Virus record (IMG/VR): IMGVR_UViG_3300014205_009245
DNA length: 64,000 nucleotides
From: an uncultured virus (IMG/VR IMGVR_UViG_3300014205_009245)
Taxonomy: Duplodnaviria > Heunggongvirae > Uroviricota > Caudoviricetes
Direction: 5' to 3' (one strand)
The notes beneath the pieces are model-generated. The model saw nothing but the letters and a program-made list of their open reading frames with translations. It was not told where the DNA came from and searched no databases. Shown piece after piece: positions 1 through 64,000 of the stretch (positions are counted from its first letter, which is position 1; every line of letters begins with the position of its first letter). Both the position numbers and the translations under genes were made by a program.

Positions 1-371
1 TTTTCTATAGCCTTCTTAATACCCGATGCTGTAATTTCGCTAGTTGAAGCTCGTAATACTTTCTTGGCAATATCTTTAATTTGCTCATAAATGTGGAATG
101 ATATTGCTTCACCTTCACGATCTGGGTCTGTCATTAATAATACTAAATCAGATTTAGCACATTTAGATTTAATAGCATTAATTGTATCCTGATGATCATC
201 CTTAACTTCAAAAGTGGGTTCAAAGGATTTTTTAATATTTATACCCAAACCCTTTTCGGGAAGGTCCACACAGTGCCCATATGAAGCCAGGACATCATAC
301 TCTTTACCCGCGTATTTCTTATACCCATTAACCTTATTTGGTGCTTCAATGATAATTACTTTTTTGGACAT
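1..371 (-). CDS. topA: DNA topoisomerase I (type IA), N-terminal TOPRIM part, truncated by the window edge
   Basis: Manual translation from ATG at 371 (GGAG RBS): MSKKVIIIEAPNKV...ASYGHCVDLP...MTDPDREGEAISFH...EIT, typical TopA TOPRIM motifs. Confidence 0.93.
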   Translation of the reverse strand, partial: MSKKVIIIEAPNKVNGYKKYAGKEYDVLASYGHCVDLPEKGLGINIKKSFEPTFEVKDDHQDTINAIKSKCAKSDLVLLMTDPDREGEAISFHIYEQIKDIAKKVLRASTSEITASGIKKAIE

Positions 372-410
372 TGAATCTCCATAAAATTAAGCGTCAAGGG
401 AACCGTGAGT

Positions 411-455
411 ATTATATAAAGGGTTGAGCCTGGCTTTCAAGGCAACCAGGCTCAA
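411..455 (-). promoter_or_regulatory. sigma70-like promoter for topA overlapping an inverted repeat
   Basis: Minus strand TTGAAA (435-440), 18 nt, TATAAT (411-416); 10-bp inverted repeat ttgagcctgg (424-433) / ccaggctcaa (446-455). Confidence 0.6.
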
Positions 456-562
456 TTTTCTAATAAACCAATAATTTAATAATTTAACTAATTTGACTTT
501 TAGCCACGCAATAAACAGCGTCCCGTCGTTTAAAATAATATAATATTTCTAAAATTTAAACT

Positions 563-769
563 TTACTTAACTACAACAGGAAGGTCCAAAAGCTTGCGTC
601 GTCCACCTGGCGGAGTCTGTAGGTGATTTGCGACTACCCGAACTCCATAGAGCCGATTCTGTCTTGCCATCTGGACTGCCTGTGAAACACTCCGTTCCTT
701 GCCGTCGATCTTATACCCGATCGTGTGTCTCTTGCTGTTTGTGATCCTCTTGGTAATTCTACTCTTCAT
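563..769 (-). CDS. small basic protein, DUF3892-like
   Basis: MKSRITKRIT...GYKIDG...SVSQAVQMA...GVRVV..HLQT.P....LLDLP resembles the DUF3892 pattern; GGAG RBS before ATG at 769. Confidence 0.5.
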   Translation of the reverse strand: MKSRITKRITNSKRHTIGYKIDGKERSVSQAVQMARQNRLYGVRVVANHLQTPPGGRRKLLDLPVVVK

Positions 770-838
770 TTTTGTTCTCCTTTTCAAAAGCAACCTTCCA
801 TTATACAACATTTTCCCCGACCTGATGAGGAAAAATTT

Positions 839-1138
839 TTAATCTATCAGCCCGGGTGGAATATCAGTGTCATCCTTTAATATCCCGGCTTCATAAGCAG
901 TTTTTACTGCACAATAAAAATGTATCCACGTCACTGCAAAATCAAATTCTTCGGAAGTAAATTCGTTTAGATCGAAATGCTCCAGCATAACATCAGCAAC
1001 ATCTTCGGCTGATTTTTCATCAGCACCATACCACCTAATATTCTTATCGACTATTTCCTTAGCAACTTCCAGGACTTTCTTGTTAATTTCCTCGACTACC
1101 TTGATCCTAACAAAAATATCATCGCCTACAAGTTTCAC
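839..1138 (-). CDS. hypothetical acidic protein
   Basis: 99-aa ORF tightly packed downstream of thyX. Confidence 0.6.
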   Translation of the reverse strand: MKLVGDDIFVRIKVVEEINKKVLEVAKEIVDKNIRWYGADEKSAEDVADVMLEHFDLNEFTSEEFDFAVTWIHFYCAVKTAYEAGILKDDTDIPPGLID

Positions 1139-1141
1139 AAA

Positions 1142-1927
1142 CTAGACCTTGCTATGTTTTGGTTTACACTCAAACAATCCATCGCCAGTGTCAATTTTAA
1201 CAAAATCCTGAAACAGATAAGGCCATTTCTGAGATGCAATATCATATACTTTATTAAATACTTGTCGTATTTCAACTTCTGATGCAACACCTGTTCTCAA
1301 TTGAATAATCCACCGCAATGCCCGCATATTACAGGAAAACACAATACCAGTTGCTAAACCTATGGGTGCGATACGACGAAAAGCAGATGTTAGTTTCTTC
1401 TTTGTCTTAAAAGACTCATCGTCAATACCATATATTTCGGCCAATTTATTTTGTGCTTGTTCGAGATCTTTAATTATTTTTTCGAACAATTCTACTGCTT
1501 CTGGATTATTCTCAATTTCTGGCGGGAGCCAGAATTTTAATTCATTCAACCTTACATATCGTAGGCTTACTTGAGAATATCCAACTCCAACCCTATGCCG
1601 GACCAGCTCGTGAGTCATAACGCGAGAAATATTCTCAAATACCCACACACATTGAGCATGTTCAAGGACTGCTCCGTGCTCACTTTGAATTAAATTCCCT
1701 ATGTATTCTTCACTATTATCCCTGATCTTGGTAACGTTAGGGTTGAGACCAACATCAAAAGACCTATAACACTCTCTGCCTGCTAATTCTATTACTTTTT
1801 CAGCATCAGTACCACTAAGATGTTCTAAAACCTTTTCCCCTCCAATATCTTTAAGCCATCTTTTGACTTCATTCTCATCTATTTGCGGGTAGGAAATTAG
1901 ATATACTTCTGGTTTTACTCTTTGCAT
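1142..1927 (-). CDS. thyX: FAD-dependent thymidylate synthase
   Basis: HGAVLEH, SRVMTHELVRHR...SQVSLRYV (RHRx7S motif), NMRALRWIIQLR, EIR. Confidence 0.96.
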   Translation of the reverse strand: MQRVKPEVYLISYPQIDENEVKRWLKDIGGEKVLEHLSGTDAEKVIELAGRECYRSFDVGLNPNVTKIRDNSEEYIGNLIQSEHGAVLEHAQCVWVFENISRVMTHELVRHRVGVGYSQVSLRYVRLNELKFWLPPEIENNPEAVELFEKIIKDLEQAQNKLAEIYGIDDESFKTKKKLTSAFRRIAPIGLATGIVFSCNMRALRWIIQLRTGVASEVEIRQVFNKVYDIASQKWPYLFQDFVKIDTGDGLFECKPKHSKV

Positions 1928-2232
1928 TATTCGTTCTCCAAAATTTTATCGACAGATTTCATAGCATCCTCAATCTGAGAAATAATAGTTTCTAAATGTT
2001 CTTTTTCATATACGGCTTCATCTCGCTTTTTTTCCGCTTCATAAATTTTCTGTTGCCAATCATCCGCTCGTCTGTCTAGTTCATCAAGAATATCACGAGC
2101 ATCAATATTCTCTCCATTATTTTTAATTAGTTGTGCAGCATATAAGCATGTTAGATCTCTATTACTTAAATCTTGGAGGGGAAGAATAGATAAGCATTTG
2201 CCCATGTCACATATTTTCTCAATTTCTGTCAC
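1927..2232 (-). CDS. hypothetical coiled-coil protein
   Basis: 101-aa ORF with heptad-like charged C-terminus, operonic packing. Confidence 0.6.
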   Translation of the reverse strand: MTEIEKICDMGKCLSILPLQDLSNRDLTCLYAAQLIKNNGENIDARDILDELDRRADDWQQKIYEAEKKRDEAVYEKEHLETIISQIEDAMKSVDKILENE

Positions 2233-2242
2233 AATATTCTCC

Positions 2243-2746
2243 TTATTCGGTCCATTCTTTTAATTTGAGATAATCCTTCACTTCATTATAGATATCAACG
2301 GGATATCTTCCGGAATACGCAGTAAGTTTTACACCACAATCTACAGACATCAAATTAACCGCATCCCAATCTTCTTTATTAACACAATGAGATCCAATTT
2401 TGCCATAGATTATTTCTCGTATACTTGCCTGAATCATTGCTACCATGCACCCACAACAAGGATGCCCTGTTACATATACAGTGCCACCTTTTGTATTAAT
2501 TGTCCTATTCAGCAGGGCGTTAAGTTCTGAATGGGCTATGTGCCTATATTTTGCAGGTCGGGTAGTTGGATATAAATCAATTGTTCCGCCTTTAGGATAC
2601 CCATTATACCCCCACCCCATTGGATGATGTTGAGAATCAACTATAATAGCCCCATGTTTCGTTGCAGGGTCGGGAGACCTGAGACAATACACTAAAGCCA
2701 TTGACATAAATGTTTCATCCCACGTAGGTCTATTTGGCGCTATCAT
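2243..2746 (-). CDS. dCMP deaminase (ComEB family)
   Basis: RPTWDETFM, RSPD...GAII, GYNG, HSELNAL, PCCGC zinc motifs. Confidence 0.93.
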   Translation of the reverse strand: MIAPNRPTWDETFMSMALVYCLRSPDPATKHGAIIVDSQHHPMGWGYNGYPKGGTIDLYPTTRPAKYRHIAHSELNALLNRTINTKGGTVYVTGHPCCGCMVAMIQASIREIIYGKIGSHCVNKEDWDAVNLMSVDCGVKLTAYSGRYPVDIYNEVKDYLKLKEWTE

Positions 2747-2749
2747 TAT

Positions 2750-3601
2750 TCAAAAATCCTCAATACCATTAAAATCTATATTACGTATTGGCACTCGATA
2801 ATTCTCGATAGACTCAGCCAAAAATGGTAGGTCTTTTAGATGTAATGTATCATTTGTCAAACACACACCAGTAGAAATAACATCTAGCGATTCTTTATCC
2901 ACCAATGAAGTATAGCTATTACCAGCAGCCGATTTCCACTTAATTTCTATATTAGGACCTTGCACTATATACGAGGTCAACGAACCACCACCTGTAGTAA
3001 GATATTCATTAAGAATATTTTCGGCTGATGATATTGCCAACTCAAAAGCACAATTATCTTCCGGAGTTATATTTGGTATTTTCTTCAGTGCTTCTCTCAT
3101 TTGGTCTGGAGTGTATTTGGGCACAAAACAATCTCGCATACACTTAGATTTAAATGAATTTGTTGGGCAGATGCCATCGGACCAAAAATGCAAACCGTCG
3201 AATCTGGCCAATACTACGTCAAAGCGATTGTCAAAAGCATTTTTAACAACAAGTTCCCCATCTAGAGAAAACTTATTTCGTGCCACATTAATGCTGGCGG
3301 GATAAGCAACCCACCCGAAATTCGTTTCATAGCACAAAATAACTCTAAGAGATAGAAGACTGTTAAAATACGATCTAACTAAAGATTGATCGGCTTCGCC
3401 TGTATATTCAGCATAAGTAGGAGATATCGGAATGAATTTTCCAATACCCGAGCCAGAAAACCCGCCGATGTGAAATCTATAATTAAGACCATCCATTTTA
3501 ATAATGGCGATCTTAGATTCCTCGGTATAAGGAGCGAGAAATTCTTTTGTGCGAAATTCCCGCTCCATTTTAACAATGTTTTTAAATAAATCATTTTGCA
3601 T
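2750..3601 (-). CDS. conserved hypothetical protein, probable partner of the TROVE-like vWA protein
   Basis: 283 aa; motifs FLAP, WVAYP, ARFDG..FW, ITPE..AF.LA, GGG.L, YTSLVDK..LDVISTGVCL resemble an uncharacterised bacterial family I recall next to this vWA family (unverified). Confidence 0.65.
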   Translation of the reverse strand: MQNDLFKNIVKMEREFRTKEFLAPYTEESKIAIIKMDGLNYRFHIGGFSGSGIGKFIPISPTYAEYTGEADQSLVRSYFNSLLSLRVILCYETNFGWVAYPASINVARNKFSLDGELVVKNAFDNRFDVVLARFDGLHFWSDGICPTNSFKSKCMRDCFVPKYTPDQMREALKKIPNITPEDNCAFELAISSAENILNEYLTTGGGSLTSYIVQGPNIEIKWKSAAGNSYTSLVDKESLDVISTGVCLTNDTLHLKDLPFLAESIENYRVPIRNIDFNGIEDF

Positions 3602-3692
3602 TGCAGGTATTTAAGTATTCAACCACATCTAGATGGCCATTAGCAGCAGCGTGTCTCAAAGCATAATCAGCATCAGCATGTATATCAGCTCC
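3591..3692 (-). pseudogene. ankyrin-repeat protein C-terminal remnant
   Basis: GADIHADADYALRHAAANGHLDVVEYL is a canonical ankyrin repeat; upstream part replaced by opposite-strand tnpB sequence. Confidence 0.8.
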
Positions 3693-3943
3693 GGTCTTAG
3701 TGGAGGAGAGCGCAAGGGATGTAGGTTTTATGCTTCTGATGGTGCTGTGTTTGACGCGGACTGGAATGCCGCGATTAACATAGCTAGAAAATACGTTCAA
3801 ACTCAAGAAGCTCATGGTTCTAAACACCCTATTTCGTTTTCTTCTCCACTCGATGGAGGACTGAACTTAATAGGCAGGCTACTATCAACTAGCCAATCGT
3901 TCCTATTGAGGAGCAAACCTAACTTTAGCGGTTAGGTGGTTGA
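3693..3943 (+). mobile_element. tnpB: truncated tnpB 3' end and right end of an IS200/IS605-family element
   Basis: GERKGCRFYASDGAVFDADWNAAINIA (RuvC-III DxNAAxNI motif), then terminal hairpin aacctaac..gttaggt and end ggtggttga; N-terminus missing. Confidence 0.75.
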
Positions 3944-4309
3944 TTTGGCATCTCTCAACGGTCCACAATAGCCCGATGCATACCCAGCATAATAACCCAA
4001 TGCCAACGAATCGTCATTTGCGAGATCATGATCTTTGTGTATTCGGTCTCTCAGTAGTGCCCCGTTCATGGACATTCGGCCGAACGCAGTGCGTATCATA
4101 TCCACATCAACCCCCAAATGTAACGCAATTTCGTATAGATCCGGCTTTACACCATTCGATATTGATTTTGCGATAGCAATACCCCATGCTCCATCCCTGT
4201 CCCTGTCGGGTAATGATCTCCATTGATTCCCCATCAAATTACGAATAGCCTTCTCGTAAGGGATTTCAGGAATAATGTTTCTAGACACTTTGAACTCCTT
4301 CACTAACAA
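3932..4309 (-). CDS. hypothetical protein with possible winged helix-turn-helix
   Basis: PDLYEIALHLGVDVDMIRTAFGRM is HTH-like; last codons and stop lie in the IS remnant end. Confidence 0.55.
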   Translation of the reverse strand: MLVKEFKVSRNIIPEIPYEKAIRNLMGNQWRSLPDRDRDGAWGIAIAKSISNGVKPDLYEIALHLGVDVDMIRTAFGRMSMNGALLRDRIHKDHDLANDDSLALGYYAGYASGYCGPLRDAKSTT

Positions 4310-6074
4310 CGTTTAGAAGATTATTGGCGTCCCACTCACTGCGAGTGGGTAAAGTCAACGACAAAATCTCCTGGACTAACTCAAATGTACTTTTACAAGA
4401 AAGCAACTGAATAACGTTAGGTAAAGAAACGCTGTCAATTCCAGTTGCAACTAAAACCGTAACATTAAATCCGGCTTTCTTGAGAGATTTTTCTATAATA
4501 TCGTGTATTCCATATCCAGAACTACCAATTCGTACTATAACGATATTAGGTGTTACACCCATTTTCTTTGAATAAGATTTAAGCTGTTTGGCAAATTTCC
4601 CTTCATTATTTTCTCCCTCATCGGTAACTAATAATATTTGGTCTGCAACCTGGTTCTTAAGTTCCATTGCCATTAGAACCGCAGCAGGATCAGTTCCGCC
4701 ATTAGCCCGGAACATTGCCAGCTTTTTCTCCCAACTAGAGAGTAATGTTATATCTCCATCTTTCTTGTTCCATTCAATTTCTACTGGAGTTGCATCGAAT
4801 AGGTAAACGATAGGTTCATTGCCAGGAGCACATGCCTGTGCTATAGCCGCACTTAGTTGCTTCCCCAGATTAATAGACTCGGTCATCGATCCTGATTTAT
4901 CTATTAATAAAGCAGTTGGAACAGATATATTGCTATGATGCTTTAGCTGCTGATCGGTTATATCTTTCAACAAAGACTGAGTGTCTTTGTCTAGACCTTT
5001 AGTGCTAGCGGCTTTTTTGCCCTTCATTGCATCCATCCGGCCCTTTTTGGCTTTTTTGGCTTTTTCTAATTTGTCATGTATTAATTTCTTCAAATCTGGA
5101 TTGTCAAAAGCCCCTCGGCGTTTTAACAGGTCCATAGATTGCATAATCTCTTGATAAGACATCACCATAATCGATGCAGCCGTAACGGATGGAGTAATAT
5201 CAGACATAAGAGACGATACAACCGTAAACGGCAGATTATTTTCTGTAACAATTTCTGCCTGCCTAATTGGATCTTTCTCGTTTTGTAACGTTTTTAGAGC
5301 ATGTAATCTGGTGCCAGGAATTGTTTCATCGGCAAACAAATATCGATTAATCCAACTATTTGCATTACCAAGAGGTAAAGCATGGGTGCGAACATAAAAC
5401 TTCTTAATTGACTGTGCCGAACGGATCAAAGCCCCTTCCATCATAGCTGGATTGTTTTCTCGATATTTCAGATATGATTTAACAGCTCTTTTCAATATGC
5501 CCTTAAAATTGCGCTGGTTATAACACTTGTGGTGAACCAAATATGTGGTCGCGGTGATTTCCTTAGTATTGTAGTCGATTTTATTTTGTTTTATAAGCAA
5601 AGCTCGCAATTTACTTTTATTACCAAGCTTTATAACACGAACTGGCATATCCTTCCCTCTCTTCTCTGGATCGGGATGATTGCTTCCGTATTTGGCAATT
5701 TCATAAGTCACGCCGAATGAGTTCTGCTTGGGCATATCAGACTCATACGAATGCCGCACTATGGTCTCGTCATAACCAGTGACGTAATTGGCCACCCGGT
5801 CCGCCTCATATGGTGGAAGAGACTGAAACATAACATATCCGGCTTCTTGATGCTGTTCATATGAAGACACCAATAAAGTAGCAATGAACACCTCATTAAT
5901 ATCTCGAACCGCACAATTTTCACCAATGACACAATAGGCGGCTAGTTTACCATAAAAGTTTGGATCTCGCTCAAATTGAGACTTGTGCAAATGCAGGGTT
6001 TCGTCTACCTGCCTATGCGGAGTGCGAAGTAGAGCTTTGAACATTTCTTCTTGAACAGAAAATTGTGATTCCAT
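4281..6074 (-). CDS. vWA-domain protein with helical N-terminus, divergent TROVE/Ro60-like
   Basis: C-terminal MIDAS motifs LLIDKSGSM, GGTD, LVTDEGEN; N-terminal TPHR...DPNFYGKLAAY...VRD resembles the TROVE DP.F..KLA.Y.R segment; 597 aa, Ro60-like size. Confidence 0.75.
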   Translation of the reverse strand: MESQFSVQEEMFKALLRTPHRQVDETLHLHKSQFERDPNFYGKLAAYCVIGENCAVRDINEVFIATLLVSSYEQHQEAGYVMFQSLPPYEADRVANYVTGYDETIVRHSYESDMPKQNSFGVTYEIAKYGSNHPDPEKRGKDMPVRVIKLGNKSKLRALLIKQNKIDYNTKEITATTYLVHHKCYNQRNFKGILKRAVKSYLKYRENNPAMMEGALIRSAQSIKKFYVRTHALPLGNANSWINRYLFADETIPGTRLHALKTLQNEKDPIRQAEIVTENNLPFTVVSSLMSDITPSVTAASIMVMSYQEIMQSMDLLKRRGAFDNPDLKKLIHDKLEKAKKAKKGRMDAMKGKKAASTKGLDKDTQSLLKDITDQQLKHHSNISVPTALLIDKSGSMTESINLGKQLSAAIAQACAPGNEPIVYLFDATPVEIEWNKKDGDITLLSSWEKKLAMFRANGGTDPAAVLMAMELKNQVADQILLVTDEGENNEGKFAKQLKSYSKKMGVTPNIVIVRIGSSGYGIHDIIEKSLKKAGFNVTVLVATGIDSVSLPNVIQLLSCKSTFELVQEILSLTLPTRSEWDANNLLNVVSEGVQSV

Positions 6075-6097
6075 GTTTTACCTCAATTGACTCTGAC

Positions 6098-6126
6098 ATT
6101 ATACGGTATACCCAGCAATAAAACAA
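6098..6126 (-). promoter_or_regulatory. sigma70-like promoter of the vWA gene
   Basis: Minus strand TTGTTT, 17 nt, TATAAT, followed by GAGG RBS and ATG at 6074. Confidence 0.55.
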
Positions 6127-6168
6127 GAGCGTTTCTTCAAAAACCGTTATTCCAGATGTCCGCACAAC

Positions 6169-7143
6169 CTACGAATATTGGACCAAAGTTTCCGAGTTTA
6201 ATAATCCTTCGACCTGCTTAAGAATCAATGCCTTAGATAATTGATCTAAATTTGATGATCTTTTGACAACATCTGCTAGAAACTGTTCATTAGTATAGGT
6301 ATCGTCTATTACTTTTTTCTCGATCTCTTCCCTGAGTGCTTTTGCTATCTGCTTATGCCACGCTACAGCATGTATTGTCTCGACTGAAATGCCCTTACTC
6401 AAAAAGTATACAAAATCACGCATCCACGCATTCTTGGTAAAATCAAGACAACAATGCGTAACACCTTCAGATTCCAGAGATCTTACCCACAAATTTATTG
6501 CACCTTGTTCAGTTATAAACAGGCTATTGTGGCTATGCCCGAACTTGACATCTTGGGTTATTTCAAAAAATCTATCCGTATAATCTTGTCCCTTGCGCTG
6601 CCCAACAACGCCACAATTATATGGCGTCTTCCCTTTTAATAAAGGATGGTTACAATAATCTCCTGTCGTAGAGATTGATACAGTTTCATACCGCTCGGGA
6701 GCAACAAGTATATTCGAGTCACCCGTCACCCAGTCATACCACGTTATAGGTTTTGATATACAGATAATATCAGTATCTATTGCAATTTCATGTTTGTTAA
6801 TATCAATCCTAAAGGGGATCCATTTCCACCAAACACCTTTTGGATAGAAATGATACGGATTTTTCCATTCACCAGATATAACCTTTTGATATTGATTTAT
6901 AATTTCTATATTAACCTGCATTTTAGGATCGGACTGGTAGAACATGTCGCAAAATTTTTTAAATTCATTCCCGTTATATAGTAGAACACATTGGGCTTTT
7001 GGAAACCATTTTTGAAAAGATATAATCGATAATTTAGTAAGCCAGATAAAATCTATAAATTTATTATGTTCATACTCAGACAGCTTAGTGGTGTCTTGGG
7101 ACCCCACTGACCATCTCAAAAGTATATCTGAATTATCAAACAC
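6169..7143 (-). CDS. putative GT-A fold glycosyltransferase
   Basis: WWKW, IAIDTDIIC (DxD motif), YNCGVVG, EQGA resemble GT8/GT-A nucleotide-diphospho-sugar transferases. Confidence 0.55.
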   Translation of the reverse strand: MFDNSDILLRWSVGSQDTTKLSEYEHNKFIDFIWLTKLSIISFQKWFPKAQCVLLYNGNEFKKFCDMFYQSDPKMQVNIEIINQYQKVISGEWKNPYHFYPKGVWWKWIPFRIDINKHEIAIDTDIICISKPITWYDWVTGDSNILVAPERYETVSISTTGDYCNHPLLKGKTPYNCGVVGQRKGQDYTDRFFEITQDVKFGHSHNSLFITEQGAINLWVRSLESEGVTHCCLDFTKNAWMRDFVYFLSKGISVETIHAVAWHKQIAKALREEIEKKVIDDTYTNEQFLADVVKRSSNLDQLSKALILKQVEGLLNSETLVQYS

Positions 7144-8035
7144 TATTCAACTCAATGATTTGATTTAATATGTTCTGTTTTACATTCCCCAAGTAGTCCG
7201 CTGATCCCAAAAAGTGTTCTTTGTTCCACTGCAAAGACTGCTTGTCTGGAATGTATGGCAAATTCGAATGCATATTCAGCGGCACATTTTCAGTTGGAGA
7301 ATATTTATCAGTTCCAGTGCCAACAAAAAACCATTCTAAACCTGTTATTGATATATTGCATATATCTCTATGAATGTTTTTCATTTGTCGCGCAGATACT
7401 TCGGTGCTAGTTGGAATCCACATAGAATTTTCAACGGGAGTGTCGAAGCACGGAATCGCCCATTTAGTCACCCATACTGGTTTTGGATAAAGTTTCATTG
7501 CTTGATTTAATAAACTGCACAATGACCCGATATTTCTATCATCCATCTCGTCGCAACAATGCACTGCATAAATATCAAATAATTTTCTGTTGTTTATAAA
7601 ATAATCTAAACATTTTCTTTCGGTTTGATAATCAAATATTCTAATGGCAGGGGAGATAATTTTAGAATTGGAATGTGATCTAATCAAATTTGCTAGCAGA
7701 TTAGTTCTGGAATTTAATAACCCCCTGAAAGATGAATCGTCGATATTCGGTCTTTCAACCCCAAATGGATTTTCAAACAGCACAATGGCGCTATTCTGTA
7801 TATTTGAAATTTGCAAAGCATATTTGTAAAATTCTGACTGGTCTAAATACCATGACCTATAATCAAGAACATAAATATCAGAATTGCGACAGCTTTCCCA
7901 AAACTGATCATCATGTAGCCTGGTGATTGGGAGCGCCTGTTGACGCGCAGGCTTTAAATGAGCAGATAATATAGGATGAATGATAGTATGATAGTGCTCA
8001 TCTGACCACTCGCCCTCAAGCGCCCTTATCATCAA
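7136..8035 (-). CDS. glycoside hydrolase clan A-like TIM-barrel protein, possibly inactive
   Basis: IISPA, FDIYAVH, KPVWVTKW resemble the GH-A D..A.H.Y and P.W.TE motifs, with K at the nucleophile Glu position. Confidence 0.45.
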   Translation of the reverse strand: MMIRALEGEWSDEHYHTIIHPILSAHLKPARQQALPITRLHDDQFWESCRNSDIYVLDYRSWYLDQSEFYKYALQISNIQNSAIVLFENPFGVERPNIDDSSFRGLLNSRTNLLANLIRSHSNSKIISPAIRIFDYQTERKCLDYFINNRKLFDIYAVHCCDEMDDRNIGSLCSLLNQAMKLYPKPVWVTKWAIPCFDTPVENSMWIPTSTEVSARQMKNIHRDICNISITGLEWFFVGTGTDKYSPTENVPLNMHSNLPYIPDKQSLQWNKEHFLGSADYLGNVKQNILNQIIELNSV

Positions 8036-8050
8036 TCACCACTATTATCA

Positions 8051-8635
8051 TCAATCACCACTATTTGGCGAATTATTCTCTTTCGAGCATTCAATGATAT
8101 GAACTTCGATTATAACGGATTTCGAGTTGTCTTCTGTCGAGAATGTCTCGCCAGAATCAAGGCTAACCCCAACAGGACATTCTGGGTTATCGGCAATATC
8201 GATAAAATCTGCCACGCGATAAAATCTAGAATCTTCGGTTGGCAATATCTCCTCGATTTTGCGATTTATGTCAGCGCAAGTGTCGGGCGTGTTGGCGATA
8301 CCGCGGAATGCGGCGTAGATCAGACTTAAAACATCGAGCCGAGATTCAATACTATAATCGTCATTAAAACACGATGCCAGTATCGCAGATGAATCAACAT
8401 TCACAGGAACCACAAACATTGCTCCCTCATAATTCGAAATATTAATATCCCTCAATAAGGATGAGAATAGATTTTGAGCGCACTCAGAAATAGATCTCGC
8501 TACGCCACTTTCTGCCATTTCTGTGCCAGAGCCTTCCCCAATTTCATCCCACTTAAAATTGGAAAGTAGCTTTTCGTGAGTGTTATCCGATTGATTTGGA
8601 TCGATGATATGATTTTTCTTGATTGACCCCATCAC
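8051..8635 (-). CDS. hypothetical acidic protein
   Basis: 194-aa ORF directly downstream of the ncRNA array, AAGGA RBS. Confidence 0.65.
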   Translation of the reverse strand: MMGSIKKNHIIDPNQSDNTHEKLLSNFKWDEIGEGSGTEMAESGVARSISECAQNLFSSLLRDINISNYEGAMFVVPVNVDSSAILASCFNDDYSIESRLDVLSLIYAAFRGIANTPDTCADINRKIEEILPTEDSRFYRVADFIDIADNPECPVGVSLDSGETFSTEDNSKSVIIEVHIIECSKENNSPNSGD

Positions 8636-8659
8636 AATTTCCTTTCAGATTCAAACAAA

Positions 8660-8739
8660 AAAGCCGCAATAGTCCGGAGGACAGTTCAACATTGGTCAAG
8701 AAAAATGTTTGTAGGTCCGTCCCTTTAGGTTGCGGCTTT
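8660..8739 (-). ncRNA. modular structured RNA, copy C (Y-RNA-like candidate)
   Basis: Terminal stem AAAGCCGCAA/UUGCGGCUUU, CCUAAAG loop, inner stem GGA(C)GGAC/GUCCUCC, UACAAAC, cargo hairpin AACAUU/AAUGUU. Confidence 0.7.
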
Positions 8740-8749
8740 ATACTAGATT

Positions 8750-8801
8750 CTTGTTCTCGGAATTACCCTTCGACTCCGATGGTAACTAGCCGAGAAACAA
8801 G
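8750..8801 (-). ncRNA. long imperfect hairpin within the RNA array
   Basis: CUUGUUUCUCGG..GUUACC..GGUAAU.CCGAGAACAAG fold-back. Confidence 0.4.
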
Positions 8802-8887
8802 CGAAATAAATTCAAAAAACCATGTAAAAAACATAACTGTTCCCCTTTTACTTACTACTCAAAACCGTACTCACATCGAGTACTAAC

Positions 8888-8970
8888 GCGAAGCAAAGGA
8901 GTTGAACCTTTGTGTCATCGACAGAGACAACTTTGACATCATCGTCCGACGAGATCTCACCGTCCCTCGC
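8888..8970 (-). ncRNA. aberrant tRNA-like element
   Basis: T-arm CAAAGG-UUCAACU-CCUUUG, acceptor-like GCGAGG/CUUCGC, D-like stem GACG/CGUC, variable hairpin UGUC-GAU-GACA; anticodon arm non-canonical. Confidence 0.5.
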
Positions 8971-8971
8971 A

Positions 8972-9023
8972 TGGTGCTCGGGAAGGGATGACTCCCAAAA
9001 TTAAATCCTTTCGGATCCCGAAC
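8972..9023 (-). ncRNA. CCA-terminated mini tRNA-like RNA (about 52 nt)
   Basis: GUUCGGGA/UCCCGAGC stem followed by ACCA; internal hairpins UCC-GAAA-GGA and GGGA-GUCA-UCCC. Confidence 0.5.
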
Positions 9024-9030
9024 AAATACA

Positions 9031-9165
9031 AAAAGTTGCGCAAGTTTACGAGGCCGTTTTTGTTTAACAATACAGGATTTGAACCTGCTACCATCACTTT
9101 ATTAGGAGTGTCGCTCTACCAATGAGCTAATTGTTTGTAAGCCAAGCCATTAGGGCGCAACTTTT
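9031..9165 (-). ncRNA. modular structured RNA, copy B, carrying a tRNA-like cloverleaf (9066-9135)
   Basis: 11-bp terminal stem AAAAGUUGCGC/GCGCAACUUUU, CCUAAU, UACAAAC, then D-arm GCUC-AUUGGUA-GAGC, T-arm GCAGG-UUCAAAU-CCUGU, acceptor AACAAU/AUUGUU, 8-nt anticodon loop, no CCA. Confidence 0.8.
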
Positions 9166-9184
9166 ATTCAATTTTAAAAGAACA

Positions 9185-9275
9185 CTCACAAAAGTTCGAC
9201 TGGACTTTTTGAGCCCACATTCGGGACTCAATTCACTCTTCCGCAAGTTTGTAATCCAACCTTTTAGGTTGTGAG
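9185..9275 (-). ncRNA. modular structured RNA, copy A (Y-RNA-like candidate)
   Basis: Terminal stem CUCACAA/UUGUGAG, CCUAAAA, inner stem GGUUGGA/UCCAGUC, UACAAAC, cargo hairpin UUGAGUCCC/GGGCUCAA. Confidence 0.7.
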
Positions 9276-9281
9276 CATACT

Positions 9282-9309
9282 ATTATACTCTATATTCTAC
9301 AGATTTCAA
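9282..9309 (-). promoter_or_regulatory. sigma70-like promoter of the ncRNA array
   Basis: TTGAAA (9304-9309), 16 nt, TATAAT (9282-9287); expected +1 near 9275-9276 coincides with the 5' end of RNA copy A. Confidence 0.7.
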
Positions 9310-9326
9310 GAAAACCCTCTAAATTT

Positions 9327-9716
9327 TTAAGAATTTTCTGGGCACCCACCACAGCTGGAAGCAGCACTGAAACTTTTGCCACATCCACAATTGTATTGTG
9401 CATTAGGGTTTAGAAATACAAAACCGGATTTCATCATACTCTCAACAAAATCGATTTGGCACCCATCTAGATAAATAAAGCTTTTGGGATCACAGATTAT
9501 GTCTATGCCTTCGCTATTATTTTTAATATAATCGACAGGACATTGTTCTTGTACATCTATTGTATATTCAAACCCGGAGCATCCACCTGCCTTAACGCCA
9601 ACACTCAGATAATACCGCGAACCTGGAGCGCCAGTGGAGTCTACGGAACATTGCGATCCTGAATCTTTGATAATCTTCTTAATTTGATCAGCAGCTCGAT
9701 TCGTCACTGTTATCAC
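9327..9716 (-). CDS. iscA: A-type iron-sulfur cluster carrier (HesB/IscA/ErpA family)
   Basis: GGCSGFEY, SFIYLDG..IDF, GFVFLNPNA..CGCGKSF. Confidence 0.93.
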   Translation of the reverse strand: MITVTNRAADQIKKIIKDSGSQCSVDSTGAPGSRYYLSVGVKAGGCSGFEYTIDVQEQCPVDYIKNNSEGIDIICDPKSFIYLDGCQIDFVESMMKSGFVFLNPNAQYNCGCGKSFSAASSCGGCPENS

Positions 9717-9832
9717 TCATATTCTCCTCAGATATCATGAATTTCAACCAATCTCATCATCGGCTTCAAACCAGCCTTTTGTGTATCCTTCAAGAAATTC
9801 ACCTGCCCATGCTTTGGAAATTGGCCGTATTC

Positions 9833-10390
9833 CTATGTGCTGTGAGATTCATTTTTAAGTGCAAATATTAACCCCTCCGGTAATTTCCAAAGATTAGATA
9901 CCGTGCCAGACGAAGCACATAATCTGTCCAAAATATCCGTTTTGGGCATATTCATCAATTTAACTTGATACGGCAAAAACATTGACTTGTAATTCTGGCC
10001 CCACTGAAAATAAACCCCATCCTGTTTATCATCCCATGCCATAGGATTTGCCAAATAGACTACATCATTTATGATGTAGAAATAAAAAGTACTTGTTTGA
10101 AGCTTGGAAACAGTAACTCCGTTGTTAATTAAATTTCCATAAATATTTTCCAAAACAATGTCAGCGCTATTCATCACATTGGTCAAATTTTCTGATAAGA
10201 ATCCTTCCCGAATAATCTGATTACCCACGCTGTCGATCACGCCAACATAAAAACCTTTGTGCGGAATTTCAAGAGACTGTTGTAGCATAGAATTGTGCAC
10301 AAATAGTTGCCCAACATCAATTTTTGCTACGAGCTTACTTCGAAAATAATTGGCAAGTTGTTGCCAGATTTCTTTAGATATCATGTTCAT
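9833..10390 (-). CDS. divergent AMMECR1-domain protein (AmrA-like)
   Basis: KGFYVGV, DGVYF, SMFLPYQV, ILDRLC match the AMMECR1 G.FV / DG / .FLP.V / L..LC pattern; LRGCIG motif not conserved. Confidence 0.6.
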   Translation of the reverse strand: MNMISKEIWQQLANYFRSKLVAKIDVGQLFVHNSMLQQSLEIPHKGFYVGVIDSVGNQIIREGFLSENLTNVMNSADIVLENIYGNLINNGVTVSKLQTSTFYFYIINDVVYLANPMAWDDKQDGVYFQWGQNYKSMFLPYQVKLMNMPKTDILDRLCASSGTVSNLWKLPEGLIFALKNESHST

Positions 10391-10643
10391 CCTCTATCTC
10401 ATCATCTGATAGCTTATCTATCAACGCAATCCTACTTTTTATTATATCGCCTGTTGCAAAATCTTTCAAACATTCTTGGCTACAAATATGAGTCATTATA
10501 TCTGTGACATCAATTGGTATTTCGCCATCCTTATTTGAAACAGCTATCTGGATTGCCATCCAATATGGCGGAAGTTCCATTTCTGGTGGCAATAAGTATT
10601 CCTGACCACAGCTATCACACATTATAGTTACCCTATGAGACAT
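10374..10643 (-). CDS. small putative zinc-binding protein
   Basis: CDSCG and HICSQECL cysteine motifs. Confidence 0.6.
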   Translation of the reverse strand: MSHRVTIMCDSCGQEYLLPPEMELPPYWMAIQIAVSNKDGEIPIDVTDIMTHICSQECLKDFATGDIIKSRIALIDKLSDDEIEDEHDI

Positions 10644-11616
10644 TTAGTAACTCCTTCATGACGGCAAATATTTTTTCAGATGAATTTCCCAAATATAAGT
10701 ATGGCTTAGATAGTATTTCATAATTATCAGGCAATTCACCTGCTACATAAGTCTGTATCCGTTCTTTGCACTCATCTGGCCATCCATTCTCTACTGCAAA
10801 ATCGCCGAAATACCCAGTTTTGTAAAATGATCTATACTGGTTTTTAAAATTGATCAAAAAAGATTTTTTACCACACGCGATAGCATCGAGCACAGTTGTA
10901 GAATCACGGTGAGTTAACACTGCGTATGATTTTTTGATGAGACAAATTGGATCATTTTTAGGATCAGAGAATTCTGCAGCACTAAATATCTGTTTTAATC
11001 CAGAAATATTATCCTCTCGATAATGCGGTTGAATTAGTAATTCTACTTTTTTATCTATACCCGACAAAGTTCTTAATAACCTTGAAGATAATGGATTGCT
11101 ACGATGAGTGCCATTAACTTTTTCGTACATAACTGGTGGACAGAAATAAACATATGACCCCGACGGATTTGGAATGATATTGTCATATTTGGGGCTGCCC
11201 GTAACCGCGACTTTTGATCGAGCAGAGTAGGGCCATAAACTCACCATGTCTTTTACGTTATCACCGTATAGAAACGTGCAATTGGGTAAAAATTCTGGGT
11301 TCTTCTTATTAGTAACATAAATCCACTGCCCATGTTGCAAAAAAAAGCTTTTAACGCCATGCTTTCTGCACCATTTGCAAATATATTGTCCCGTTGGCCA
11401 AAATACATCCCCGACAACGGCAGCATCGAAGGGCATATATTGTAAGAGGATTTTTTCTACTGTTTTTTCGTCTAAAATATCCATTTTATCCCCGAATTGC
11501 CCGAGGTTAAATGGAATTATTTCAAATTCGTGATTATGCAGAGCAAGTTTGTTAAATGCTTCATTTGTTACTTTATTGTAATACAGAAGTAATAGTTTTG
11601 CCAGCGGAGACTTCAC
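10633..11616 (-). CDS. putative GT-B fold transferase (CDP-glycerophosphotransferase / ulosonate transferase-like)
   Basis: LQHG, VTGSPKYD, QPHYRE, STTVLDAIACGK motifs. Confidence 0.6.
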   Translation of the reverse strand: MKSPLAKLLLLYYNKVTNEAFNKLALHNHEFEIIPFNLGQFGDKMDILDEKTVEKILLQYMPFDAAVVGDVFWPTGQYICKWCRKHGVKSFFLQHGQWIYVTNKKNPEFLPNCTFLYGDNVKDMVSLWPYSARSKVAVTGSPKYDNIIPNPSGSYVYFCPPVMYEKVNGTHRSNPLSSRLLRTLSGIDKKVELLIQPHYREDNISGLKQIFSAAEFSDPKNDPICLIKKSYAVLTHRDSTTVLDAIACGKKSFLINFKNQYRSFYKTGYFGDFAVENGWPDECKERIQTYVAGELPDNYEILSKPYLYLGNSSEKIFAVMKELLNVS

Positions 11617-12562
11617 GGGTATATTCTCCCTTATACCAATCAGCCATTTCTTTTACTTGAGATTCAAAATCAACCGATGGATTATACCCCAAATCCCTTC
11701 TGGCTGCTGATATATCTGCTAATGTATGATCTACATCGCCAATTCGCGCTGGTTTATATTCTAAATTTAGTGCTTGACCAGAGATTTTTTCTATAATTTC
11801 TTTACACTCCAGTAATGAATGCCTTTCGCCCTGAGCTATATTATAAACTTCACCGGCAAATTTGTTGGAATGTCTTGCAGCAAAAATATTGGCCTGAACC
11901 ACGTTATCTACGTAGCAAAAATCTCTCGATTGTTTTCCGTCTCCCTCTAAATATGGAACTATTTTTTTATCTATATACAACGAATATAGCCAAGCGCTCA
12001 AAACAGTCGAGTATCCTCCGCCCCACCTAGAGCGCGGACCAAAGACATTAAAATAGCGAAGACTTACAGCATCTACTCCGTATAGAGACGCGTACATAGA
12101 TAACCACATTTCACTCTCGGCTTTTTCGAGAGCATATGGCGATTTGGGGTTTCTTGGACAAGATTCGGGGGTTGGCAAATGATCGGCCCCACCATATACT
12201 GAGCTGCTAGAGCTAAATATGACTCTAGCCTGCTTTTTCTTTGTGGTCCGCACAGCATCTAAAACTTCAACCGTAGCAAGAACATTGGCCTTCAGTGTTT
12301 CAACTGGAAATTCAACAGAATAAGAAACTCGTGGAACTGCTGCTATATGAAAAATTACGTCCGGCTTAAATGCATGAATTATATTCTTGAAATCGTGATT
12401 AAGAATAGAGATATAGTGGTAATCTACCCCATTTATTTTGTTTTGCCTAAATCCTGTTGATAAATCATCGATAACCTGAATATTGCTATATTCTGTTTCA
12501 ATTAATTTTTTACACAAATTAAATCCAATAAAACCGCATCCACCAGTAACAATAGCTTTCAT
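11573..12562 (-). CDS. NAD-dependent NDP-sugar epimerase/dehydratase (WbpP-like)
   Basis: TGGCGFIG, SSSSVYG, SPYALEK, LRYFNVFGP, GDGKQSRDF. Confidence 0.92.
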   Translation of the reverse strand: MKAIVTGGCGFIGFNLCKKLIETEYSNIQVIDDLSTGFRQNKINGVDYHYISILNHDFKNIIHAFKPDVIFHIAAVPRVSYSVEFPVETLKANVLATVEVLDAVRTTKKKQARVIFSSSSSVYGGADHLPTPESCPRNPKSPYALEKAESEMWLSMYASLYGVDAVSLRYFNVFGPRSRWGGGYSTVLSAWLYSLYIDKKIVPYLEGDGKQSRDFCYVDNVVQANIFAARHSNKFAGEVYNIAQGERHSLLECKEIIEKISGQALNLEYKPARIGDVDHTLADISAARRDLGYNPSVDFESQVKEMADWYKGEYTREVSAGKTITSVLQ

Positions 12563-13227
12563 GGGTTCTCCTGTTTATCTAGGGACAATTTTTGATCATA
12601 CTCAGATATTTTTTCGATATTTCCAGATCGATTATTATCATGTTTCCTGGCAAAATACAAAGGAATAGGAAGATGTCCTATTTCATACTTGTCTCGAAAC
12701 CTCTTATTTAATTCATGCCCTTCCCGATATTCAAATTCTTCATCATATAATCCAACATCTATCATATATTCTTTTCTATACATCACCGCACAGGCAATTT
12801 GCTCTTCGGTTGGAGAAACAAATCGTAGGTTATTTTCAAAATCGTCCACTTCTATATAATCACAACAAAAAGCCTGATATCTTCTATTTTTATCCAGTGC
12901 AAATTTCAACAAAAATAAGAAGTGTCTTGATACATAATCATCGGCATCTATTCGAACAATATATCTTCCATTACTAGATTGAATTGCACTATTGCAAGAT
13001 CGGGAAATTCCCTGATTTTTAATATTATATATGTATATTAAATTATCGAACTTACTTTCAAACTGTCTTATAATGGATTCGGTATTATCTATGCTACAAT
13101 CATTTACAATAATAATTTCATAAGAAAATCGTTTGGTGTGCTCTTGATTATAAACACTTCGCAGGCATCTCTCTAGATACCTTCCATAATTATAACATGT
13201 AATTACAACACTCACATCTGGTAACAT
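12559..13227 (-). CDS. glycosyltransferase family 2
   Basis: SVVITCYN, VNDCSID, RIDADD, GLYDE. Confidence 0.9.
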   Translation of the reverse strand: MLPDVSVVITCYNYGRYLERCLRSVYNQEHTKRFSYEIIIVNDCSIDNTESIIRQFESKFDNLIYIYNIKNQGISRSCNSAIQSSNGRYIVRIDADDYVSRHFLFLLKFALDKNRRYQAFCCDYIEVDDFENNLRFVSPTEEQIACAVMYRKEYMIDVGLYDEEFEYREGHELNKRFRDKYEIGHLPIPLYFARKHDNNRSGNIEKISEYDQKLSLDKQENP

Positions 13228-14243
13228 TATTCATCCTTCGATGTTTTAGGATAAGCACATGTTGAGCATGTTTTAATTTCAGAGTAATCCCCAGAAATAT
13301 GAATCTCTCTAATTTTCTTCAATTTTTCCGAATCCCAAGCCTCTTTGATAGATGTCTCAGGAAATCTTCCTAAATATAAATCATCTGGCTCATCAAATGC
13401 GTGACAACAGGGGAATATTTTCCCATCACACATTATCAAAATTCTCTGCCATAACTGCGGGCATGTAAATTTCTGCATTTTGTGATATTGTTTAACTTCA
13501 AACGCTGATATATTAGTGATGAATTCAGCTGGATTGTAGAAATCTCCAATCGTTATTTTATTTATGGGCATCTTGTTCCAAAATTTTATAAATTCATCTT
13601 TTTCTGCATCATTTTTCTTCTGGTGAACGAAAGAAACTTGCAAATTTAATTTTCCGCTAAATCTACACATGCTAATAGCATTAGCATATGCGATGAAGAA
13701 GTCTCCTCCAGCTCTGATTTTTTTATATGTCTCCGGATTAATCGCATCTAAAGATATCGACAACCATGTTAATCCAGCATCGACCATTTTTTCTATCAAA
13801 TCAAAGTCATGGTTCCCATTTGAATTTAGCATAATATCATATACGCCCTTGTTTTTGGCATATTGTATCATCTCTACAATATCCGGATGTAAAGTGCTTT
13901 CTCCTCTATAGTTTAATTTGATTGAAAAAAAATGCTCATAGTTAACAGCTTCATTAATGGCTTTCCGATACACAGAGAAATCCATTAAAGCATCTTTCAT
14001 TCGTTGCTCTTTATATTTTTTAAATGATGGATCTCCAATATAAACAGTGTGGCACATTGGACAATGTAAATTACAAGCGCTCGATAACTCTAAATCAAGA
14101 TGAGTTGGAAAATCCCCTAGCTTTTGCTCTTTGGGCCATTTTTCATACTGTTCTCGATATTGTTTATATAACTCATCTCCACTTAATGGAGAACCAGTTT
14201 TATTGATTGGAAAATAACCTTCTCTAAAGGGACTGTATGACAT
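13227..14243 (-). CDS. radical SAM protein with SPASM/twitch domain
   Basis: CNLHCPMC, RGESTLHP, C-terminal CPQLW...DGKIFPCC...CSTC. Confidence 0.9.
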   Translation of the reverse strand: MSYSPFREGYFPINKTGSPLSGDELYKQYREQYEKWPKEQKLGDFPTHLDLELSSACNLHCPMCHTVYIGDPSFKKYKEQRMKDALMDFSVYRKAINEAVNYEHFFSIKLNYRGESTLHPDIVEMIQYAKNKGVYDIMLNSNGNHDFDLIEKMVDAGLTWLSISLDAINPETYKKIRAGGDFFIAYANAISMCRFSGKLNLQVSFVHQKKNDAEKDEFIKFWNKMPINKITIGDFYNPAEFITNISAFEVKQYHKMQKFTCPQLWQRILIMCDGKIFPCCHAFDEPDDLYLGRFPETSIKEAWDSEKLKKIREIHISGDYSEIKTCSTCAYPKTSKDE

Positions 14244-14251
14244 AATTTCAC

Positions 14252-14977
14252 CTAAACTGTTAATAATCTTCGGGTCTTTAGACTAGAGTAGTTAACCATA
14301 TTCTTTTTTGCGTTAGTAACTTTTCTTCCACTATAATAATCGCTCAACAATATGGCTACATTTTCTGGAAAAATTTCTGGGTTGAATGCAAATAAATCCC
14401 CTCTATAATGTTTATTTAAGTGCATTTCCTTAAATAATTTTCTACAATAACTTATATTCGGCGGTAGATACCCTATGGTAAATTTTCCTCCTATATCCTT
14501 CCCGCAATTAACCATTATGAATTTTTTATACTGCAGTCTCTCTATCGACCGCAACACTCCCCAAAAACAATCTTTACGCCCTTTTGTATACCCCGCACTG
14601 ATGCATCCAACTGCATGAGTTAAACCTCGTAAAACTACATCTTCATATCCATCAGTGCTAATTTTAATATAAATAGGAGTTCCATATTCAACAATTAGGG
14701 TATCCAATGTTTTGCTGGGCATCTGATGATATCCCAATGGTGCATTACTTATGTATTGGTCTTCTCCTCCATCATGATCCGATATATAGGTATTTATCAG
14801 AATGGCATCAGAAAAATTCTGACCATATTTAGCAGGATAGCACGTATCAGCAATTACCTTTGACCCTAAAGATGTAAATATCTTAGTAGTCAGACCCATA
14901 CCGGCCCCTACATCAAATACAATTTTCCCATCAAAAAAATCTTTAATTTCTTTATTTTTAACAAGATTTCTATTCAT
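14252..14977 (-). CDS. FkbM-family methyltransferase, degenerate paralogue
   Basis: VFDVGAG.G, TLDTLI..YGTP.YIKISTDGYE (KIDVEG altered), RGDL; paralogous to 18955-19629. Confidence 0.65.
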   Translation of the reverse strand: MNRNLVKNKEIKDFFDGKIVFDVGAGMGLTTKIFTSLGSKVIADTCYPAKYGQNFSDAILINTYISDHDGGEDQYISNAPLGYHQMPSKTLDTLIVEYGTPIYIKISTDGYEDVVLRGLTHAVGCISAGYTKGRKDCFWGVLRSIERLQYKKFIMVNCGKDIGGKFTIGYLPPNISYCRKLFKEMHLNKHYRGDLFAFNPEIFPENVAILLSDYYSGRKVTNAKKNMVNYSSLKTRRLLTV

Positions 14978-15876
14978 CTTTCTCGACCTAAATGCGATTG
15001 TATGATCAGCATGATTGCGTCAAAGGCTTTTTGCTGTGATTCAACAGTGGCTCCAGCAATGTGGGGAGTTATACACACTTTTCCCTCCATTAAAAGCCGA
15101 TATAGCCTAGATTGAAAAAATCTATTCATGTTTTGTTCATCTTTAACAACATCGGCACAGTAATATATTTGTCCCAATTCAACCGCATCGCATATTGCAT
15201 CTTCATCTACTACTTCCCCCCTCGATGTGTTTACTATAATAGAACCCCTCCGACATATCTTTATCAAATCGCTACTTATCATATTTTTAGTTTCATCTGT
15301 CAAATACGGACTTATTAAAATAATATCACAGCCAAATATTTGTTCTAAACGTAAAACTCTAGTGCATTTATTCGATTCTACGTATGGATCATAGTAAAAA
15401 ACTTTCTCCATTCCAAAAGCTGACGCAAATGATGATATCTTACCACCGATGCGACCAAACCCTACGATACCAAGAGACAAGTACCTCATTTCTCGTCCTC
15501 TCAGATCGTTTTCCTTGTTTCTCCAATTGCCAGTTTTCACTTCCTCAATAGATTCGGAAAATCTTCTTACTGCATTCAATATATGAAGCCAGGTGAATTC
15601 CGCGGAGGCAGAAATTTCATTTAATAGCTTCCTATTACTTAGTAAATTCAAAACTGGTATCTGCATTCTTCTGCAGTAATCTAAATCTATATGGGTAACA
15701 CCAGTAGATGGAGTAGCCAGTATTTTCAAATTACTAAATTTCGATAGATATGATTCATTGTATTTGTACGATGATCCAGGATCAGATATCATTATTTCTG
15801 GATCCTCATTGTCAATAGCATGCCCGCATAGATTATGCTCAAAAAAATAAGTTGGGCACTCTATCTTAATTCTCAT
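14974..15876 (-). CDS. D-isomer-specific 2-hydroxyacid dehydrogenase
   Basis: STGVTHID, GIVGFGRIG, VNTSRGEVVDE, ITPHIAGAT. Confidence 0.9.
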   Translation of the reverse strand: MRIKIECPTYFFEHNLCGHAIDNEDPEIMISDPGSSYKYNESYLSKFSNLKILATPSTGVTHIDLDYCRRMQIPVLNLLSNRKLLNEISASAEFTWLHILNAVRRFSESIEEVKTGNWRNKENDLRGREMRYLSLGIVGFGRIGGKISSFASAFGMEKVFYYDPYVESNKCTRVLRLEQIFGCDIILISPYLTDETKNMISSDLIKICRRGSIIVNTSRGEVVDEDAICDAVELGQIYYCADVVKDEQNMNRFFQSRLYRLLMEGKVCITPHIAGATVESQQKAFDAIMLIIQSHLGRER

Positions 15877-16637
15877 CTATCTCTCCGATTCTGTGTGGCA
15901 ACCATAATTTCATCAAATAATTTTCCCGAAACGTACTGGGGATGGCATTTTTTGTTTATATTATACAATTTATATCTCTCTACTATTTCTATAACTTCGG
16001 GTAGAGACACACACTGATTGTCATTTCTTACATATTTATATATAGATTTCGCTAGCTCGTAGTCTTCTGGATAATCAACATTAAGCCTATAGTCACCGCA
16101 CAAACCCTGCGGCGTATCAATAGATATACTATGAAACATATCGGGATTATTCTTAAAATAGTAAGTTAGGTATTCACTTTTAGATGAATCAAATTCTGAA
16201 ATAATTTTTCTTAAAGCAGAAACGGACATAATCTCTGGTTTCGTACCCAAACAAGCATTTGTAAGGTATATATAATCAAATACTTGTGCACACTGAAACA
16301 GGTGCCGTATTAACTCGAATGAAATGAACGGGGAATCCCCTGTAACCCTGACAATAGTATCCCAACCATACTTATCAGCAGCATCTAGCATTCGCTGGGC
16401 AACATCTATTTCAGAACCTCGAAATACCTCACAATCTTTGTGGAACATACAAATATGAGAAGCCAGAGCATCATCTTGAAAGTTTGTTGATGTGGCAACA
16501 ATAACCGGTGCCGAATTACTTTCTAGACAATTGAGTACACACTTATCTATTATGGTGGAATTCCCCAGTGGAAGCAGCGCTTTGTTGGGAAGTCTCTTGG
16601 AGTGCAATCGACAGAGTATGATAATCCCGGCATTCAT
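15873..16637 (-). CDS. cytidylyltransferase (SpsF/KdsB/NeuA family)
   Basis: RLHSKRLPNKALL, VFRGSEIDV, VRVTGDSP, RLNVDYPED. Confidence 0.88.
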   Translation of the reverse strand: MNAGIIILCRLHSKRLPNKALLPLGNSTIIDKCVLNCLESNSAPVIVATSTNFQDDALASHICMFHKDCEVFRGSEIDVAQRMLDAADKYGWDTIVRVTGDSPFISFELIRHLFQCAQVFDYIYLTNACLGTKPEIMSVSALRKIISEFDSSKSEYLTYYFKNNPDMFHSISIDTPQGLCGDYRLNVDYPEDYELAKSIYKYVRNDNQCVSLPEVIEIVERYKLYNINKKCHPQYVSGKLFDEIMVATQNRRDR

Positions 16638-17425
16638 AGGAGATCCTTAATCCGCCTTGCGTTAGTAGATATTTCGTTAAATTCATCCAATGAAACGCAC
16701 TGTTCCGAATCTGATATTGAGTCACTTGGCGAATAGTGCGTCTCAATCAGTATTCCATCAGCCCCGGCCGCGACACCAGCATATGCCATTTGCCCAACAA
16801 TCTGGCGATTACCTGTGCCGTGGCTGCTATCTACTATTATGGGGAATTTGGTGATATGTTTCAACGTGGCAATCATAGAAATGGACAATTCCCATCTAGA
16901 ATGATCCAAATATGACACGCTGCCCCTTTCACACAATATAACATTGGAATTATCACCTTGTAATATATATTCTAAGGACCCCATAAATTCATTTAATGTT
17001 TGATGGGTTCCGCGTTTGAGCACTATTGGCTTCTGTTGTTTTCCTAATTCTTTTAAAAGAGCATAATGCTGGCTTTGCCGAGTTCCAACCTGAAACACAT
17101 CGGCGTAGGGATCTATTTTTTCCAAGTCCCTCACATCTAAAACATCCACAATATTAGGTTTCCCTCTTTTGAATGATTCTTCATGATACATTTTTAACAA
17201 GTCCCATTGCCATCCCCATTTCTTGCCCGGATAAGTTCCGGCCCTAAACACTCCTCCTCGAAAATGGGTCACATTGTTATCGATGCTATCAAATATCCGA
17301 ATAACCTGTTCATAACTTTCTATTGAACAAGGTCCACCGATACAGATAAACGAAGGAGCAGATTTGTTTTGGAGAGATACCGACAATTCATATTTAGGTT
17401 CCGGACCAAACACATTTTTATACAT
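16634..17425 (-). CDS. DAHP synthase I-beta / KDO8P synthase-family aldolase without regulatory domain
   Basis: IGGPCSIES, PIVLKRG, ILCERG, IIVDSSHGTG, GADGILIETH..P..SISD. Confidence 0.85.
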   Translation of the reverse strand: MYKNVFGPEPKYELSVSLQNKSAPSFICIGGPCSIESYEQVIRIFDSIDNNVTHFRGGVFRAGTYPGKKWGWQWDLLKMYHEESFKRGKPNIVDVLDVRDLEKIDPYADVFQVGTRQSQHYALLKELGKQQKPIVLKRGTHQTLNEFMGSLEYILQGDNSNVILCERGSVSYLDHSRWELSISMIATLKHITKFPIIVDSSHGTGNRQIVGQMAYAGVAAGADGILIETHYSPSDSISDSEQCVSLDEFNEISTNARRIKDLL

Positions 17426-17434
17426 TTGTTATCC

Positions 17435-18148
17435 TCATTCAATCATTCCGTTGGCATATGCCGCCTTAAAAGCAATATATAGTTGATGTATCAATGGATT
17501 TTTTCTGTCTAGAATTTTTGAAATTTCCTTGTAGGGTGGAAGACATACCATATCTTGCGAATATATAAACGAAAGCCATATCTTATTTACAAAACTTGAT
17601 TTAAAAAATCTTGGTCCTCCCCTATTGGCTACCGTTTTATAATATTTTCTTGCCTCTTCAAATCTTCCCATACGATGGTATGCCACAGCGAGCCAAAACA
17701 TAGTAGAATCAATGTTTTTATATGATTTAATTTTACAAGATTGTTTGTAGCCTTCTAAATAGCATTTTGACATCTTTGCTTCATACGCTGGGTCATTAGT
17801 CTCAAACCAGCAATCAGAGTATCTATGTCCCATGCTCTCATTAAAAATCATTTTTGCAAATATCGAACCCTTGTTATTAACTATGCTCAGAATCTCTTCA
17901 ATCCTAGGAAGAAGGGCAGACCATTTGGATGGATTGGCATCATACCCATTTTTCTGAACCCCAAAAGCATTTCTTACCAACATCGCATATGGTTCTTGCC
18001 CGGATTTATCCTCATTTAAAAAATCAAGCAAGTCATTTATAAATGTGTCTATCGGGATTGACAGTTCAGACATTAATCCTGATATCTTTCTGCTCTGTTT
18101 ATCAATTTCGCTTCTTTTTTCTTTTACAGATGCCATTGGGATTTGCAC
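17435..18148 (-). CDS. hypothetical helical/TPR-like protein
   Basis: TPR-like FWLAVAYHRMGRFEEARKYY; ESMGHRYSD resembles the paralogues at 18124 and 19630. Confidence 0.6.
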   Translation of the reverse strand: MQIPMASVKEKRSEIDKQSRKISGLMSELSIPIDTFINDLLDFLNEDKSGQEPYAMLVRNAFGVQKNGYDANPSKWSALLPRIEEILSIVNNKGSIFAKMIFNESMGHRYSDCWFETNDPAYEAKMSKCYLEGYKQSCKIKSYKNIDSTMFWLAVAYHRMGRFEEARKYYKTVANRGGPRFFKSSFVNKIWLSFIYSQDMVCLPPYKEISKILDRKNPLIHQLYIAFKAAYANGMIE

Positions 18149-18951
18149 TCAAAAGCTCTTTTCCACATTTTATAAACCAATCTGTTGTCAAAATTATTAC
18201 ACTTTTCAAGAATTTCCCCCCATTGTTCTGGAGTGGAAATTTGATACAACACGCCAACAGCAGACCGCATCTTATTATACGCCCCTTTACTGTGACAATA
18301 CTTGTTGCAATTGTCTAAAAATAAATTTCCGTAATAATAAGACTGATCAAACTTTTTCATTTTGAATAAATAGATACAACACCAATAAGGAGCACTAAAA
18401 CTATTTTTTGCAACAGATAATTGTGTTGATAAAGATATAGTCTTGTCATACATCTCTATCATCTGTTTGAAATATACCTTTTTCTGGTTTATTAGGTATT
18501 GGTCACCAAGACGATGGGCATACATTTCACTCGCTATTATATAGGCATACGGGTTCTTGCCCTCGGCAGCAGATAAAAACCTTTCGACAAAATCAAAATA
18601 TAGACTCCAGTCAACAGGGGAATTTTTAAATTTACCCAGAACGTCTTCCCTGTCATTTAGACATCCCCACTTATCAAACATTCCATAGAGATATCTCCAG
18701 AATAACGACAAATGAACAGATCGCCCTGTGCCCATTGGAAATGCATTCAATATAAGAACAATAAGTTGATCTTTCTCCTCTAGATTAAAAAACGGAAGCG
18801 AATAGTAGATTTCTTTACCAGGACAACCCATATAGATTCCACCATCAATGGCATATTCAATTGAAGATAGCGTTGTCTTATTAATATCTCCGCCCTTACG
18901 AGAAACTATGCCTCTGCTCATTAATTCGTGTATTTGTTCGAACTGAAACAT
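18124..18951 (-). CDS. hypothetical protein, paralogue of 19630-20472
   Basis: Shared YMGCPGKE.Y.SLP.F, GRSVH.S.FWRY.YG.FDK.G, EM.AHR.GD, KN.FS..YWC. Confidence 0.7.
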   Translation of the reverse strand: MFQFEQIHELMSRGIVSRKGGDINKTTLSSIEYAIDGGIYMGCPGKEIYYSLPFFNLEEKDQLIVLILNAFPMGTGRSVHLSLFWRYLYGMFDKWGCLNDREDVLGKFKNSPVDWSLYFDFVERFLSAAEGKNPYAYIIASEMYAHRLGDQYLINQKKVYFKQMIEMYDKTISLSTQLSVAKNSFSAPYWCCIYLFKMKKFDQSYYYGNLFLDNCNKYCHSKGAYNKMRSAVGVLYQISTPEQWGEILEKCNNFDNRLVYKMWKRAFECKSQWHL

Positions 18952-18954
18952 AAT

Positions 18955-19629
18955 TTACCACTTGCTGTCCAATACAGAAATATCCATATCATCCAGTATA
19001 GCCAACAAATCACCGCGAGATGTAATTGATGGATGCTCTTTAAAATGTCGAATGCACTCATCAACGGATTTAAAATAAAATCGTATCTCGTCTTTTTTTT
19101 GATTAATTCGCTCGGCCATAACAAATGTCCGGTAACCCAGTTTTTTAAATATATCCATACATTCCGTAAAATTAATAAGATACCCCACAGTATACTCTAT
19201 ACTGATCATATCAGCCGCAGTTTTTAGAGTCTTTAATACAACATTTTCGTATCCTTCAACGTCTATCTTGATGTATGCAGGAACACCATACTTATTGATC
19301 AAAAAGTCCAGAGTGTTACATTTGACCTCCATTAATTTGCCCTTAGCCTTGCGATGAGTTTGTCTCCATTCTGGACAACAACTGGACATTGATGGGTCCT
19401 TCTTGCTACAACAGAAAGATACATATCCATCATGATCGGATATGCACATATTTTCTACTACTACATTCATATAATTTTCTGTATTTTGATCTATCAAAAA
19501 TTTGATCGGTTCTACAGCAATTACTTTTGCCCCTGCTTTGGTGTATGATCTGGAGAATGTTCCTCTATTGGATCCTATGTCAAAAACCAAGCGACCCTTT
19601 ATTTTCTCTACTATATAATTGTTATACAT
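18955..19629 (-). CDS. FkbM-family methyltransferase
   Basis: VFDIGSNRG, AVEP, TLD.LI..YGVPAYIKIDVEGYE. Confidence 0.9.
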   Translation of the reverse strand: MYNNYIVEKIKGRLVFDIGSNRGTFSRSYTKAGAKVIAVEPIKFLIDQNTENYMNVVVENMCISDHDGYVSFCCSKKDPSMSSCCPEWRQTHRKAKGKLMEVKCNTLDFLINKYGVPAYIKIDVEGYENVVLKTLKTAADMISIEYTVGYLINFTECMDIFKKLGYRTFVMAERINQKKDEIRFYFKSVDECIRHFKEHPSITSRGDLLAILDDMDISVLDSKW

Positions 19630-20472
19630 TTATTCCCCAATTCCCAATGTTGACTTATCAAAATTAAGCTTTCGAAAGCCAAAAGACTTCATTATCTTAT
19701 TATCAAAATTTTTATACATTTTACATACAGATTTCATTTCTTTACGAGAAAGAATCGTATTTAATCTGTTCAACGTACTTACAACTTTGCCCTTCGTAGT
19801 CACGCTTGTTGCGAATTGATTTGCCGCTTGTAAAAATCGTATGGCATAGGTCTTATACAACGCGTTATCGTTGCCAAACAAATACGAGGAACACCAGTAT
19901 AAAGAGCTAAAAGCATTCTTTTTTGCTTTAATTTGAATGGCTAATTTGTATGTATTTTCGTAACATTCAATCATTTGCTTTTTATGCTTTATTTTTTCCC
20001 CGACATCCGCAGACAGAACAAACTTGTCTCCAAATCTGTGGGCCAACATTTCTGTTGCAATTATCTGTCCAAAATGAATGCAGGACATAGATTTGTAATG
20101 TTCTATAACACTATCTACAAACGAAAAATATATAGGCCAATTACTAGTAATATTGTTCAGGTTATGTTTAGAGTTAAATACCCCTCGCTTATCAAATACT
20201 CCATAAAAATATCTCCAAAAAACAGAAAAATGAACCGATCTGCCAGGTGGCAATTTAGGGAAAGACATGCAAACTATAGGTATTAATTTCTCAATTTGCT
20301 CCACAGAAAATGAAGGCAAACTAAAATACAATTCCTTTCCGGGGCAACCCATATACATGCCAGATTCATAGGCATATTCTACAGGAGACATATGGTCGTG
20401 CTTCCTTGGAACAATACTCCTTTGCAACAAAAAAATAATATTATCGAATGGTATCGAATCCATGTTTCTCAC
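19630..20472 (-). CDS. hypothetical protein, paralogue of 18124-18951
   Basis: Same motif set as 18124-18951. Confidence 0.7.
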   Translation of the reverse strand: MRNMDSIPFDNIIFLLQRSIVPRKHDHMSPVEYAYESGMYMGCPGKELYFSLPSFSVEQIEKLIPIVCMSFPKLPPGRSVHFSVFWRYFYGVFDKRGVFNSKHNLNNITSNWPIYFSFVDSVIEHYKSMSCIHFGQIIATEMLAHRFGDKFVLSADVGEKIKHKKQMIECYENTYKLAIQIKAKKNAFSSLYWCSSYLFGNDNALYKTYAIRFLQAANQFATSVTTKGKVVSTLNRLNTILSRKEMKSVCKMYKNFDNKIMKSFGFRKLNFDKSTLGIGE

Positions 20473-21401
20473 ATATCATTTATATAGTTTAACAGCAGTT
20501 CTGAAGGATTAATTATTGAGTATCCTTCTTTGAACTTGTTTACACCATTATCCGATATTCTTTTTATCTCTTGCGGATTTGAGATCAGGTAATCCAGCTT
20601 CTCACAGAAATTATCTAGATTAAATGACAGATAATCATCTCCTTCTACCAAGTTCGCCCCGGGTAATAGTTTTATATTATTGATTGATTCATGTGCTAGC
20701 ATGCAAGATCCACAGCACAATGTTATTAAATGTCTTATACATGCCTCTCCATATCCAGGGACATTTACTGAGATTTTTGTTTGTGCAATATGATGGTTAT
20801 AACTAATCTTTTTATCAAAACCCAAACTCATGCTAACCTGATTTTCATCTACATAATTGTTTAGCAGGTCTTGTACTTTGCGCCTGATATACATTGACGA
20901 ATGTTCCGACCCCTCCATGAGACCAACCTTATAAGAAATATCAATACTTTTTTCCCCCGATTCGGGTAAGTCTATTTTTTGCCAATCTTTGGGACACATA
21001 TTTGTTTTAAGTGGAAAAGTTGTTGACGATATAATATTGTATTCTTGCATTTTGAGTATATTGGGAGTATTTTTAATACGAGGCAGTTTTGGTAATCTGC
21101 TGAATCCATCTACGCTACCGCTATCGTGGGCGTCAAAGATGATCGTTTTTTTATGATTAATAATGATGTCATCGGTGTTATCGATTATTTGTTTACATTT
21201 GACAAATTTATGGTGGTTCTCGTCCGCATATGTTTGATATATAATAACCACATCTTCCGGAATGTTATTTAATCCATTAAACTGTTTTAGGCCAATAGGT
21301 TGCAAATCTATTTTCCCATTTTGGTGCAAATACGTCAGCATACATGTTAAATAAGGAATTGCAATTCCGCTGTGAATTACATAAATTACCTTGGGCACCA
21401 T
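20469..21401 (-). CDS. putative GT-B glycosyltransferase (Glyco_trans_1_2/CgeB-like C-terminus)
   Basis: KISVNVPGYGEACIRH..TLCCGS, EKLDYLISNP..IKRISDNG. Confidence 0.65.
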   Translation of the reverse strand: MVPKVIYVIHSGIAIPYLTCMLTYLHQNGKIDLQPIGLKQFNGLNNIPEDVVIIYQTYADENHHKFVKCKQIIDNTDDIIINHKKTIIFDAHDSGSVDGFSRLPKLPRIKNTPNILKMQEYNIISSTTFPLKTNMCPKDWQKIDLPESGEKSIDISYKVGLMEGSEHSSMYIRRKVQDLLNNYVDENQVSMSLGFDKKISYNHHIAQTKISVNVPGYGEACIRHLITLCCGSCMLAHESINNIKLLPGANLVEGDDYLSFNLDNFCEKLDYLISNPQEIKRISDNGVNKFKEGYSIINPSELLLNYINDM

Positions 21402-21459
21402 AGAGGATATTTCTCCCTGAAAACTAAATTATACCGTATCAAATTAAACCAGGATACAT

Positions 21460-22194
21460 ATGTTACATATTGCAACAACCAACTCCAATATTCCTTTGGT
21501 TATTAATAATCTTTTCGAATCAATCAAGCGAAACTGTTCTCAAGATTTCATATTACATGTATGCAATGTTCACAATTCAGAGTGGATACCTCAAGAAGGT
21601 TGCTCCTTAGAAATATATACAGAAAATAACAACCAAATCAAATTTTATGATTTCTTACCCGACTCGGTTCATTCGTCAGTCAGACATTCTATGGCACTAA
21701 ACTATATAAAAACAATACTTCCTCAGGATGAGTTGGCAATTATTTGTGACGCGGATATTCATATGTGCAAAAATTTTGACAAGATACTGGTAGAGGAATA
21801 CCAAATATCAAATTGTTCGTTCATCGCGACCGAAAATAGTAATAAAAATTGCTCGCACTTACCGCATCCCACGCTATTCTGTGGGAAAATGCAAACATTG
21901 ACAGATTATAATGTAGATTTTTTGGCCGTGCCAAAAATAGAAAAAAATCACCCAGGAGGAATCGTTCGCGGTAAATCTGAAACCGGGCACAAACTTGGGA
22001 AAATACCAAATTGGCTTCATTTAATACAAAAGCCACAATTCACAATATTTAAAAAAAATACCTATGCAATTTTTCTACAGAATAATTTGATCGCATTCCA
22101 CTTTAAATCTGGTAGAAAATTCAACGGAGCGCCTCATTTCAAAGAGTGGATAAGATTATGCCGCTCATCAGAATCTTTAACCTTAATTCCCTGA
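21460..22194 (+). CDS. putative GT-A fold glycosyltransferase
   Basis: RHSMALN, ICDADIH (DxD motif), ETG; AGGA RBS; one of few long plus-strand ORFs. Confidence 0.55.
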   Translation: MLHIATTNSNIPLVINNLFESIKRNCSQDFILHVCNVHNSEWIPQEGCSLEIYTENNNQIKFYDFLPDSVHSSVRHSMALNYIKTILPQDELAIICDADIHMCKNFDKILVEEYQISNCSFIATENSNKNCSHLPHPTLFCGKMQTLTDYNVDFLAVPKIEKNHPGGIVRGKSETGHKLGKIPNWLHLIQKPQFTIFKKNTYAIFLQNNLIAFHFKSGRKFNGAPHFKEWIRLCRSSESLTLIP

Positions 22195-22868
22195 AACTCA
22201 ATCATTCTCAGCATTTCAGCTCTATCATTATCCTTGTTTTTTCCCCTTGATATGAAATTATGAATTAACGCTAGATCTTTTAGGGCACATAATTTTATAA
22301 AATCAGATTGCTGAGCCCTTCGTGACCCTTCTATTTCCGATTTCCACGCATTCTCCCCATCGCGGAGAATCTGCAACAAATATTCCTTTCGAAAAAATGA
22401 GGGGCTTATTGCAAATAAGTAATTGTAGGCATCATTAATTTCGGCATAAAATTCGCGGTAGTTTTTGAGACGAGATTGTCCGTTAAAAGTTCTCTTGCTC
22501 GTTACCATTTTATTCCCATTCAGCCTAAAAGACCCCACCTTTTTATTTTTTAACATTACTTTGTAGCAATTATTTATGATTTCTGCATCTGGAATTCTTG
22601 CTAATATGTGGTCCTCACAACTATGGTATATTATCTCATCTGGGATAGAATTGAGGGCATAAATCATATTGCTGCCATAATCCATGTCTTGATTCAAATA
22701 AATACAGTGTATCCTAGATTCCGATATGCGAAGATCTTTCGGAATAATAATTTGTTTACTATTGGTGGCTATGAATACCTCGTCTATTAAATTATACCTA
22801 AACTGGGCACGACACCATAATGGTATTATATGTATACGATCTTCAGGAACTTGTATTAATGCGTTCAT
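22134..22868 (-). CDS. putative glycosyltransferase-like protein, paralogue of 50101-50922
   Basis: Shared CEDHI, VGS.RL, Y.YL....PS...K.YL..IL..GENAW..E..GS.RA. Confidence 0.6.
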   Translation of the reverse strand: MNALIQVPEDRIHIIPLWCRAQFRYNLIDEVFIATNSKQIIIPKDLRISESRIHCIYLNQDMDYGSNMIYALNSIPDEIIYHSCEDHILARIPDAEIINNCYKVMLKNKKVGSFRLNGNKMVTSKRTFNGQSRLKNYREFYAEINDAYNYLFAISPSFFRKEYLLQILRDGENAWKSEIEGSRRAQQSDFIKLCALKDLALIHNFISRGKNKDNDRAEMLRMIEFQGIKVKDSDERHNLIHSLK

Positions 22869-24265
22869 GGATGATCATCGACTTTAAATATGTATCTCTC
22901 TACCATAAATTTGTGGTATAAATTTCTTAACTTCAGAAAAAATACATTTGGCGGAATTAGTATAATTATGGCCAGGCAAATATACAGCAGCGAGTATGGC
23001 AGTTTCGCGGCAATGGCACCGAGACAATAGATATTATATTGTATATCTTTCTCTCTTTGAGAAAAACACTTCAAAGAGGATGGTGAAGAATATTCTGTTA
23101 AACCGTTACCCCCAGTCATGTCTCCTACAAAATTACTATCTATATATCCCTTTCTGAGAGATTCCTCATACAGCTTTGTTCCATTCATCGGAGTAGTTAT
23201 CGAATACGCGGTATATGTGACTTTACCTTTTTTGCTCATAAAAATAGTATTTATATCGTCTCGGATAGTGGATTCTGGTGCAGATAGCATATAGTTAACC
23301 CACGTTCTTATATTATGGCTCCGGATTTTGCACAAATTATATTCAATATCAACATTTTTTCTCATCCGCCGGTTCAAAACATGTTCTCTAACATATGGAG
23401 ACGTGCTATCCACGGACAAATGTACAGAATAGCATCCAGCTTCGCTGAGCATCGTCAGAAGTTCGTCAGTTACTATATCAAATCTTAAATAACAGTTAAA
23501 CGGTAGTCCAATCCTGGATTTGTATTTCTGCACAAATTCCCTCATCCAGTTGTCTGCTCTTATGGCAAATATATCATCCCCAAATTTTACAAAATCTGTT
23601 TTATAATTTTTCTTAACGTGCTCTATTTCCTGGATTACTCTTTCAACAGAGAATCGTCGAATGGTCTTCCCTTTATGTCGATATAAATCATGGTAGTAAT
23701 TATTACAACAATAGCTGCATGCATATGGACATCCCCTCGTCGCATAAAACGTCTTTTTTGATACATTTCCCAAAAATGAATTCGACAAAATCAAATCTCT
23801 GTCCAACGCAGGCAGCAAATCCAAATCCGATATCAATGGCCGGACTGGATTTGACCTTTTATTTGTTATAAGATTTAGAACGTCATCGAAGGACTCCTTA
23901 TTTTCAACTCTATCTAAAAATTCCCCAAAAGCCTCTTCGCCCTCCCCGACGCAATATGCATCAACACAACTTTCGCTAAATGATTCCGGAAAAAATGTAG
24001 CCTGAGGACCACCCAATATTGATATGAATTGGTGTGCAGACATGGAATCTTTGTGGTTTTTGACAATATTTTTAAAACTTAACACATTAGCGGAATATGC
24101 CACGATATCGGGCTTAATTTTCAAAACTAGTGTTCTCAGATCCGAATTTGACAGTAAACAGAAATGAGTCATGTGTCCTTTCTGCTTGGCTACAGCAGAA
24201 AGACAAGCAATTGCTATATGATCGGCGTAGCTCAGGGTATCTATGACAAATATAATATTTAGCAT
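22865..24265 (-). CDS. B12-binding radical SAM protein (class B methyltransferase-like)
   Basis: GGPQAT, VGEGE, TRGCPYACSYC, FGDDIF. Confidence 0.92.
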   Translation of the reverse strand: MLNIIFVIDTLSYADHIAIACLSAVAKQKGHMTHFCLLSNSDLRTLVLKIKPDIVAYSANVLSFKNIVKNHKDSMSAHQFISILGGPQATFFPESFSESCVDAYCVGEGEEAFGEFLDRVENKESFDDVLNLITNKRSNPVRPLISDLDLLPALDRDLILSNSFLGNVSKKTFYATRGCPYACSYCCNNYYHDLYRHKGKTIRRFSVERVIQEIEHVKKNYKTDFVKFGDDIFAIRADNWMREFVQKYKSRIGLPFNCYLRFDIVTDELLTMLSEAGCYSVHLSVDSTSPYVREHVLNRRMRKNVDIEYNLCKIRSHNIRTWVNYMLSAPESTIRDDINTIFMSKKGKVTYTAYSITTPMNGTKLYEESLRKGYIDSNFVGDMTGGNGLTEYSSPSSLKCFSQREKDIQYNIYCLGAIAAKLPYSLLYICLAIIILIPPNVFFLKLRNLYHKFMVERYIFKVDDHP

Positions 24266-25209
24266 AATATTTTATATTTAATTAAATCATAACTAAATGT
24301 TTTATCATTTAAAAATAGATTATCCAATAAAAATTTATGTAGTATTTTTGGATTTAAATGTTTATTATTTTTATACATTTTTTCATCTGGAAGGTATTTT
24401 TCAAAATCATTTTTTGTAGAAAAACCATATCCAATTGACTTTCCAAGATGAAACAAATCGAATATATTGCAATAATCTTTCTTTTCTACGCTACCAAATT
24501 TTTTCCTATCCATTTTCGAGGATTTAGGAAAACTCCTGTGCTCTACACTTGTATTGGTGCACACTCCACAAGACATGCCTACTGCAATTAACATCAAAAA
24601 GAAATGCTGCTCAAAATTAGAGTGTACTAATTTATCTATCAGCCTATATTTATACATCTTCAAGAAATCCTTCTTCATCATACAAATACATAAGCATACC
24701 ACCTCATTTATCAGTAAAATATATGGAGACGGGTTGTGCTCTCTAATTTTTTTATCGAGAGTTATCCCAAATTTATCTCCATAGTATTCATTGAACTTAT
24801 CTGGAATAAATTTTTTAGAAGATCTGGTAGTAATTGATCCTATAGATGGGTCATTAAAATCGTTCAACATCAACTGAATATCATTGCTTGTAGTAAATAA
24901 AATGTCCTCAGAACAAAATATGGTATAATCGTATTCTTTTGCAAATATTTTTATTGCAAGATTCATTGTCATAAAAACAGTATAATCTCCATCGGTCAGT
25001 ATACACTTATATCCATAGTCCTTACATATTTCATGTAATTTTTTCCTAAATTGTTCGCTAGATCTGTTGTCGGAAACCACGACATCTAATTGATAGTCTC
25101 CTTTTTGCGATTTCCATGATGCCAACATTTCAACGACATCATTCGTCATATCCACAAATCCATATGTGCAGACAATACCCAGTATTTTAGACATCCAAAT
25201 CCTCCACAT
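24259..25209 (-). CDS. putative glycosyltransferase family 2-like protein
   Basis: VVVSDNRSS, MNLAI...YDYTIFCSEDI. Confidence 0.6.
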   Translation of the reverse strand: MWRIWMSKILGIVCTYGFVDMTNDVVEMLASWKSQKGDYQLDVVVSDNRSSEQFRKKLHEICKDYGYKCILTDGDYTVFMTMNLAIKIFAKEYDYTIFCSEDILFTTSNDIQLMLNDFNDPSIGSITTRSSKKFIPDKFNEYYGDKFGITLDKKIREHNPSPYILLINEVVCLCICMMKKDFLKMYKYRLIDKLVHSNFEQHFFLMLIAVGMSCGVCTNTSVEHRSFPKSSKMDRKKFGSVEKKDYCNIFDLFHLGKSIGYGFSTKNDFEKYLPDEKMYKNNKHLNPKILHKFLLDNLFLNDKTFSYDLIKYKILC

Positions 25210-25864
25210 ATTTTATGTAATCCAGAGAAGATTCTTTGCGCACAAACACCCCGTCTCCGGCCTGCACTGATTCAACTTCGTGAAAATAAACGAATCTGAA
25301 TCCTCTTTTGCTCATAAAATTTTCCCAATCCTCATACAGCATTGAATAATCATAGACTTTTATCTTGGATATTTCTGCGACTATTATATCGAAATTATTC
25401 AGGGATTCTTTTGCTCCCTCGATAACGAAATGCTCTGTCCCCTGCGTGTCAATATGTAACAGATTATATTCGCATAGATCGATGTTGTTTTCTTGGACCA
25501 ATGAATCCAAAGTTTGAACTTTTACTTCTGATGTGCTCTTCATTTTCATCCATTGGAATGGTATATCCCTGTTTTTGTAAAGCGGAGAAAGAGAGTGACT
25601 ATCACCCTGATTACATATATAAAATGGGGCAAAAGTATCAATATTAGATATGGCGACATTAAAGCATTTCACATTCTCGCCCTGAATTTTGCTTCTATTT
25701 ACTCTACTAACAAGATTCTTGAACCATTTTTTATATGGCTCAACATAGATTTGATTTCTTATTCCCGCTGTCCTCCACTCTATTTCATCTCCTTTTTTCC
25801 CTATACCAATTTGAACAACTCCCCTCACACATTCGCGGAGCATTTTTTGAGGAAGAAAAACCAT
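25187..25864 (-). CDS. FkbM-family methyltransferase
   Basis: YVEP, FNVAISN, TLDSL, LHIDTQGTE. Confidence 0.88.
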   Translation of the reverse strand: MVFLPQKMLRECVRGVVQIGIGKKGDEIEWRTAGIRNQIYVEPYKKWFKNLVSRVNRSKIQGENVKCFNVAISNIDTFAPFYICNQGDSHSLSPLYKNRDIPFQWMKMKSTSEVKVQTLDSLVQENNIDLCEYNLLHIDTQGTEHFVIEGAKESLNNFDIIVAEISKIKVYDYSMLYEDWENFMSKRGFRFVYFHEVESVQAGDGVFVRKESSLDYIKYVEDLDV

Positions 25865-25892
25865 AATCTACCCACTTTCTGAAATTGATCTT

Positions 25893-26696
25893 TTACATTC
25901 GGCTTTGGGACACGGTATATATAGATTTATTAAACTCGAAAAATCTACTTTCTATAACTTGTTTCAATATTCCGTCTTTGAATATCCACTTTGAATCATA
26001 TAAATCCTCATCAAATTTCCTTGCAGCAGCAGGCTTAGTGGCTTCTTTGCTTAATTTTGTTTTGAGGTCTTCAAAAACGCTCCCTTTGTCACAATACTTA
26101 ATAATTGCTCCGTTCACCACTGCCCTTAGAAAAAGGTCCTGAGGAGCTAGTCTTCTGACAAAATTGGCATCGTATCCTCCTAGCTCAAAAAAGAAATTTC
26201 TATTCATTACGGAACATCCTGTGGGTAATTGAATTCCAAAACGCTCTATAACAGGTTTAAGATTATTATATAGTCTGCAACCTTTTGGGGTATCTTTTTT
26301 CTCCTCTATAATTGCGATTCCCGCTTGGATAAATTGTTTAGTGCGCTTTTCAAAAGCCGGTTCCCACCAGTTTAATGATACTATGGTTTTATGGTTCCCA
26401 GAATCTTTATATATTGAATATGCCTCATCCCATGCATAGGGAGAGAATCTTTCATCGTCAGCTATGATGCCAACTGTTTCTCCTTTTGCATGATGCATTC
26501 CAATCTGAAGACATTGAGTAAGCATAACAGATGTTACTACAAATTTATGAGAAACATGCAACTTTTCCTTACCAAAATAATCGACTGGACCAACAAAAAT
26601 TATTTCCATATCCAGGTCAGTTTTGATGCTCGATATCATTCTCATGCATACGTCTTTCGTTCTGGCGGTTGGGCATATCAAACTGAGTTGTATCAT
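25893..26696 (-). CDS. glycosyltransferase family 2-like, paralogue of 29742-30599
   Basis: LSLICPTAR, AKGETV.I.ADD, ELGGYD..F, DLFLR. Confidence 0.75.
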   Translation of the reverse strand: MIQLSLICPTARTKDVCMRMISSIKTDLDMEIIFVGPVDYFGKEKLHVSHKFVVTSVMLTQCLQIGMHHAKGETVGIIADDERFSPYAWDEAYSIYKDSGNHKTIVSLNWWEPAFEKRTKQFIQAGIAIIEEKKDTPKGCRLYNNLKPVIERFGIQLPTGCSVMNRNFFFELGGYDANFVRRLAPQDLFLRAVVNGAIIKYCDKGSVFEDLKTKLSKEATKPAAARKFDEDLYDSKWIFKDGILKQVIESRFFEFNKSIYTVSQSRM

Positions 26697-26708
26697 ACTA
26701 ATCCTTTC

Positions 26709-28403
26709 TTATTTTACTGCGGATATATGCGATGCATACCATTTATAAGTTCGCGAAATTCCCTCCTCTAATGATATTTGTGGAACAATTCCCATTGACC
26801 TAGCATAAGAAATATCTATATATCGCTCAGGAATCATCGATGGTTTATTTGAATTAAATTCAACATTCGGGTGAAATTCTGAAGTATTAAAGATATATTC
26901 CAATATCTGCTTAATACTGTATGACTCTCCCCCGGCAATATTAATAGTAGAACATGAATTTATATCTGTAATTGTCTTTATTATTCCATCCACTAAATCT
27001 CCGACGTATATAAAATCTTTGACATCTTTGCCATCGCCCCATACTTCAAATGGGTCTTGCCTCTCGAACGCTTTGCGTATTAATGACGGAATTACATGAG
27101 CCGTTTCATACTCAAAATCATCATACTCACCATAACAGTTTCCTGGTCGTATTACAATAGTATTCATCGGATTCCGAATTTTGCTTGCATACATATTACA
27201 CATTATTTCTGTAAATCTCTTCATCCATCCTACACAATAATATTTTTCAAACATATCTCCGTCGCAATCAGATTCTTTCATCGCATGATTACCCGGTGGA
27301 TACACCGTATTAGAACTAAGAAATATAAATTTTTTAACCCCACATTTATAAGCAGCCTCTAGCATGAGGGAATTCATAATAACATTAGGAGTGACATGTG
27401 AAAGCGGATTCTGTTCTATTACAGCTGCACCAGATGTGTTCGCGGCGCACATTACGACACAATCTATATTTTCGCATGCTTTTAAGCAATCTGCCTGGTT
27501 TCTCAGATCACATCTATAATAATTAATTCGGCCATCATTCACTTGCGGCGGATTGTTATGAATGGTAGATCTAATTCTGAAATTGGGAATTTGTATCAGT
27601 TTACACAGCAAATTAGACGCTATAAAACCCGCGCCACCTGCCACTAAAATTCTCATATCCCCCCTTTTGGAATCAATAGAATCCACGGTTTCGGCCATAT
27701 CCTTTTCCGACAAAGTATCGTCAATTTTTCTCGCTAGTTCAAAATATTCCGGTGCGGTAAGTGCCGACTTCTCGTATTCTAAAATTCCCCCTCGTTTTCT
27801 ATCAGATTTTTTCGTAGTCTTTACAACTACTATATCATCGAATATTTTGACTTTAGAGTTATACCCGGTATATTTTGTGTACAAGAAAGAGAGTATTCCA
27901 CGTATAAAAATGTCAATTTGAACGCCTTTCTGGGAACAACACCCCAGTTTGTCGTATAGTTTTCTGGAAATAATGGGGCACGCATTCCCGAATAGTCTAC
28001 TTTTTCCTTTTGCTAGTTTACTCGGAGATGATACATATTTCACATACGCCGCATAAATGCCATCCAGCGACCCTAGTGATAATAATCTATTGGCCCAATC
28101 ACCAAATACAATATTAATGTCATCACTCATCATCCACAGGGTTTCTCCATGAGATGCTTTTATCATTTCATCACAAAACCTTGGCATATCCAAGTATCCC
28201 TTGCCTCTCTTTGACTTAACAATCACAAATGGGAACCTGTTATTCTGCAATATTTTTTTAACATACTTTTCGTCATTAGTGTCTGCATCTATTTTTATAA
28301 CAAACTCTACTTGGTCCTTTCTAGAACAGAAAATTGAAAATGAGTTCACACATCGTTCAAATTGCTCGCGAGATTCTCGAACTGGTATTAAAACTGATAT
28401 CAT
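26709..28403 (-). CDS. fusion of a GT2-like domain and an NAD-dependent epimerase/reductase (GDP-fucose synthase-like)
   Basis: N-half SVLIPVR...MSDDI; C-half MRILVAGGAGFIAS, CAANTSG, YCVGWMK, HVIPSLI, VWGDG. Confidence 0.85.
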   Translation of the reverse strand: MISVLIPVRESREQFERCVNSFSIFCSRKDQVEFVIKIDADTNDEKYVKKILQNNRFPFVIVKSKRGKGYLDMPRFCDEMIKASHGETLWMMSDDINIVFGDWANRLLSLGSLDGIYAAYVKYVSSPSKLAKGKSRLFGNACPIISRKLYDKLGCCSQKGVQIDIFIRGILSFLYTKYTGYNSKVKIFDDIVVVKTTKKSDRKRGGILEYEKSALTAPEYFELARKIDDTLSEKDMAETVDSIDSKRGDMRILVAGGAGFIASNLLCKLIQIPNFRIRSTIHNNPPQVNDGRINYYRCDLRNQADCLKACENIDCVVMCAANTSGAAVIEQNPLSHVTPNVIMNSLMLEAAYKCGVKKFIFLSSNTVYPPGNHAMKESDCDGDMFEKYYCVGWMKRFTEIMCNMYASKIRNPMNTIVIRPGNCYGEYDDFEYETAHVIPSLIRKAFERQDPFEVWGDGKDVKDFIYVGDLVDGIIKTITDINSCSTINIAGGESYSIKQILEYIFNTSEFHPNVEFNSNKPSMIPERYIDISYARSMGIVPQISLEEGISRTYKWYASHISAVK

Positions 28404-29764
28404 AAATTTCTGCTCCTGTCTAATTTTTGGCTTATCAGCAAATCAAATTTATTTCTAAAAAATATTAGTTCTTCCATAGTCATGTTATATGGTTTCACAA
28501 AGAATTGTTTATTTCCAGTGAAATACGCATCTGGATTTCTCCAGAGATCTTCAACATTAACACCTACAATAATATTATCTCTAATACATTGATCAAACAA
28601 TTTAGTGCCAGGAAATGGAACCACATTTGTTACTATGGGTTTATCGATATCCATTATTTCTATCATTTCATATGTTTTTTGCAGTGTTTCACGCGTATCC
28701 TCTGGCATGCCCATAATAAAAAATGTCCTGATATATAAATCATGATATTTTTTACACATGTTTACTACGCTGTATATTTTTTCTGTACTCAAATTTTTCC
28801 CCATTATCTTGTTTCTAATATACTCAGACCCATGTTCTATTGCCAACGACACTCTGACAAGGCCACTAGAAACCAAAGCTTCAACCACTTCTTCATCAAG
28901 ACTATTAACGTGAACTCCATTGGGTGTATCAAACTGAATATTTAATTTTCGCTTCTTTATTTCTGAGCAAATAGTAAGGATATGTCTCCTGTCCAAATTA
29001 ACATTATCATCGTAAAAGGAAAAATATCTATGATCATATTCATTGTATAAATATTCTATTTCATTGACAACATCATATGGATTCCTTTTTCTAATTTTTT
29101 TACCCATTAATATATACATAGAGCAGAAATTACATTGCATTGGGCAGCTTCTGCTTGATATTATCGGTAAAGATGTGTTTATGTTTAACCTTTTAGGATT
29201 GTGCCAATTGGACGTATCATAGTAGTAATTTTTAATGTTAATACACTTATAGTCTGGCCAGGGAAGATCGGATACGTTTTCGATATATTTAGTCTTAGTA
29301 TTTACCACCACATCGTTGTTATGTGCGCGATATACTATCCCATTTATTTGTTGAATTATATTTATATCATTTTTTTGAATGTAGTTACATAACTTTAGCA
29401 GGGATATTTCTCCCTCGCCCAATATTATATAGTCTATTTCTGGACAGTTTTTCATAATATCTTTATAGTATATTGTGGGATGTATTCCCCCAATAACAAC
29501 CGGAACATTAGCGTAAGCTTTTACTTGTCTTGCGTTATCAAGAGTTTCGGTTATATGCCCAGAAAAACAACATCCGATCCCAACTAAGTCCGGAACAAAG
29601 TCCATGAGACATTCTTTAACACTAATATTCTCTACATTGTGATCCAAAATTTTTACGCAGATATTGTTCTTTTTAAGAGTGGATACCAAATAGAGCAACC
29701 CTATCGGCGCAACCAGGGGCTGCCCGGGAAGATTCATCTTATTATTTATCAATAGCACTTTCAT
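28400..29764 (-). CDS. B12-binding radical SAM protein
   Basis: PIGLLYL, GGIHPT, LGEGE, SRSCPMQCNFC, FYDDN, PFPGT; start reassigned to MKVLLIN (GGAG RBS). Confidence 0.92.
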   Translation of the reverse strand: MKVLLINNKMNLPGQPLVAPIGLLYLVSTLKKNNICVKILDHNVENISVKECLMDFVPDLVGIGCCFSGHITETLDNARQVKAYANVPVVIGGIHPTIYYKDIMKNCPEIDYIILGEGEISLLKLCNYIQKNDINIIQQINGIVYRAHNNDVVVNTKTKYIENVSDLPWPDYKCINIKNYYYDTSNWHNPKRLNINTSLPIISSRSCPMQCNFCSMYILMGKKIRKRNPYDVVNEIEYLYNEYDHRYFSFYDDNVNLDRRHILTICSEIKKRKLNIQFDTPNGVHVNSLDEEVVEALVSSGLVRVSLAIEHGSEYIRNKIMGKNLSTEKIYSVVNMCKKYHDLYIRTFFIMGMPEDTRETLQKTYEMIEIMDIDKPIVTNVVPFPGTKLFDQCIRDNIIVGVNVEDLWRNPDAYFTGNKQFFVKPYNMTMEELIFFRNKFDLLISQKLDRSRNL

Positions 29765-30599
29765 TTTTCGCTCCCTGCGAGACAATAAGGAATGTTTCAT
29801 CGGATTCAAACAGCTCATCGACCATAATTTGGATAAGACGCCCATCTTCCATCTTCCATTTCTTTTTGCACAACATAGAGTCTTCCCGAGATGCAATTTT
29901 TGATGAATAAGTTGGATTTATTATTACATGCGAACGCCATTCAAAAACCCGAGCATCTAAACAATATTTCACAGTTGCACCATTTTTTATGGCTCTGAGA
30001 AATAAATCACGCTCTGCGTTTCTTTTAATAAATCTGCGATCATATCCTCCTAACTCACAAAAGAATTTTCTACTCATAACAGAACATCCCGTCGGCAGTT
30101 GGATCCCAAATTCTTTCATTTTACTATCAAAATTTTGCCACATTGAAGAATCTATATTTTCTAATTGAGTATCCATGAAAGTGATGCGAGAATATTCTTC
30201 AAGCGTAATGTATTTATGAGGTTGAAACCAACTCAGGGAAACAATTGTTTTATAGTCACTGGAATCTTTATACATTGCATAAGATTTATCCCATGCATAT
30301 GGAGAGAATGTCGCATCATCACCTGTTATACTTACTGTTTCACCTTTCGCAGCATTCATCCCAATCTGCCAACATTGAACAGGACTGACTGAAGTAGTTA
30401 TAAATTTGAAAGGAATTCGAATATCCGCACTATCCACAAGAATGTTATTATATCCATCAGAAAAAATGTTTACCGGGCCAACAAAAATTATTTCAATATT
30501 GAGATTTGTTTTTATGGAGCTACACATTTCAATACAAGTTTCCCGAGACCTTGCCGTGGGACAGACCAAACTGAGATCCGTGCCGGTATTAGATGTCAT
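29742..30599 (-). CDS. glycosyltransferase family 2-like, paralogue of 25893-26696
   Basis: LSLVCPTAR, ITGDD, QLPTGCSVM, ELGGYDRRF, DLFLR. Confidence 0.75.
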   Translation of the reverse strand: MTSNTGTDLSLVCPTARSRETCIEMCSSIKTNLNIEIIFVGPVNIFSDGYNNILVDSADIRIPFKFITTSVSPVQCWQIGMNAAKGETVSITGDDATFSPYAWDKSYAMYKDSSDYKTIVSLSWFQPHKYITLEEYSRITFMDTQLENIDSSMWQNFDSKMKEFGIQLPTGCSVMSRKFFCELGGYDRRFIKRNAERDLFLRAIKNGATVKYCLDARVFEWRSHVIINPTYSSKIASREDSMLCKKKWKMEDGRLIQIMVDELFESDETFLIVSQGAKNESAIDK

Positions 30600-31099
30600 C
30601 TGTCCCTTTCTGAGAGAATAGGATTATCTATTGGCCAAGTTATGCCAAACCTCGGATCATTCCACTTATATGTAAATTGTCCGCTCTTATTATAATACGT
30701 AGATTGTTTATAGTGGAAAACAGATATATCACTTAAAGTTAATATGGAGTTTCCGAATTTCGGCGGTAAAAGTACTTGTCTGTAGTTTTTATCAGATATA
30801 ATGAATGAATCCCATTTTCCAAAGTCCTTAGAATCGACATCGCAATTAACTACAACTAAATATATTCTACCACTCAAACAAGACACAAGCTTCCATGTAT
30901 TTGAATCTCCATGTATACCCTTTAAAACATGTTTAGCAGAAATAGATATGTCATCTTGTACAAAATGCACATCTATGCCATTAATTTGATACTCATTTTC
31001 ATTATATATTTCTATATATTCTCCCCGATAGTCCTCAAAAACATGCGGTTCAATAACAAAAAGGCCAGAATCAGTTTTTTTTATATTCATGATATGCAC
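30596..31099 (-). CDS. rfbC: NDP-4-keto-6-deoxyhexose 3,5-epimerase (RmlC/RfbC cupin)
   Basis: FEDYRG, FVQDDIS.S, LKGIHG, KLVSC, KWNDP.FGITWP, ILSERD. Confidence 0.9.
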   Translation of the reverse strand: MHIMNIKKTDSGLFVIEPHVFEDYRGEYIEIYNENEYQINGIDVHFVQDDISISAKHVLKGIHGDSNTWKLVSCLSGRIYLVVVNCDVDSKDFGKWDSFIISDKNYRQVLLPPKFGNSILTLSDISVFHYKQSTYYNKSGQFTYKWNDPRFGITWPIDNPILSERDR

Positions 31100-31146
31100 T
31101 CCTAACCTAAAACTATAGTATTATACCGACGACAGAGGACAACTCA

Positions 31147-31881
31147 GTGAATACAGAGAATTACTTGTTTATGGTTCCATTAATTAGTATTTTTAGCGCG
31201 GCAATATATACAAAATACTGGGAAAACACATATAAAACCCTGTCAAACAGCCAAATTGACTTTGAAATAGTATATGCAGGGCACGTTGTTCCACAAATAT
31301 CTCTGCCTCCAAACTTTAAATTTATACGAACCGATGCAAATCCAGCCAGAGCTGCCCATATGGCATTTTCTCAAACTATAGGTAAATACGTAATTCATAT
31401 GGTGGATGACCTTGTTCCGCAGGAAGATTTCTTACAAAAAATGTTACAAAGCATGCTCGAATCAGACGAACAGCATACCATAATAACGGGGAATTATAAG
31501 AAAAAGGACACAAATCCCCTCATGCCCATAACACCTCCGGGTTTTGGGATAATGCCCATCACAATGATGATTACTAAAACTTTATTTATAAATCTGGGAG
31601 GATTTGACCGCAGATTCATTAATACCGGATGGGAAGCCGATATTGCTCTCAGACTATTTTATAAAAATGGAACGGTTATAAGAAGTTCTGCCTGGCTATA
31701 TGAACATCTCGACAATAAGCGTAATAGATTATCACAAAAAAGTTCAAAAGACTTTGATTTGTGTCAGACATTGTGGCCTAAATGCATAGTAAAAGAGTAT
31801 TGTGATCTAAATGAAGTAAAAAACGGAAGAACAGACAGAATAATGCCTTATACTCCTGAGCGTAAAACTACGGGGTTTTAA
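31147..31881 (+). CDS. glycosyltransferase family 2-like; C-terminus now runs into the IS left end
   Basis: HMVDD, NLGGFDRRF, DIALR; related to 25893 and 29742. Confidence 0.7.
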   Translation: MNTENYLFMVPLISIFSAAIYTKYWENTYKTLSNSQIDFEIVYAGHVVPQISLPPNFKFIRTDANPARAAHMAFSQTIGKYVIHMVDDLVPQEDFLQKMLQSMLESDEQHTIITGNYKKKDTNPLMPITPPGFGIMPITMMITKTLFINLGGFDRRFINTGWEADIALRLFYKNGTVIRSSAWLYEHLDNKRNRLSQKSSKDFDLCQTLWPKCIVKEYCDLNEVKNGRTDRIMPYTPERKTTGF

Positions 31882-33164
31882 CCCCTGTAGATATAAGCGA
31901 ACTTTTAAATTTCTTACGAGGAATTATACTCAATTTCCTTGTATAATTCAATAGAAATGCCAATGAAATCTTTTAAATACAGGCTTTATCCCACTCGAAA
32001 ACAAGAGCAACTACTTATAAACACTCTAAATACTTGTAGGCACACATATAACGATGCACTTGAACAAAGAAAAGAGGCTTATCAAAACACTCAAAAAACT
32101 TTAACTTATAACCAGCAGGCGAACAACTTAGCTAAAAATAAGAATCATTACCAGTCTCAAGTTTATTCTCAGGTGCTACAAAACGTTCTTAAAAGGCTCG
32201 ATAAATCTTATAAAAGATTTTTCGATCGATGCAAACAGGGAACAAAAAAAGCAGGATTTCCACGCTTTAAGAGTTTTAATAGATATCGTTCTTTTACTTA
32301 TCCTCAGTTGGGCTTTAGAATTACATCAAATAATAAAAGAGTAGAACTTTCTAAAATTGGTTGTGTTAAGATGGTTTATAGTAGGCCAATTTTAGGAGAT
32401 ATAAAAACGTGCCAAGTGGTACGAGATGTAGATCATTGGTACGTTATCTTTGCTTGTGATATAGAGCAAGAATTTATCATACATTCTAATCCTGGTTCTG
32501 TTGTAGGAATAGATGTAGGGATTAAAACTTTATGTGCTTTATCTACTGGAGAAACTATAGAGAATCCTAAGTTCTTAAAGAAAACAGAACATTCACTCGC
32601 AAGAACACAGAGAACTTTTTCAAGAAAACCCACAAAGACTAGCAACAGAAGGAACAAGCAACGAATCAAAGTAGCACGTCTACACAGAAAAATACGATTT
32701 CAAAGAGATGATTATTTACACAAAGCGTCTTCTTGTCTAGCAAAGAGCTTTGAAACCATAGTTTTTGAAGATTTAACAGTTTCTAATATGGTTAAAAACC
32801 ATAAGTTAGCTAAAAGCATAAGTGACTGTTCTTGGAATAAATTAGTTCAATACACTACCTACAAGGCTGAGAGTGCCGGTGGGAAAGTGGAGCTAGTTAA
32901 TCCCAAGAATACCAGCCAATTATGTAGCTCTTGTGGTTCGATGGTTAGGAAAGATTTAAGTGTTAGAATACATAAATGCCCTTGTTGTGGGGACGTAGAA
33001 GACAGAGACTTAAATGCTAGCAAAAATATTTTAAATAGATATACCGTAGGGCTTGCGGGAATAAACGCTCTAGGAGAACAATCCTCTACTTTGCTAGAAA
33101 TGGCGGGGCAAGAATGTTCAGTGATTAGAGAATCTGTGGGACTTTAGTCCCTGCGGAGTGTCAA
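31852..33164 (+). mobile_element. IS200/IS605-family element with solo tnpB (IS1341-like)
   Basis: Similar subterminal hairpins ctacggggttttaacccctgtag (31868-31890) and tctgtgggactttagtccctgcgga (33133-33157); right end TCAA; TTAT immediately 5'; no tnpA. Confidence 0.85.
31963..33147 (+). CDS. tnpB: RNA-guided endonuclease TnpB
   Basis: KYRLYPT HTH, GIDVGI (RuvC-I), VFEDL (RuvC-II), TSQLCSSCG..CPCCG zinc finger, DRDLNASKNI (RuvC-III); all catalytic residues present. Confidence 0.96.
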   Translation: MKSFKYRLYPTRKQEQLLINTLNTCRHTYNDALEQRKEAYQNTQKTLTYNQQANNLAKNKNHYQSQVYSQVLQNVLKRLDKSYKRFFDRCKQGTKKAGFPRFKSFNRYRSFTYPQLGFRITSNNKRVELSKIGCVKMVYSRPILGDIKTCQVVRDVDHWYVIFACDIEQEFIIHSNPGSVVGIDVGIKTLCALSTGETIENPKFLKKTEHSLARTQRTFSRKPTKTSNRRNKQRIKVARLHRKIRFQRDDYLHKASSCLAKSFETIVFEDLTVSNMVKNHKLAKSISDCSWNKLVQYTTYKAESAGGKVELVNPKNTSQLCSSCGSMVRKDLSVRIHKCPCCGDVEDRDLNASKNILNRYTVGLAGINALGEQSSTLLEMAGQECSVIRESVGL

Positions 33165-34156
33165 TTGAAATAATTCTTCTTATCACAATAATCAGTAGGA
33201 TTATTGGTAAACCAATCCCAGGTTTCCATCAGTCCTTCTTTAAGAGTAGTTGTGGGATTATACCCCAGCGTAGCTCTTGCTAAATTAATATTCATTATGC
33301 GTTTCGGAAAACCTGATGGTTTTGTGGAATCAAATACATAATTGAAATCAATAAAACTTCTTAAAGTCTCCACTAGCTCTTTGATTGAGTATCCAATACC
33401 ACTTCCCAGATTAACATATTTAGAGCGAGTTCCGTAATAAAGAGCAAGCACTATCCCCTCTGCTACATCTTTACTGTATGCGAAATCTCTGATAGCACTT
33501 CCATCTCCCCATATAATTACGGGGTCTTCCTTATTTAGAATGCGATGCATTAATGTTGGAATTACCATTGCATTTTCAGGATCAAAATTATCTCCAGGGC
33601 CATAAATATTGGCCGGTCTTACAATGGCGTAATTATCTAATCCATATTGAATTTTATACGCAAGAATTTGTTGTTCTGCTACTCGTTTGGCCAAACCAGG
33701 AAATTCATCCATCGGTGGCCCATCTTCGTTTTCGCCTTCCACAAAAATTTCTGCGCTACTATATGCCCCCACCGAGCTAGTATACACCAATTTCTTAACA
33801 TTATTAATTCTTGCCGACTCAAGCATGTTTGTGTTCATCATAAGAAGAGGAACAAAAAAACTTGCTGGTTTTTCTTTTGTGACTTTGACTGAGCCTTTTA
33901 CACCAGCAATATGAAATACAAAATCAATATCCCGAGTAATCAATTTACAAAAATTAAAATCCGATAAATCACCGACGATGTGTTCGGCCTTATCGTGAAC
34001 TTTATTTTTGTCAAGAGACACTATTCTGACAATAGCACCGGCATTAATAAGTATGCGAGTGATCTGTCTTCCGATCAGTCCCGTTCCCCCAGTAATCAGT
34101 GCTGTTTTCCCTGCAAAACTATCCAAAACATCGATATTTATCATTTTGGTCTCCAA
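33161..34156 (-). CDS. NAD-dependent epimerase/reductase (GDP-L-fucose synthase-like)
   Basis: TGGTGLIG, RPANIYGPGDNFD, VIPTL, WGDGSAIRDF. Confidence 0.9.
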   Translation of the reverse strand: METKMINIDVLDSFAGKTALITGGTGLIGRQITRILINAGAIVRIVSLDKNKVHDKAEHIVGDLSDFNFCKLITRDIDFVFHIAGVKGSVKVTKEKPASFFVPLLMMNTNMLESARINNVKKLVYTSSVGAYSSAEIFVEGENEDGPPMDEFPGLAKRVAEQQILAYKIQYGLDNYAIVRPANIYGPGDNFDPENAMVIPTLMHRILNKEDPVIIWGDGSAIRDFAYSKDVAEGIVLALYYGTRSKYVNLGSGIGYSIKELVETLRSFIDFNYVFDSTKPSGFPKRIMNINLARATLGYNPTTTLKEGLMETWDWFTNNPTDYCDKKNYFN

Positions 34157-35055
34157 ATTAGTTGCATATATCCTTCCGACCTCAGACTCCCAAATTGCAT
34201 TCTATGAACTTTTGTCAATTCAATTTTATTATTCCGACATAAATCTTGTAGATATGGCAATAATCCAGACACATAGTCTCTTTGTTTATGAAAACATATT
34301 GCAGTGTAATCTATTATGCTAGTTGGATTATATAGTTCGACAATTGGCTCGATATGCACACATAATTTTGGATTGCTCTCCAATACAAAATTAATAAAAT
34401 TTCGAAAACTGTTTGATAATTGTTCTATAGAACAAAATGTAAAAACACAGGAATTGTCATCCACAGAAATAGAAGATGGACGTGTCATATCAAATATGAA
34501 TCCTTTAATATTTGGATTCGTATCTGACAGCATATTGATTATGTCAATAGATGATTGCACAAAATCATACCCAAATAATTTTTTTTGGGGAAATATTTCA
34601 GAAAGAAAAGATATGTTAATACCACTTCCACAACCAAATTCATGAATAGATGTGCAATCGCCCATATACTTATGGAAAATCCACTTCTGTATTAATCTTA
34701 CATAATTCAATTCAAAATTAGGATCCTCAGTAAATACAAATTCCCCTTTTAACCTTATTGGCTGTTTGGGTCTGATAAACTTTGGAATAATATTCTTCAC
34801 ATCTCTAGTTCTCTTATACGCTTCTAAATTTTCTCTCCACCCATTTTCCCATCTAGTGATTCTATTATTATCTCCAGTTTTTTGAACATCTTGTTTTAAA
34901 AATTCTAAAACTTCGATAATTAGTTTATCTCTGTCGGCACCAGTGGCAACATTGTATGACCAATTGTGCGAATTGTATAGGGATATAAATTCGTCATCAA
35001 AATCATATATGCTAGTGCCAAATGAATCTGCTATATCTTCTAATTCCAATATCAA
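34141..35055 (-). CDS. class I SAM-dependent methyltransferase
   Basis: HEFGCGSG, GYDF, FDMT, SIEQL, HIEPIVE. Confidence 0.8.
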   Translation of the reverse strand: MILELEDIADSFGTSIYDFDDEFISLYNSHNWSYNVATGADRDKLIIEVLEFLKQDVQKTGDNNRITRWENGWRENLEAYKRTRDVKNIIPKFIRPKQPIRLKGEFVFTEDPNFELNYVRLIQKWIFHKYMGDCTSIHEFGCGSGINISFLSEIFPQKKLFGYDFVQSSIDIINMLSDTNPNIKGFIFDMTRPSSISVDDNSCVFTFCSIEQLSNSFRNFINFVLESNPKLCVHIEPIVELYNPTSIIDYTAICFHKQRDYVSGLLPYLQDLCRNNKIELTKVHRMQFGSLRSEGYMQLIWRPK

Positions 35056-36083
35056 CTAATTGTTCCTTGTCTAATCAAAGATGGAATTGTGCAGTCATCC
35101 CCAAATGCCAATCTCCATGCCCAATACCTAACTCTTCCCTCAATAAGTGTATAAGACCCGTCGTTGTTTCTAGATAATTTGATGGGTTTAATATCTCTAC
35201 ATTTTTGCAATCTCTTTGACATTTCCATTGGGCTTGGATAGTAATTTAGGTGATTTTTAATTGCCTCATCTACCGTTTTATAGGTTTTCCTGTTACGATG
35301 ACCACCATCAGCCGGAATGATATCTCGGATATTAACCATTACCTCAGCACTTCCAATTCTATCAAGAAATTCCACATCAGTATCAGATAAGGTAACGCTA
35401 AGAGAAGAAATGTTGTCTTTTATATGTTCGGAATTCTTTGATGCAAATATTGGAATCAGGTTCTTAGACATTTCCCATGACAATACGACAGCCGGAACAC
35501 TAACGTTGTATTTTTCTGCCAGACAATTTAGCTCCTTGTTTTTAGAATCGCATATAATCCCCTGGTCTAAAGAACTATAGCAAAATTTATTTGCAATGGA
35601 TCCGTGAAATAAAACCGGCGAAGCCCACCTGTCGAACAGATTATATTCCATTTGTATACAGTCAATTGGGCCAATATCCAAAAACAAGGACAAGTCGTAG
35701 CGGTTTACGTTGCACAGCCCTATTTGTTTTATCTTTCCACTCTCTTTTAAATCAGACAGAGCCTTGTATGTTTCAGAAAAATCTATATCGTATCGAGGCC
35801 AATGTACATAATAAATATCGATACTATCTGTTTGTAAATTTTTTAAACTACGGTGAGCCGCTTTGATAACATCATTGTACTTACTGTTTTCTGGAGAAAA
35901 TTTCGTAGATATAGCTATCCGATCTCGTATGTCCCTAATCGCGTTGGCAACAATTTTTTCTGACATCCCATAATTTTCCGCAGTATCAACCACGGATACC
36001 CCGAGATCTATGGCATATCGAATTATATCACAATCTGAATTGTTTTGAAACAACGATGTTCCTATGGCAATTTTCTTTGACAT
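35052..36083 (-). CDS. aldo/keto reductase with C-terminal ParB/Srx-like domain
   Basis: DTAENYG.SE, STKF, SLKNLQTDSIDIYYVHWP, GKIKQIGLCN; tail KPIKL....GSYTLIEGRVRYWA. Confidence 0.8.
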   Translation of the reverse strand: MSKKIAIGTSLFQNNSDCDIIRYAIDLGVSVVDTAENYGMSEKIVANAIRDIRDRIAISTKFSPENSKYNDVIKAAHRSLKNLQTDSIDIYYVHWPRYDIDFSETYKALSDLKESGKIKQIGLCNVNRYDLSLFLDIGPIDCIQMEYNLFDRWASPVLFHGSIANKFCYSSLDQGIICDSKNKELNCLAEKYNVSVPAVVLSWEMSKNLIPIFASKNSEHIKDNISSLSVTLSDTDVEFLDRIGSAEVMVNIRDIIPADGGHRNRKTYKTVDEAIKNHLNYYPSPMEMSKRLQKCRDIKPIKLSRNNDGSYTLIEGRVRYWAWRLAFGDDCTIPSLIRQGTIS

Positions 36084-36991
36084 TGTTCCTCTTTGAGTAA
36101 AGCTTTTGTTATTGTTTTTCTAGAAAGACCGTGTTGATCTTGTAGAAACTCCCTGGTTCCGTATTGAATATATTGTCCATCTTCGAGAGCAATAGGTTTA
36201 ACCTGAATGTTACAATCAAGACGGCTAGAAGATTCCAGAACAATAGAATGTAAGCCACCTGTTATTGTATGTTCCTCTATTGTGATGATGCTATTAGAAT
36301 GAGATATTTCATTAATGATCCTATCATCAAAAGGTTTTAGTTTAAAAACATCTATTAAACCTACGTTAATATTTAATTCCCTTATCACATCATGAACAAC
36401 ATGTGTAATACATCCAGTTGAAATAACATTGGTCTTATCTGGTGTAATTATATTACAATATCCATGCTCTAATGCTAGATTTTCATAAATATCAGGAAAA
36501 GCCCCTTTATCCATTCTAACATAAACAGGTGATTTTGAGAAGTATGATATTTCTGCACATTTTTGTGCGGATAATGAGTCGCAGGGATTATAAATTTCGA
36601 TTTCTGGCAATGACCGCATAACAGACACATCTTGTATACTATGGTGTGTTGGCCCATCGGCAGAAAACGACAATCCCGCACCCATGCCTACAATAACAAT
36701 CGGAAGATTCATGCTACAGATATTGACTTTTATTTGCTCATAACATCTAAATGTCACAAAAGACGCAATTCCACAAATAATTACTTTCTTCCCTGTTGAT
36801 GCCAATCCAGCAGCAAAATTTACAATTTGTTGTTCTGCAACTCCGGGATTTATAAACCGATGGGGACATGTTTTCTTAAAATTCCTCAGGCTAAATATAT
36901 CCATATCATCGGTGATAATAATAACACGTTCATCTGCAATGGCATATTCACATATTTTATCAAAAAATGCGTCTCTAATATCAGTTGGCAT
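36062..36991 (-). CDS. transketolase-like protein, C-terminal (pyrimidine-binding) subunit
   Basis: RFINPGVAEQ, RCYEQIK, DGPTHHS..D, PVYVR, IEEH..GGL. Confidence 0.92.
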   Translation of the reverse strand: MPTDIRDAFFDKICEYAIADERVIIITDDMDIFSLRNFKKTCPHRFINPGVAEQQIVNFAAGLASTGKKVIICGIASFVTFRCYEQIKVNICSMNLPIVIVGMGAGLSFSADGPTHHSIQDVSVMRSLPEIEIYNPCDSLSAQKCAEISYFSKSPVYVRMDKGAFPDIYENLALEHGYCNIITPDKTNVISTGCITHVVHDVIRELNINVGLIDVFKLKPFDDRIINEISHSNSIITIEEHTITGGLHSIVLESSSRLDCNIQVKPIALEDGQYIQYGTREFLQDQHGLSRKTITKALLKEEQCQRKLP

Positions 36992-37796
36992 TTATTTCCG
37001 CCTTTGCTGCTTCTAGCTCATCTTTGTTGGGGACGGAATTATGCCATTTGGCAACATTTTCCATAAATGATATTCCCTTGCCTTTGATTGTGTTAGCAAC
37101 AATAAATGTTGGTGTTTTAGACCACTTGGAACTATTTAAGGCGATTGTTATCTCTTCTATATTATGCCCATTGATTTCAACAAACCCCCAACCAAAGGAC
37201 GGAAGGACTATAGAAAGATTTTTGAAAAAGGAATCATCGTCTAATGTTTCTGTCACCGAAAGTCTATTACGATCTACAATACATGTGATATTAGAAATAT
37301 TTCGCTGTCCAATAAACATTATTGATTCCCATATAGACCCCTCTGCACATTCCCCATCTCCAACAACCGAAAAAACATGGTAATTTTTATTATCCAATTT
37401 GGAGGCCATGGCCATCCCTGACGCAATGCCCAATGAGTGGCCCAGTGAACCAGTATTCCAATCGACCCCAGGAATACTTATGTCCAACTGACCACCAAGT
37501 CCACCATTCTCTCCATAAGATCGAAATGTTTCATTATTAATAAATCCCAAATCCATTAAAATTGGATAAAGCGCAAGACACGCATGCCCTTTGCTGAGAA
37601 TAAAGCGATCCCGTCCATCCCATTCAGGGTGTTTCGGTTTAATGTTTAAAACACTGTAGTATAAAGATACCAGAATATCAACACACGAGAAAGTCCCTCC
37701 AATATGACCCTTTCCCTTTGAGGCAGTTTCCTCGATTGCCCACAACCTTATATTTTTAGCTTTTTCTATCAGATCAAACACTTTTTCACCATTCAT
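36981..37796 (-). CDS. transketolase-like protein, N-terminal ThDP-binding subunit
   Basis: GHIGGTFS, RDRFILSKGHA, TGSLGH, GDGECAEGSIWE, TIKGKG. Confidence 0.93.
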   Translation of the reverse strand: MNGEKVFDLIEKAKNIRLWAIEETASKGKGHIGGTFSCVDILVSLYYSVLNIKPKHPEWDGRDRFILSKGHACLALYPILMDLGFINNETFRSYGENGGLGGQLDISIPGVDWNTGSLGHSLGIASGMAMASKLDNKNYHVFSVVGDGECAEGSIWESIMFIGQRNISNITCIVDRNRLSVTETLDDDSFFKNLSIVLPSFGWGFVEINGHNIEEITIALNSSKWSKTPTFIVANTIKGKGISFMENVAKWHNSVPNKDELEAAKAEINAN

Positions 37797-39454
37797 GCAT
37801 CAATTATTTTTTGATGATTGTCAGTAATTACTTCCACAAAAACGGGCTTATCATTAGACAACAAAGATATTATACTATCATCCACCATAGAGAAATCGTT
37901 AATCAAGGCATAATCCATATCAAAGGCTTCTGCAACTTTCTTTAGATTCAAAGTTCCAACACCGGTTTTCTCAGCGTCGTCTATCCTGCGACCATCAAAA
38001 TATGTATCTTGCCACTTTTTCATTGAAACATATCCACCATTATTAATTACAAACAATTTAATGTTAAACCCATAATGTGAAATAGTTTTTAACTCTTGTA
38101 TGTTTAACTCAAGGGACCCATCTCCGGTTATCGCGAGTATTTGCTTTGATGGGTCTGCCACAGCAGCACCAATCGCCAAAGGAATGCTAGTTCCCATTGC
38201 AGCAAATGCCCCCGACGTTATCTCCCTTTGTTCTTTATCAAAAGTAAATACTTGACCACCTACGTAATAATTTGACCCAGCGTCAGTCGTGAATATATGT
38301 CTCTTGCCAGAAAGAAAATTTAATCTTGACATAAAATAGTATAAATCAATGGGATTGCCTTCTCGTGTAGGAAAGAAAAATTGCTCCTTCAGATGTTGGC
38401 AATGCTCCACCCAATGAGACCAATCTGGTAAGCCAACATTTAAACGAGATATAATTTCCGGAACAAACTCCTTTAAATCTAAATTTATAGCAGCAGATAG
38501 TTTCACTCCAGGCTTCTTCGTTTCATTCTCATCAATATCAACCATTACAATCTTACAATCTGGAGAGAAGTGCTGAAGCTTCATGCCGACAAACTGGATT
38601 GCCAACCTACATCCAAGAGACAATACAAAATCGGCTTCTTGCATTATTTTTTTGCAGGATGTGGACCCCTTAACACCACCATGCCCCATTATATACTGAG
38701 AAGAATGGGGGAAAATATCCTGACCAAGTCTTGACAAGACTACGGGGAGTTTCAATGTATTTATCAATTCTTTAACTTGAAGTATAGTAGAAGACTGTCT
38801 CACTCCATTCCCGCAAATAATAACGGGCCTTTTTGCGTTCAATAACATTTGAATTACAGAATAAATGTCATTGGGAATGGGTGTTTCTTCGACACTGGGA
38901 ATGAATCCCTCCAATAAATTCTCATCAATCATAGCGCTCTGAACATCAATTGGTATACTCATCCAGACGGGCCCAGGGCGACCAGAGATAGCATAATAAA
39001 GAGATTTTTCAAGGTAATATCGGATTTTTGAAGGATCATCTACCTCTATAGAAAATTTAGTTAAAGATTCGACGACGGGAACTATGTCTATCTCTGCGGT
39101 TCCAAATGTTCTGAACTTAGGAAGATGGGCTGCGCGCGTTGTATGTTGCCTTTCCACTTGCCCGGACAACACCAGTATAGGGGCAGAGTCTACCCACGCC
39201 TCGGCTAGCCCAGGGATTGCGTTCGTCGATCCCGGCCCAGCGGTAACACAAACAACCCCAAGAGACTGCTTAACGCGAGCATATGATTCTGCCATCATTG
39301 GAGCCGCAGCCTCATTTCTACATGCAAAGTGTTTAATACCAGCAATCTCAATAGCATCATTCATATACATTGCCCCATATCCTGTGAGCATAAAAACATC
39401 ACTAATTCCATTTTTAACTAAAAATTGAGCAATATAATCAGATACTCTTTGCAT
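37793..39454 (-). CDS. acetolactate synthase-like ThDP enzyme (YerE-like)
   Basis: RNEAAA, TAGPGSTN, DSAP.L..SGQ, SGRPGPVW, AMG..IP.AIGA, GDGSL..N..EL, NNGGY. Confidence 0.92.
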   Translation of the reverse strand: MQRVSDYIAQFLVKNGISDVFMLTGYGAMYMNDAIEIAGIKHFACRNEAAAPMMAESYARVKQSLGVVCVTAGPGSTNAIPGLAEAWVDSAPILVLSGQVERQHTTRAAHLPKFRTFGTAEIDIVPVVESLTKFSIEVDDPSKIRYYLEKSLYYAISGRPGPVWMSIPIDVQSAMIDENLLEGFIPSVEETPIPNDIYSVIQMLLNAKRPVIICGNGVRQSSTILQVKELINTLKLPVVLSRLGQDIFPHSSQYIMGHGGVKGSTSCKKIMQEADFVLSLGCRLAIQFVGMKLQHFSPDCKIVMVDIDENETKKPGVKLSAAINLDLKEFVPEIISRLNVGLPDWSHWVEHCQHLKEQFFFPTREGNPIDLYYFMSRLNFLSGKRHIFTTDAGSNYYVGGQVFTFDKEQREITSGAFAAMGTSIPLAIGAAVADPSKQILAITGDGSLELNIQELKTISHYGFNIKLFVINNGGYVSMKKWQDTYFDGRRIDDAEKTGVGTLNLKKVAEAFDMDYALINDFSMVDDSIISLLSNDKPVFVEVITDNHQKIIDA

Positions 39455-40494
39455 TAGAATGGCCCTAAAAATTTGTTTTCATAGGATGAGAATACCTCGC
39501 CGGACAAGTCTATCGGATTAAGATTAAAGATTTTTTCAAATGCTCCAATAATTGAAGCAGCATTAGGATAAAATTTATTTTCCAAATTCCTAGCACACGG
39601 GCATGGCGTGTGAGTAAAACCAATGCGATATACCGGAGATTTTAAATAATAGAATGCCTTTTCATTTATTCTGCTAGATAGTTCTGCACTAAATCCACAA
39701 TGGACCCAATCGTCATCAATAACAATGCATCTACCGGTTTTTTTAATAGAATCAATAATCAAACTGTCGTCAAACTCGGACGCAACACATGCGTTGATTA
39801 TTTCTACACTAATATTGTATTTTTCTAATATAGAAGCCGCATGAATAGCTTCTACATTCATCCATGAAGTTGCTACAATTGTTATATCATTACCGTTTCT
39901 CATCAATCTGGGTTTTTCTAGCGATACCGTGTAGCTTTCCTCTGGAACTTCTCCATTTGTATCATATAGCCATCTATGCTCTAATACTATTACAGGATTT
40001 GGGTCCCGAATAGCAGAAATTAACATGCCCTTCGATTCATACGGGGTAACAGGCAAAACAACTTTTATTCCGGGAATGTGGGAAAACATGGATTGCAATG
40101 TCTTACTATGCTGACAGCCTTGCCCCCACCCTCTCCCAATAATAGCTCTTATAACCATAGGAACATTTAGTTTTCCGCCGGAGCAATAATGTGCTATTGA
40201 TGACATATTCACAAGTTGATTCATTGCCAAAAGCAAAAAGTCTACTCGCATATGAATATATATAGGCTTGAGTCCGTTAATAGCGGAGCCTGTTCCGAAC
40301 CCCATTAGGGCGCTTTCTGACAGAGGAACGTCAAAGAATCTATCAGATCCAAATGAGTCTATCCCTTTTACACTACCGAATATTTTTTTATGATCTGGCA
40401 CCCCTATGCCATACACAAAAACTGTAGGATCTATTTCCATTTCAGAGAAAATAGCTTCATTTATGGCTTCTCGATAGGTTATTCTTCTGTCCAT
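39454..40494 (-). CDS. 2-oxoacid dehydrogenase E1 beta-like subunit
   Basis: PLSESA, DFLLLAMNQL, GQGCQHS, PGIKVV.P, DPNPVI.LEHR. Confidence 0.92.
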   Translation of the reverse strand: MDRRITYREAINEAIFSEMEIDPTVFVYGIGVPDHKKIFGSVKGIDSFGSDRFFDVPLSESALMGFGTGSAINGLKPIYIHMRVDFLLLAMNQLVNMSSIAHYCSGGKLNVPMVIRAIIGRGWGQGCQHSKTLQSMFSHIPGIKVVLPVTPYESKGMLISAIRDPNPVIVLEHRWLYDTNGEVPEESYTVSLEKPRLMRNGNDITIVATSWMNVEAIHAASILEKYNISVEIINACVASEFDDSLIIDSIKKTGRCIVIDDDWVHCGFSAELSSRINEKAFYYLKSPVYRIGFTHTPCPCARNLENKFYPNAASIIGAFEKIFNLNPIDLSGEVFSSYENKFLGPF

Positions 40495-41430
40495 CTACAT
40501 CTCTCGCAAAACATTATTTTTTAACTCATCAAACGTAGCAAAATCTGCCCCTTTGGCCAACTGAATACTTTTCTCCACTATATCATCTATTTCACTTTCG
40601 ATTTCATTAGCTCTTTCTTCGGATAACCTAGACCGCAAAATAAGCGCCGGGTCTCTTGCTAGCCAGTTATCAAGTTCTGATCTATCGCGATACCCATCAT
40701 TGTAATCATAATTAACACCGACATGTTCTAGGTATCGGTAATATTTCGCTCTTAGAAAAACTGGCTGATTTTTAGATATATTAATGCATTTTTGAGCTAT
40801 TTCATATATCTCCAAAGCATCTGTTGAATTTGTGCTAAAAACCTTACAATTAAATTTTTCTACTATTTTATCTAAGTTATCATATCCATTTCTATGAGAC
40901 TGAGGAGTATGAACCGCAAAACCATTATCTTCACATACAAAAATGATTGGAATTTTCCAGAGACAAGCCATGTTCAAACTTTCCCAAAAATCACCTTCAT
41001 TTGTTGCTCCATCTCCGAAAAAGACAACTGTTGTTTTATTATTTTTTAGAATTTTATTCGAAAAAGCGCTTCCTACTGCCACCGGAATAGTGCTTGCTAC
41101 GATAGCGGAGGAAATCATATATCCATGATCAGGATCAGATAAATGCATCGACCCCGCTTTGCCCCTTGCTAGCCCGGTCGATTTTCCATATAGTTCTCCA
41201 AAAAATGAGTGAACATCTCCTGTCTTAGATAGATACAAAGCATGACTTCTGTAAGTACCAAATACTTGATCCGATGGAAATAAAGCTGAACAAATTCCAA
41301 CCACAATTGCCTCTTCTCCCTCTGACATGTGCATGGGGGTTTTCATTTCATTTTCTTTGTAATAAGTCTTTATGGCCTTTTCGCAGGCCCTAATCAGATA
41401 AATATCATGATATAATTTTTCTATCAACAT
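40495..41430 (-). CDS. 2-oxoacid dehydrogenase E1 alpha-like subunit (ThDP-binding)
   Basis: GEEAI, YRSH, GKAGSMH, FFGDGATNEG, CEDN, YRYLEHVG. Confidence 0.92.
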   Translation of the reverse strand: MLIEKLYHDIYLIRACEKAIKTYYKENEMKTPMHMSEGEEAIVVGICSALFPSDQVFGTYRSHALYLSKTGDVHSFFGELYGKSTGLARGKAGSMHLSDPDHGYMISSAIVASTIPVAVGSAFSNKILKNNKTTVVFFGDGATNEGDFWESLNMACLWKIPIIFVCEDNGFAVHTPQSHRNGYDNLDKIVEKFNCKVFSTNSTDALEIYEIAQKCINISKNQPVFLRAKYYRYLEHVGVNYDYNDGYRDRSELDNWLARDPALILRSRLSEERANEIESEIDDIVEKSIQLAKGADFATFDELKNNVLREM

Positions 41431-42344
41431 TGATTATCCTTGAACCATTCATAGGTTTTTTGGATGCCATATTCAAAGGAAGTAAAATCATGGAAACCTA
41501 ATTTTTCTACTTTTTCAATAGATACGTCCCTTCGCAGCACTCCATCTGAACCGCCTTTAAATAAAATCTTTCCAGAAAATCCAATTTTTGAAGAAATTAC
41601 AGCAGCAATTTGCTTAATAGAAAGATTCTCAGGCGGTGCAAAATTTATTTCCCCGGTTGGTTTATTCTTCAGGCAGAACATTATAAATTTTGATAAATCG
41701 TCAACAAAAGTCATTTGTCGCAATGCTTTACCCGTGCCCAGCAATTCCACAGCCGGAGAATTAATATTCTCGTGGAATCTTCGCATTAGTGCAGCTACAA
41801 CATGTGATTTGTTTGTCTCAAAACAATCGTATGGACCATACAAATTACTGGAATGAATCACAGTGTATTTCATCGGACTGTTGAATTGCTTATCTAAGCA
41901 TTTAAGCTGAATTGGCATCATTCGCTTTGCATATGCATATCCATAGATACTCTTATCTGGTTCTCCATATTGGGATAATTCCTCAGATATCGGAAAGTTA
42001 TTTATCTCAGGAGAATACACACAAACACTTGACATTGCAACTAGATATTCAATTTTAAATTTAAAACAGGCATTAATGATATTACTATTAATTATAATGT
42101 TCTGATAGAAAAAGTCATAGGGATGCTGTAATTGGTCTGGAATTCCCCCAACCTTTCCCGCAAGATGAATAACTGTTTTAGGATTAAATTTTTTAAACAT
42201 ATTTTCAACTTGATCATAATCCATTAAATCATAATCTTCTCTGCTGGTGTATATTGCATCAATTGCATCAGGCAGGAACTTTTGCAAAGACTTTCCTGCC
42301 ATACCTTTTCCGCCCGTAACTAATATCATACTCGTAATCTCCAA
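41424..42344 (-). CDS. fcl: GDP-L-fucose synthase-like epimerase/reductase
   Basis: TGGKGMAG, HLAGKVGGI, SSVCVY, GYAYAKR, NLYGP.D, SHVVAAL, GTGKALR. Confidence 0.85.
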   Translation of the reverse strand: MEITSMILVTGGKGMAGKSLQKFLPDAIDAIYTSREDYDLMDYDQVENMFKKFNPKTVIHLAGKVGGIPDQLQHPYDFFYQNIIINSNIINACFKFKIEYLVAMSSVCVYSPEINNFPISEELSQYGEPDKSIYGYAYAKRMMPIQLKCLDKQFNSPMKYTVIHSSNLYGPYDCFETNKSHVVAALMRRFHENINSPAVELLGTGKALRQMTFVDDLSKFIMFCLKNKPTGEINFAPPENLSIKQIAAVISSKIGFSGKILFKGGSDGVLRRDVSIEKVEKLGFHDFTSFEYGIQKTYEWFKDNQC

Positions 42345-44419
42345 TAATTTAACATGTCGTTTAACATCTGGTCAATACTAATTTCTGGTTGCCATCCAGT
42401 TTCCTTTTTAAATTTGGAACAATCTGGTATCTGAAGAGTTACATCTGAAGGTCTCAATCTAGATGCGTCTACTTCTATCTTAATATCACCTCGTGTAGAA
42501 AAGCTCATTAACCGATTGAGCATTTCTTTTATAGACATTGTTTCATTCCCGCCGATATTATACACTTCGCCTATTGAACATTTATTTACCATTAACCAAT
42601 ATGCTTTTACAACATCTCGAACATCAGCAAAGGTCCTGATGCTGTCAAGGTTACCAACTTTAATTACTGGTTCTTGCTTGCCTTTCTCTATTTGGGCAAT
42701 TTGTTTGGCAAAATTAGATCCGACAAAAACATCACCTCTTCTTGGGCCACAATGAGTAAACATACGGCTTCGTATAACTTTCAATCCCCATGATAAATAA
42801 TATTGAAATCCTAACATATCCTCACATACTTTTGAAACAGCATACGGAGAGGCCGGCCTGAGCTGACAGCTTTCATTGATAGGCACTTCATCGGGAAGAA
42901 CCTGACCATACACCTCTGAGGATGAGCATACAAGTATGATTGGATCTATTCCGTTTACTCTGGATAATTTAATAGCTTCTAATAAGTTGCATGTGCCCTG
43001 ACAGTTAACATCTAAAGTTGTAACAGGAGCCTGGAAACTGTATGGAACATAAGAGTTATGAATTATAAGATTTCCTACACCTGCTGCGAAAATCTCTGGG
43101 CCTCCGATTGAAATATCATATACATAACCTTCGTATGGCATAGTGGTAATTGTTCTTTTGGTTACTCCTTGCCGTGGCTGATAAAAACCACACTCACGAA
43201 TAAAAAACGCTCCATTCTCATATATTGTATAATCTTTTCCAATAAGGGTTAATAGTAAACACAATTGCGCAGCAAGTTTTCTAGATGACGTAGTATATCT
43301 TAAAATATCATAACGTTGTCTTTCCTCGTAGCAACCGTCACCTTCAGCCAAAACTCTTAGAAAATCAAGCTGTTTCTCTTTCGGCAGACGGAAAATAAAA
43401 TTCGGAATTTGTTTGAATTCGCTTAGTCTTCCACAATATTTTGTTATTATATCATAAAGTAATTCCGATGTAATTGTTAAACTAAAAACATCTTTATAAC
43501 CAGACTTTTTACCAGTACTATATCTACCAGTTATGCCTTCGCTGAAATGCTGCAATTCTTTGTTTCTTTCTGCTAGCCATTCCTTATTTTGATTACTAAT
43601 TGTAACTGTAAAATTTTTTCTTTTTACCCTTGAGTGCGCACATCCCTCCGATATGTAAGCGGCACAAAATCTTGTAAAACTATCAAGTTTTTCTCCCGAC
43701 AAGACAACTGGAATTCTTTTGTTGGGAATATTTGGAATAAAAAAGCAATCTTTGTATTTTTTATACTTTCGTGTAGTTTTGATCCGTACTTCCGTTATCT
43801 CATTTTTATTATAATAATTAATCTTTCTCATAGGCAGGAGTTCTGGATTATCCATCGGAGACGCCAATTGCCCATATTTATCTATTACACAATGATTGGG
43901 GGTAACTTTTATTGATCCAAATTTTTGCTTTAATTCAACAATGTCACCATTATATTTATGTCGTGTAATCTGTTGGATTGGTAACCAATTTCCCATCCCA
44001 GAAAAAAAGCTTATAGCCCGTATCTGTGAGTTTTTTATATTTATTATTTCTGTTTCGATTCCATTATGAACAGTAGATTTAATATTATTTCTTTTTGAGC
44101 ACGTTTTCCAAAGTTCGCCAAAGGTGATTAATTCCATGCTTTTTGATTTTAAAATTGGAATAAATTCATCTTCTGCCACCGACTGCGCAGCCAGATGAAA
44201 AACGAAATCTGGTTTGACATCATTTATAATACCAAATATTGACGGATAATCTGTCAGATCGCCATAGTGTAAATGAATTTCATTCTCAATATGTTTTATG
44301 TTGTCTTTTGGAGACCGCCATCGAGCTAAGCCATGAATTTGCATATCACCCAAAGACAATAAATATTCAGACAAATGGCTGCCTACAAATCCAGTAATTC
44401 CAGTAATCAGTGCGTTCAA
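42326..44419 (-). CDS. gmd: GDP-mannose 4,6-dehydratase-family enzyme interrupted by an intein
   Basis: ITGITGFVG, GDLTD, HLAAQ|S.V..SF, SSSEVYG, SPYAVSK, GNLDS.R; extein is 321 aa. Confidence 0.88.
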   Translation of the reverse strand: MNALITGITGFVGSHLSEYLLSLGDMQIHGLARWRSPKDNIKHIENEIHLHYGDLTDYPSIFGIINDVKPDFVFHLAAQSVAEDEFIPILKSKSMELITFGELWKTCSKRNNIKSTVHNGIETEIINIKNSQIRAISFFSGMGNWLPIQQITRHKYNGDIVELKQKFGSIKVTPNHCVIDKYGQLASPMDNPELLPMRKINYYNKNEITEVRIKTTRKYKKYKDCFFIPNIPNKRIPVVLSGEKLDSFTRFCAAYISEGCAHSRVKRKNFTVTISNQNKEWLAERNKELQHFSEGITGRYSTGKKSGYKDVFSLTITSELLYDIITKYCGRLSEFKQIPNFIFRLPKEKQLDFLRVLAEGDGCYEERQRYDILRYTTSSRKLAAQLCLLLTLIGKDYTIYENGAFFIRECGFYQPRQGVTKRTITTMPYEGYVYDISIGGPEIFAAGVGNLIIHNSYVPYSFQAPVTTLDVNCQGTCNLLEAIKLSRVNGIDPIILVCSSSEVYGQVLPDEVPINESCQLRPASPYAVSKVCEDMLGFQYYLSWGLKVIRSRMFTHCGPRRGDVFVGSNFAKQIAQIEKGKQEPVIKVGNLDSIRTFADVRDVVKAYWLMVNKCSIGEVYNIGGNETMSIKEMLNRLMSFSTRGDIKIEVDASRLRPSDVTLQIPDCSKFKKETGWQPEISIDQMLNDMLNYWRLRV
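43055..44182 (-). mobile_element. intein (376 aa) with LAGLIDADG homing endonuclease
   Basis: Starts SVAEDE, block B VTPNH, LAGLIDADG-like AAYISEG and LAEGDG, block F YVYDI, ends IHN followed by Ser; removal restores HLAAQSYVPYSF. Confidence 0.93.
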
Positions 44420-44422
44420 AGT

Positions 44423-45205
44423 CTACTCCAATATAAAATAAGATATTCTAGAAACAAATGGAACCCTACATAAAGTTATGCTATTTAACCCAAACACCTC
44501 ATCTAGGGCAATTGTTTCGCCAGGAGAATCCTGGTCATTTAGCTCATCAAAAGCTACAACGCTACCTTTAACCAGCTTATCCCTAATAATGGTCAAACAT
44601 TCTTTTGTTGGCTTATATATATCAAAATCAAAATAAGCAAATGATATGATACAATGTTTGTTGTTATCTAGGTATTGTTTGACTGTGTTACAGGCATCGC
44701 CTTTAATGACTTCAAATTTACATACATGGCTCATTGGGTTTAGCTGTTCGTGATGTTGCATAATTGATCGTAAATAATCCACATACCCATCGGCTGTATA
44801 TAGATTTCCTTTCACCATCAAATCGGAGTTTCCGTCTTCAGGAGAGACACCGGGAAACCCACAAAAAGTATCAAACCCAACAATTTTTCGATGACGGTTA
44901 AACGGCTCATAAATACTCCGCAAAGAATTTAAAATAGCCATATTATTTCCCCATCGAGTTCCTAAGTCAAATATTTGTCCTTGAATATTAACAATATGTT
45001 GATAAATATAATTAAAAAATAGCAATCGAGCGAGATTTTTCGATGTAAGGAAAAGTCCTAAATTAGATAAAATTTGATCCTCTGGTATGGGAGATTTTAA
45101 TAACATTCCCGTTAAAACACTGAGTGCACTTTTTTCAGTGTCAGAACAATAGCCTTTTTCACTAACTAGATCCATGCAATTCTCCAATCTTATGAAATTA
45201 TACAT
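44423..45205 (-). CDS. TylF/MycF-family sugar O-methyltransferase-like protein
   Basis: FDLGTRWG, GFDTFCGFP, KGDA, DFDIYKPT, KGSVVAFDELN, PGET.A. Confidence 0.82.
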   Translation of the reverse strand: MYNFIRLENCMDLVSEKGYCSDTEKSALSVLTGMLLKSPIPEDQILSNLGLFLTSKNLARLLFFNYIYQHIVNIQGQIFDLGTRWGNNMAILNSLRSIYEPFNRHRKIVGFDTFCGFPGVSPEDGNSDLMVKGNLYTADGYVDYLRSIMQHHEQLNPMSHVCKFEVIKGDACNTVKQYLDNNKHCIISFAYFDFDIYKPTKECLTIIRDKLVKGSVVAFDELNDQDSPGETIALDEVFGLNSITLCRVPFVSRISYFILE

Positions 45206-46139
45206 CCATCCACTTGTTGGATAATTTAATCTTAATTAAATCATCATGTTTAATTGGATATGAATATTCTTTTCCGGGAAATATTCCGTTTTTTATTTCT
45301 TCGATATATTTAGATATACACATTTCAGCCAGTCTGAGCAAACCATCGGATCTATTTTTTCTGCCTTCCTCCCTAATATTTTCGATTGATAATAAGTATT
45401 TCTGGAAATCGGGAAGAACTTGTGGAACATAGCACTTTGCAAACCAAGGGCGGAATGATTGATAGAATCCCATTATATCATGCATGATAACCAATTGCCC
45501 ATCTACTTCGTTTCCTGCGCCAATGCCATATATCGGCACAGTTAGTCGTCTAGCTATTTGCCCAGCAACTTCTGACGGCATCGCCTCCAGCAAGATAGCA
45601 CATGCACCGGCTTGCTGTAAACAAATGGCATCACTTAGTATCGATTCGAAACTCTCCTTAGTTTTACCTTGAACTCTATATCCCCCAAAAGACGATGTGC
45701 TCTGAGGAGTAAGCCCCAAATGCCCGAAAACCAATATCCCAGCATTAACAATACTTTGAACTTTATCGGCAACTCGCTCGCCGCCTTCAAGTTTGATAGA
45801 ATCAGACCTAGATTCTTTAATAAAACGAATAGCATTTCTTACGGCATCCTCTGTGGAAATTTCATATGATCCTTGCGGCATATCTCCGACTATAAACGTA
45901 TTTGTAGCGCCTCGACGAGCAGCTGACGCCAACAATATCATCTCGTCCATCGTTACTGGGTTTGTGGTTTCATATCCTAATTGTACCATCCCGCCAGAAT
46001 CCCCGACTAAAATCATATCAATTCCGGCTCGCTGAGCAGCAAAAGCGAACGGAAGATCATAGGCTGTTATCCAAGAAATAGGGATAGAGTTTTTTTTACT
46101 ATCATTCATTTCTATAACTGTTAATTTATTATCTCTCAT
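45198..46139 (-). CDS. panB: 3-methyl-2-oxobutanoate hydroxymethyltransferase homologue
   Basis: TAYD, ILVGDSG, VGDMP.GSY, KLEGG, GHLGLTPQ, GIGAG..DGQ. Confidence 0.92.
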   Translation of the reverse strand: MRDNKLTVIEMNDSKKNSIPISWITAYDLPFAFAAQRAGIDMILVGDSGGMVQLGYETTNPVTMDEMILLASAARRGATNTFIVGDMPQGSYEISTEDAVRNAIRFIKESRSDSIKLEGGERVADKVQSIVNAGILVFGHLGLTPQSTSSFGGYRVQGKTKESFESILSDAICLQQAGACAILLEAMPSEVAGQIARRLTVPIYGIGAGNEVDGQLVIMHDIMGFYQSFRPWFAKCYVPQVLPDFQKYLLSIENIREEGRKNRSDGLLRLAEMCISKYIEEIKNGIFPGKEYSYPIKHDDLIKIKLSNKWMDV

Positions 46140-46822
46140 TTTATACCTTTTGGTACCTTTTGGTAAGATATTCCTACAAAATATGATTTTTCAAATAATT
46201 CACATAATTTTTTGGATTTTGCAATATCTTCCTTAATATAATTGTTTAAAAAATCAAAGTTGTGATCTATTTCTGTAAATATCAATTCATTATTTATTAT
46301 AAATTTTTTTGCATTAATAGCAAATGCATTTCGCACTTTAGAATTCGGTTCGCAATCGTGACAACCTACCGCCAAAATTCTATCGCTAAATTTATGCAGC
46401 ATTCTAAAAACAGATTTAATACCCAACGATGACTTGGGGCCATCCATAATAATCACAGTAGTCCCGGAGTCTTTGCTTAATACTCCATTAAATCCCTCAG
46501 TGCTGTCCATAATGGAGTAAACTGTCTGATATGGACGTAATTTTTGTCGAACAAACCTTTCATGTCTATTGTCTATATCAAAAGCATAATGTTTAGGAAT
46601 ATTATAGTATTTCTGAGCCCTAGCAATAATTTCTGTGCTACGTCCTTTGGACACTCCGGATTCCAAAATAATATCTGGCTCAAAAAAAGCAATTAAAGAC
46701 CACCAATAAAATGCTTCAATATTGAGTATTCCTTTTTCAACATACGGAATTCTATTCGATCCTTCACAGCAACATTTTATGAAATCGGGTATAAATTCTT
46801 TGCATTTCTGAGTAAAAATCAC
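46136..46822 (-). CDS. putative methyltransferase-fold protein
   Basis: ILESGVSKGRST, AFD, MDGPK, HD resemble Methyltransf_24-like motifs. Confidence 0.55.
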   Translation of the reverse strand: MIFTQKCKEFIPDFIKCCCEGSNRIPYVEKGILNIEAFYWWSLIAFFEPDIILESGVSKGRSTEIIARAQKYYNIPKHYAFDIDNRHERFVRQKLRPYQTVYSIMDSTEGFNGVLSKDSGTTVIIMDGPKSSLGIKSVFRMLHKFSDRILAVGCHDCEPNSKVRNAFAINAKKFIINNELIFTEIDHNFDFLNNYIKEDIAKSKKLCELFEKSYFVGISYQKVPKGIK

Positions 46823-47793
46823 TGGGTTTTCCCACTTTCAATTTTAAGCTCTTCTAGCGTGCAAGAGGCAGGTCCAAGTTTCGTCACAATTATGCTTGCA
46901 GCAATATTTGCCAATCTAAGTGAGTCTATTAAGGAGTTGCCAGCAGCTACTCCTGCCGAAAAGACACTTAACAATGTGTCACCTGCTCCAGTTACATCGA
47001 TTCTGTAATGTCTTTCAACCGATGGCTGATAAAAATGTGGACTAATAAAATGAACATTGTCATCCTCATCAACCAACAAGGCTCCCTCGGTAGATAGCGT
47101 GATAATTATACATTTTAAATCTAGATATTCTTTAAGTCGCTTCGCAATCATATCTACCGAATCATCTACATGGACCATTTGATAAGATTCTATACGATTA
47201 GGTGTTATACAAAATATTCCCTTGTATAAATCCTTATTTTTAGGCTTCACATCGGCAATAATCTTTCTTGCATCCAGCACAGTTCTCAAAAATTCCATAG
47301 TACTATTAGAAATAATTCCCTTCCCATAATCAGATATAACAACCATATCATACTCGTGCTTATTAATAATATCACGAATCAGGCCAAACATTAGATGTTT
47401 ATCTGGGTGAATATCACTTAACACATCTTCTTTATCATAACGGACTATGTGTTGGTCGCTGCCTATAACTCTGGTTTTAACAGTGGTCTTTATGTTACTT
47501 GATTCTACTATTTCACTCGTTTTGATTTGGCAGTCTGAAAGTAATTTTTTAACTATTTTACCATTAGAATCATTGCCAATAATACCAGCCAAATCTACAT
47601 TACAACCAATCGATTTAATATTACAGGCAACATTTGCCGCACCACCCGTTCTCCACAATTCATTGTCAATGTTCACCAATGGCACGGGAGCTTCCGGCGA
47701 TAATCTTTCCACTTTCCCAACTTTATAATGATCTAGTATAATATCCCCAATTACTAATATCTTAGCATTTGGTATGTTATTAAAATCTATCAT
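46819..47793 (-). CDS. hldE: heptose-7-phosphate kinase (HldE/RfaE kinase domain only, PfkB family)
   Basis: GDIILDHY..G.VERLSPEAPVP, GGAANVA, SDYGKG, TPN..E, DVTGAGDT. Confidence 0.9.
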   Translation of the reverse strand: MIDFNNIPNAKILVIGDIILDHYKVGKVERLSPEAPVPLVNIDNELWRTGGAANVACNIKSIGCNVDLAGIIGNDSNGKIVKKLLSDCQIKTSEIVESSNIKTTVKTRVIGSDQHIVRYDKEDVLSDIHPDKHLMFGLIRDIINKHEYDMVVISDYGKGIISNSTMEFLRTVLDARKIIADVKPKNKDLYKGIFCITPNRIESYQMVHVDDSVDMIAKRLKEYLDLKCIIITLSTEGALLVDEDDNVHFISPHFYQPSVERHYRIDVTGAGDTLLSVFSAGVAAGNSLIDSLRLANIAASIIVTKLGPASCTLEELKIESGKTQ

Positions 47794-48218
47794 TTATTGG
47801 CGTCCTCAATTATCCCTATCTGCCACTGATCTTTAAACTCGGATGCCAGACAGTCTATTTTATAATCCGACCTATTTTTATCATTAATCAAATTCAATAT
47901 GATATTCATCAAATTGTTTCGAACTCCGTTTAAGCTATGCGATAACCGCAATTTCTCAAGAGATTGGTCTTCCCCTTTTCTGGCAGCTGATTCGTTATAC
48001 CAAATGTGAGCATTCATTTGAGATAGCGCAACAATACAATGTATAAGGCGAGGAGTAATTTTAATGTCTTTTTCCTCAATTATTTTTCCCATGTCGTGAA
48101 GAATATCATCCATCTCTGAACGATATTTTTCTTTATGTTCTGATATAAAAATTTCTTTCAGCTGATGTATAGACAGCCTATCCACCAACTCCGCAAAATG
48201 TGGTAGCCACTTACGCAT
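47790..48218 (-). CDS. hypothetical helical protein
   Basis: AELVDRLSI.QLK, N..IW.NE, NGVRN; operonic. Confidence 0.65.
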   Translation of the reverse strand: MRKWLPHFAELVDRLSIHQLKEIFISEHKEKYRSEMDDILHDMGKIIEEKDIKITPRLIHCIVALSQMNAHIWYNESAARKGEDQSLEKLRLSHSLNGVRNNLMNIILNLINDKNRSDYKIDCLASEFKDQWQIGIIEDANK

Positions 48219-49194
48219 TTTTGAACCTTTCTAGGATGTTTCTCCATTCAGCGTAACAAACCATCTTATAATCACTTGTTTGCATTTTGTTAAAAATATC
48301 TGCTAATCTTTGTGCGGTTTTTGAAAAACCAAACTGTGTATAATATGATGCACTCACATTTCTGAATTCGGAATTCATCATTATTTTCATTTTCTCCGAC
48401 AAATCAAATTCAAATAGCTCTATATCATCCCTATTGCTATTTTTATAATAATCCTCTACACTAATTCCAGAAAAAAATAATCCAGTATCAGCATTTAAAT
48501 ATTTCCACCCACCGTAAATGTGCTTATTTAACAGAATGGGAACATTGCGCACCAACATTTCTGGAATTATTCTTGGACTAGAATCTCTGGTGCTAGGAAC
48601 TATTACAAATTTAACCGACGATACCAATTGACATATTTGCTTCTGATTCAAAATTTTATTTTTGATATGCAATTTGCTGTCTCTTATATACTTTCTTGTT
48701 CTACGCAAATATTCTTCTTCGATATCTCCTTGTTTAATTTCCGGGCCATAATTAATGACTACTCCTTTTAAACCAGCCATTGTGGCTGATTTTTCTATAC
48801 TGGGCAGCATATATAATCCCTTACAATTTATCCCTTGCATAGAATTAATCGTAAAATAAGCAAAATCCCATCTTTTTTTGGCTGAACCGCAATTTGTCGG
48901 AGTGGTATATTTATCACAGAAGTCAGATTCTGACAGAAGATATTTAGGAATATGGTCCGGAAACTTGTCTGGTTTCTTATACGGGTGACAAATTGCCTTA
49001 ATATGAGATGACCATTCAAAAACTTTCTCATTGAATATATAATTGCATGTAATCAGCGCAGAGTTCTCATTGAGAGCATTCCGTTGGCTATTGACATCCA
49101 TCGGTTTACGAAGAATGTGATTATTTATTTTAACAATCTTATTGTCGCCATTTAAGGCAATGAGGGGTAGGTATTGTTTTGAACTAACTTTCAT
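48211..49194 (-). CDS. putative GT-B glycosyltransferase
   Basis: SESDF, VPSTRDSSPRIIPEML...PIL, GGWKY...TGLFF. Confidence 0.65.
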   Translation of the reverse strand: MKVSSKQYLPLIALNGDNKIVKINNHILRKPMDVNSQRNALNENSALITCNYIFNEKVFEWSSHIKAICHPYKKPDKFPDHIPKYLLSESDFCDKYTTPTNCGSAKKRWDFAYFTINSMQGINCKGLYMLPSIEKSATMAGLKGVVINYGPEIKQGDIEEEYLRRTRKYIRDSKLHIKNKILNQKQICQLVSSVKFVIVPSTRDSSPRIIPEMLVRNVPILLNKHIYGGWKYLNADTGLFFSGISVEDYYKNSNRDDIELFEFDLSEKMKIMMNSEFRNVSASYYTQFGFSKTAQRLADIFNKMQTSDYKMVCYAEWRNILERFKNA

Positions 49195-50104
49195 CGAGCA
49201 CCTTGAGAAAAAATGATAAATATTCTTTTGCTACAAAGCTTATATATAGATTGCCATTAACAATACTAATAGGTTTATTTTCCATTTCTATCATCGCATT
49301 AGCAATCTCTGTAACATCCAGCCTCGGCGGATTGTAATAATCACATGGTTTGAAATTCCATTGCTGATCACGAATCGGTATGCCACATTTATCTGCAATA
49401 TATGAATGCCCACCACTGTCAGAATATATAACCGGACATCCAGCTACTATTGATTCTACCATCGAGTTTGGGCACCAATCAATCCAAGACAAGTGTAGTG
49501 AAGCCAGAGATTGTGACAACAAAACATTTAGTTGTGCTGAATTTTGCCATCCCACATATTTAATCCCAGGATTTTTATTTATTTTATGTTTAATACCATC
49601 TAATTTACCGGCAACAATTAAGTTCGATTGTAGACCGAATTTCTTTGATTTCAGATAACCAGAAATGATATCATCCAATCTTTTATGTGGCCTCCATCGG
49701 CAGCTTGCTAAAAATATTTTTTGAGGGGATCTTGGCAAAAACTCTTCAGGAGAAGCTCCGTTAGATATGCATGCAGAATTTCTATGATTTAAACCCAAAA
49801 ATCGTTCGTATGCCTGCATGCAAAATTTATTCTGGTATACCACTCCATCTGATTTATGCGCTAATTTTAATATTGATTTATTTTTGGACCGGTCTACTTT
49901 GTTATCAATAATAATTCCATTCAATCTTAATATGTTTTTGGCCCCCTTTTTTATGCTATGCCCAGGCAAAAGTAAATATATGTGGGGATTTTTGTTTACA
50001 ACCGAAACGCCCATTCTCTCAAATTCGGTTTTGAGTCTATATAAAAACTTATGCTTCCCGGAACCATCCAGTTTATCAAGATTTTCACTAAATCCAATTC
50101 TCAT
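49184..50104 (-). CDS. glycosyltransferase family 4
   Basis: ISNG, WRPHKR, DWCPNSMVESIVAGCPVI...GG. Confidence 0.88.
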   Translation of the reverse strand: MRIGFSENLDKLDGSGKHKFLYRLKTEFERMGVSVVNKNPHIYLLLPGHSIKKGAKNILRLNGIIIDNKVDRSKNKSILKLAHKSDGVVYQNKFCMQAYERFLGLNHRNSACISNGASPEEFLPRSPQKIFLASCRWRPHKRLDDIISGYLKSKKFGLQSNLIVAGKLDGIKHKINKNPGIKYVGWQNSAQLNVLLSQSLASLHLSWIDWCPNSMVESIVAGCPVIYSDSGGHSYIADKCGIPIRDQQWNFKPCDYYNPPRLDVTEIANAMIEMENKPISIVNGNLYISFVAKEYLSFFLKVLDES

Positions 50105-50922
50105 CTTTTAACAATTCTGTATTGCCATAAAATGGTATTTAGAGTACCTTTTCTTTTTGCGTGTATATACTCACTCACTGGAACAATGCTTTTTATCATA
50201 GTATCTACACCATCGATGGGCACTAACTGTTTCACAAAAACGGGAAGGGTAAACTTGATTCCTAGTTTATTTTTTATAGAATAATCCACAAAATGGCTCC
50301 TAACGTATTGGCCCTTCTTATAAAAGTTGGTTGCGTGATAGATATCTCTAGTGACACAATATTTTTTAAATTGTCCTTTTCTTGCTCTTTTTGACCCATA
50401 GACCTCCGCTTGCCAGGCGTTTTCCCCTTCTTTCAGAATTCTTGACAAATATTTTTTTTGGGTCCACGACGGCTGCGCACTCCAGAGATAGGAATATTTG
50501 TTGCTAAGTTCCTTAATAAGCCCACTGTCAACGCTGGAGAAATTGACGTTGATATCAGATTTACCAGAAAATTTTACATTCCTGTTATGGGTCAGTCTTA
50601 ATGACCCAACATTAGGATTGTCCATCATAAATTTCCAGGTTTGTTCAAACTCTTCTTTATTATGTCGTTCTATCATAATATGGTCTTCGCAGCATAACAG
50701 GAAAACATCTTCTTCAATATAATCCAAAGCAAATAACAGATTTGCAGAAAATTGTTTATCTGCGTGTGTTATTATTTGGCATCTTTTGTCATTCACCGAA
50801 ATAGATCCATCGGTGACACAGTAAATTTTATCAAATATGCCATGCTTAAGGCATTCTTTACAAAATATGGGTATTACTGTGCAAAACTTTCTTGGGCACT
50901 GAATTAGTACGGTTTTTTTCAC
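50101..50922 (-). CDS. putative glycosyltransferase-like protein, paralogue of 22134-22868
   Basis: CEDHI, SAQPSW, GENAWQAEVYGS. Confidence 0.6.
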   Translation of the reverse strand: MKKTVLIQCPRKFCTVIPIFCKECLKHGIFDKIYCVTDGSISVNDKRCQIITHADKQFSANLLFALDYIEEDVFLLCCEDHIMIERHNKEEFEQTWKFMMDNPNVGSLRLTHNRNVKFSGKSDINVNFSSVDSGLIKELSNKYSYLWSAQPSWTQKKYLSRILKEGENAWQAEVYGSKRARKGQFKKYCVTRDIYHATNFYKKGQYVRSHFVDYSIKNKLGIKFTLPVFVKQLVPIDGVDTMIKSIVPVSEYIHAKRKGTLNTILWQYRIVKR

Positions 50923-51833
50923 TTAATAGTCTCTAATATTGCATCTAAATATTGTTTAACTATGTTTTTGATGTGTAAATCTGGTCTATCTGCTCTTACG
51001 GTAATTGTTTTGAGTCTACTAATACCATCGGCGACTACATCATCTTTTAAATTATCAAACTTCATATTATCAACTGGTCGGAAATCCCAACGATCAATAT
51101 CCATAATAACACCGTTTGATCTAACAATTTCTGGAGTACCCCCAAGATTAGAGCATAAAATATTAAGTCCGCACGCCAGTCCTTCTACGACTGCATTGGG
51201 ACATGAATCAATATGGCATAAATGAATTTGGTAGCTGCAAGATTTCATTATTGAAATAATTTTTCGCCACGACAAATTACCGAGATAGTGAATATTCGGA
51301 TGTTTAATCGGATTTTTGATGCCATCGCCAATCATATATAAATGCTCTGAAATGCCCGCCGCCAAAAACCCTCTCACGATCGAATTGGGTCTTTTATTAC
51401 TCCTCCACCCGGCACATGCCACAAATGAGCCAGGAACAACATTTGTGCTAGGAGTAATTTCATTTATCTCATCAAAATCTATTCCATTATAAATTACACA
51501 TGATTTTTTGATATTTGTTGAAATAAATTTATTACACATTTTCTTGGAAAAATTAGATTGAAATATTATTCCAGAGCTTAGAAGGATGGATTTTTTTAAA
51601 GATTTATTCATTTTTATTCTTTTTTTATCATAATAACATCCGTCCAATCTAAGTATGCACGGCTTTTTGTGAGACTTGTTTTTAATATTTACAAAACAAA
51701 TTTCTGCGTCAAAATATTTTTTAGGATCAGAAACCAGCAGCACATCACTATACTTATTAAAGCCATTAATTAGTCTTTTTCTAAAAACTTTTGGCCCACC
51801 AGAAAAACCATTTGTATTAATATATAGTACCAT
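50919..51833 (-). CDS. glycosyltransferase family 4
   Basis: GGPKVF, IYNG, WRSNKR, DSCPNAVVEGLACG, GGTPE. Confidence 0.9.
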   Translation of the reverse strand: MVLYINTNGFSGGPKVFRKRLINGFNKYSDVLLVSDPKKYFDAEICFVNIKNKSHKKPCILRLDGCYYDKKRIKMNKSLKKSILLSSGIIFQSNFSKKMCNKFISTNIKKSCVIYNGIDFDEINEITPSTNVVPGSFVACAGWRSNKRPNSIVRGFLAAGISEHLYMIGDGIKNPIKHPNIHYLGNLSWRKIISIMKSCSYQIHLCHIDSCPNAVVEGLACGLNILCSNLGGTPEIVRSNGVIMDIDRWDFRPVDNMKFDNLKDDVVADGISRLKTITVRADRPDLHIKNIVKQYLDAILETIK

Positions 51834-52540
51834 TAATCCAACATCCGAACACCAGACAAGTCTGTTTTTCTCTTTTCAATTAGACTTAAAACAGTTTTTT
51901 GTAATTTTTTGTTTTCAGATAACTTCTGAGACGACCTGCTCATTTGGTTTTTGTGTATTCTGTAATAAGATACAAATTCCGATACAGTGCCAATATTAAA
52001 ACCATAGTTAAATATTCGGGCCCACATTTCTCGGTCACTTTTGCATCGTAACTTCTCATCATATAATCCTATTTTTCTATGTATGTCTTTACGAAGCATC
52101 ACACCCTGTGCGTGAACATGTTTATATGTAGGCTTTTTTAGCCATTTCTCCCACAATCTGGATTTAGACGTTTTGCCATCAATTAAATCTATGGCTGGGC
52201 CATGCACGAAATCGTACCCTTTCTGTATTTTATTGTATCTACAAGATATACTGTTAGTAGTTAACATATCATCTGCATCTAGCATGACAAGTATTTCAGA
52301 TTTTGCGGACATAATTCCAACATTTTTTGCGTGAGAATATCCCCTATTCTTTTTAAGTCTTATATATTTAATTCTTTTATTATCGAATTTTTTAATGACA
52401 GAATACGGGTTATCTCTTGAGCCGTCATCCACAATTATCATTTCTGAGTCCAAAAAATTTTGTCCCAAAAAAGAGATAATTGCCTCTCCAATATATTTTT
52501 TATAATTAAATAGAGTTGTTATAACACTAACTTCCATCAT
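51833..52540 (-). CDS. glycosyltransferase family 2
   Basis: IVDDGS, MLDADD, GLYDE, SDREMW. Confidence 0.92.
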   Translation of the reverse strand: MMEVSVITTLFNYKKYIGEAIISFLGQNFLDSEMIIVDDGSRDNPYSVIKKFDNKRIKYIRLKKNRGYSHAKNVGIMSAKSEILVMLDADDMLTTNSISCRYNKIQKGYDFVHGPAIDLIDGKTSKSRLWEKWLKKPTYKHVHAQGVMLRKDIHRKIGLYDEKLRCKSDREMWARIFNYGFNIGTVSEFVSYYRIHKNQMSRSSQKLSENKKLQKTVLSLIEKRKTDLSGVRMLD

Positions 52541-53331
52541 TTTCCCTTATTCGCCACCCGTATAATTTTATATGCAGATATATTATTCCTTTCCCTATTC
52601 TCTGCAAATTGCCCCATCAATTTATGCCAAAATTCTCTTCGTTGACCTCCGTATTTAGATGATATACTATTAGAGTGACCCGTTCTATATCTATAGCACA
52701 CTCTGTCGGTAAATATCCCTTTTGCTTTTTCTTCTAATGACAATCCCATAAATTGGTCTATGGCATATCGAGCTTTTCTAGGAAAAATGTCCAGATAGTT
52801 CGGAATTCGCTTCGAAAAAGTCCGAAAATGAGAGTAAATATGTTCATTAAACTTAATACCCTCTGATAGAATAGTCTCTTTTTTTCTTGGCTCTCTACTA
52901 AAACCAATTCTAATAGTTTTCATATCCTGATCGCATATTTCAAATTGAGTATATATGTATCCAATGTCGGCATACTTACGATAAAGTCGCATAACATGCT
53001 CCACTGATTTGGGGGTAAGAGCATCGTCAACATCTAGCACTCCCATAAAATACCCCGTAGCATGTTGTGCTGCCGTCAATAACCCACTACCATATTTGAG
53101 TAATTTCCTGTGACGCAATATTAGGAGGTTGATGCCAGCATCGCGAAATTTTGCATTTAAAGAACATAATTTATCAACCGACTTATCACTAGAACTGTCA
53201 TCTACAAAAACGACTTCTAATGGCCTATACCCCTGATTTAATATGGAATCAAACCAACAATCTAAATATTCTTCACCATTACGACAAGACGTCAGTAGAG
53301 AAAAGGTTTTAATATATTTGTTCTTAGACAT
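52537..53331 (-). CDS. glycosyltransferase family 2 (tandem paralogue)
   Basis: VDDSSSD, GVLDVDD, YTQF, SHFRTFS. Confidence 0.88.
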   Translation of the reverse strand: MSKNKYIKTFSLLTSCRNGEEYLDCWFDSILNQGYRPLEVVFVDDSSSDKSVDKLCSLNAKFRDAGINLLILRHRKLLKYGSGLLTAAQHATGYFMGVLDVDDALTPKSVEHVMRLYRKYADIGYIYTQFEICDQDMKTIRIGFSREPRKKETILSEGIKFNEHIYSHFRTFSKRIPNYLDIFPRKARYAIDQFMGLSLEEKAKGIFTDRVCYRYRTGHSNSISSKYGGQRREFWHKLMGQFAENRERNNISAYKIIRVANKGK

Positions 53332-54127
53332 TAATCGACCTAATTGGAAAAGGATTTATATGATGTATCATTCTTCGCTTCTTAGCCCCGCGGATTACCA
53401 TTTCCCATGTTGGTTTAGAATTTTTATTAGTCACACTGCTGCGCACTCCTTCTCTATATTTATAGCATTCCTTATTAACAAACGCCCCCGGCCCCATTTC
53501 TTCAAGCTTATATCCCATATACTTGTCAACCGCGCGTTTTAGCCCTGAGCAAAATACTGTGTCTTTGTCTATCTTGTTGGAGAATGTTCTCCAATGAGAA
53601 AAAGTATGAACTTTTCCCATGCTCAACATAGATTCGCCAGGATCGGGAGGCTGGGATATTCCACTTTTTTTGTATACCATATCACTATTACATATTTGAA
53701 ATTGAGTCCATAAGTACGTTAAGTCTTTATTTTTTTCATAAATACTAGAAACAAAAGAGCACGAGTGTTGCATCAGCATATCATCTGCATCTAAAACCCC
53801 GAAATACCTCCCAATTGACTGCGACGCTGCAATACGGTAAGCCGTTGAACAACCCGATTTAGACACATTTGATATAATGGTAAATCCAATATCATTGTCC
53901 CTAAGTAATGATCTGCAATTAATAATATATTGAAGGCTATTATCTGTCGATGAGTCATCCACCCATGTCAGGCAGATGGGCCTATAATCTTGAGAAATAA
54001 CAGAGTTCAGGCAATCTTTTATATATTTAAATTTGTTATGACAGGCAGTCAAAATTACAAATGCTTTACTATCTTTGTTATTATATTTATCAATAATTCT
54101 GGTCCTGTATTTATGAAATTCTATCAT
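53324..54127 (-). CDS. glycosyltransferase family 2 (tandem paralogue)
   Basis: VDDSSTD, GVLDADD, WTQF, SHWRTFS. Confidence 0.88.
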   Translation of the reverse strand: MIEFHKYRTRIIDKYNNKDSKAFVILTACHNKFKYIKDCLNSVISQDYRPICLTWVDDSSTDNSLQYIINCRSLLRDNDIGFTIISNVSKSGCSTAYRIAASQSIGRYFGVLDADDMLMQHSCSFVSSIYEKNKDLTYLWTQFQICNSDMVYKKSGISQPPDPGESMLSMGKVHTFSHWRTFSNKIDKDTVFCSGLKRAVDKYMGYKLEEMGPGAFVNKECYKYREGVRSSVTNKNSKPTWEMVIRGAKKRRMIHHINPFPIRSINV

Positions 54128-54879
54128 GATATTCTCTGAATATTTCTTACTCTAACTCCGTTTTTATTCCTTTTATTGTTCATTTCGTGGGCAATTTTTA
54201 ACCACGTTGATTTTTGGTCCTTTGCATTTAGCAGGGACATATTGCCATTATAATACCTGTATAAATATAGTTTTTTGTTCAAAAAAGCTCCTTGTCCCAA
54301 TTCCTCTAGAACAAACCCCATATTCTTATCAACTGCATATTTTAATCCTTCCGGAAAAATCTCCGATGCACTTGCAATTGATTTTCTAAAAGTTCGCCAA
54401 TGCGAAAAGCAATGTTTTTTAGACCCTATAGCGGCACTAACCAAAGAATGTCCCTTAGTCGGCAAAGAGGAGATTCCACCACGTATTGGTCTTAGTTTAA
54501 TATCGCACCAATAATGTTGAGTATAAATAAAATCTACCTCTGGATGCTCAATATACTTCTGAACAATAATTTCCACAGCATTATTATCTATCGCATCATC
54601 TGCGTCCAAAACACCGCATATTTCGCCAGATGCATGTTCTAGAGCTTTTGCATATGCAGACGAGCAGAACATGCGACTACTATTGAAAAGAACCTTTATT
54701 CTATCATCGTTAAACTTTCTCAAAATATCACCCGAACCATCAGAACTACAATCATCCACAATAATCCATTCTATATTAGAATATTTTTGAGACATCACAC
54801 TGCGCACGCAATCTCGAAGATATTTATGACTATTATAGCAAGCAGTTATTATAGAAAATTTAGGATTCTTATTTAGCAT
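54124..54879 (-). CDS. glycosyltransferase family 2 (tandem paralogue)
   Basis: VDDCSSD, GVLDADD, YTQH, SHWRTF. Confidence 0.9.
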   Translation of the reverse strand: MLNKNPKFSIITACYNSHKYLRDCVRSVMSQKYSNIEWIIVDDCSSDGSGDILRKFNDDRIKVLFNSSRMFCSSAYAKALEHASGEICGVLDADDAIDNNAVEIIVQKYIEHPEVDFIYTQHYWCDIKLRPIRGGISSLPTKGHSLVSAAIGSKKHCFSHWRTFRKSIASASEIFPEGLKYAVDKNMGFVLEELGQGAFLNKKLYLYRYYNGNMSLLNAKDQKSTWLKIAHEMNNKRNKNGVRVRNIQRIS

Positions 54880-56257
54880 CTACGACGGACTCAAATAATT
54901 GTGCATATTTGCAGGCAGTATGCCTAACATGCAGTCGGGCATCAAAATCTTTTGCTGTTTTTTCACGTATTTCCTCCAAATATTTTGAATTTTTCGCCAA
55001 CTGAGATATTCTAAGACAAAATATGTCCCTATCTCTGCATAAAAATCCATTTTCTCCCTCCACGACGAGTTCTGAGCAGCCGCCGTACTTCTTACAAAGA
55101 ACAGGGACACCAGCAGCAAGGGACTCAAGTATCGCCACGCTAGCTCCTTCGTCACTAAAGGTTTCATAAAAATAAATATCTAGGTCTTTAATAATTGACA
55201 TTTTCATATTCCGATCTTCTATAGGACCGTGATAAGTAAGCCACGATTTATATTTAGGCGACATTAGTCTGGCTTCTTTGTTTGAACCCAACAAATGGTG
55301 TGAAAATCCTGGAACTATTTTGTGTATTTTTTTGTCCATCCATGAAAGAGAATCTATCCTGAATTTCCCAGAAACTAATCTGTGGCACCTGCCAGTTTTA
55401 AATTCGCCCGACAACCCAAATGGTTCTATACTACTAATATAATCATTTTCGATTCCATTCAAAATGATTATTCTTCTAGTCGGATGGATGGCATCCAACC
55501 AAATCGTTCTATCGTGTAAAAATTTGCATACAGAAACATATGCGTCACATTGAGTAAACCCCCTAACCCTATTCATACTATTCCATGTATGATTCAATAA
55601 AACATATTTACATTTCTCTGGAATATATTTTTTTAAACAGGACGAAACCGCAATTCTATGATGAAGAACCACATCCACACAATTTTCGGTTAAATATTGA
55701 TGAAAATTTTGAGACTCCACCATGTTTGCTTTGCACCCATATGAATTGACAAGGGTTTTTGCAAGAGCAATTTTCCCATTTCTGGTAATACCTACCAAAT
55801 GATTAGTTGTAAATTCCCCAAAATATTTGTTTAGTCCGTTGAACAACTCCATCATCATGGTTTGGGCACCTCCCATGCCAAAACTTTCTATGACGTGGCA
55901 TATATTAATGTGTTTATTGGGAGTATAGTCATTGTAATGCTTGAATTCTAATTTTAAAGGAGATGATGACGGCAGAATTGCAACTTGCGAGATTCTAGAT
56001 TTCGAAGTCTTATTTGCTATTCTTCTTTTTTGTTGTTCTAGTCGAGATCGATTTTTTATTACTCGCCGATCCGATTGTCCAATTGAATCATTAGATTGAA
56101 CGTTCGAACCATGATAGGAAGGTGCATTAACTACATGAGATCGTTTGCGCTTGTCTGCCTTATCTTGCGAGATCCTGCGCCTTTCAGCAATAGACAAAAC
56201 CTTGCGACGAGCTAATAATTTACTCCGATGTTCCCTCAGGGCTTTGCCGCGGCGCAT
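54869..56257 (-). CDS. glycosyltransferase family 4 with Arg/Lys-rich N-terminal extension
   Basis: GGAQ, I.NGI, EGASVAILESLAAGVPV, ELVVEGENGFL; first ~90 aa highly basic. Confidence 0.88.
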   Translation of the reverse strand: MRRGKALREHRSKLLARRKVLSIAERRRISQDKADKRKRSHVVNAPSYHGSNVQSNDSIGQSDRRVIKNRSRLEQQKRRIANKTSKSRISQVAILPSSSPLKLEFKHYNDYTPNKHINICHVIESFGMGGAQTMMMELFNGLNKYFGEFTTNHLVGITRNGKIALAKTLVNSYGCKANMVESQNFHQYLTENCVDVVLHHRIAVSSCLKKYIPEKCKYVLLNHTWNSMNRVRGFTQCDAYVSVCKFLHDRTIWLDAIHPTRRIIILNGIENDYISSIEPFGLSGEFKTGRCHRLVSGKFRIDSLSWMDKKIHKIVPGFSHHLLGSNKEARLMSPKYKSWLTYHGPIEDRNMKMSIIKDLDIYFYETFSDEGASVAILESLAAGVPVLCKKYGGCSELVVEGENGFLCRDRDIFCLRISQLAKNSKYLEEIREKTAKDFDARLHVRHTACKYAQLFESVVDAK

Positions 56258-56471
56258 AAATCAATCCTTCGCAATTGTCCCCTTTGGCATTCATTTGGGA
56301 TTGGTTGTCAATAACTTTTCTTAGATCAGGAATATTTTTTACACAAAAAAACTCTACCGCCCCGTCGTCTCCCGTCGGAAAGGCCACAATGTACTTACAG
56401 CATTCGCTCTGTCTATATTTGCAGGTATTAATCAAGTACCCATCTTCAATAATCAAAGATTTAGACGGCAT
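56220..56471 (-). CDS. small Cys-rich hypothetical protein
   Basis: CK....CCKYI, FCVK, AKGDNCEG. Confidence 0.6.
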   Translation of the reverse strand: MPSKSLIIEDGYLINTCKYRQSECCKYIVAFPTGDDGAVEFFCVKNIPDLRKVIDNQSQMNAKGDNCEGLIYAPRQSPEGTSE

Positions 56472-56476
56472 AATTC

Positions 56477-56528
56477 ATTATACCACAAAAGAATCCCGCG
56501 ACATCAATAATCGCGAGATTCTTTTGTG
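56477..56528 (-). terminator. 18-bp hairpin (terminator-like) overlapping an extended -10 promoter at the head of the glycan island
   Basis: Arms 56484-56501 and 56511-56528 (one G-U pair on the minus strand); TGGTATAAT at 56477-56485. Confidence 0.6.
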
Positions 56529-56542
56529 ACCTCTATCCGAAA

Positions 56543-56980
56543 TTAATTAGATGGTTGGGTAGATGGCTGACTGGTGGGCTCTTCAACGTTTTCTTTTGCC
56601 TTCTGCCAATCATCCCATATTATGTTTAATATGCCCTTCTGGGACCAAACAAATTCTTGTCCCACGCGAATAAACGCCATGGATCGCTCTTTTTGTATAT
56701 ATAGCCACTCAATATCATCGCGTTTATTAAATCCTTCCTGTAATGCAGCTGCCGCCGATTTGGAGTCTTGCTTTTCAACTGCTGAATTGACTTTGTTAGC
56801 AGTGGAATTAAGAACTTCTTGTTTTGCTACGCGTCCCATATCATCGAACGTCTTATTAAACCCAGACACACCGCGGCTGAGAGCATCTGCAGCAATGGGC
56901 TGAGTAGGAGCTGTGCATCCTAACATTACTACCATACTAAAAATAGCTGAAATAATTATATAATTTCTCATATTATGCAC
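56543..56980 (-). CDS. predicted lipoprotein
   Basis: Signal peptide with lipobox VMLGC; C-terminal PTSQPSTQPSN. Confidence 0.75.
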   Translation of the reverse strand: MHNMRNYIIISAIFSMVVMLGCTAPTQPIAADALSRGVSGFNKTFDDMGRVAKQEVLNSTANKVNSAVEKQDSKSAAAALQEGFNKRDDIEWLYIQKERSMAFIRVGQEFVWSQKGILNIIWDDWQKAKENVEEPTSQPSTQPSN

Positions 56981-57296
56981 CTCTCATCATGAATCCGGCT
57001 ATGAAACCTTTGATGTATTCAATCGCCTTTTCTTTTTGGATGGCTTCTGCATACCCTTGATAGACGGCATTAATATCCTCATCGGAAATGCCTCCACCAG
57101 TTTGAATCGTAACAGTGCCACCAATTTGAAAATGCTCTGGACCCGCAGCGGGTTTCACTGCCCCTGGAGCAGTGTTCTGTAACCTATACCATTCCTTGGC
57201 AATCTCAAGGAATTTGCCGAACAACTCCGGCATGCTTTGTAGCCACTCTAAAAATTGTGCATTAATCTGAGCGGCAGTGTTAGGTGCTTCTGCCAT
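56973..57296 (-). CDS. hypothetical protein
   Basis: Start reassigned to MAEAPN (AAGGAG RBS, upstream TATAAT). Confidence 0.65.
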   Translation of the reverse strand: MAEAPNTAAQINAQFLEWLQSMPELFGKFLEIAKEWYRLQNTAPGAVKPAAGPEHFQIGGTVTIQTGGGISDEDINAVYQGYAEAIQKEKAIEYIKGFIAGFMMRGA

Positions 57297-57336
57297 AACT
57301 GTATCTCCTTTATTACTGAACCGTATTATTATACAA

Positions 57337-58287
57337 TTATTTTCTGAATATACCTGCAAGAGATACACCACAACAATCTAATTGTTGAATCCTAGCCCCT
57401 GATTGCCGAGAAATCAAAACATTATCACACACTGAGCACCGAGTATCCCTGTAATATTTTATCTCAGAATTAAATATATTTGATATATACACATAATCCA
57501 ATTTTTGGGCAAACAAATCCCGAATAACCAATAATTGCCCAGGATTATATCTACCCTCTTGCTTTTGATAAAATGGATAGAAATAAATCAAGTGAATTGG
57601 GATAGATGTAGATAAATTAGATAGCCAATCTCGCATCAATGTATGATGTTGCATATTATCAATTTGTTCTGGAAGCACTAGATAGCTAATCTCTAGATGA
57701 CTACCTTTACCAATTAAAGATTCTACTGTCGCAAGAACAGGCTGAATAGACCCTGAACATATCGACTCATACGCAATATGATCGCCTTTTAGATCAATAT
57801 TCCACGCATCCGTCGCCATGTCTAAATCATCAAGAATATGTTTGTTTATGAAACCATTGGATTTGATCACAATTTTAAGGTCTGTATTCTTTACTCCATT
57901 GGCTACTTCCATGATATATTCATAGTGAATGGTAGGTTCATTGAATGTAAATGCAATACCTGAGACCTGTTTAGATAGAGCCAAATCTATCAATTCCCTT
58001 GGAGATCGGTGGGTTGTTTCTGATTGAACTGACTGTGAAATTTCAAAAGTTTGGCAAAATTTGCAGGCCAGCGAACATCCTAGTAGGCCAACTGCAAGAA
58101 AATCTTCACCTGGCAAAAAATGAAAAAGAGGGCGCTTCTCGATTGGCTCGGTTGCCAACAAGGTACATTCACCCTCGTATATGGGAATTATCCTGCCGCC
58201 AACATTTTGTCTAACAAGACATTTACCTGTCTCGCCAGGTAATAGGCTACAATTGTGTGGACATATGTGACAATTACTTCGTTCCAA
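57337..58287 (-). CDS. amrS: AmmeMemoRadiSam system radical SAM enzyme
   Basis: CHICPHNC...G.CLVR.N, EPIEKRPLFHFLPG, GCSLACKFCQ, AFTFNEPT, NIDLKG, TRCSVC. Confidence 0.9.
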   Translation of the reverse strand: MERSNCHICPHNCSLLPGETGKCLVRQNVGGRIIPIYEGECTLLATEPIEKRPLFHFLPGEDFLAVGLLGCSLACKFCQTFEISQSVQSETTHRSPRELIDLALSKQVSGIAFTFNEPTIHYEYIMEVANGVKNTDLKIVIKSNGFINKHILDDLDMATDAWNIDLKGDHIAYESICSGSIQPVLATVESLIGKGSHLEISYLVLPEQIDNMQHHTLMRDWLSNLSTSIPIHLIYFYPFYQKQEGRYNPGQLLVIRDLFAQKLDYVYISNIFNSEIKYYRDTRCSVCDNVLISRQSGARIQQLDCCGVSLAGIFRK

Positions 58288-58681
58288 TGTTGTCCCATCT
58301 AATATTTAGCCATGTTGTTGATATTACGTCTCCCCAATCATCTCCGCTGTCTAAAGTGTTAATACTTGCCATGAATCCCATATCTAAGAATTCTTGTTTT
58401 ACTATTTCATATATAGGGTCGTTGCTTATTATAACATGAATTAGACAATATCCATTGTTGGATGCTTCCCAAATTAAATCCCCATATTTTTCTACTAAGG
58501 AATTAATTCTATCTCGCTCGGCTGTTTTTTCCTTCTCTTTCTCTGCTTCGTCCTTTGTTTTTTGCTCTGCCTCGAATGCTTGTTGCTCTTGCACTGCACT
58601 TCGATACCGAGTTAAAACACGACTTAAAAAGTTCTCCATCATTTGTCGCTCCCGTTTATTTTCCGACATACCCCGTTGCAT
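58274..58681 (-). CDS. hypothetical protein
   Basis: 135-aa ORF with charged coiled segment, operonic. Confidence 0.6.
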   Translation of the reverse strand: MQRGMSENKRERQMMENFLSRVLTRYRSAVQEQQAFEAEQKTKDEAEKEKEKTAERDRINSLVEKYGDLIWEASNNGYCLIHVIISNDPIYEIVKQEFLDMGFMASINTLDSGDDWGDVISTTWLNIRWDNIGTK

Positions 58682-59384
58682 TACTCCAAAACAATTGGTC
58701 TAGTTCGTCTATCCCTACTTCTAATGCTTTAGCATAATCTTGCAGTTTCTTCTCAATATTATAGTATTTGTCACGAGTCAAAGGCGAGTAATTTTCTATT
58801 AATCCTCGCTCTTGCATGGATCTTAATATATGCACATCAAGAATGGCCAATCCTCGCATACCTATATTCCTGAGGAAATGACTAGCCAGCTTAAAAGACA
58901 TACCGTTAATTTCACCTATGAGCCATGTCCGAGCACGAAGCAGCACTCTGTATCTGACATCTTTCTCTGATTTATGATATTCTTCAGATTTTTGTTTTAA
59001 AATTTTCCAAAAATCGGTACGATAGAATTTTTCTCGGGACTTCCATATATATTCCGACTTCCGATTATGAAATCGAACTTTACCCCGCAATATTTCTGAC
59101 AGCTGTTTTATAGGTATATCTTCCTCATAATATTTCAAAGTTCGCAATTTATCGCACACCTTCTCGGCCTCAGACTGCCTGCTCTGAGGAACCAAAAGGC
59201 AGAATACTAGCATGTAAAAAACATCTCTGCGAGTGCTTTCATCAACTTTGTTTAACATGCCCGTTGTAAAATTAACTAGAGCATCTGATATCAGATGCTC
59301 TTTGCGATTAAACCCCTGCCTATCTCTTTTGATCCAATCATCCAAATGGACTGCGACATTAGCCATCGGTACCTCCCACATCAA
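58656..59384 (-). CDS. ogg: 8-oxoguanine DNA glycosylase/AP lyase (Ogg2, HhH-GPD type)
   Basis: FCLL.PQ, VRFHNRK, GMSFKLASHFLRNIG, AILDVHILR, Y..IE, C-terminal TGYVGK. Confidence 0.92.
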   Translation of the reverse strand: MMWEVPMANVAVHLDDWIKRDRQGFNRKEHLISDALVNFTTGMLNKVDESTRRDVFYMLVFCLLVPQSRQSEAEKVCDKLRTLKYYEEDIPIKQLSEILRGKVRFHNRKSEYIWKSREKFYRTDFWKILKQKSEEYHKSEKDVRYRVLLRARTWLIGEINGMSFKLASHFLRNIGMRGLAILDVHILRSMQERGLIENYSPLTRDKYYNIEKKLQDYAKALEVGIDELDQLFWSNATGYVGK

Positions 59385-59398
59385 ATTTAATTTCGTTT

Positions 59399-59982
59399 AT
59401 TCGTTTTGCTCGACGAAATGTCTCAATTCGGGCAATTGCGGATTCACAGAATGATATTTCTTTTTCTATCCCCACAAACACTCTTTTACTGTTCAGGCAA
59501 CGGCAGTTGTGCCGCTTCCTATACAGTTATCTAGAACAATATCTCCTTGATTAGTGTACGTTCTGATAAGATATTCAAATAGTTCTACTGGTTTTTGATT
59601 AGGATGTATCTTTTGTGGAGAATCGTTATTTACAACAGGAAAATACAGAATCGATGTGGGATATCTTTCAGTAGAACCCCCGCCAGAAAATCCTGGATCA
59701 GTTTCTCCATATACAGTGCCAGATGTGCGCTTAGTAAAATTATGAACCGGATCGTGACCTCTAATTTTCACTCCATCCCCCCAGAAGATTAAAAATATCT
59801 TCATCCCCAGATCCTCTACAGTAAACACAGCGTCGAACTTTTATAAAATCAACGTCGTTCAATTCAATATATCGACCGGCAGCGACATGCCGATTCTCTT
59901 TTTGTATCTCTTTTAATTCTTCAATAGATATGGCTCCAGCAGATAATTGTGCCTCGACCATTCCCTTTGTCTCTTCGTTCAT
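59399..59982 (-). pseudogene. fragmented N6/N4 DNA methyltransferase (beta class)
   Basis: RYPTSIL, HPNQKPVELFEYLIRTYT..GDIVLDNCIGSGTTAVA then stop; NSKRVFVGIEK and FCESAIARI continue in shifted frames; DPPY region missing. Confidence 0.8.
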
Positions 59983-60959
59983 TGTTGTTTCTCCACCAAG
60001 GTTAGCGTCAAACCATCTGGAATAATTATCTGATTATCTTCACATTCAGAAGTTTTACTCTTAAATGAGTCACATTTATTTCGCTTTCGAACTACTGAAA
60101 ATACATCATAATTAACCACGACAAGTTCGCTCTCTTCTATTTCTCTTTTCCCAGATTCTGCGGCAGAAGAATACAACATTGGACTTGTTCTAAAAATGTG
60201 GTAATTTTGATAAAGTTCCAATACTTCTGGAACATCATCATACGTAATCATGAACTTATTCCCCAGGTTGTGTATATTGTCACAGTATTTTTTTAGATCT
60301 TTATGGTCCTGTGCTCCAAATGTAAATTCATAGTACCCTGTATCATCAGCTACAAAATACGGTGGGTCCATTATAAAAAACACACCACCATATTCCTTTC
60401 CACTATTATTTTTATTATATCTTTCAATAAATTCACGGAAATCAAGACTCTCAATTATTGCATTATTAACTCTAAACCTTTCCACTAATGGCTCAAAATC
60501 ATAATTCATATTATTACGAGGTTTTATAGAATAACCGGCAGATGATTGCGAACTAAAACTGTTCTTAACTAAGTAATAGTATCGAAATGCCTTCATAGCA
60601 GGAGACATTTTATCTATTTCTTCTTGTGAAATTTTTTGTATTTCAACAAAATAGGACCTAGACGATGGCATAGTGCGAACGTAGTTTATAAATTCATCGG
60701 TATCGGCAGACGTAAAAGGATAAACACCGGCAATAACTTTCATTAAGTGTACGAGATTTAGATTTATATCATTAATTACTTCTCGTTTAGACATTTTTGG
60801 CGGCTTGCCAGCCCATATTGTAAAAGAGCCACCAAACACTTCGCAGTAGCACTCATGTTTTGGCATAATTGAATAAATTGTCGGGCGCATTTTGCTCTTG
60901 CCGCCGACCCACCCAATAGGAGCCGATGCAACTGGAGATATGACTTTGTTAACTATCAT
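59979..60959 (-). CDS. DNA adenine methyltransferase (Dam/D12 family)
   Basis: WVGGKS, EVFGGS, EVINDIN, ESLDF, DPPY, MITYD. Confidence 0.92.
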   Translation of the reverse strand: MIVNKVISPVASAPIGWVGGKSKMRPTIYSIMPKHECYCEVFGGSFTIWAGKPPKMSKREVINDINLNLVHLMKVIAGVYPFTSADTDEFINYVRTMPSSRSYFVEIQKISQEEIDKMSPAMKAFRYYYLVKNSFSSQSSAGYSIKPRNNMNYDFEPLVERFRVNNAIIESLDFREFIERYNKNNSGKEYGGVFFIMDPPYFVADDTGYYEFTFGAQDHKDLKKYCDNIHNLGNKFMITYDDVPEVLELYQNYHIFRTSPMLYSSAAESGKREIEESELVVVNYDVFSVVRKRNKCDSFKSKTSECEDNQIIIPDGLTLTLVEKQQ

Positions 60960-62125
60960 AGGTTAAGATACTTCGTGTCGTTTCTGTCTGGACCATAACT
61001 TAATATTGTCACGGGTACTCCGGATTTTTCCTCAATTATTTCAATATATTTCATTAATGCCGGATCCTCTATTGTATTCCAGCCAGGTGTATATTTCAAC
61101 TCACCATCGGTATCGATAAACCCAATTCTATCTATCCCGCATAATGTATCCGCATGCATAAGGGCGATTTCTGTTGTTCCAGTAACATCAATGGCATATT
61201 TCAATAATCGGAAATCTACCCATCCAATTCTTCGAGGCCGTCCTGTTGTTGTGCCATATTCGTTGCCTTTTTCTCTAATACGATCAGCAATTTCTTTGCA
61301 TAGAGCAAACCTTAGATCTAAATGATATGAATTTATAATACCAAGTTCACCAGGAAATGGTCCTTCTCCGACTCGGGTGGTATAACACTTCATGACTCCT
61401 ATAATACGATCTAAATGAAGATTAGGCAAACCACAGGATTGAGGAATCGCAGATGGGCCAACTCCAGAGCTTGTAACATATGGATATGAAAATCCATGAT
61501 CGACATCCAATCCGATACCTTGCGCTCCCTCAAAAAGAATATTTCGGCCATCTTTTACATCTTTACGAAGCTTCTCGCCAGTATCACAAATAAACGGATA
61601 CAGCATATCAGCAGCGGTTTTATAATCTGTCCACAACTTGTTTCCATGAAATATTTCGTCAGTAGCAAAAAAATTCTGAAATTTCGCATCGATTAGTTTT
61701 CGAACCAAATCCCCCATTCTAATTGCGTTCCATCTGTGCATCTTATCTGCATAGCATGGACCTATGCCTTTCTTGGTAGTCCCTATTCCATCCCCCTGTT
61801 TTGCATCACATACTATATGCCAAGGCATAACAGCATGTGCTCTATCGCTGATAAATAGCGGAGCGGAAGTTTTATAATTTTGGATTTCCTTGGCCAGAGA
61901 AATTGGGTTTAAAACCATGCCATTGGCCAATACACTTTCCTTGCCTGATAAATATCCGGTCGGTAATTGATGTAATTTATAGGTTTTATCATTAAATCGA
62001 ACTGTATGTCCAGCATTAGCGCCACCCGAGTATCTAACTACAATATCGTAGTCGGATGAGAGTAAATCAGTAATTTTCCCTTTGGCCTCGTCGCCGAAAA
62101 ACAAGCCCACTATAGATGTGTTCAA
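60956..62125 (-). CDS. purA: adenylosuccinate synthetase
   Basis: GDEAKGK, GGANAGHT, IGTTKKGIGPCYADK, FEGAQG, YPYVTSS, EYGTTTGRPRR. Confidence 0.95.
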   Translation of the reverse strand: MNTSIVGLFFGDEAKGKITDLLSSDYDIVVRYSGGANAGHTVRFNDKTYKLHQLPTGYLSGKESVLANGMVLNPISLAKEIQNYKTSAPLFISDRAHAVMPWHIVCDAKQGDGIGTTKKGIGPCYADKMHRWNAIRMGDLVRKLIDAKFQNFFATDEIFHGNKLWTDYKTAADMLYPFICDTGEKLRKDVKDGRNILFEGAQGIGLDVDHGFSYPYVTSSGVGPSAIPQSCGLPNLHLDRIIGVMKCYTTRVGEGPFPGELGIINSYHLDLRFALCKEIADRIREKGNEYGTTTGRPRRIGWVDFRLLKYAIDVTGTTEIALMHADTLCGIDRIGFIDTDGELKYTPGWNTIEDPALMKYIEIIEEKSGVPVTILSYGPDRNDTKYLNL

Positions 62126-62138
62126 TTTATTCTCCCTT

Positions 62139-63005
62139 TTATTTTAAGCATAGTGCTCCCTCTCGTATCCATGAGTAAGCAACCGTTCCATCGCCAAATA
62201 CAACTAATTGCCTAACAAAATCCTTGTGCCTATTATGTTTAGTTACGTAATCAGTAAACCTTAATATATTTCCTTTGTAATCAAATACTCCACCGCCCCA
62301 CGAATGGCTATGACACAATTTGGCGTTTCTATTCAACCACCATTTAATCCCCCACATACCCAATCTCGATGGAGTATATTTGTTGCGAGTCCCATCTGGA
62401 TTTCCAATCGCCCATGATGTGATATTGTCAACTCCATATCGAATCAGTCGTTCAACAGCACATGCGTATTCATCGGCGCAATCAATTCCGCCTTTCCTTA
62501 AAAGAAGAGTGCACCTAACACCTAACCCATACGCACTAATATTACTAAATATATGGCTAAATTCTGGATATTCAAAAATATTATATGCCTCTGCCTGTCT
62601 ATACCGAATAGGGCTATGGATAGAAACTGCGATATTTGTCATACCTAATTCTTTCCAAATTGGTAAATAACTTCTGCAGAAGACATCATCGCCTATTAAT
62701 ATTCCATTTGTAAACAAGTTTACATTGGGGAAATAAGCGCCTTGATATGCGCATTTTTGGTATACTTTTAACGCATTAGTGACCGCATCTGGCTCACACG
62801 TAGGTTCTCCGGAACTAGTAAGGGATAGTGACCATCCACCATATCTTGCAGATAATTTTATAGCGGATTCGAGGTTTTTATTATATTTCATCACGTCGCA
62901 AAACTGCGACCGCAGATATTTTCCGGCACAGAATGAACAATTTGCATTGCATTTGCCAGTTCCCACAACTGCTGAAACGCTATAAATCTTTTCAATGCAT
63001 GCCAT
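62139..63005 (-). CDS. radical SAM protein of unknown function
   Basis: CNANCSFC, SSGEPT, LFTNG; start reassigned to MACIEK. Confidence 0.85.
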   Translation of the reverse strand: MACIEKIYSVSAVVGTGKCNANCSFCAGKYLRSQFCDVMKYNKNLESAIKLSARYGGWSLSLTSSGEPTCEPDAVTNALKVYQKCAYQGAYFPNVNLFTNGILIGDDVFCRSYLPIWKELGMTNIAVSIHSPIRYRQAEAYNIFEYPEFSHIFSNISAYGLGVRCTLLLRKGGIDCADEYACAVERLIRYGVDNITSWAIGNPDGTRNKYTPSRLGMWGIKWWLNRNAKLCHSHSWGGGVFDYKGNILRFTDYVTKHNRHKDFVRQLVVFGDGTVAYSWIREGALCLK

Positions 63006-63006
63006 T

Positions 63007-63813
63007 TCAAAACTCCATCTGAATGTCTTCTTTTTCAGTCGATTGAAGTATCCAATTATCATTTTGGCAGCAATATCCACAAAGGTAGTCGTTACTGCAT
63101 GCGCCGGTATCTATTAATCGCAATTTTCCGGATGCGATTGGCGTCGGCGAATTATAGCATTTTACCGGTGAGTGACCGAATACTCCAATTTTGTCCCAAA
63201 CGTGATCTTGTATAAGCAAATTCCCAGACACATCTTGCATAAACCTATCCCATAAAGATGCGTATAATAATTGTAAATTAGGGCTAGTAGTATTCAGACT
63301 ATTATTTTCCAATCCCCAATGAGGGGGATAGTAACCATGACACGCAAAATGGGTTTTATTCTCCCACCATAATACAAGATCATCCTTTACGAATTTTTTA
63401 TGAGAATCTGGAATATTTTTACGAAATTCAATCCCTACTTGATCTAAATTTGCACCTAAAGACAAATGTGATTTCATGCCATAACTTATGGCCGTCTCGT
63501 CGAAGCCATTACATTTCCACCATTCAATTAATTGTTGCATTTCTGGTGGTTTTTGTGGAAAATAAACAGCAACCGTGCAAGATCCGCCGTTTATTATTTC
63601 ATCAATCACATCATCGTGGTTGCCCCTGAGGCAGACCGCACCGCCAGATTGTAATTGAATTAATAAATCAACGACTTTGTTAGAGTGCAGTCCTCTATCA
63701 AAATAATCACCCAGAAAAATAAATCGAGCACTTGAATCGACTTTACTTATTCTATCGATTAATCTTTGTAGAGTATAAAAACATCCGTGAATGTCGCCGA
63801 TGCACCAATCCAA
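63007..63813 (-). CDS. metallophosphoesterase (lambda Ser/Thr phosphatase / ApaH-like)
   Basis: GDIHG, GDYFDRG, LRGNHD, CHG, FGHSP, IDTG. Confidence 0.92.
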   Translation of the reverse strand: MDWCIGDIHGCFYTLQRLIDRISKVDSSARFIFLGDYFDRGLHSNKVVDLLIQLQSGGAVCLRGNHDDVIDEIINGGSCTVAVYFPQKPPEMQQLIEWWKCNGFDETAISYGMKSHLSLGANLDQVGIEFRKNIPDSHKKFVKDDLVLWWENKTHFACHGYYPPHWGLENNSLNTTSPNLQLLYASLWDRFMQDVSGNLLIQDHVWDKIGVFGHSPVKCYNSPTPIASGKLRLIDTGACSNDYLCGYCCQNDNWILQSTEKEDIQMEF

Positions 63814-63865
63814 TCATTACCTCTCTGATTCCGACAATAGAAATCTGCGTCTTTAGTAGATGATA

Positions 63866-64000
63866 TTATGCTCTTATTCTTATCTTAATTTTTCCATCTT
63901 CTGTTGTTTTCTGAACTTTAATTTTTTTGAATCCCATTTTTGCACATTGCTTAATAGCTTTATGCTTGCCATAAATCTGCTTTAACTTTTTCATAAAATC
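63866..64000 (-). CDS. DUF1257/Ycf35-like protein, C-terminal part (truncated by the window edge)
   Basis: Manual translation DFMKKLKQIYGKHKAIKQCAKMGF...TEDGKIKIRIRA* resembles the DUF1257 C-terminus. Confidence 0.55.
   Translation of the reverse strand, partial: DFMKKLKQIYGKHKAIKQCAKMGFKKIKVQKTTEDGKIKIRIRA

Follow-up and report, generated by a model that had tools for sequence, protein, structure and literature searches.

Y RNAs and Their Partner Ro60

Y RNAs and the Ro60 protein have been described in animals and bacteria, as well as in a few phages. In metazoan Y RNAs (RF00019), the handle for Ro60 is a terminal helix with conserved bulges, the effector loop is variable, and each genome has several paralogues. 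The bacterial YrlA RNAs (RF02553) are described by Chen et al. 2014 (PMC4201824) as same-strand neighbors of a Ro60 orthologue, no more than ~4 kb away from it. In alignments from Salmonella and Pseudomonas, YrlA consists of an outer helix, a 5′ loop, an inner helix, CUACA, a tRNA-like core, the inner partner, AACU[UC]G, and the outer partner. The YrlA of M. smegmatis is reported to be cleaved by RNase P and to receive CCA (PMC4201824). Among phages, the Thermus phage phiLo is reported to have two Y-like RNAs, Yrl1 and Yrl2, which lie upstream of the phage Ro60 and bind it (PMC12135203; PDB 9KOP, 9L5Y); a ternary complex of this protein, phiRo60, with host PNPase has been shown (PMC12135203). 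A 2026 preprint names three families of tRNA mimics: skipping-rope, DUF2693-FD, and salivarius-1.

The window analyzed here is a stretch of 64 kb, whose source is a probable huge-phage contig. Its minus strand likely encodes three small RNAs of Y-RNA-like form in an array, the putative partners of a Ro60-like ring protein whose gene lies 2.6 kb farther downstream on that strand. The three RNAs share a handle, differ in their inserts, and have a relative of Ro60 downstream, which makes a novel form of bacterial Y RNA their most likely identity.

Three Units with a Common Layout

An earlier note on this DNA had described three units of one layout on the minus strand, and reading that strand gives the same picture: outer helix, CCUAA, inner helix, UACAAAC, cargo, inner partner, RACUU, and outer partner. 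The pattern CCTAAN{6,16}TACAAAC has three matches in the 64-kb window against 0.06 expected, all on the minus strand and at the three units, and this number was reached in none of 100 shuffles. Unit A (9184..9276, minus strand) carries a two-hairpin cargo of ~41 nt and is made of CUCACAA, CCUAA, GGUUGGA, UUACAAAC, the cargo, UCCAGUC, GAACUU, and UUGUGAG. Unit B (9031..9165, minus strand) has an 11-bp outer helix and a whole, non-permuted tRNA-like cloverleaf as its cargo, in the order AAAAGUUGCGC, CCUAA, GGCUUGGC, UUACAAAC, cargo, GGCCUCG, UAAACUU, and GCGCAACUUUU. Unit C (8660..8739, minus strand) has a 10-bp outer helix and a single-hairpin cargo, in the order AAAGCCGCAA, CCUAA, GGGA(C)GGAC, CUACAAAC, cargo, GUCCUCC, GGACUA, and UUGCGGCUUU; the stem of this cargo begins within UACAAAC (AACAUU/AAUGUU), and UUUGUUUG then follows the unit. 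Every unit is followed on its 3′ side by a U-rich tract, and the tRNA part is absent from units A and C.

The outer and inner helices of the three units are recovered by minimum free energy folding, with z-scores of −2.25 for A, −1.95 for B, and −4.14 for C, those of A and B being modest taken singly. The family was searched with a covariance model, R1, built from 18 seed units and 15 base pairs, with matches counted at E ≤ 0.01. A first descriptor, which demanded uninterrupted pairing in the inner helix, had missed units B and C, and the covariance model was used instead. Unit A is among its seeds; B and C are not, C having been displaced by one column in the MAFFT alignment. R1 scores A at 54.1 bits (E = 2e-12), B at 40.0 bits (E = 1.6e-8), and C at 42.1 bits (E = 4e-9), and its fourth-best match in the window has E = 1.8. 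All 15 model pairs are standard in A (15/15). The inner helix of B has two non-standard pairs in the R1 alignment, in keeping with the imperfect stem that had been noticed in this copy, and that of C has one bulged C. Between B and C lies a structured spacer (8862..9030, minus strand; fold z-score −2.41) with a T-arm-like hairpin and, at its 3′ end, a terminator-like hairpin (8883-8867); it matches neither R1 nor Rfam and is placed outside the handle family.

A promoter had been proposed to start transcription at the first stem. The site, TTGAAA-16-TATAAT (9282..9309, minus strand), exists, agrees with the sigma-70-type consensus at 11 of 12 positions, and is the best in 8300-9800; +1 would fall ~6–8 nt downstream of it, at the foot of the outer helix of unit A. 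Because the promoter scan of the window as a whole shows no enrichment over shuffles (6 sites vs 3.2 ± 1.7), we treat the site at 9309..9282 as a consensus match only, and the proposal stands to that extent. In a related contig, the array itself contains six TTGACA promoters, all in one orientation and each agreeing with the consensus at no fewer than 10 of 12 positions. Among the sequencing runs listed as containing 8000-10000, none is of RNA and five are of DNA only, two of these being possibly the source of the window.

A Ro60-Like Protein Downstream

The open reading frame at 4281..6074 (minus strand) encodes a cryptic Ro60/Rsr-like protein of 597 aa. Pfam finds in it only vWA_Ro60, at 19.7 bits, below the cut-off of 27.7, and Pfam TROVE has no match at E ≤ 0.01 in this protein and two of its relatives. 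PHROGs assigns it to phrog_850, "RNA-binding protein" (E = 8e-7), and a family profile searched against the PDB has Rsr (2nvo) as its top match (E = 3.6e-4). When the AF2 model (pLDDT 86, pTM 0.75) is searched with Foldseek, the best 12 matches are all Ro60, Rsr, or TROVE proteins (E from 1.6e-11 to 2.3e-8, TM 0.46–0.68) and span 427–621 alignment columns (560–621 in 11 of the 12). phiRo60 is among these best 12, with 13% identity. As modeled, the protein is of the Ro60/Rsr architecture, a HEAT-repeat ring with a C-terminal vWA domain. Residues D392, S394, S396, T461, and D485 (DxSxS, T, D) are invariant in 61 homologues and would constitute a MIDAS motif. When aligned with a cyanobacterial relative of 477 aa, the protein shows an inserted segment of ~96 aa (residues 99–194) that is rich in beta strands, and the window protein differs from phiRo60 by an extra inserted domain. 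We presume that this protein is the partner of the RNAs.

Among 185,579 species genomes, relatives of the protein are found at no fewer than 336 places. A scan of viral contigs with the single protein returned no relative, whereas an alignment-based scan did find relatives. With tblastn, one of 50,697 phage records has a match, an unannotated 595-kb uncultured phage, and megablast of 4000-10000 against phage records gives none.

The Handle Family beyond the Window

R1 finds in total 522 copies in 181 sources; besides this window, these comprise contigs from huge phages and metagenomes and the genomes of many cyanobacteria. The window and 99 loci, selected solely for encoding a relative of the window's Ro-like protein, hold 202 matches, of which 201 are on the strand of that gene. 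The other 320 come from 81 more loci, and among the 300 of these that were listed, all 300 are on the gene's strand. By hand count, 37 of the 100 sources in the first set are without an R1 match, several of them with a complete upstream flank (e.g., L006-L011, L014, L027).

The outer stems were said to differ in sequence and yet to stay complementary, while the unpaired motifs stay constant. Both observations extend to the aligned relatives, in which all eight outer pairs (8/8) have compensatory changes, and the unpaired loop nucleotides are 99–100% conserved while the helices vary. Loops that stay constant in varying helices are what one would expect where a protein binds. Among 150 model-aligned matches, 95.7% of cells are paired, compared with 68.8% after shuffling and 35–49% when partners are slid, and two-sided changes occur at all 15 model pairs (667 cells). 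Covariation among homologues, on which the earlier note had let its reading depend, is hence present at 15/15 pairs of the R1 alignment. Statistics taken from the seeds are circular, since these were chosen by a descriptor requiring pairing; the larger alignments (A4, A5) are fitted to R1. The proposed family of structured noncoding RNAs with a constant handle and swappable cargo is thus borne out by hundreds of copies, 15/15 covarying pairs, and varied cargos.

A further helix may begin at UACAWAC. Of the 103 units with A as W, 29 have GUUU as the downstream partner and 3 have GUAU; of the 139 with U as W, 92 have GU[AG]U and 5 have GUUU. It is this covariation of W and its partner that supports a third helix with UACAWAC as its 5′ strand, a generic test of third-helix length being barely above the control (3.82 vs 3.29; 3.88 vs 3.67).

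tRNA-Like Cargos

The cargo of unit B contains a tRNA-like module (9064..9136, minus strand) that scores 48.2 bits on Rfam tRNA, for a gathering score of 29. The module has the normal order (D, anticodon, T) and an open acceptor stem that starts inside the conserved UACAAAC, and CCA is not encoded. It departs from the 7-nt anticodon loop and the fully paired 7-bp acceptor stem of a canonical tRNA: its anticodon stem has 4 bp and an A.A mismatch, its anticodon loop has 8 nt (CCUAAUAA), and the alignment to Rfam tRNA has an inserted loop base and mismatches at 27-43 and 1-72. ARAGORN calls it "tRNA-???" with a two-letter anticodon (aa).

In the relatives, one handle carries whole tRNA-like, permuted tRNA-like, T-arm-only, or plain hairpin cargos. 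ARAGORN calls a forward cloverleaf a tRNA in 122 of 300 aligned units, with 178 lacking one, and the cloverleaf modules score 40–68 bits on Rfam tRNA. A permuted T-AS-D core occurs in 16 of 150 relatives (regex count in alignment A4, which holds the first 150 only). The cloverleaf cargos have one common body and one acceptor stem regardless of the anticodon, which is hypervariable: 23 of the 122 have A34, and 3 have non-triplet loops. Bacterial Leu and Ser tRNAs have a long variable arm. In the majority consensus of the cloverleaf body (73 columns), only ~5 positions separate the anticodon stem from the T stem, and many of the anticodons are of the Leu and Ser types.

These cloverleaves could mean that the units are precursors of working tRNAs. 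The handle would then be a leader-trailer duplex that directs RNase P and RNase Z to their sites, the freed cloverleaf would serve in translation, and the units would amount to a further form of the tRNA arrays that huge phages commonly carry. The number and scores of the forward cloverleaves fit such a role, as do the ordinary tRNA genes that adjoin the arrays in several loci and the maturation by RNase P and CCA addition reported for the M. smegmatis YrlA (PMC4201824). Precursors of tRNAs would not, however, be expected to replace the cloverleaf by permuted cores, T arms alone, or plain hairpins, as this handle does in the wider model-fitted alignments, nor to omit the tRNA part altogether, as window units A and C do. 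The use of one body and acceptor stem whatever the anticodon, including A34, non-triplet loops, and Leu and Ser anticodons in a body with so few positions before the T stem, also argues against translation, and so do the 8-nt anticodon loop and mismatched first acceptor pair of unit B. We find it unlikely that the units are tRNA precursors. Compared with the tRNA arrays of phages and cyanobacteria described in PMC8421152, the modules here likewise score as tRNA and adjoin real tRNA genes, but they are embedded in a handle, share one body with a free anticodon, and occur along with non-tRNA cargos. The main text of that paper on L-arrays never mentions Willebrand, vWA, TROVE, Ro60, Y RNA, or tRNA-like.

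Comparison with Described Y RNAs

An Rfam scan of 8300-9700 at E ≤ 10 returns only tRNA, ES003, and Plastid-ycf2; Y_RNA and YrlA, the models that had been named for a check of novelty, give nothing there. In 11 related loci, YrlA has no match at its gathering score (69 bits). Below that threshold, RF02553 has 10 matches of 25.8–41.2 bits (E down to 9e-6) to permuted-cargo relatives in 5 loci, 9 of them covering the tRNA-like core only (within model positions 23–88 of 114) and 1 full length. The claim that the motif belongs to no described family thus agrees with Rfam, but the kind of RNA is already known, as Y RNAs beside Ro60, including in phages.

The family resembles YrlA, as described in PMC4201824, in the pairing of its 5′ and 3′ ends, in an internal loop and second helix followed by YUAC, in its tRNA-like cargo, and in its position on the same strand as a Ro60-type gene and a few kb from it; the window units lie within the ~4 kb used for YrlA. 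The 3′ loop AACU[UC]G that precedes the closing helix of YrlA in Salmonella and Pseudomonas also resembles RACUU. In contrast to YrlA, the family has CCNA in place of GNCGAAN0-1G, which is found in the first 30 nt of 0/300 units and is missing from all three units of the window. Whereas the tRNA domain of YrlA is permuted (T, closed acceptor hairpin, D; PMC4201824), unit B has the normal order and an open acceptor stem, and the partner protein is not Pfam TROVE. The window is like phiLo in that a phage-encoded Ro60 has Y-like RNAs upstream (PMC12135203). Yrl1 and Yrl2 differ in that they were picked out through a CGAA motif located within a large bulge, and the passages describing them mention no tRNA module (PMC12135203). 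The 5′ motif GGUCCGA of metazoan Y RNAs (PMC4201824) shares CC.A with CCNA, a short resemblance; RF00019 has no match here, and metazoan Y RNAs differ by lacking a tRNA-like module and by their polymerase.

What sets the window apart from YrlA is the handle motif (CCNA instead of GNCGAA), the non-permuted module, and the cryptic Ro-like clade. Searches of the literature outside subscription journals turned up no account of the handle motif or of the Ro-like clade.

Linkage of the RNAs to the Ro-Like Gene

In the window, the units are 2.6–3.2 kb from the gene at 4281-6074, both are on the minus strand, and the gene is downstream. With this distance and three open reading frames in between, the units are not adjacent to the gene, unlike those of most relatives. 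All 300 aligned units (300/300) are co-oriented with the gene; 283 are upstream of it, at a median of 561 nt and within 4 kb in 276 cases, and 13 are downstream. In five huge-phage contigs scanned over their full length with R1 (1.91 Mb in total), there are 23 matches, and 22 of them are no farther than ~5 kb from the gene. Across protein relatives that are only 30–40% identical, the units stay coupled to the gene in strand and distance, in phages as well as in cyanobacteria. In two loci, one from a cyanobacterium and one from a phage, no conserved protein neighbor (e.g., RtcB, PNPase) was seen. The earlier suggestion that the RNAs work like Y RNAs is supported by these copies, tied by position and strand to a gene of the Ro60/Rsr fold, and by the layout that they have in common with the published YrlA.

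One could also view the units as independent structured RNAs, either regulatory sRNAs or processing and terminator elements of operons, whose proximity to the gene reflects shared regulation or mobility. The U-rich tract that ends every window unit and the three open reading frames between the units and the gene would suit this view. It accounts poorly, however, for a coupling that persists across such divergent proteins in phages and cyanobacteria, for loops conserved at 99–100% in variable helices, and for the likeness of the permuted-cargo relatives to YrlA, and we hold it to be quite improbable. That the units are a remnant of repeats or mobile elements (MITE-like inverted repeats) or a chance likeness is hardly credible, since the superficial similarity of tandem arrays with terminal inverted complementarity to small mobile elements is opposed by outer helices that diverge and remain complementary (compensatory changes in 8/8 pairs), by the lack of dispersion of the copies (22 of 23 matches in 1.91 Mb beside one gene), and by a motif expectation of 0.06 per window.

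A Proposed Mechanism and Its Implications

If the units are Y-RNA-like partners of the ring protein, their 5′ and 3′ ends would pair into an outer helix, P1, followed by a conserved asymmetric internal loop (5′ CCNA..., 3′ ...RACUU) and by an inner helix, P2, ending in AGC/GCU. By analogy with the conserved terminal helix of Y RNAs, which serves this purpose for Ro60, the handle would be the presumed binding site of the Ro-like protein. UACAWAC would form the 5′ strand of the third helix, equivalent to the acceptor stem of a tRNA, and the cargo would emerge from this helix. The cargo may bring differing partners (e.g., tRNA-binding enzymes, exoribonucleases) to the ring protein, or it may gate the cavity of this protein. 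RNAs transcribed from the sigma-70-like promoter would be processed into species of 80–135 nt, and the function downstream would probably be to redirect the decay of host RNA or the quality control of tRNAs during infection.

A bolder reading, which we consider doubtful, is that of a widespread and uncatalogued Ro60-like ribonucleoprotein of cyanobacteria and huge phages, in which the constant handle shows a tRNA module of fixed body with an anticodon free to change. If it is true, each array would be a small library of anticodon-addressed RNAs, which could select tRNAs or codons for the ring protein or act for it as decoys of anticodon nucleases.

Since the RNAs are absent from Rfam and the protein is missed by Pfam TROVE, the former are presumably annotated as odd tRNAs and the latter as a "vWA domain protein". 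The family is large, with 522 R1 copies in the sampled loci and relatives of the protein at no fewer than 336 places. The whole-tRNA, permuted-tRNA, T-arm-only, and hairpin cargos on one handle are natural experiments in modularity, and the presence of the family in cultured cyanobacteria (e.g., Fischerella muscicola PCC 7414, Calothrix sp. NIES-4101, and Moorena producens 3L) makes its binding and function accessible to experiment. For huge phages, it likely adds a module for the takeover of RNA metabolism or for counter-defence.

The Three Units of the Window

Three Y-RNA-like units lie on the minus strand at 9184–9276 (unit A), 9031–9165 (unit B), and 8660–8739 (unit C), within a few bases of where the earlier note had placed them. 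All three have the layout that it had described: an outer helix of 7–11 bp, CCUAA, 1–2 nt, an inner helix, YUACAAAC, the variable cargo, and then the second strand of the inner helix, RRACUW, and the second strand of the outer helix. A U-rich tail follows each unit. The inner helix has 7–8 bp, with a single bulged C in unit C, and is imperfect in unit B, as had also been noticed. For the pattern CCTAAN{6,16}TACAAAC, the 64-kb window has three matches where 0.06 would be expected, and none of 100 shuffles gets to three. Single-sequence folding recovers both helices, with modest z-scores for units A (−2.25) and B (−1.95) and a better one for unit C (−4.14).

The units, all within 8660–9309, come after a promoter-like TTGAAA-16-TATAAT at 9309..9282 (minus strand). 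The promoter claimed earlier thus exists as a site matching 11 of 12 consensus positions, but it is to be read as a consensus match only, since promoter-type sites are not clearly in excess across the region (six versus 3.2 ± 1.7 in shuffles). Six co-oriented TTGACA promoters, each with at least 10/12 matches, lie within the array of a related phage contig. Transcription and processing of the window units, and their RNA ends, are predicted from sequence. Ahead of the promoter-like site, by 18 nt, ends a gene for an IscA/HesB-type Fe-S assembly protein (9327–9716, minus strand; Pfam Fe-S_biosyn, E = 3.6e-15). The spacer between units B and C (8862–9030, minus strand) is itself structured (z-score −2.4), and one of its hairpins resembles a T arm (CAAAGGUUCAACUCCUUUG), another, at 8883–8867, a terminator. 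Neither Rfam nor R1, our covariance model of the units, matches the spacer, which may hold a degenerate unit or else a separate small RNA outside the family.

A Cryptic Ro60 Homolog on the Same Strand

An ORF of 597 aa at 4281–6074, on the minus strand like the units and 2,586 nt past unit C, had been missed in the earlier note. Its product is a cryptic Ro60/Rsr homolog, as indicated by Pfam, PHROGs, a profile search of PDB, an AlphaFold model searched with Foldseek, and conserved residues. Pfam gives vWA_Ro60 only, under its cut-off, and no match to TROVE; PHROGs gives phrog_850, "RNA-binding protein" (E = 8e-7). With a profile of 61 homologs (alignment A1), the best PDB sequences are D. radiodurans Rsr (2nvo, E = 3.6e-4) and TROVE chains. 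The AlphaFold model (pLDDT 86.4, pTM 0.75) has Ro60, Rsr, or TROVE chains in all of its top 12 Foldseek rows (E = 1.6e-11 to 2.3e-8), the Ro60 of Thermus phage phiLo among them; these rows span 427–621 alignment columns (560–621 in 11 of the 12), and beyond them come vWA-only domains (E ≥ 6e-5). D392, S394, S396, T461, and D485 do not vary in the 61 homologs, and we would take them for the MIDAS residues of the vWA domain. Relative to a 477-aa cyanobacterial relative, there is an insertion of ~96 aa at residues 99–194, modeled for the most part as beta strands.

Linkage of the Units to the Ro-Like Gene

Loci were fetched solely on the presence of a relative of the Ro-like protein: 21 from viral contigs, 78 from metagenomes (best 80 of 248 relatives taken), one from phage records, and 80 from species genomes (best 80 of at least 336 relatives taken). 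The exact window pattern reappears in three of the 21 viral loci, each time on the gene's strand, and a hand-written descriptor finds units with other helix sequences yet identical unpaired motifs. R1 was built from 18 short-cargo seed units (78 positions, 15 base pairs), including window unit A and leaving out units B and C. On the window and 99 loci (983 kb), it gives 202 matches at E ≤ 0.01, 201 of them co-oriented with the Ro-like gene. The three units of the window reach 54.1, 42.1, and 40.0 bits, and the next-best match inside the window has E = 1.8. A further 81 loci (950 kb) give 320 matches, on the gene's strand in 300 of the 300 listed. By a hand count of the table for the window and 99 loci, 63 of 100 sources have at least one match; many of the other 37 are short of upstream DNA, and several have a full flank (L006–L011, L014, and L027).

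All 300 units aligned to R1 (alignments A4 and A5) are on the strand of the Ro-like gene. Upstream of it are 283 of them, at a median of 561 nt (276 within 4 kb), and 13 are downstream; one is flagged only through an over-long protein match, and the three window units stand outside this upstream/downstream count. In five whole huge-phage records (1,914,570 bases), the 23 R1 matches are all on the gene's strand, 22 within ~5 kb of it and one at 19 kb. This agrees with the criterion of Chen et al. for bacterial Y RNAs, which asks for the same strand and a distance of no more than 4 kb. From this linkage and from the protein fold, we infer that the Ro-like protein binds the units. In the two loci annotated, neither RtcB, PNPase, nor any other protein recurs as a neighbor, and hence the module seems to consist of the RNA array and the Ro-like gene.

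In many cyanobacterial loci, R1 matches of a constant ~205 nt, with a bigger cargo, are found past the downstream end of the Ro-like gene, at about 7,400 in these loci (e.g., L104 8717–8922, L132 8886–9091, L162 8764–8969, and L178 8547–8752). Elsewhere, "half units" (L013 6879–7090, L016 6245–6446, L017 7147–7345, and L018 6055–6302) consist of a 5′ handle with UACAAAC and an apparent tRNA 3′ half. A complete unit comes directly after, and its 3′ strand has the potential to base-pair with the two 5′ strands alike.

Covarying Helices and Constant Loops

The earlier note had claimed a covarying scaffold with constant unpaired motifs, and the covariance model bears this out. The seed alignment is 99.6% paired, with double-sided changes in 15 of 15 pairs, this pairing being circular because seeds were picked for it. 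Among the best 150 model-aligned R1 matches, 95.7% of cells are paired versus 68.8 ± 0.6% in shuffles, a value inflated by the fitting of the alignment to R1 (all alignments used for statistics were structure-selected or structure-fitted). When partners are slid by 1–3 columns, pairing is 35–49%. In the same 150 matches, all 15 pairs show double changes (667 cells), and none of 500 shuffles equals the observed covariation score. There are up to six pair types per position, a variety hard to obtain otherwise, despite the model fitting.

Conservation peaks at the unpaired positions. The 5′ loop has two C residues at 99% and 91% and an A at 99%; the heptamer has UACA at 99–100%, then A or U, then AC at 99%; and the 3′ loop has ACU at 100% and a U at 86%. 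Where the inner helix reaches its top, AGC/GCU is conserved as well. Such invariant loops amid freely covarying helices look like a protein-binding handle, to judge from the alignments.

tRNA-Like Cargos

The cargo of unit B, at 9064–9136 (minus strand), contains a complete tRNA-like cloverleaf that had been missed earlier (Rfam tRNA, 48.2 bits; gathering score 29). ARAGORN reports it as "tRNA-???" with a two-letter anticodon; the Rfam alignment shows 8 nt in its anticodon loop (CCUAAUAA) and mismatches at the top of the anticodon stem (A.A) and in the first pair of the acceptor stem. Among the best 150 matches of the first R1 search, 42 have a forward cloverleaf by ARAGORN and 16 the permuted T-then-D order by regular expression, the remainder having a T arm alone, a D arm alone, or neither.

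Forward cloverleaves occur in 122 of the 300 aligned units. For 80 of the 122, the first tRNA nucleotide is the U of UACAWAC, and therefore the heptamer is the 5′ strand of an acceptor-like helix; the start comes 3–4 nt later among units of the window's own subclade, and the acceptor stem of unit B begins within UACAAAC. The W covaries with its downstream partner (GUUU with A, GU[AG]U with U); a cruder test of the length of this helix was not convincing.

The 114 distinct cloverleaf cargos have one common body of D arm, anticodon stem, CU-NNN-AA loop, and T arm, found in L101–L180, L040–L099, and the window (e.g., at ~5270–5492 in L161, L162, L169, L170, L175, and L178), with ~0 bits of information in the anticodon triplet and the variable loop. 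The 122 units carry 33 different anticodons (A34 in 23, stop-reading in 10, and non-triplet loops in three). In eight near-identical Nostoc orthologs, ~10 of ~123 columns vary, three of them in the 7-nt anticodon loop (a hand count of small numbers). A less likely alternative is that these cargos are working tRNAs; against it stand the single acceptor stem that they share, the Leu and Ser anticodons, which sit in a body whose variable region is short, and the non-tRNA cargos borne by the same handle. On these grounds, we argue that they are tRNA mimics. In L017, a viral contig, a tRNA array upstream of the Ro-like gene includes two group I introns (1917–2115 and 2920–3107; Rfam, 65–67 bits).

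Comparison with Known Y RNAs

The earlier note did not recognize the motif as a described family, and Rfam Y_RNA and YrlA indeed have no match at 8300–9700 of the window, even at E ≤ 10, and none at gathering score in 11 related loci. According to Chen et al. 2014 (PMC4201824), YrlA has paired RNA ends, a GNCGAAN0-1G motif near the 5′ end, and a permuted tRNA-like core (T arm, closed acceptor hairpin, D arm) opening with a conserved YUAY. The Salmonella and Pseudomonas YrlA sequences given there have the order of the present units, namely outer helix, 5′ loop, inner helix, CUACA, and core, then the inner partner, AACU[UC]G, and the outer partner. The architecture and the YUAC and ACUY(G) elements are common to both, whereas the GNCGAA motif is in none of the 300 units. 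With the threshold relaxed, YrlA (RF02553) matches ten permuted-cargo relatives from five loci at 25.8–41.2 bits, below its gathering score of 69 (best E = 9e-6), nine over the core only (model positions 23–88 of 114) and one at full length. Cargo and architecture thus tie the family to YrlA, with a different handle.

Canonical cyanobacterial Ro60 proteins have 533–534 aa, each with one YrlA 104–1,320 nt off (Table S1, PMC4201824), whereas the present Ro-like clade has ~477–500 aa in cyanobacteria and phages and is accompanied by arrays of units. By these differences, the clade is taken to be a second system, separate from canonical Ro60/YrlA. In phages, PMC12135203 establishes for Thermus phage phiLo a Ro60 with Y-like RNAs upstream, which it binds, as well as a ternary complex that includes host PNPase, and a jumbo-phage survey mentions that ROT/TROVE proteins of some phages have a tRNA-like partner (PMC7824862).

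Phage Context and Overall Reading

By its content, the window probably comes from a huge phage. It encodes a thymidylate synthase (PHROG matches only), a dCMP deaminase, a methylase of Dam type, and a short PurA-like protein, and sugar and radical-SAM genes form a long block on one strand; the closest protein relatives are on 250–520 kb contigs and in IMG/VR records. An adenylosuccinate-synthetase-like protein of 389 aa (60956–62125, minus strand) matches only positions 2–336 of a 416-position Pfam profile; by its size and phage context, it presumably recalls the PurZ of phages with 2-aminoadenine DNA. A GDP-mannose 4,6-dehydratase gene (42326–44419, minus strand) is split by an intein with a LAGLIDADG domain. 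Among the few plus-strand stretches in the long minus-strand gene block is 31147–33147, within which lies a TnpB/IS605 OrfB-type protein (31939–33147).

The three-unit feature is real, and the modular Y-RNA reading proposed for it holds: the handle recurs with covariation, is linked to the Ro-like gene, and has a YrlA-like architecture. The open-access papers and bioRxiv entries searched contain no description of the handle motif or of the Ro-like clade. In conclusion, the feature is a large new variant of the Ro60/Y RNA theme and no new kind of system. Beyond Rfam and the open-access literature found, it adds a handle motif of its own, a cryptic Ro60 clade as presumed partner, non-permuted whole-tRNA cargos, and an apparently hypervariable anticodon.
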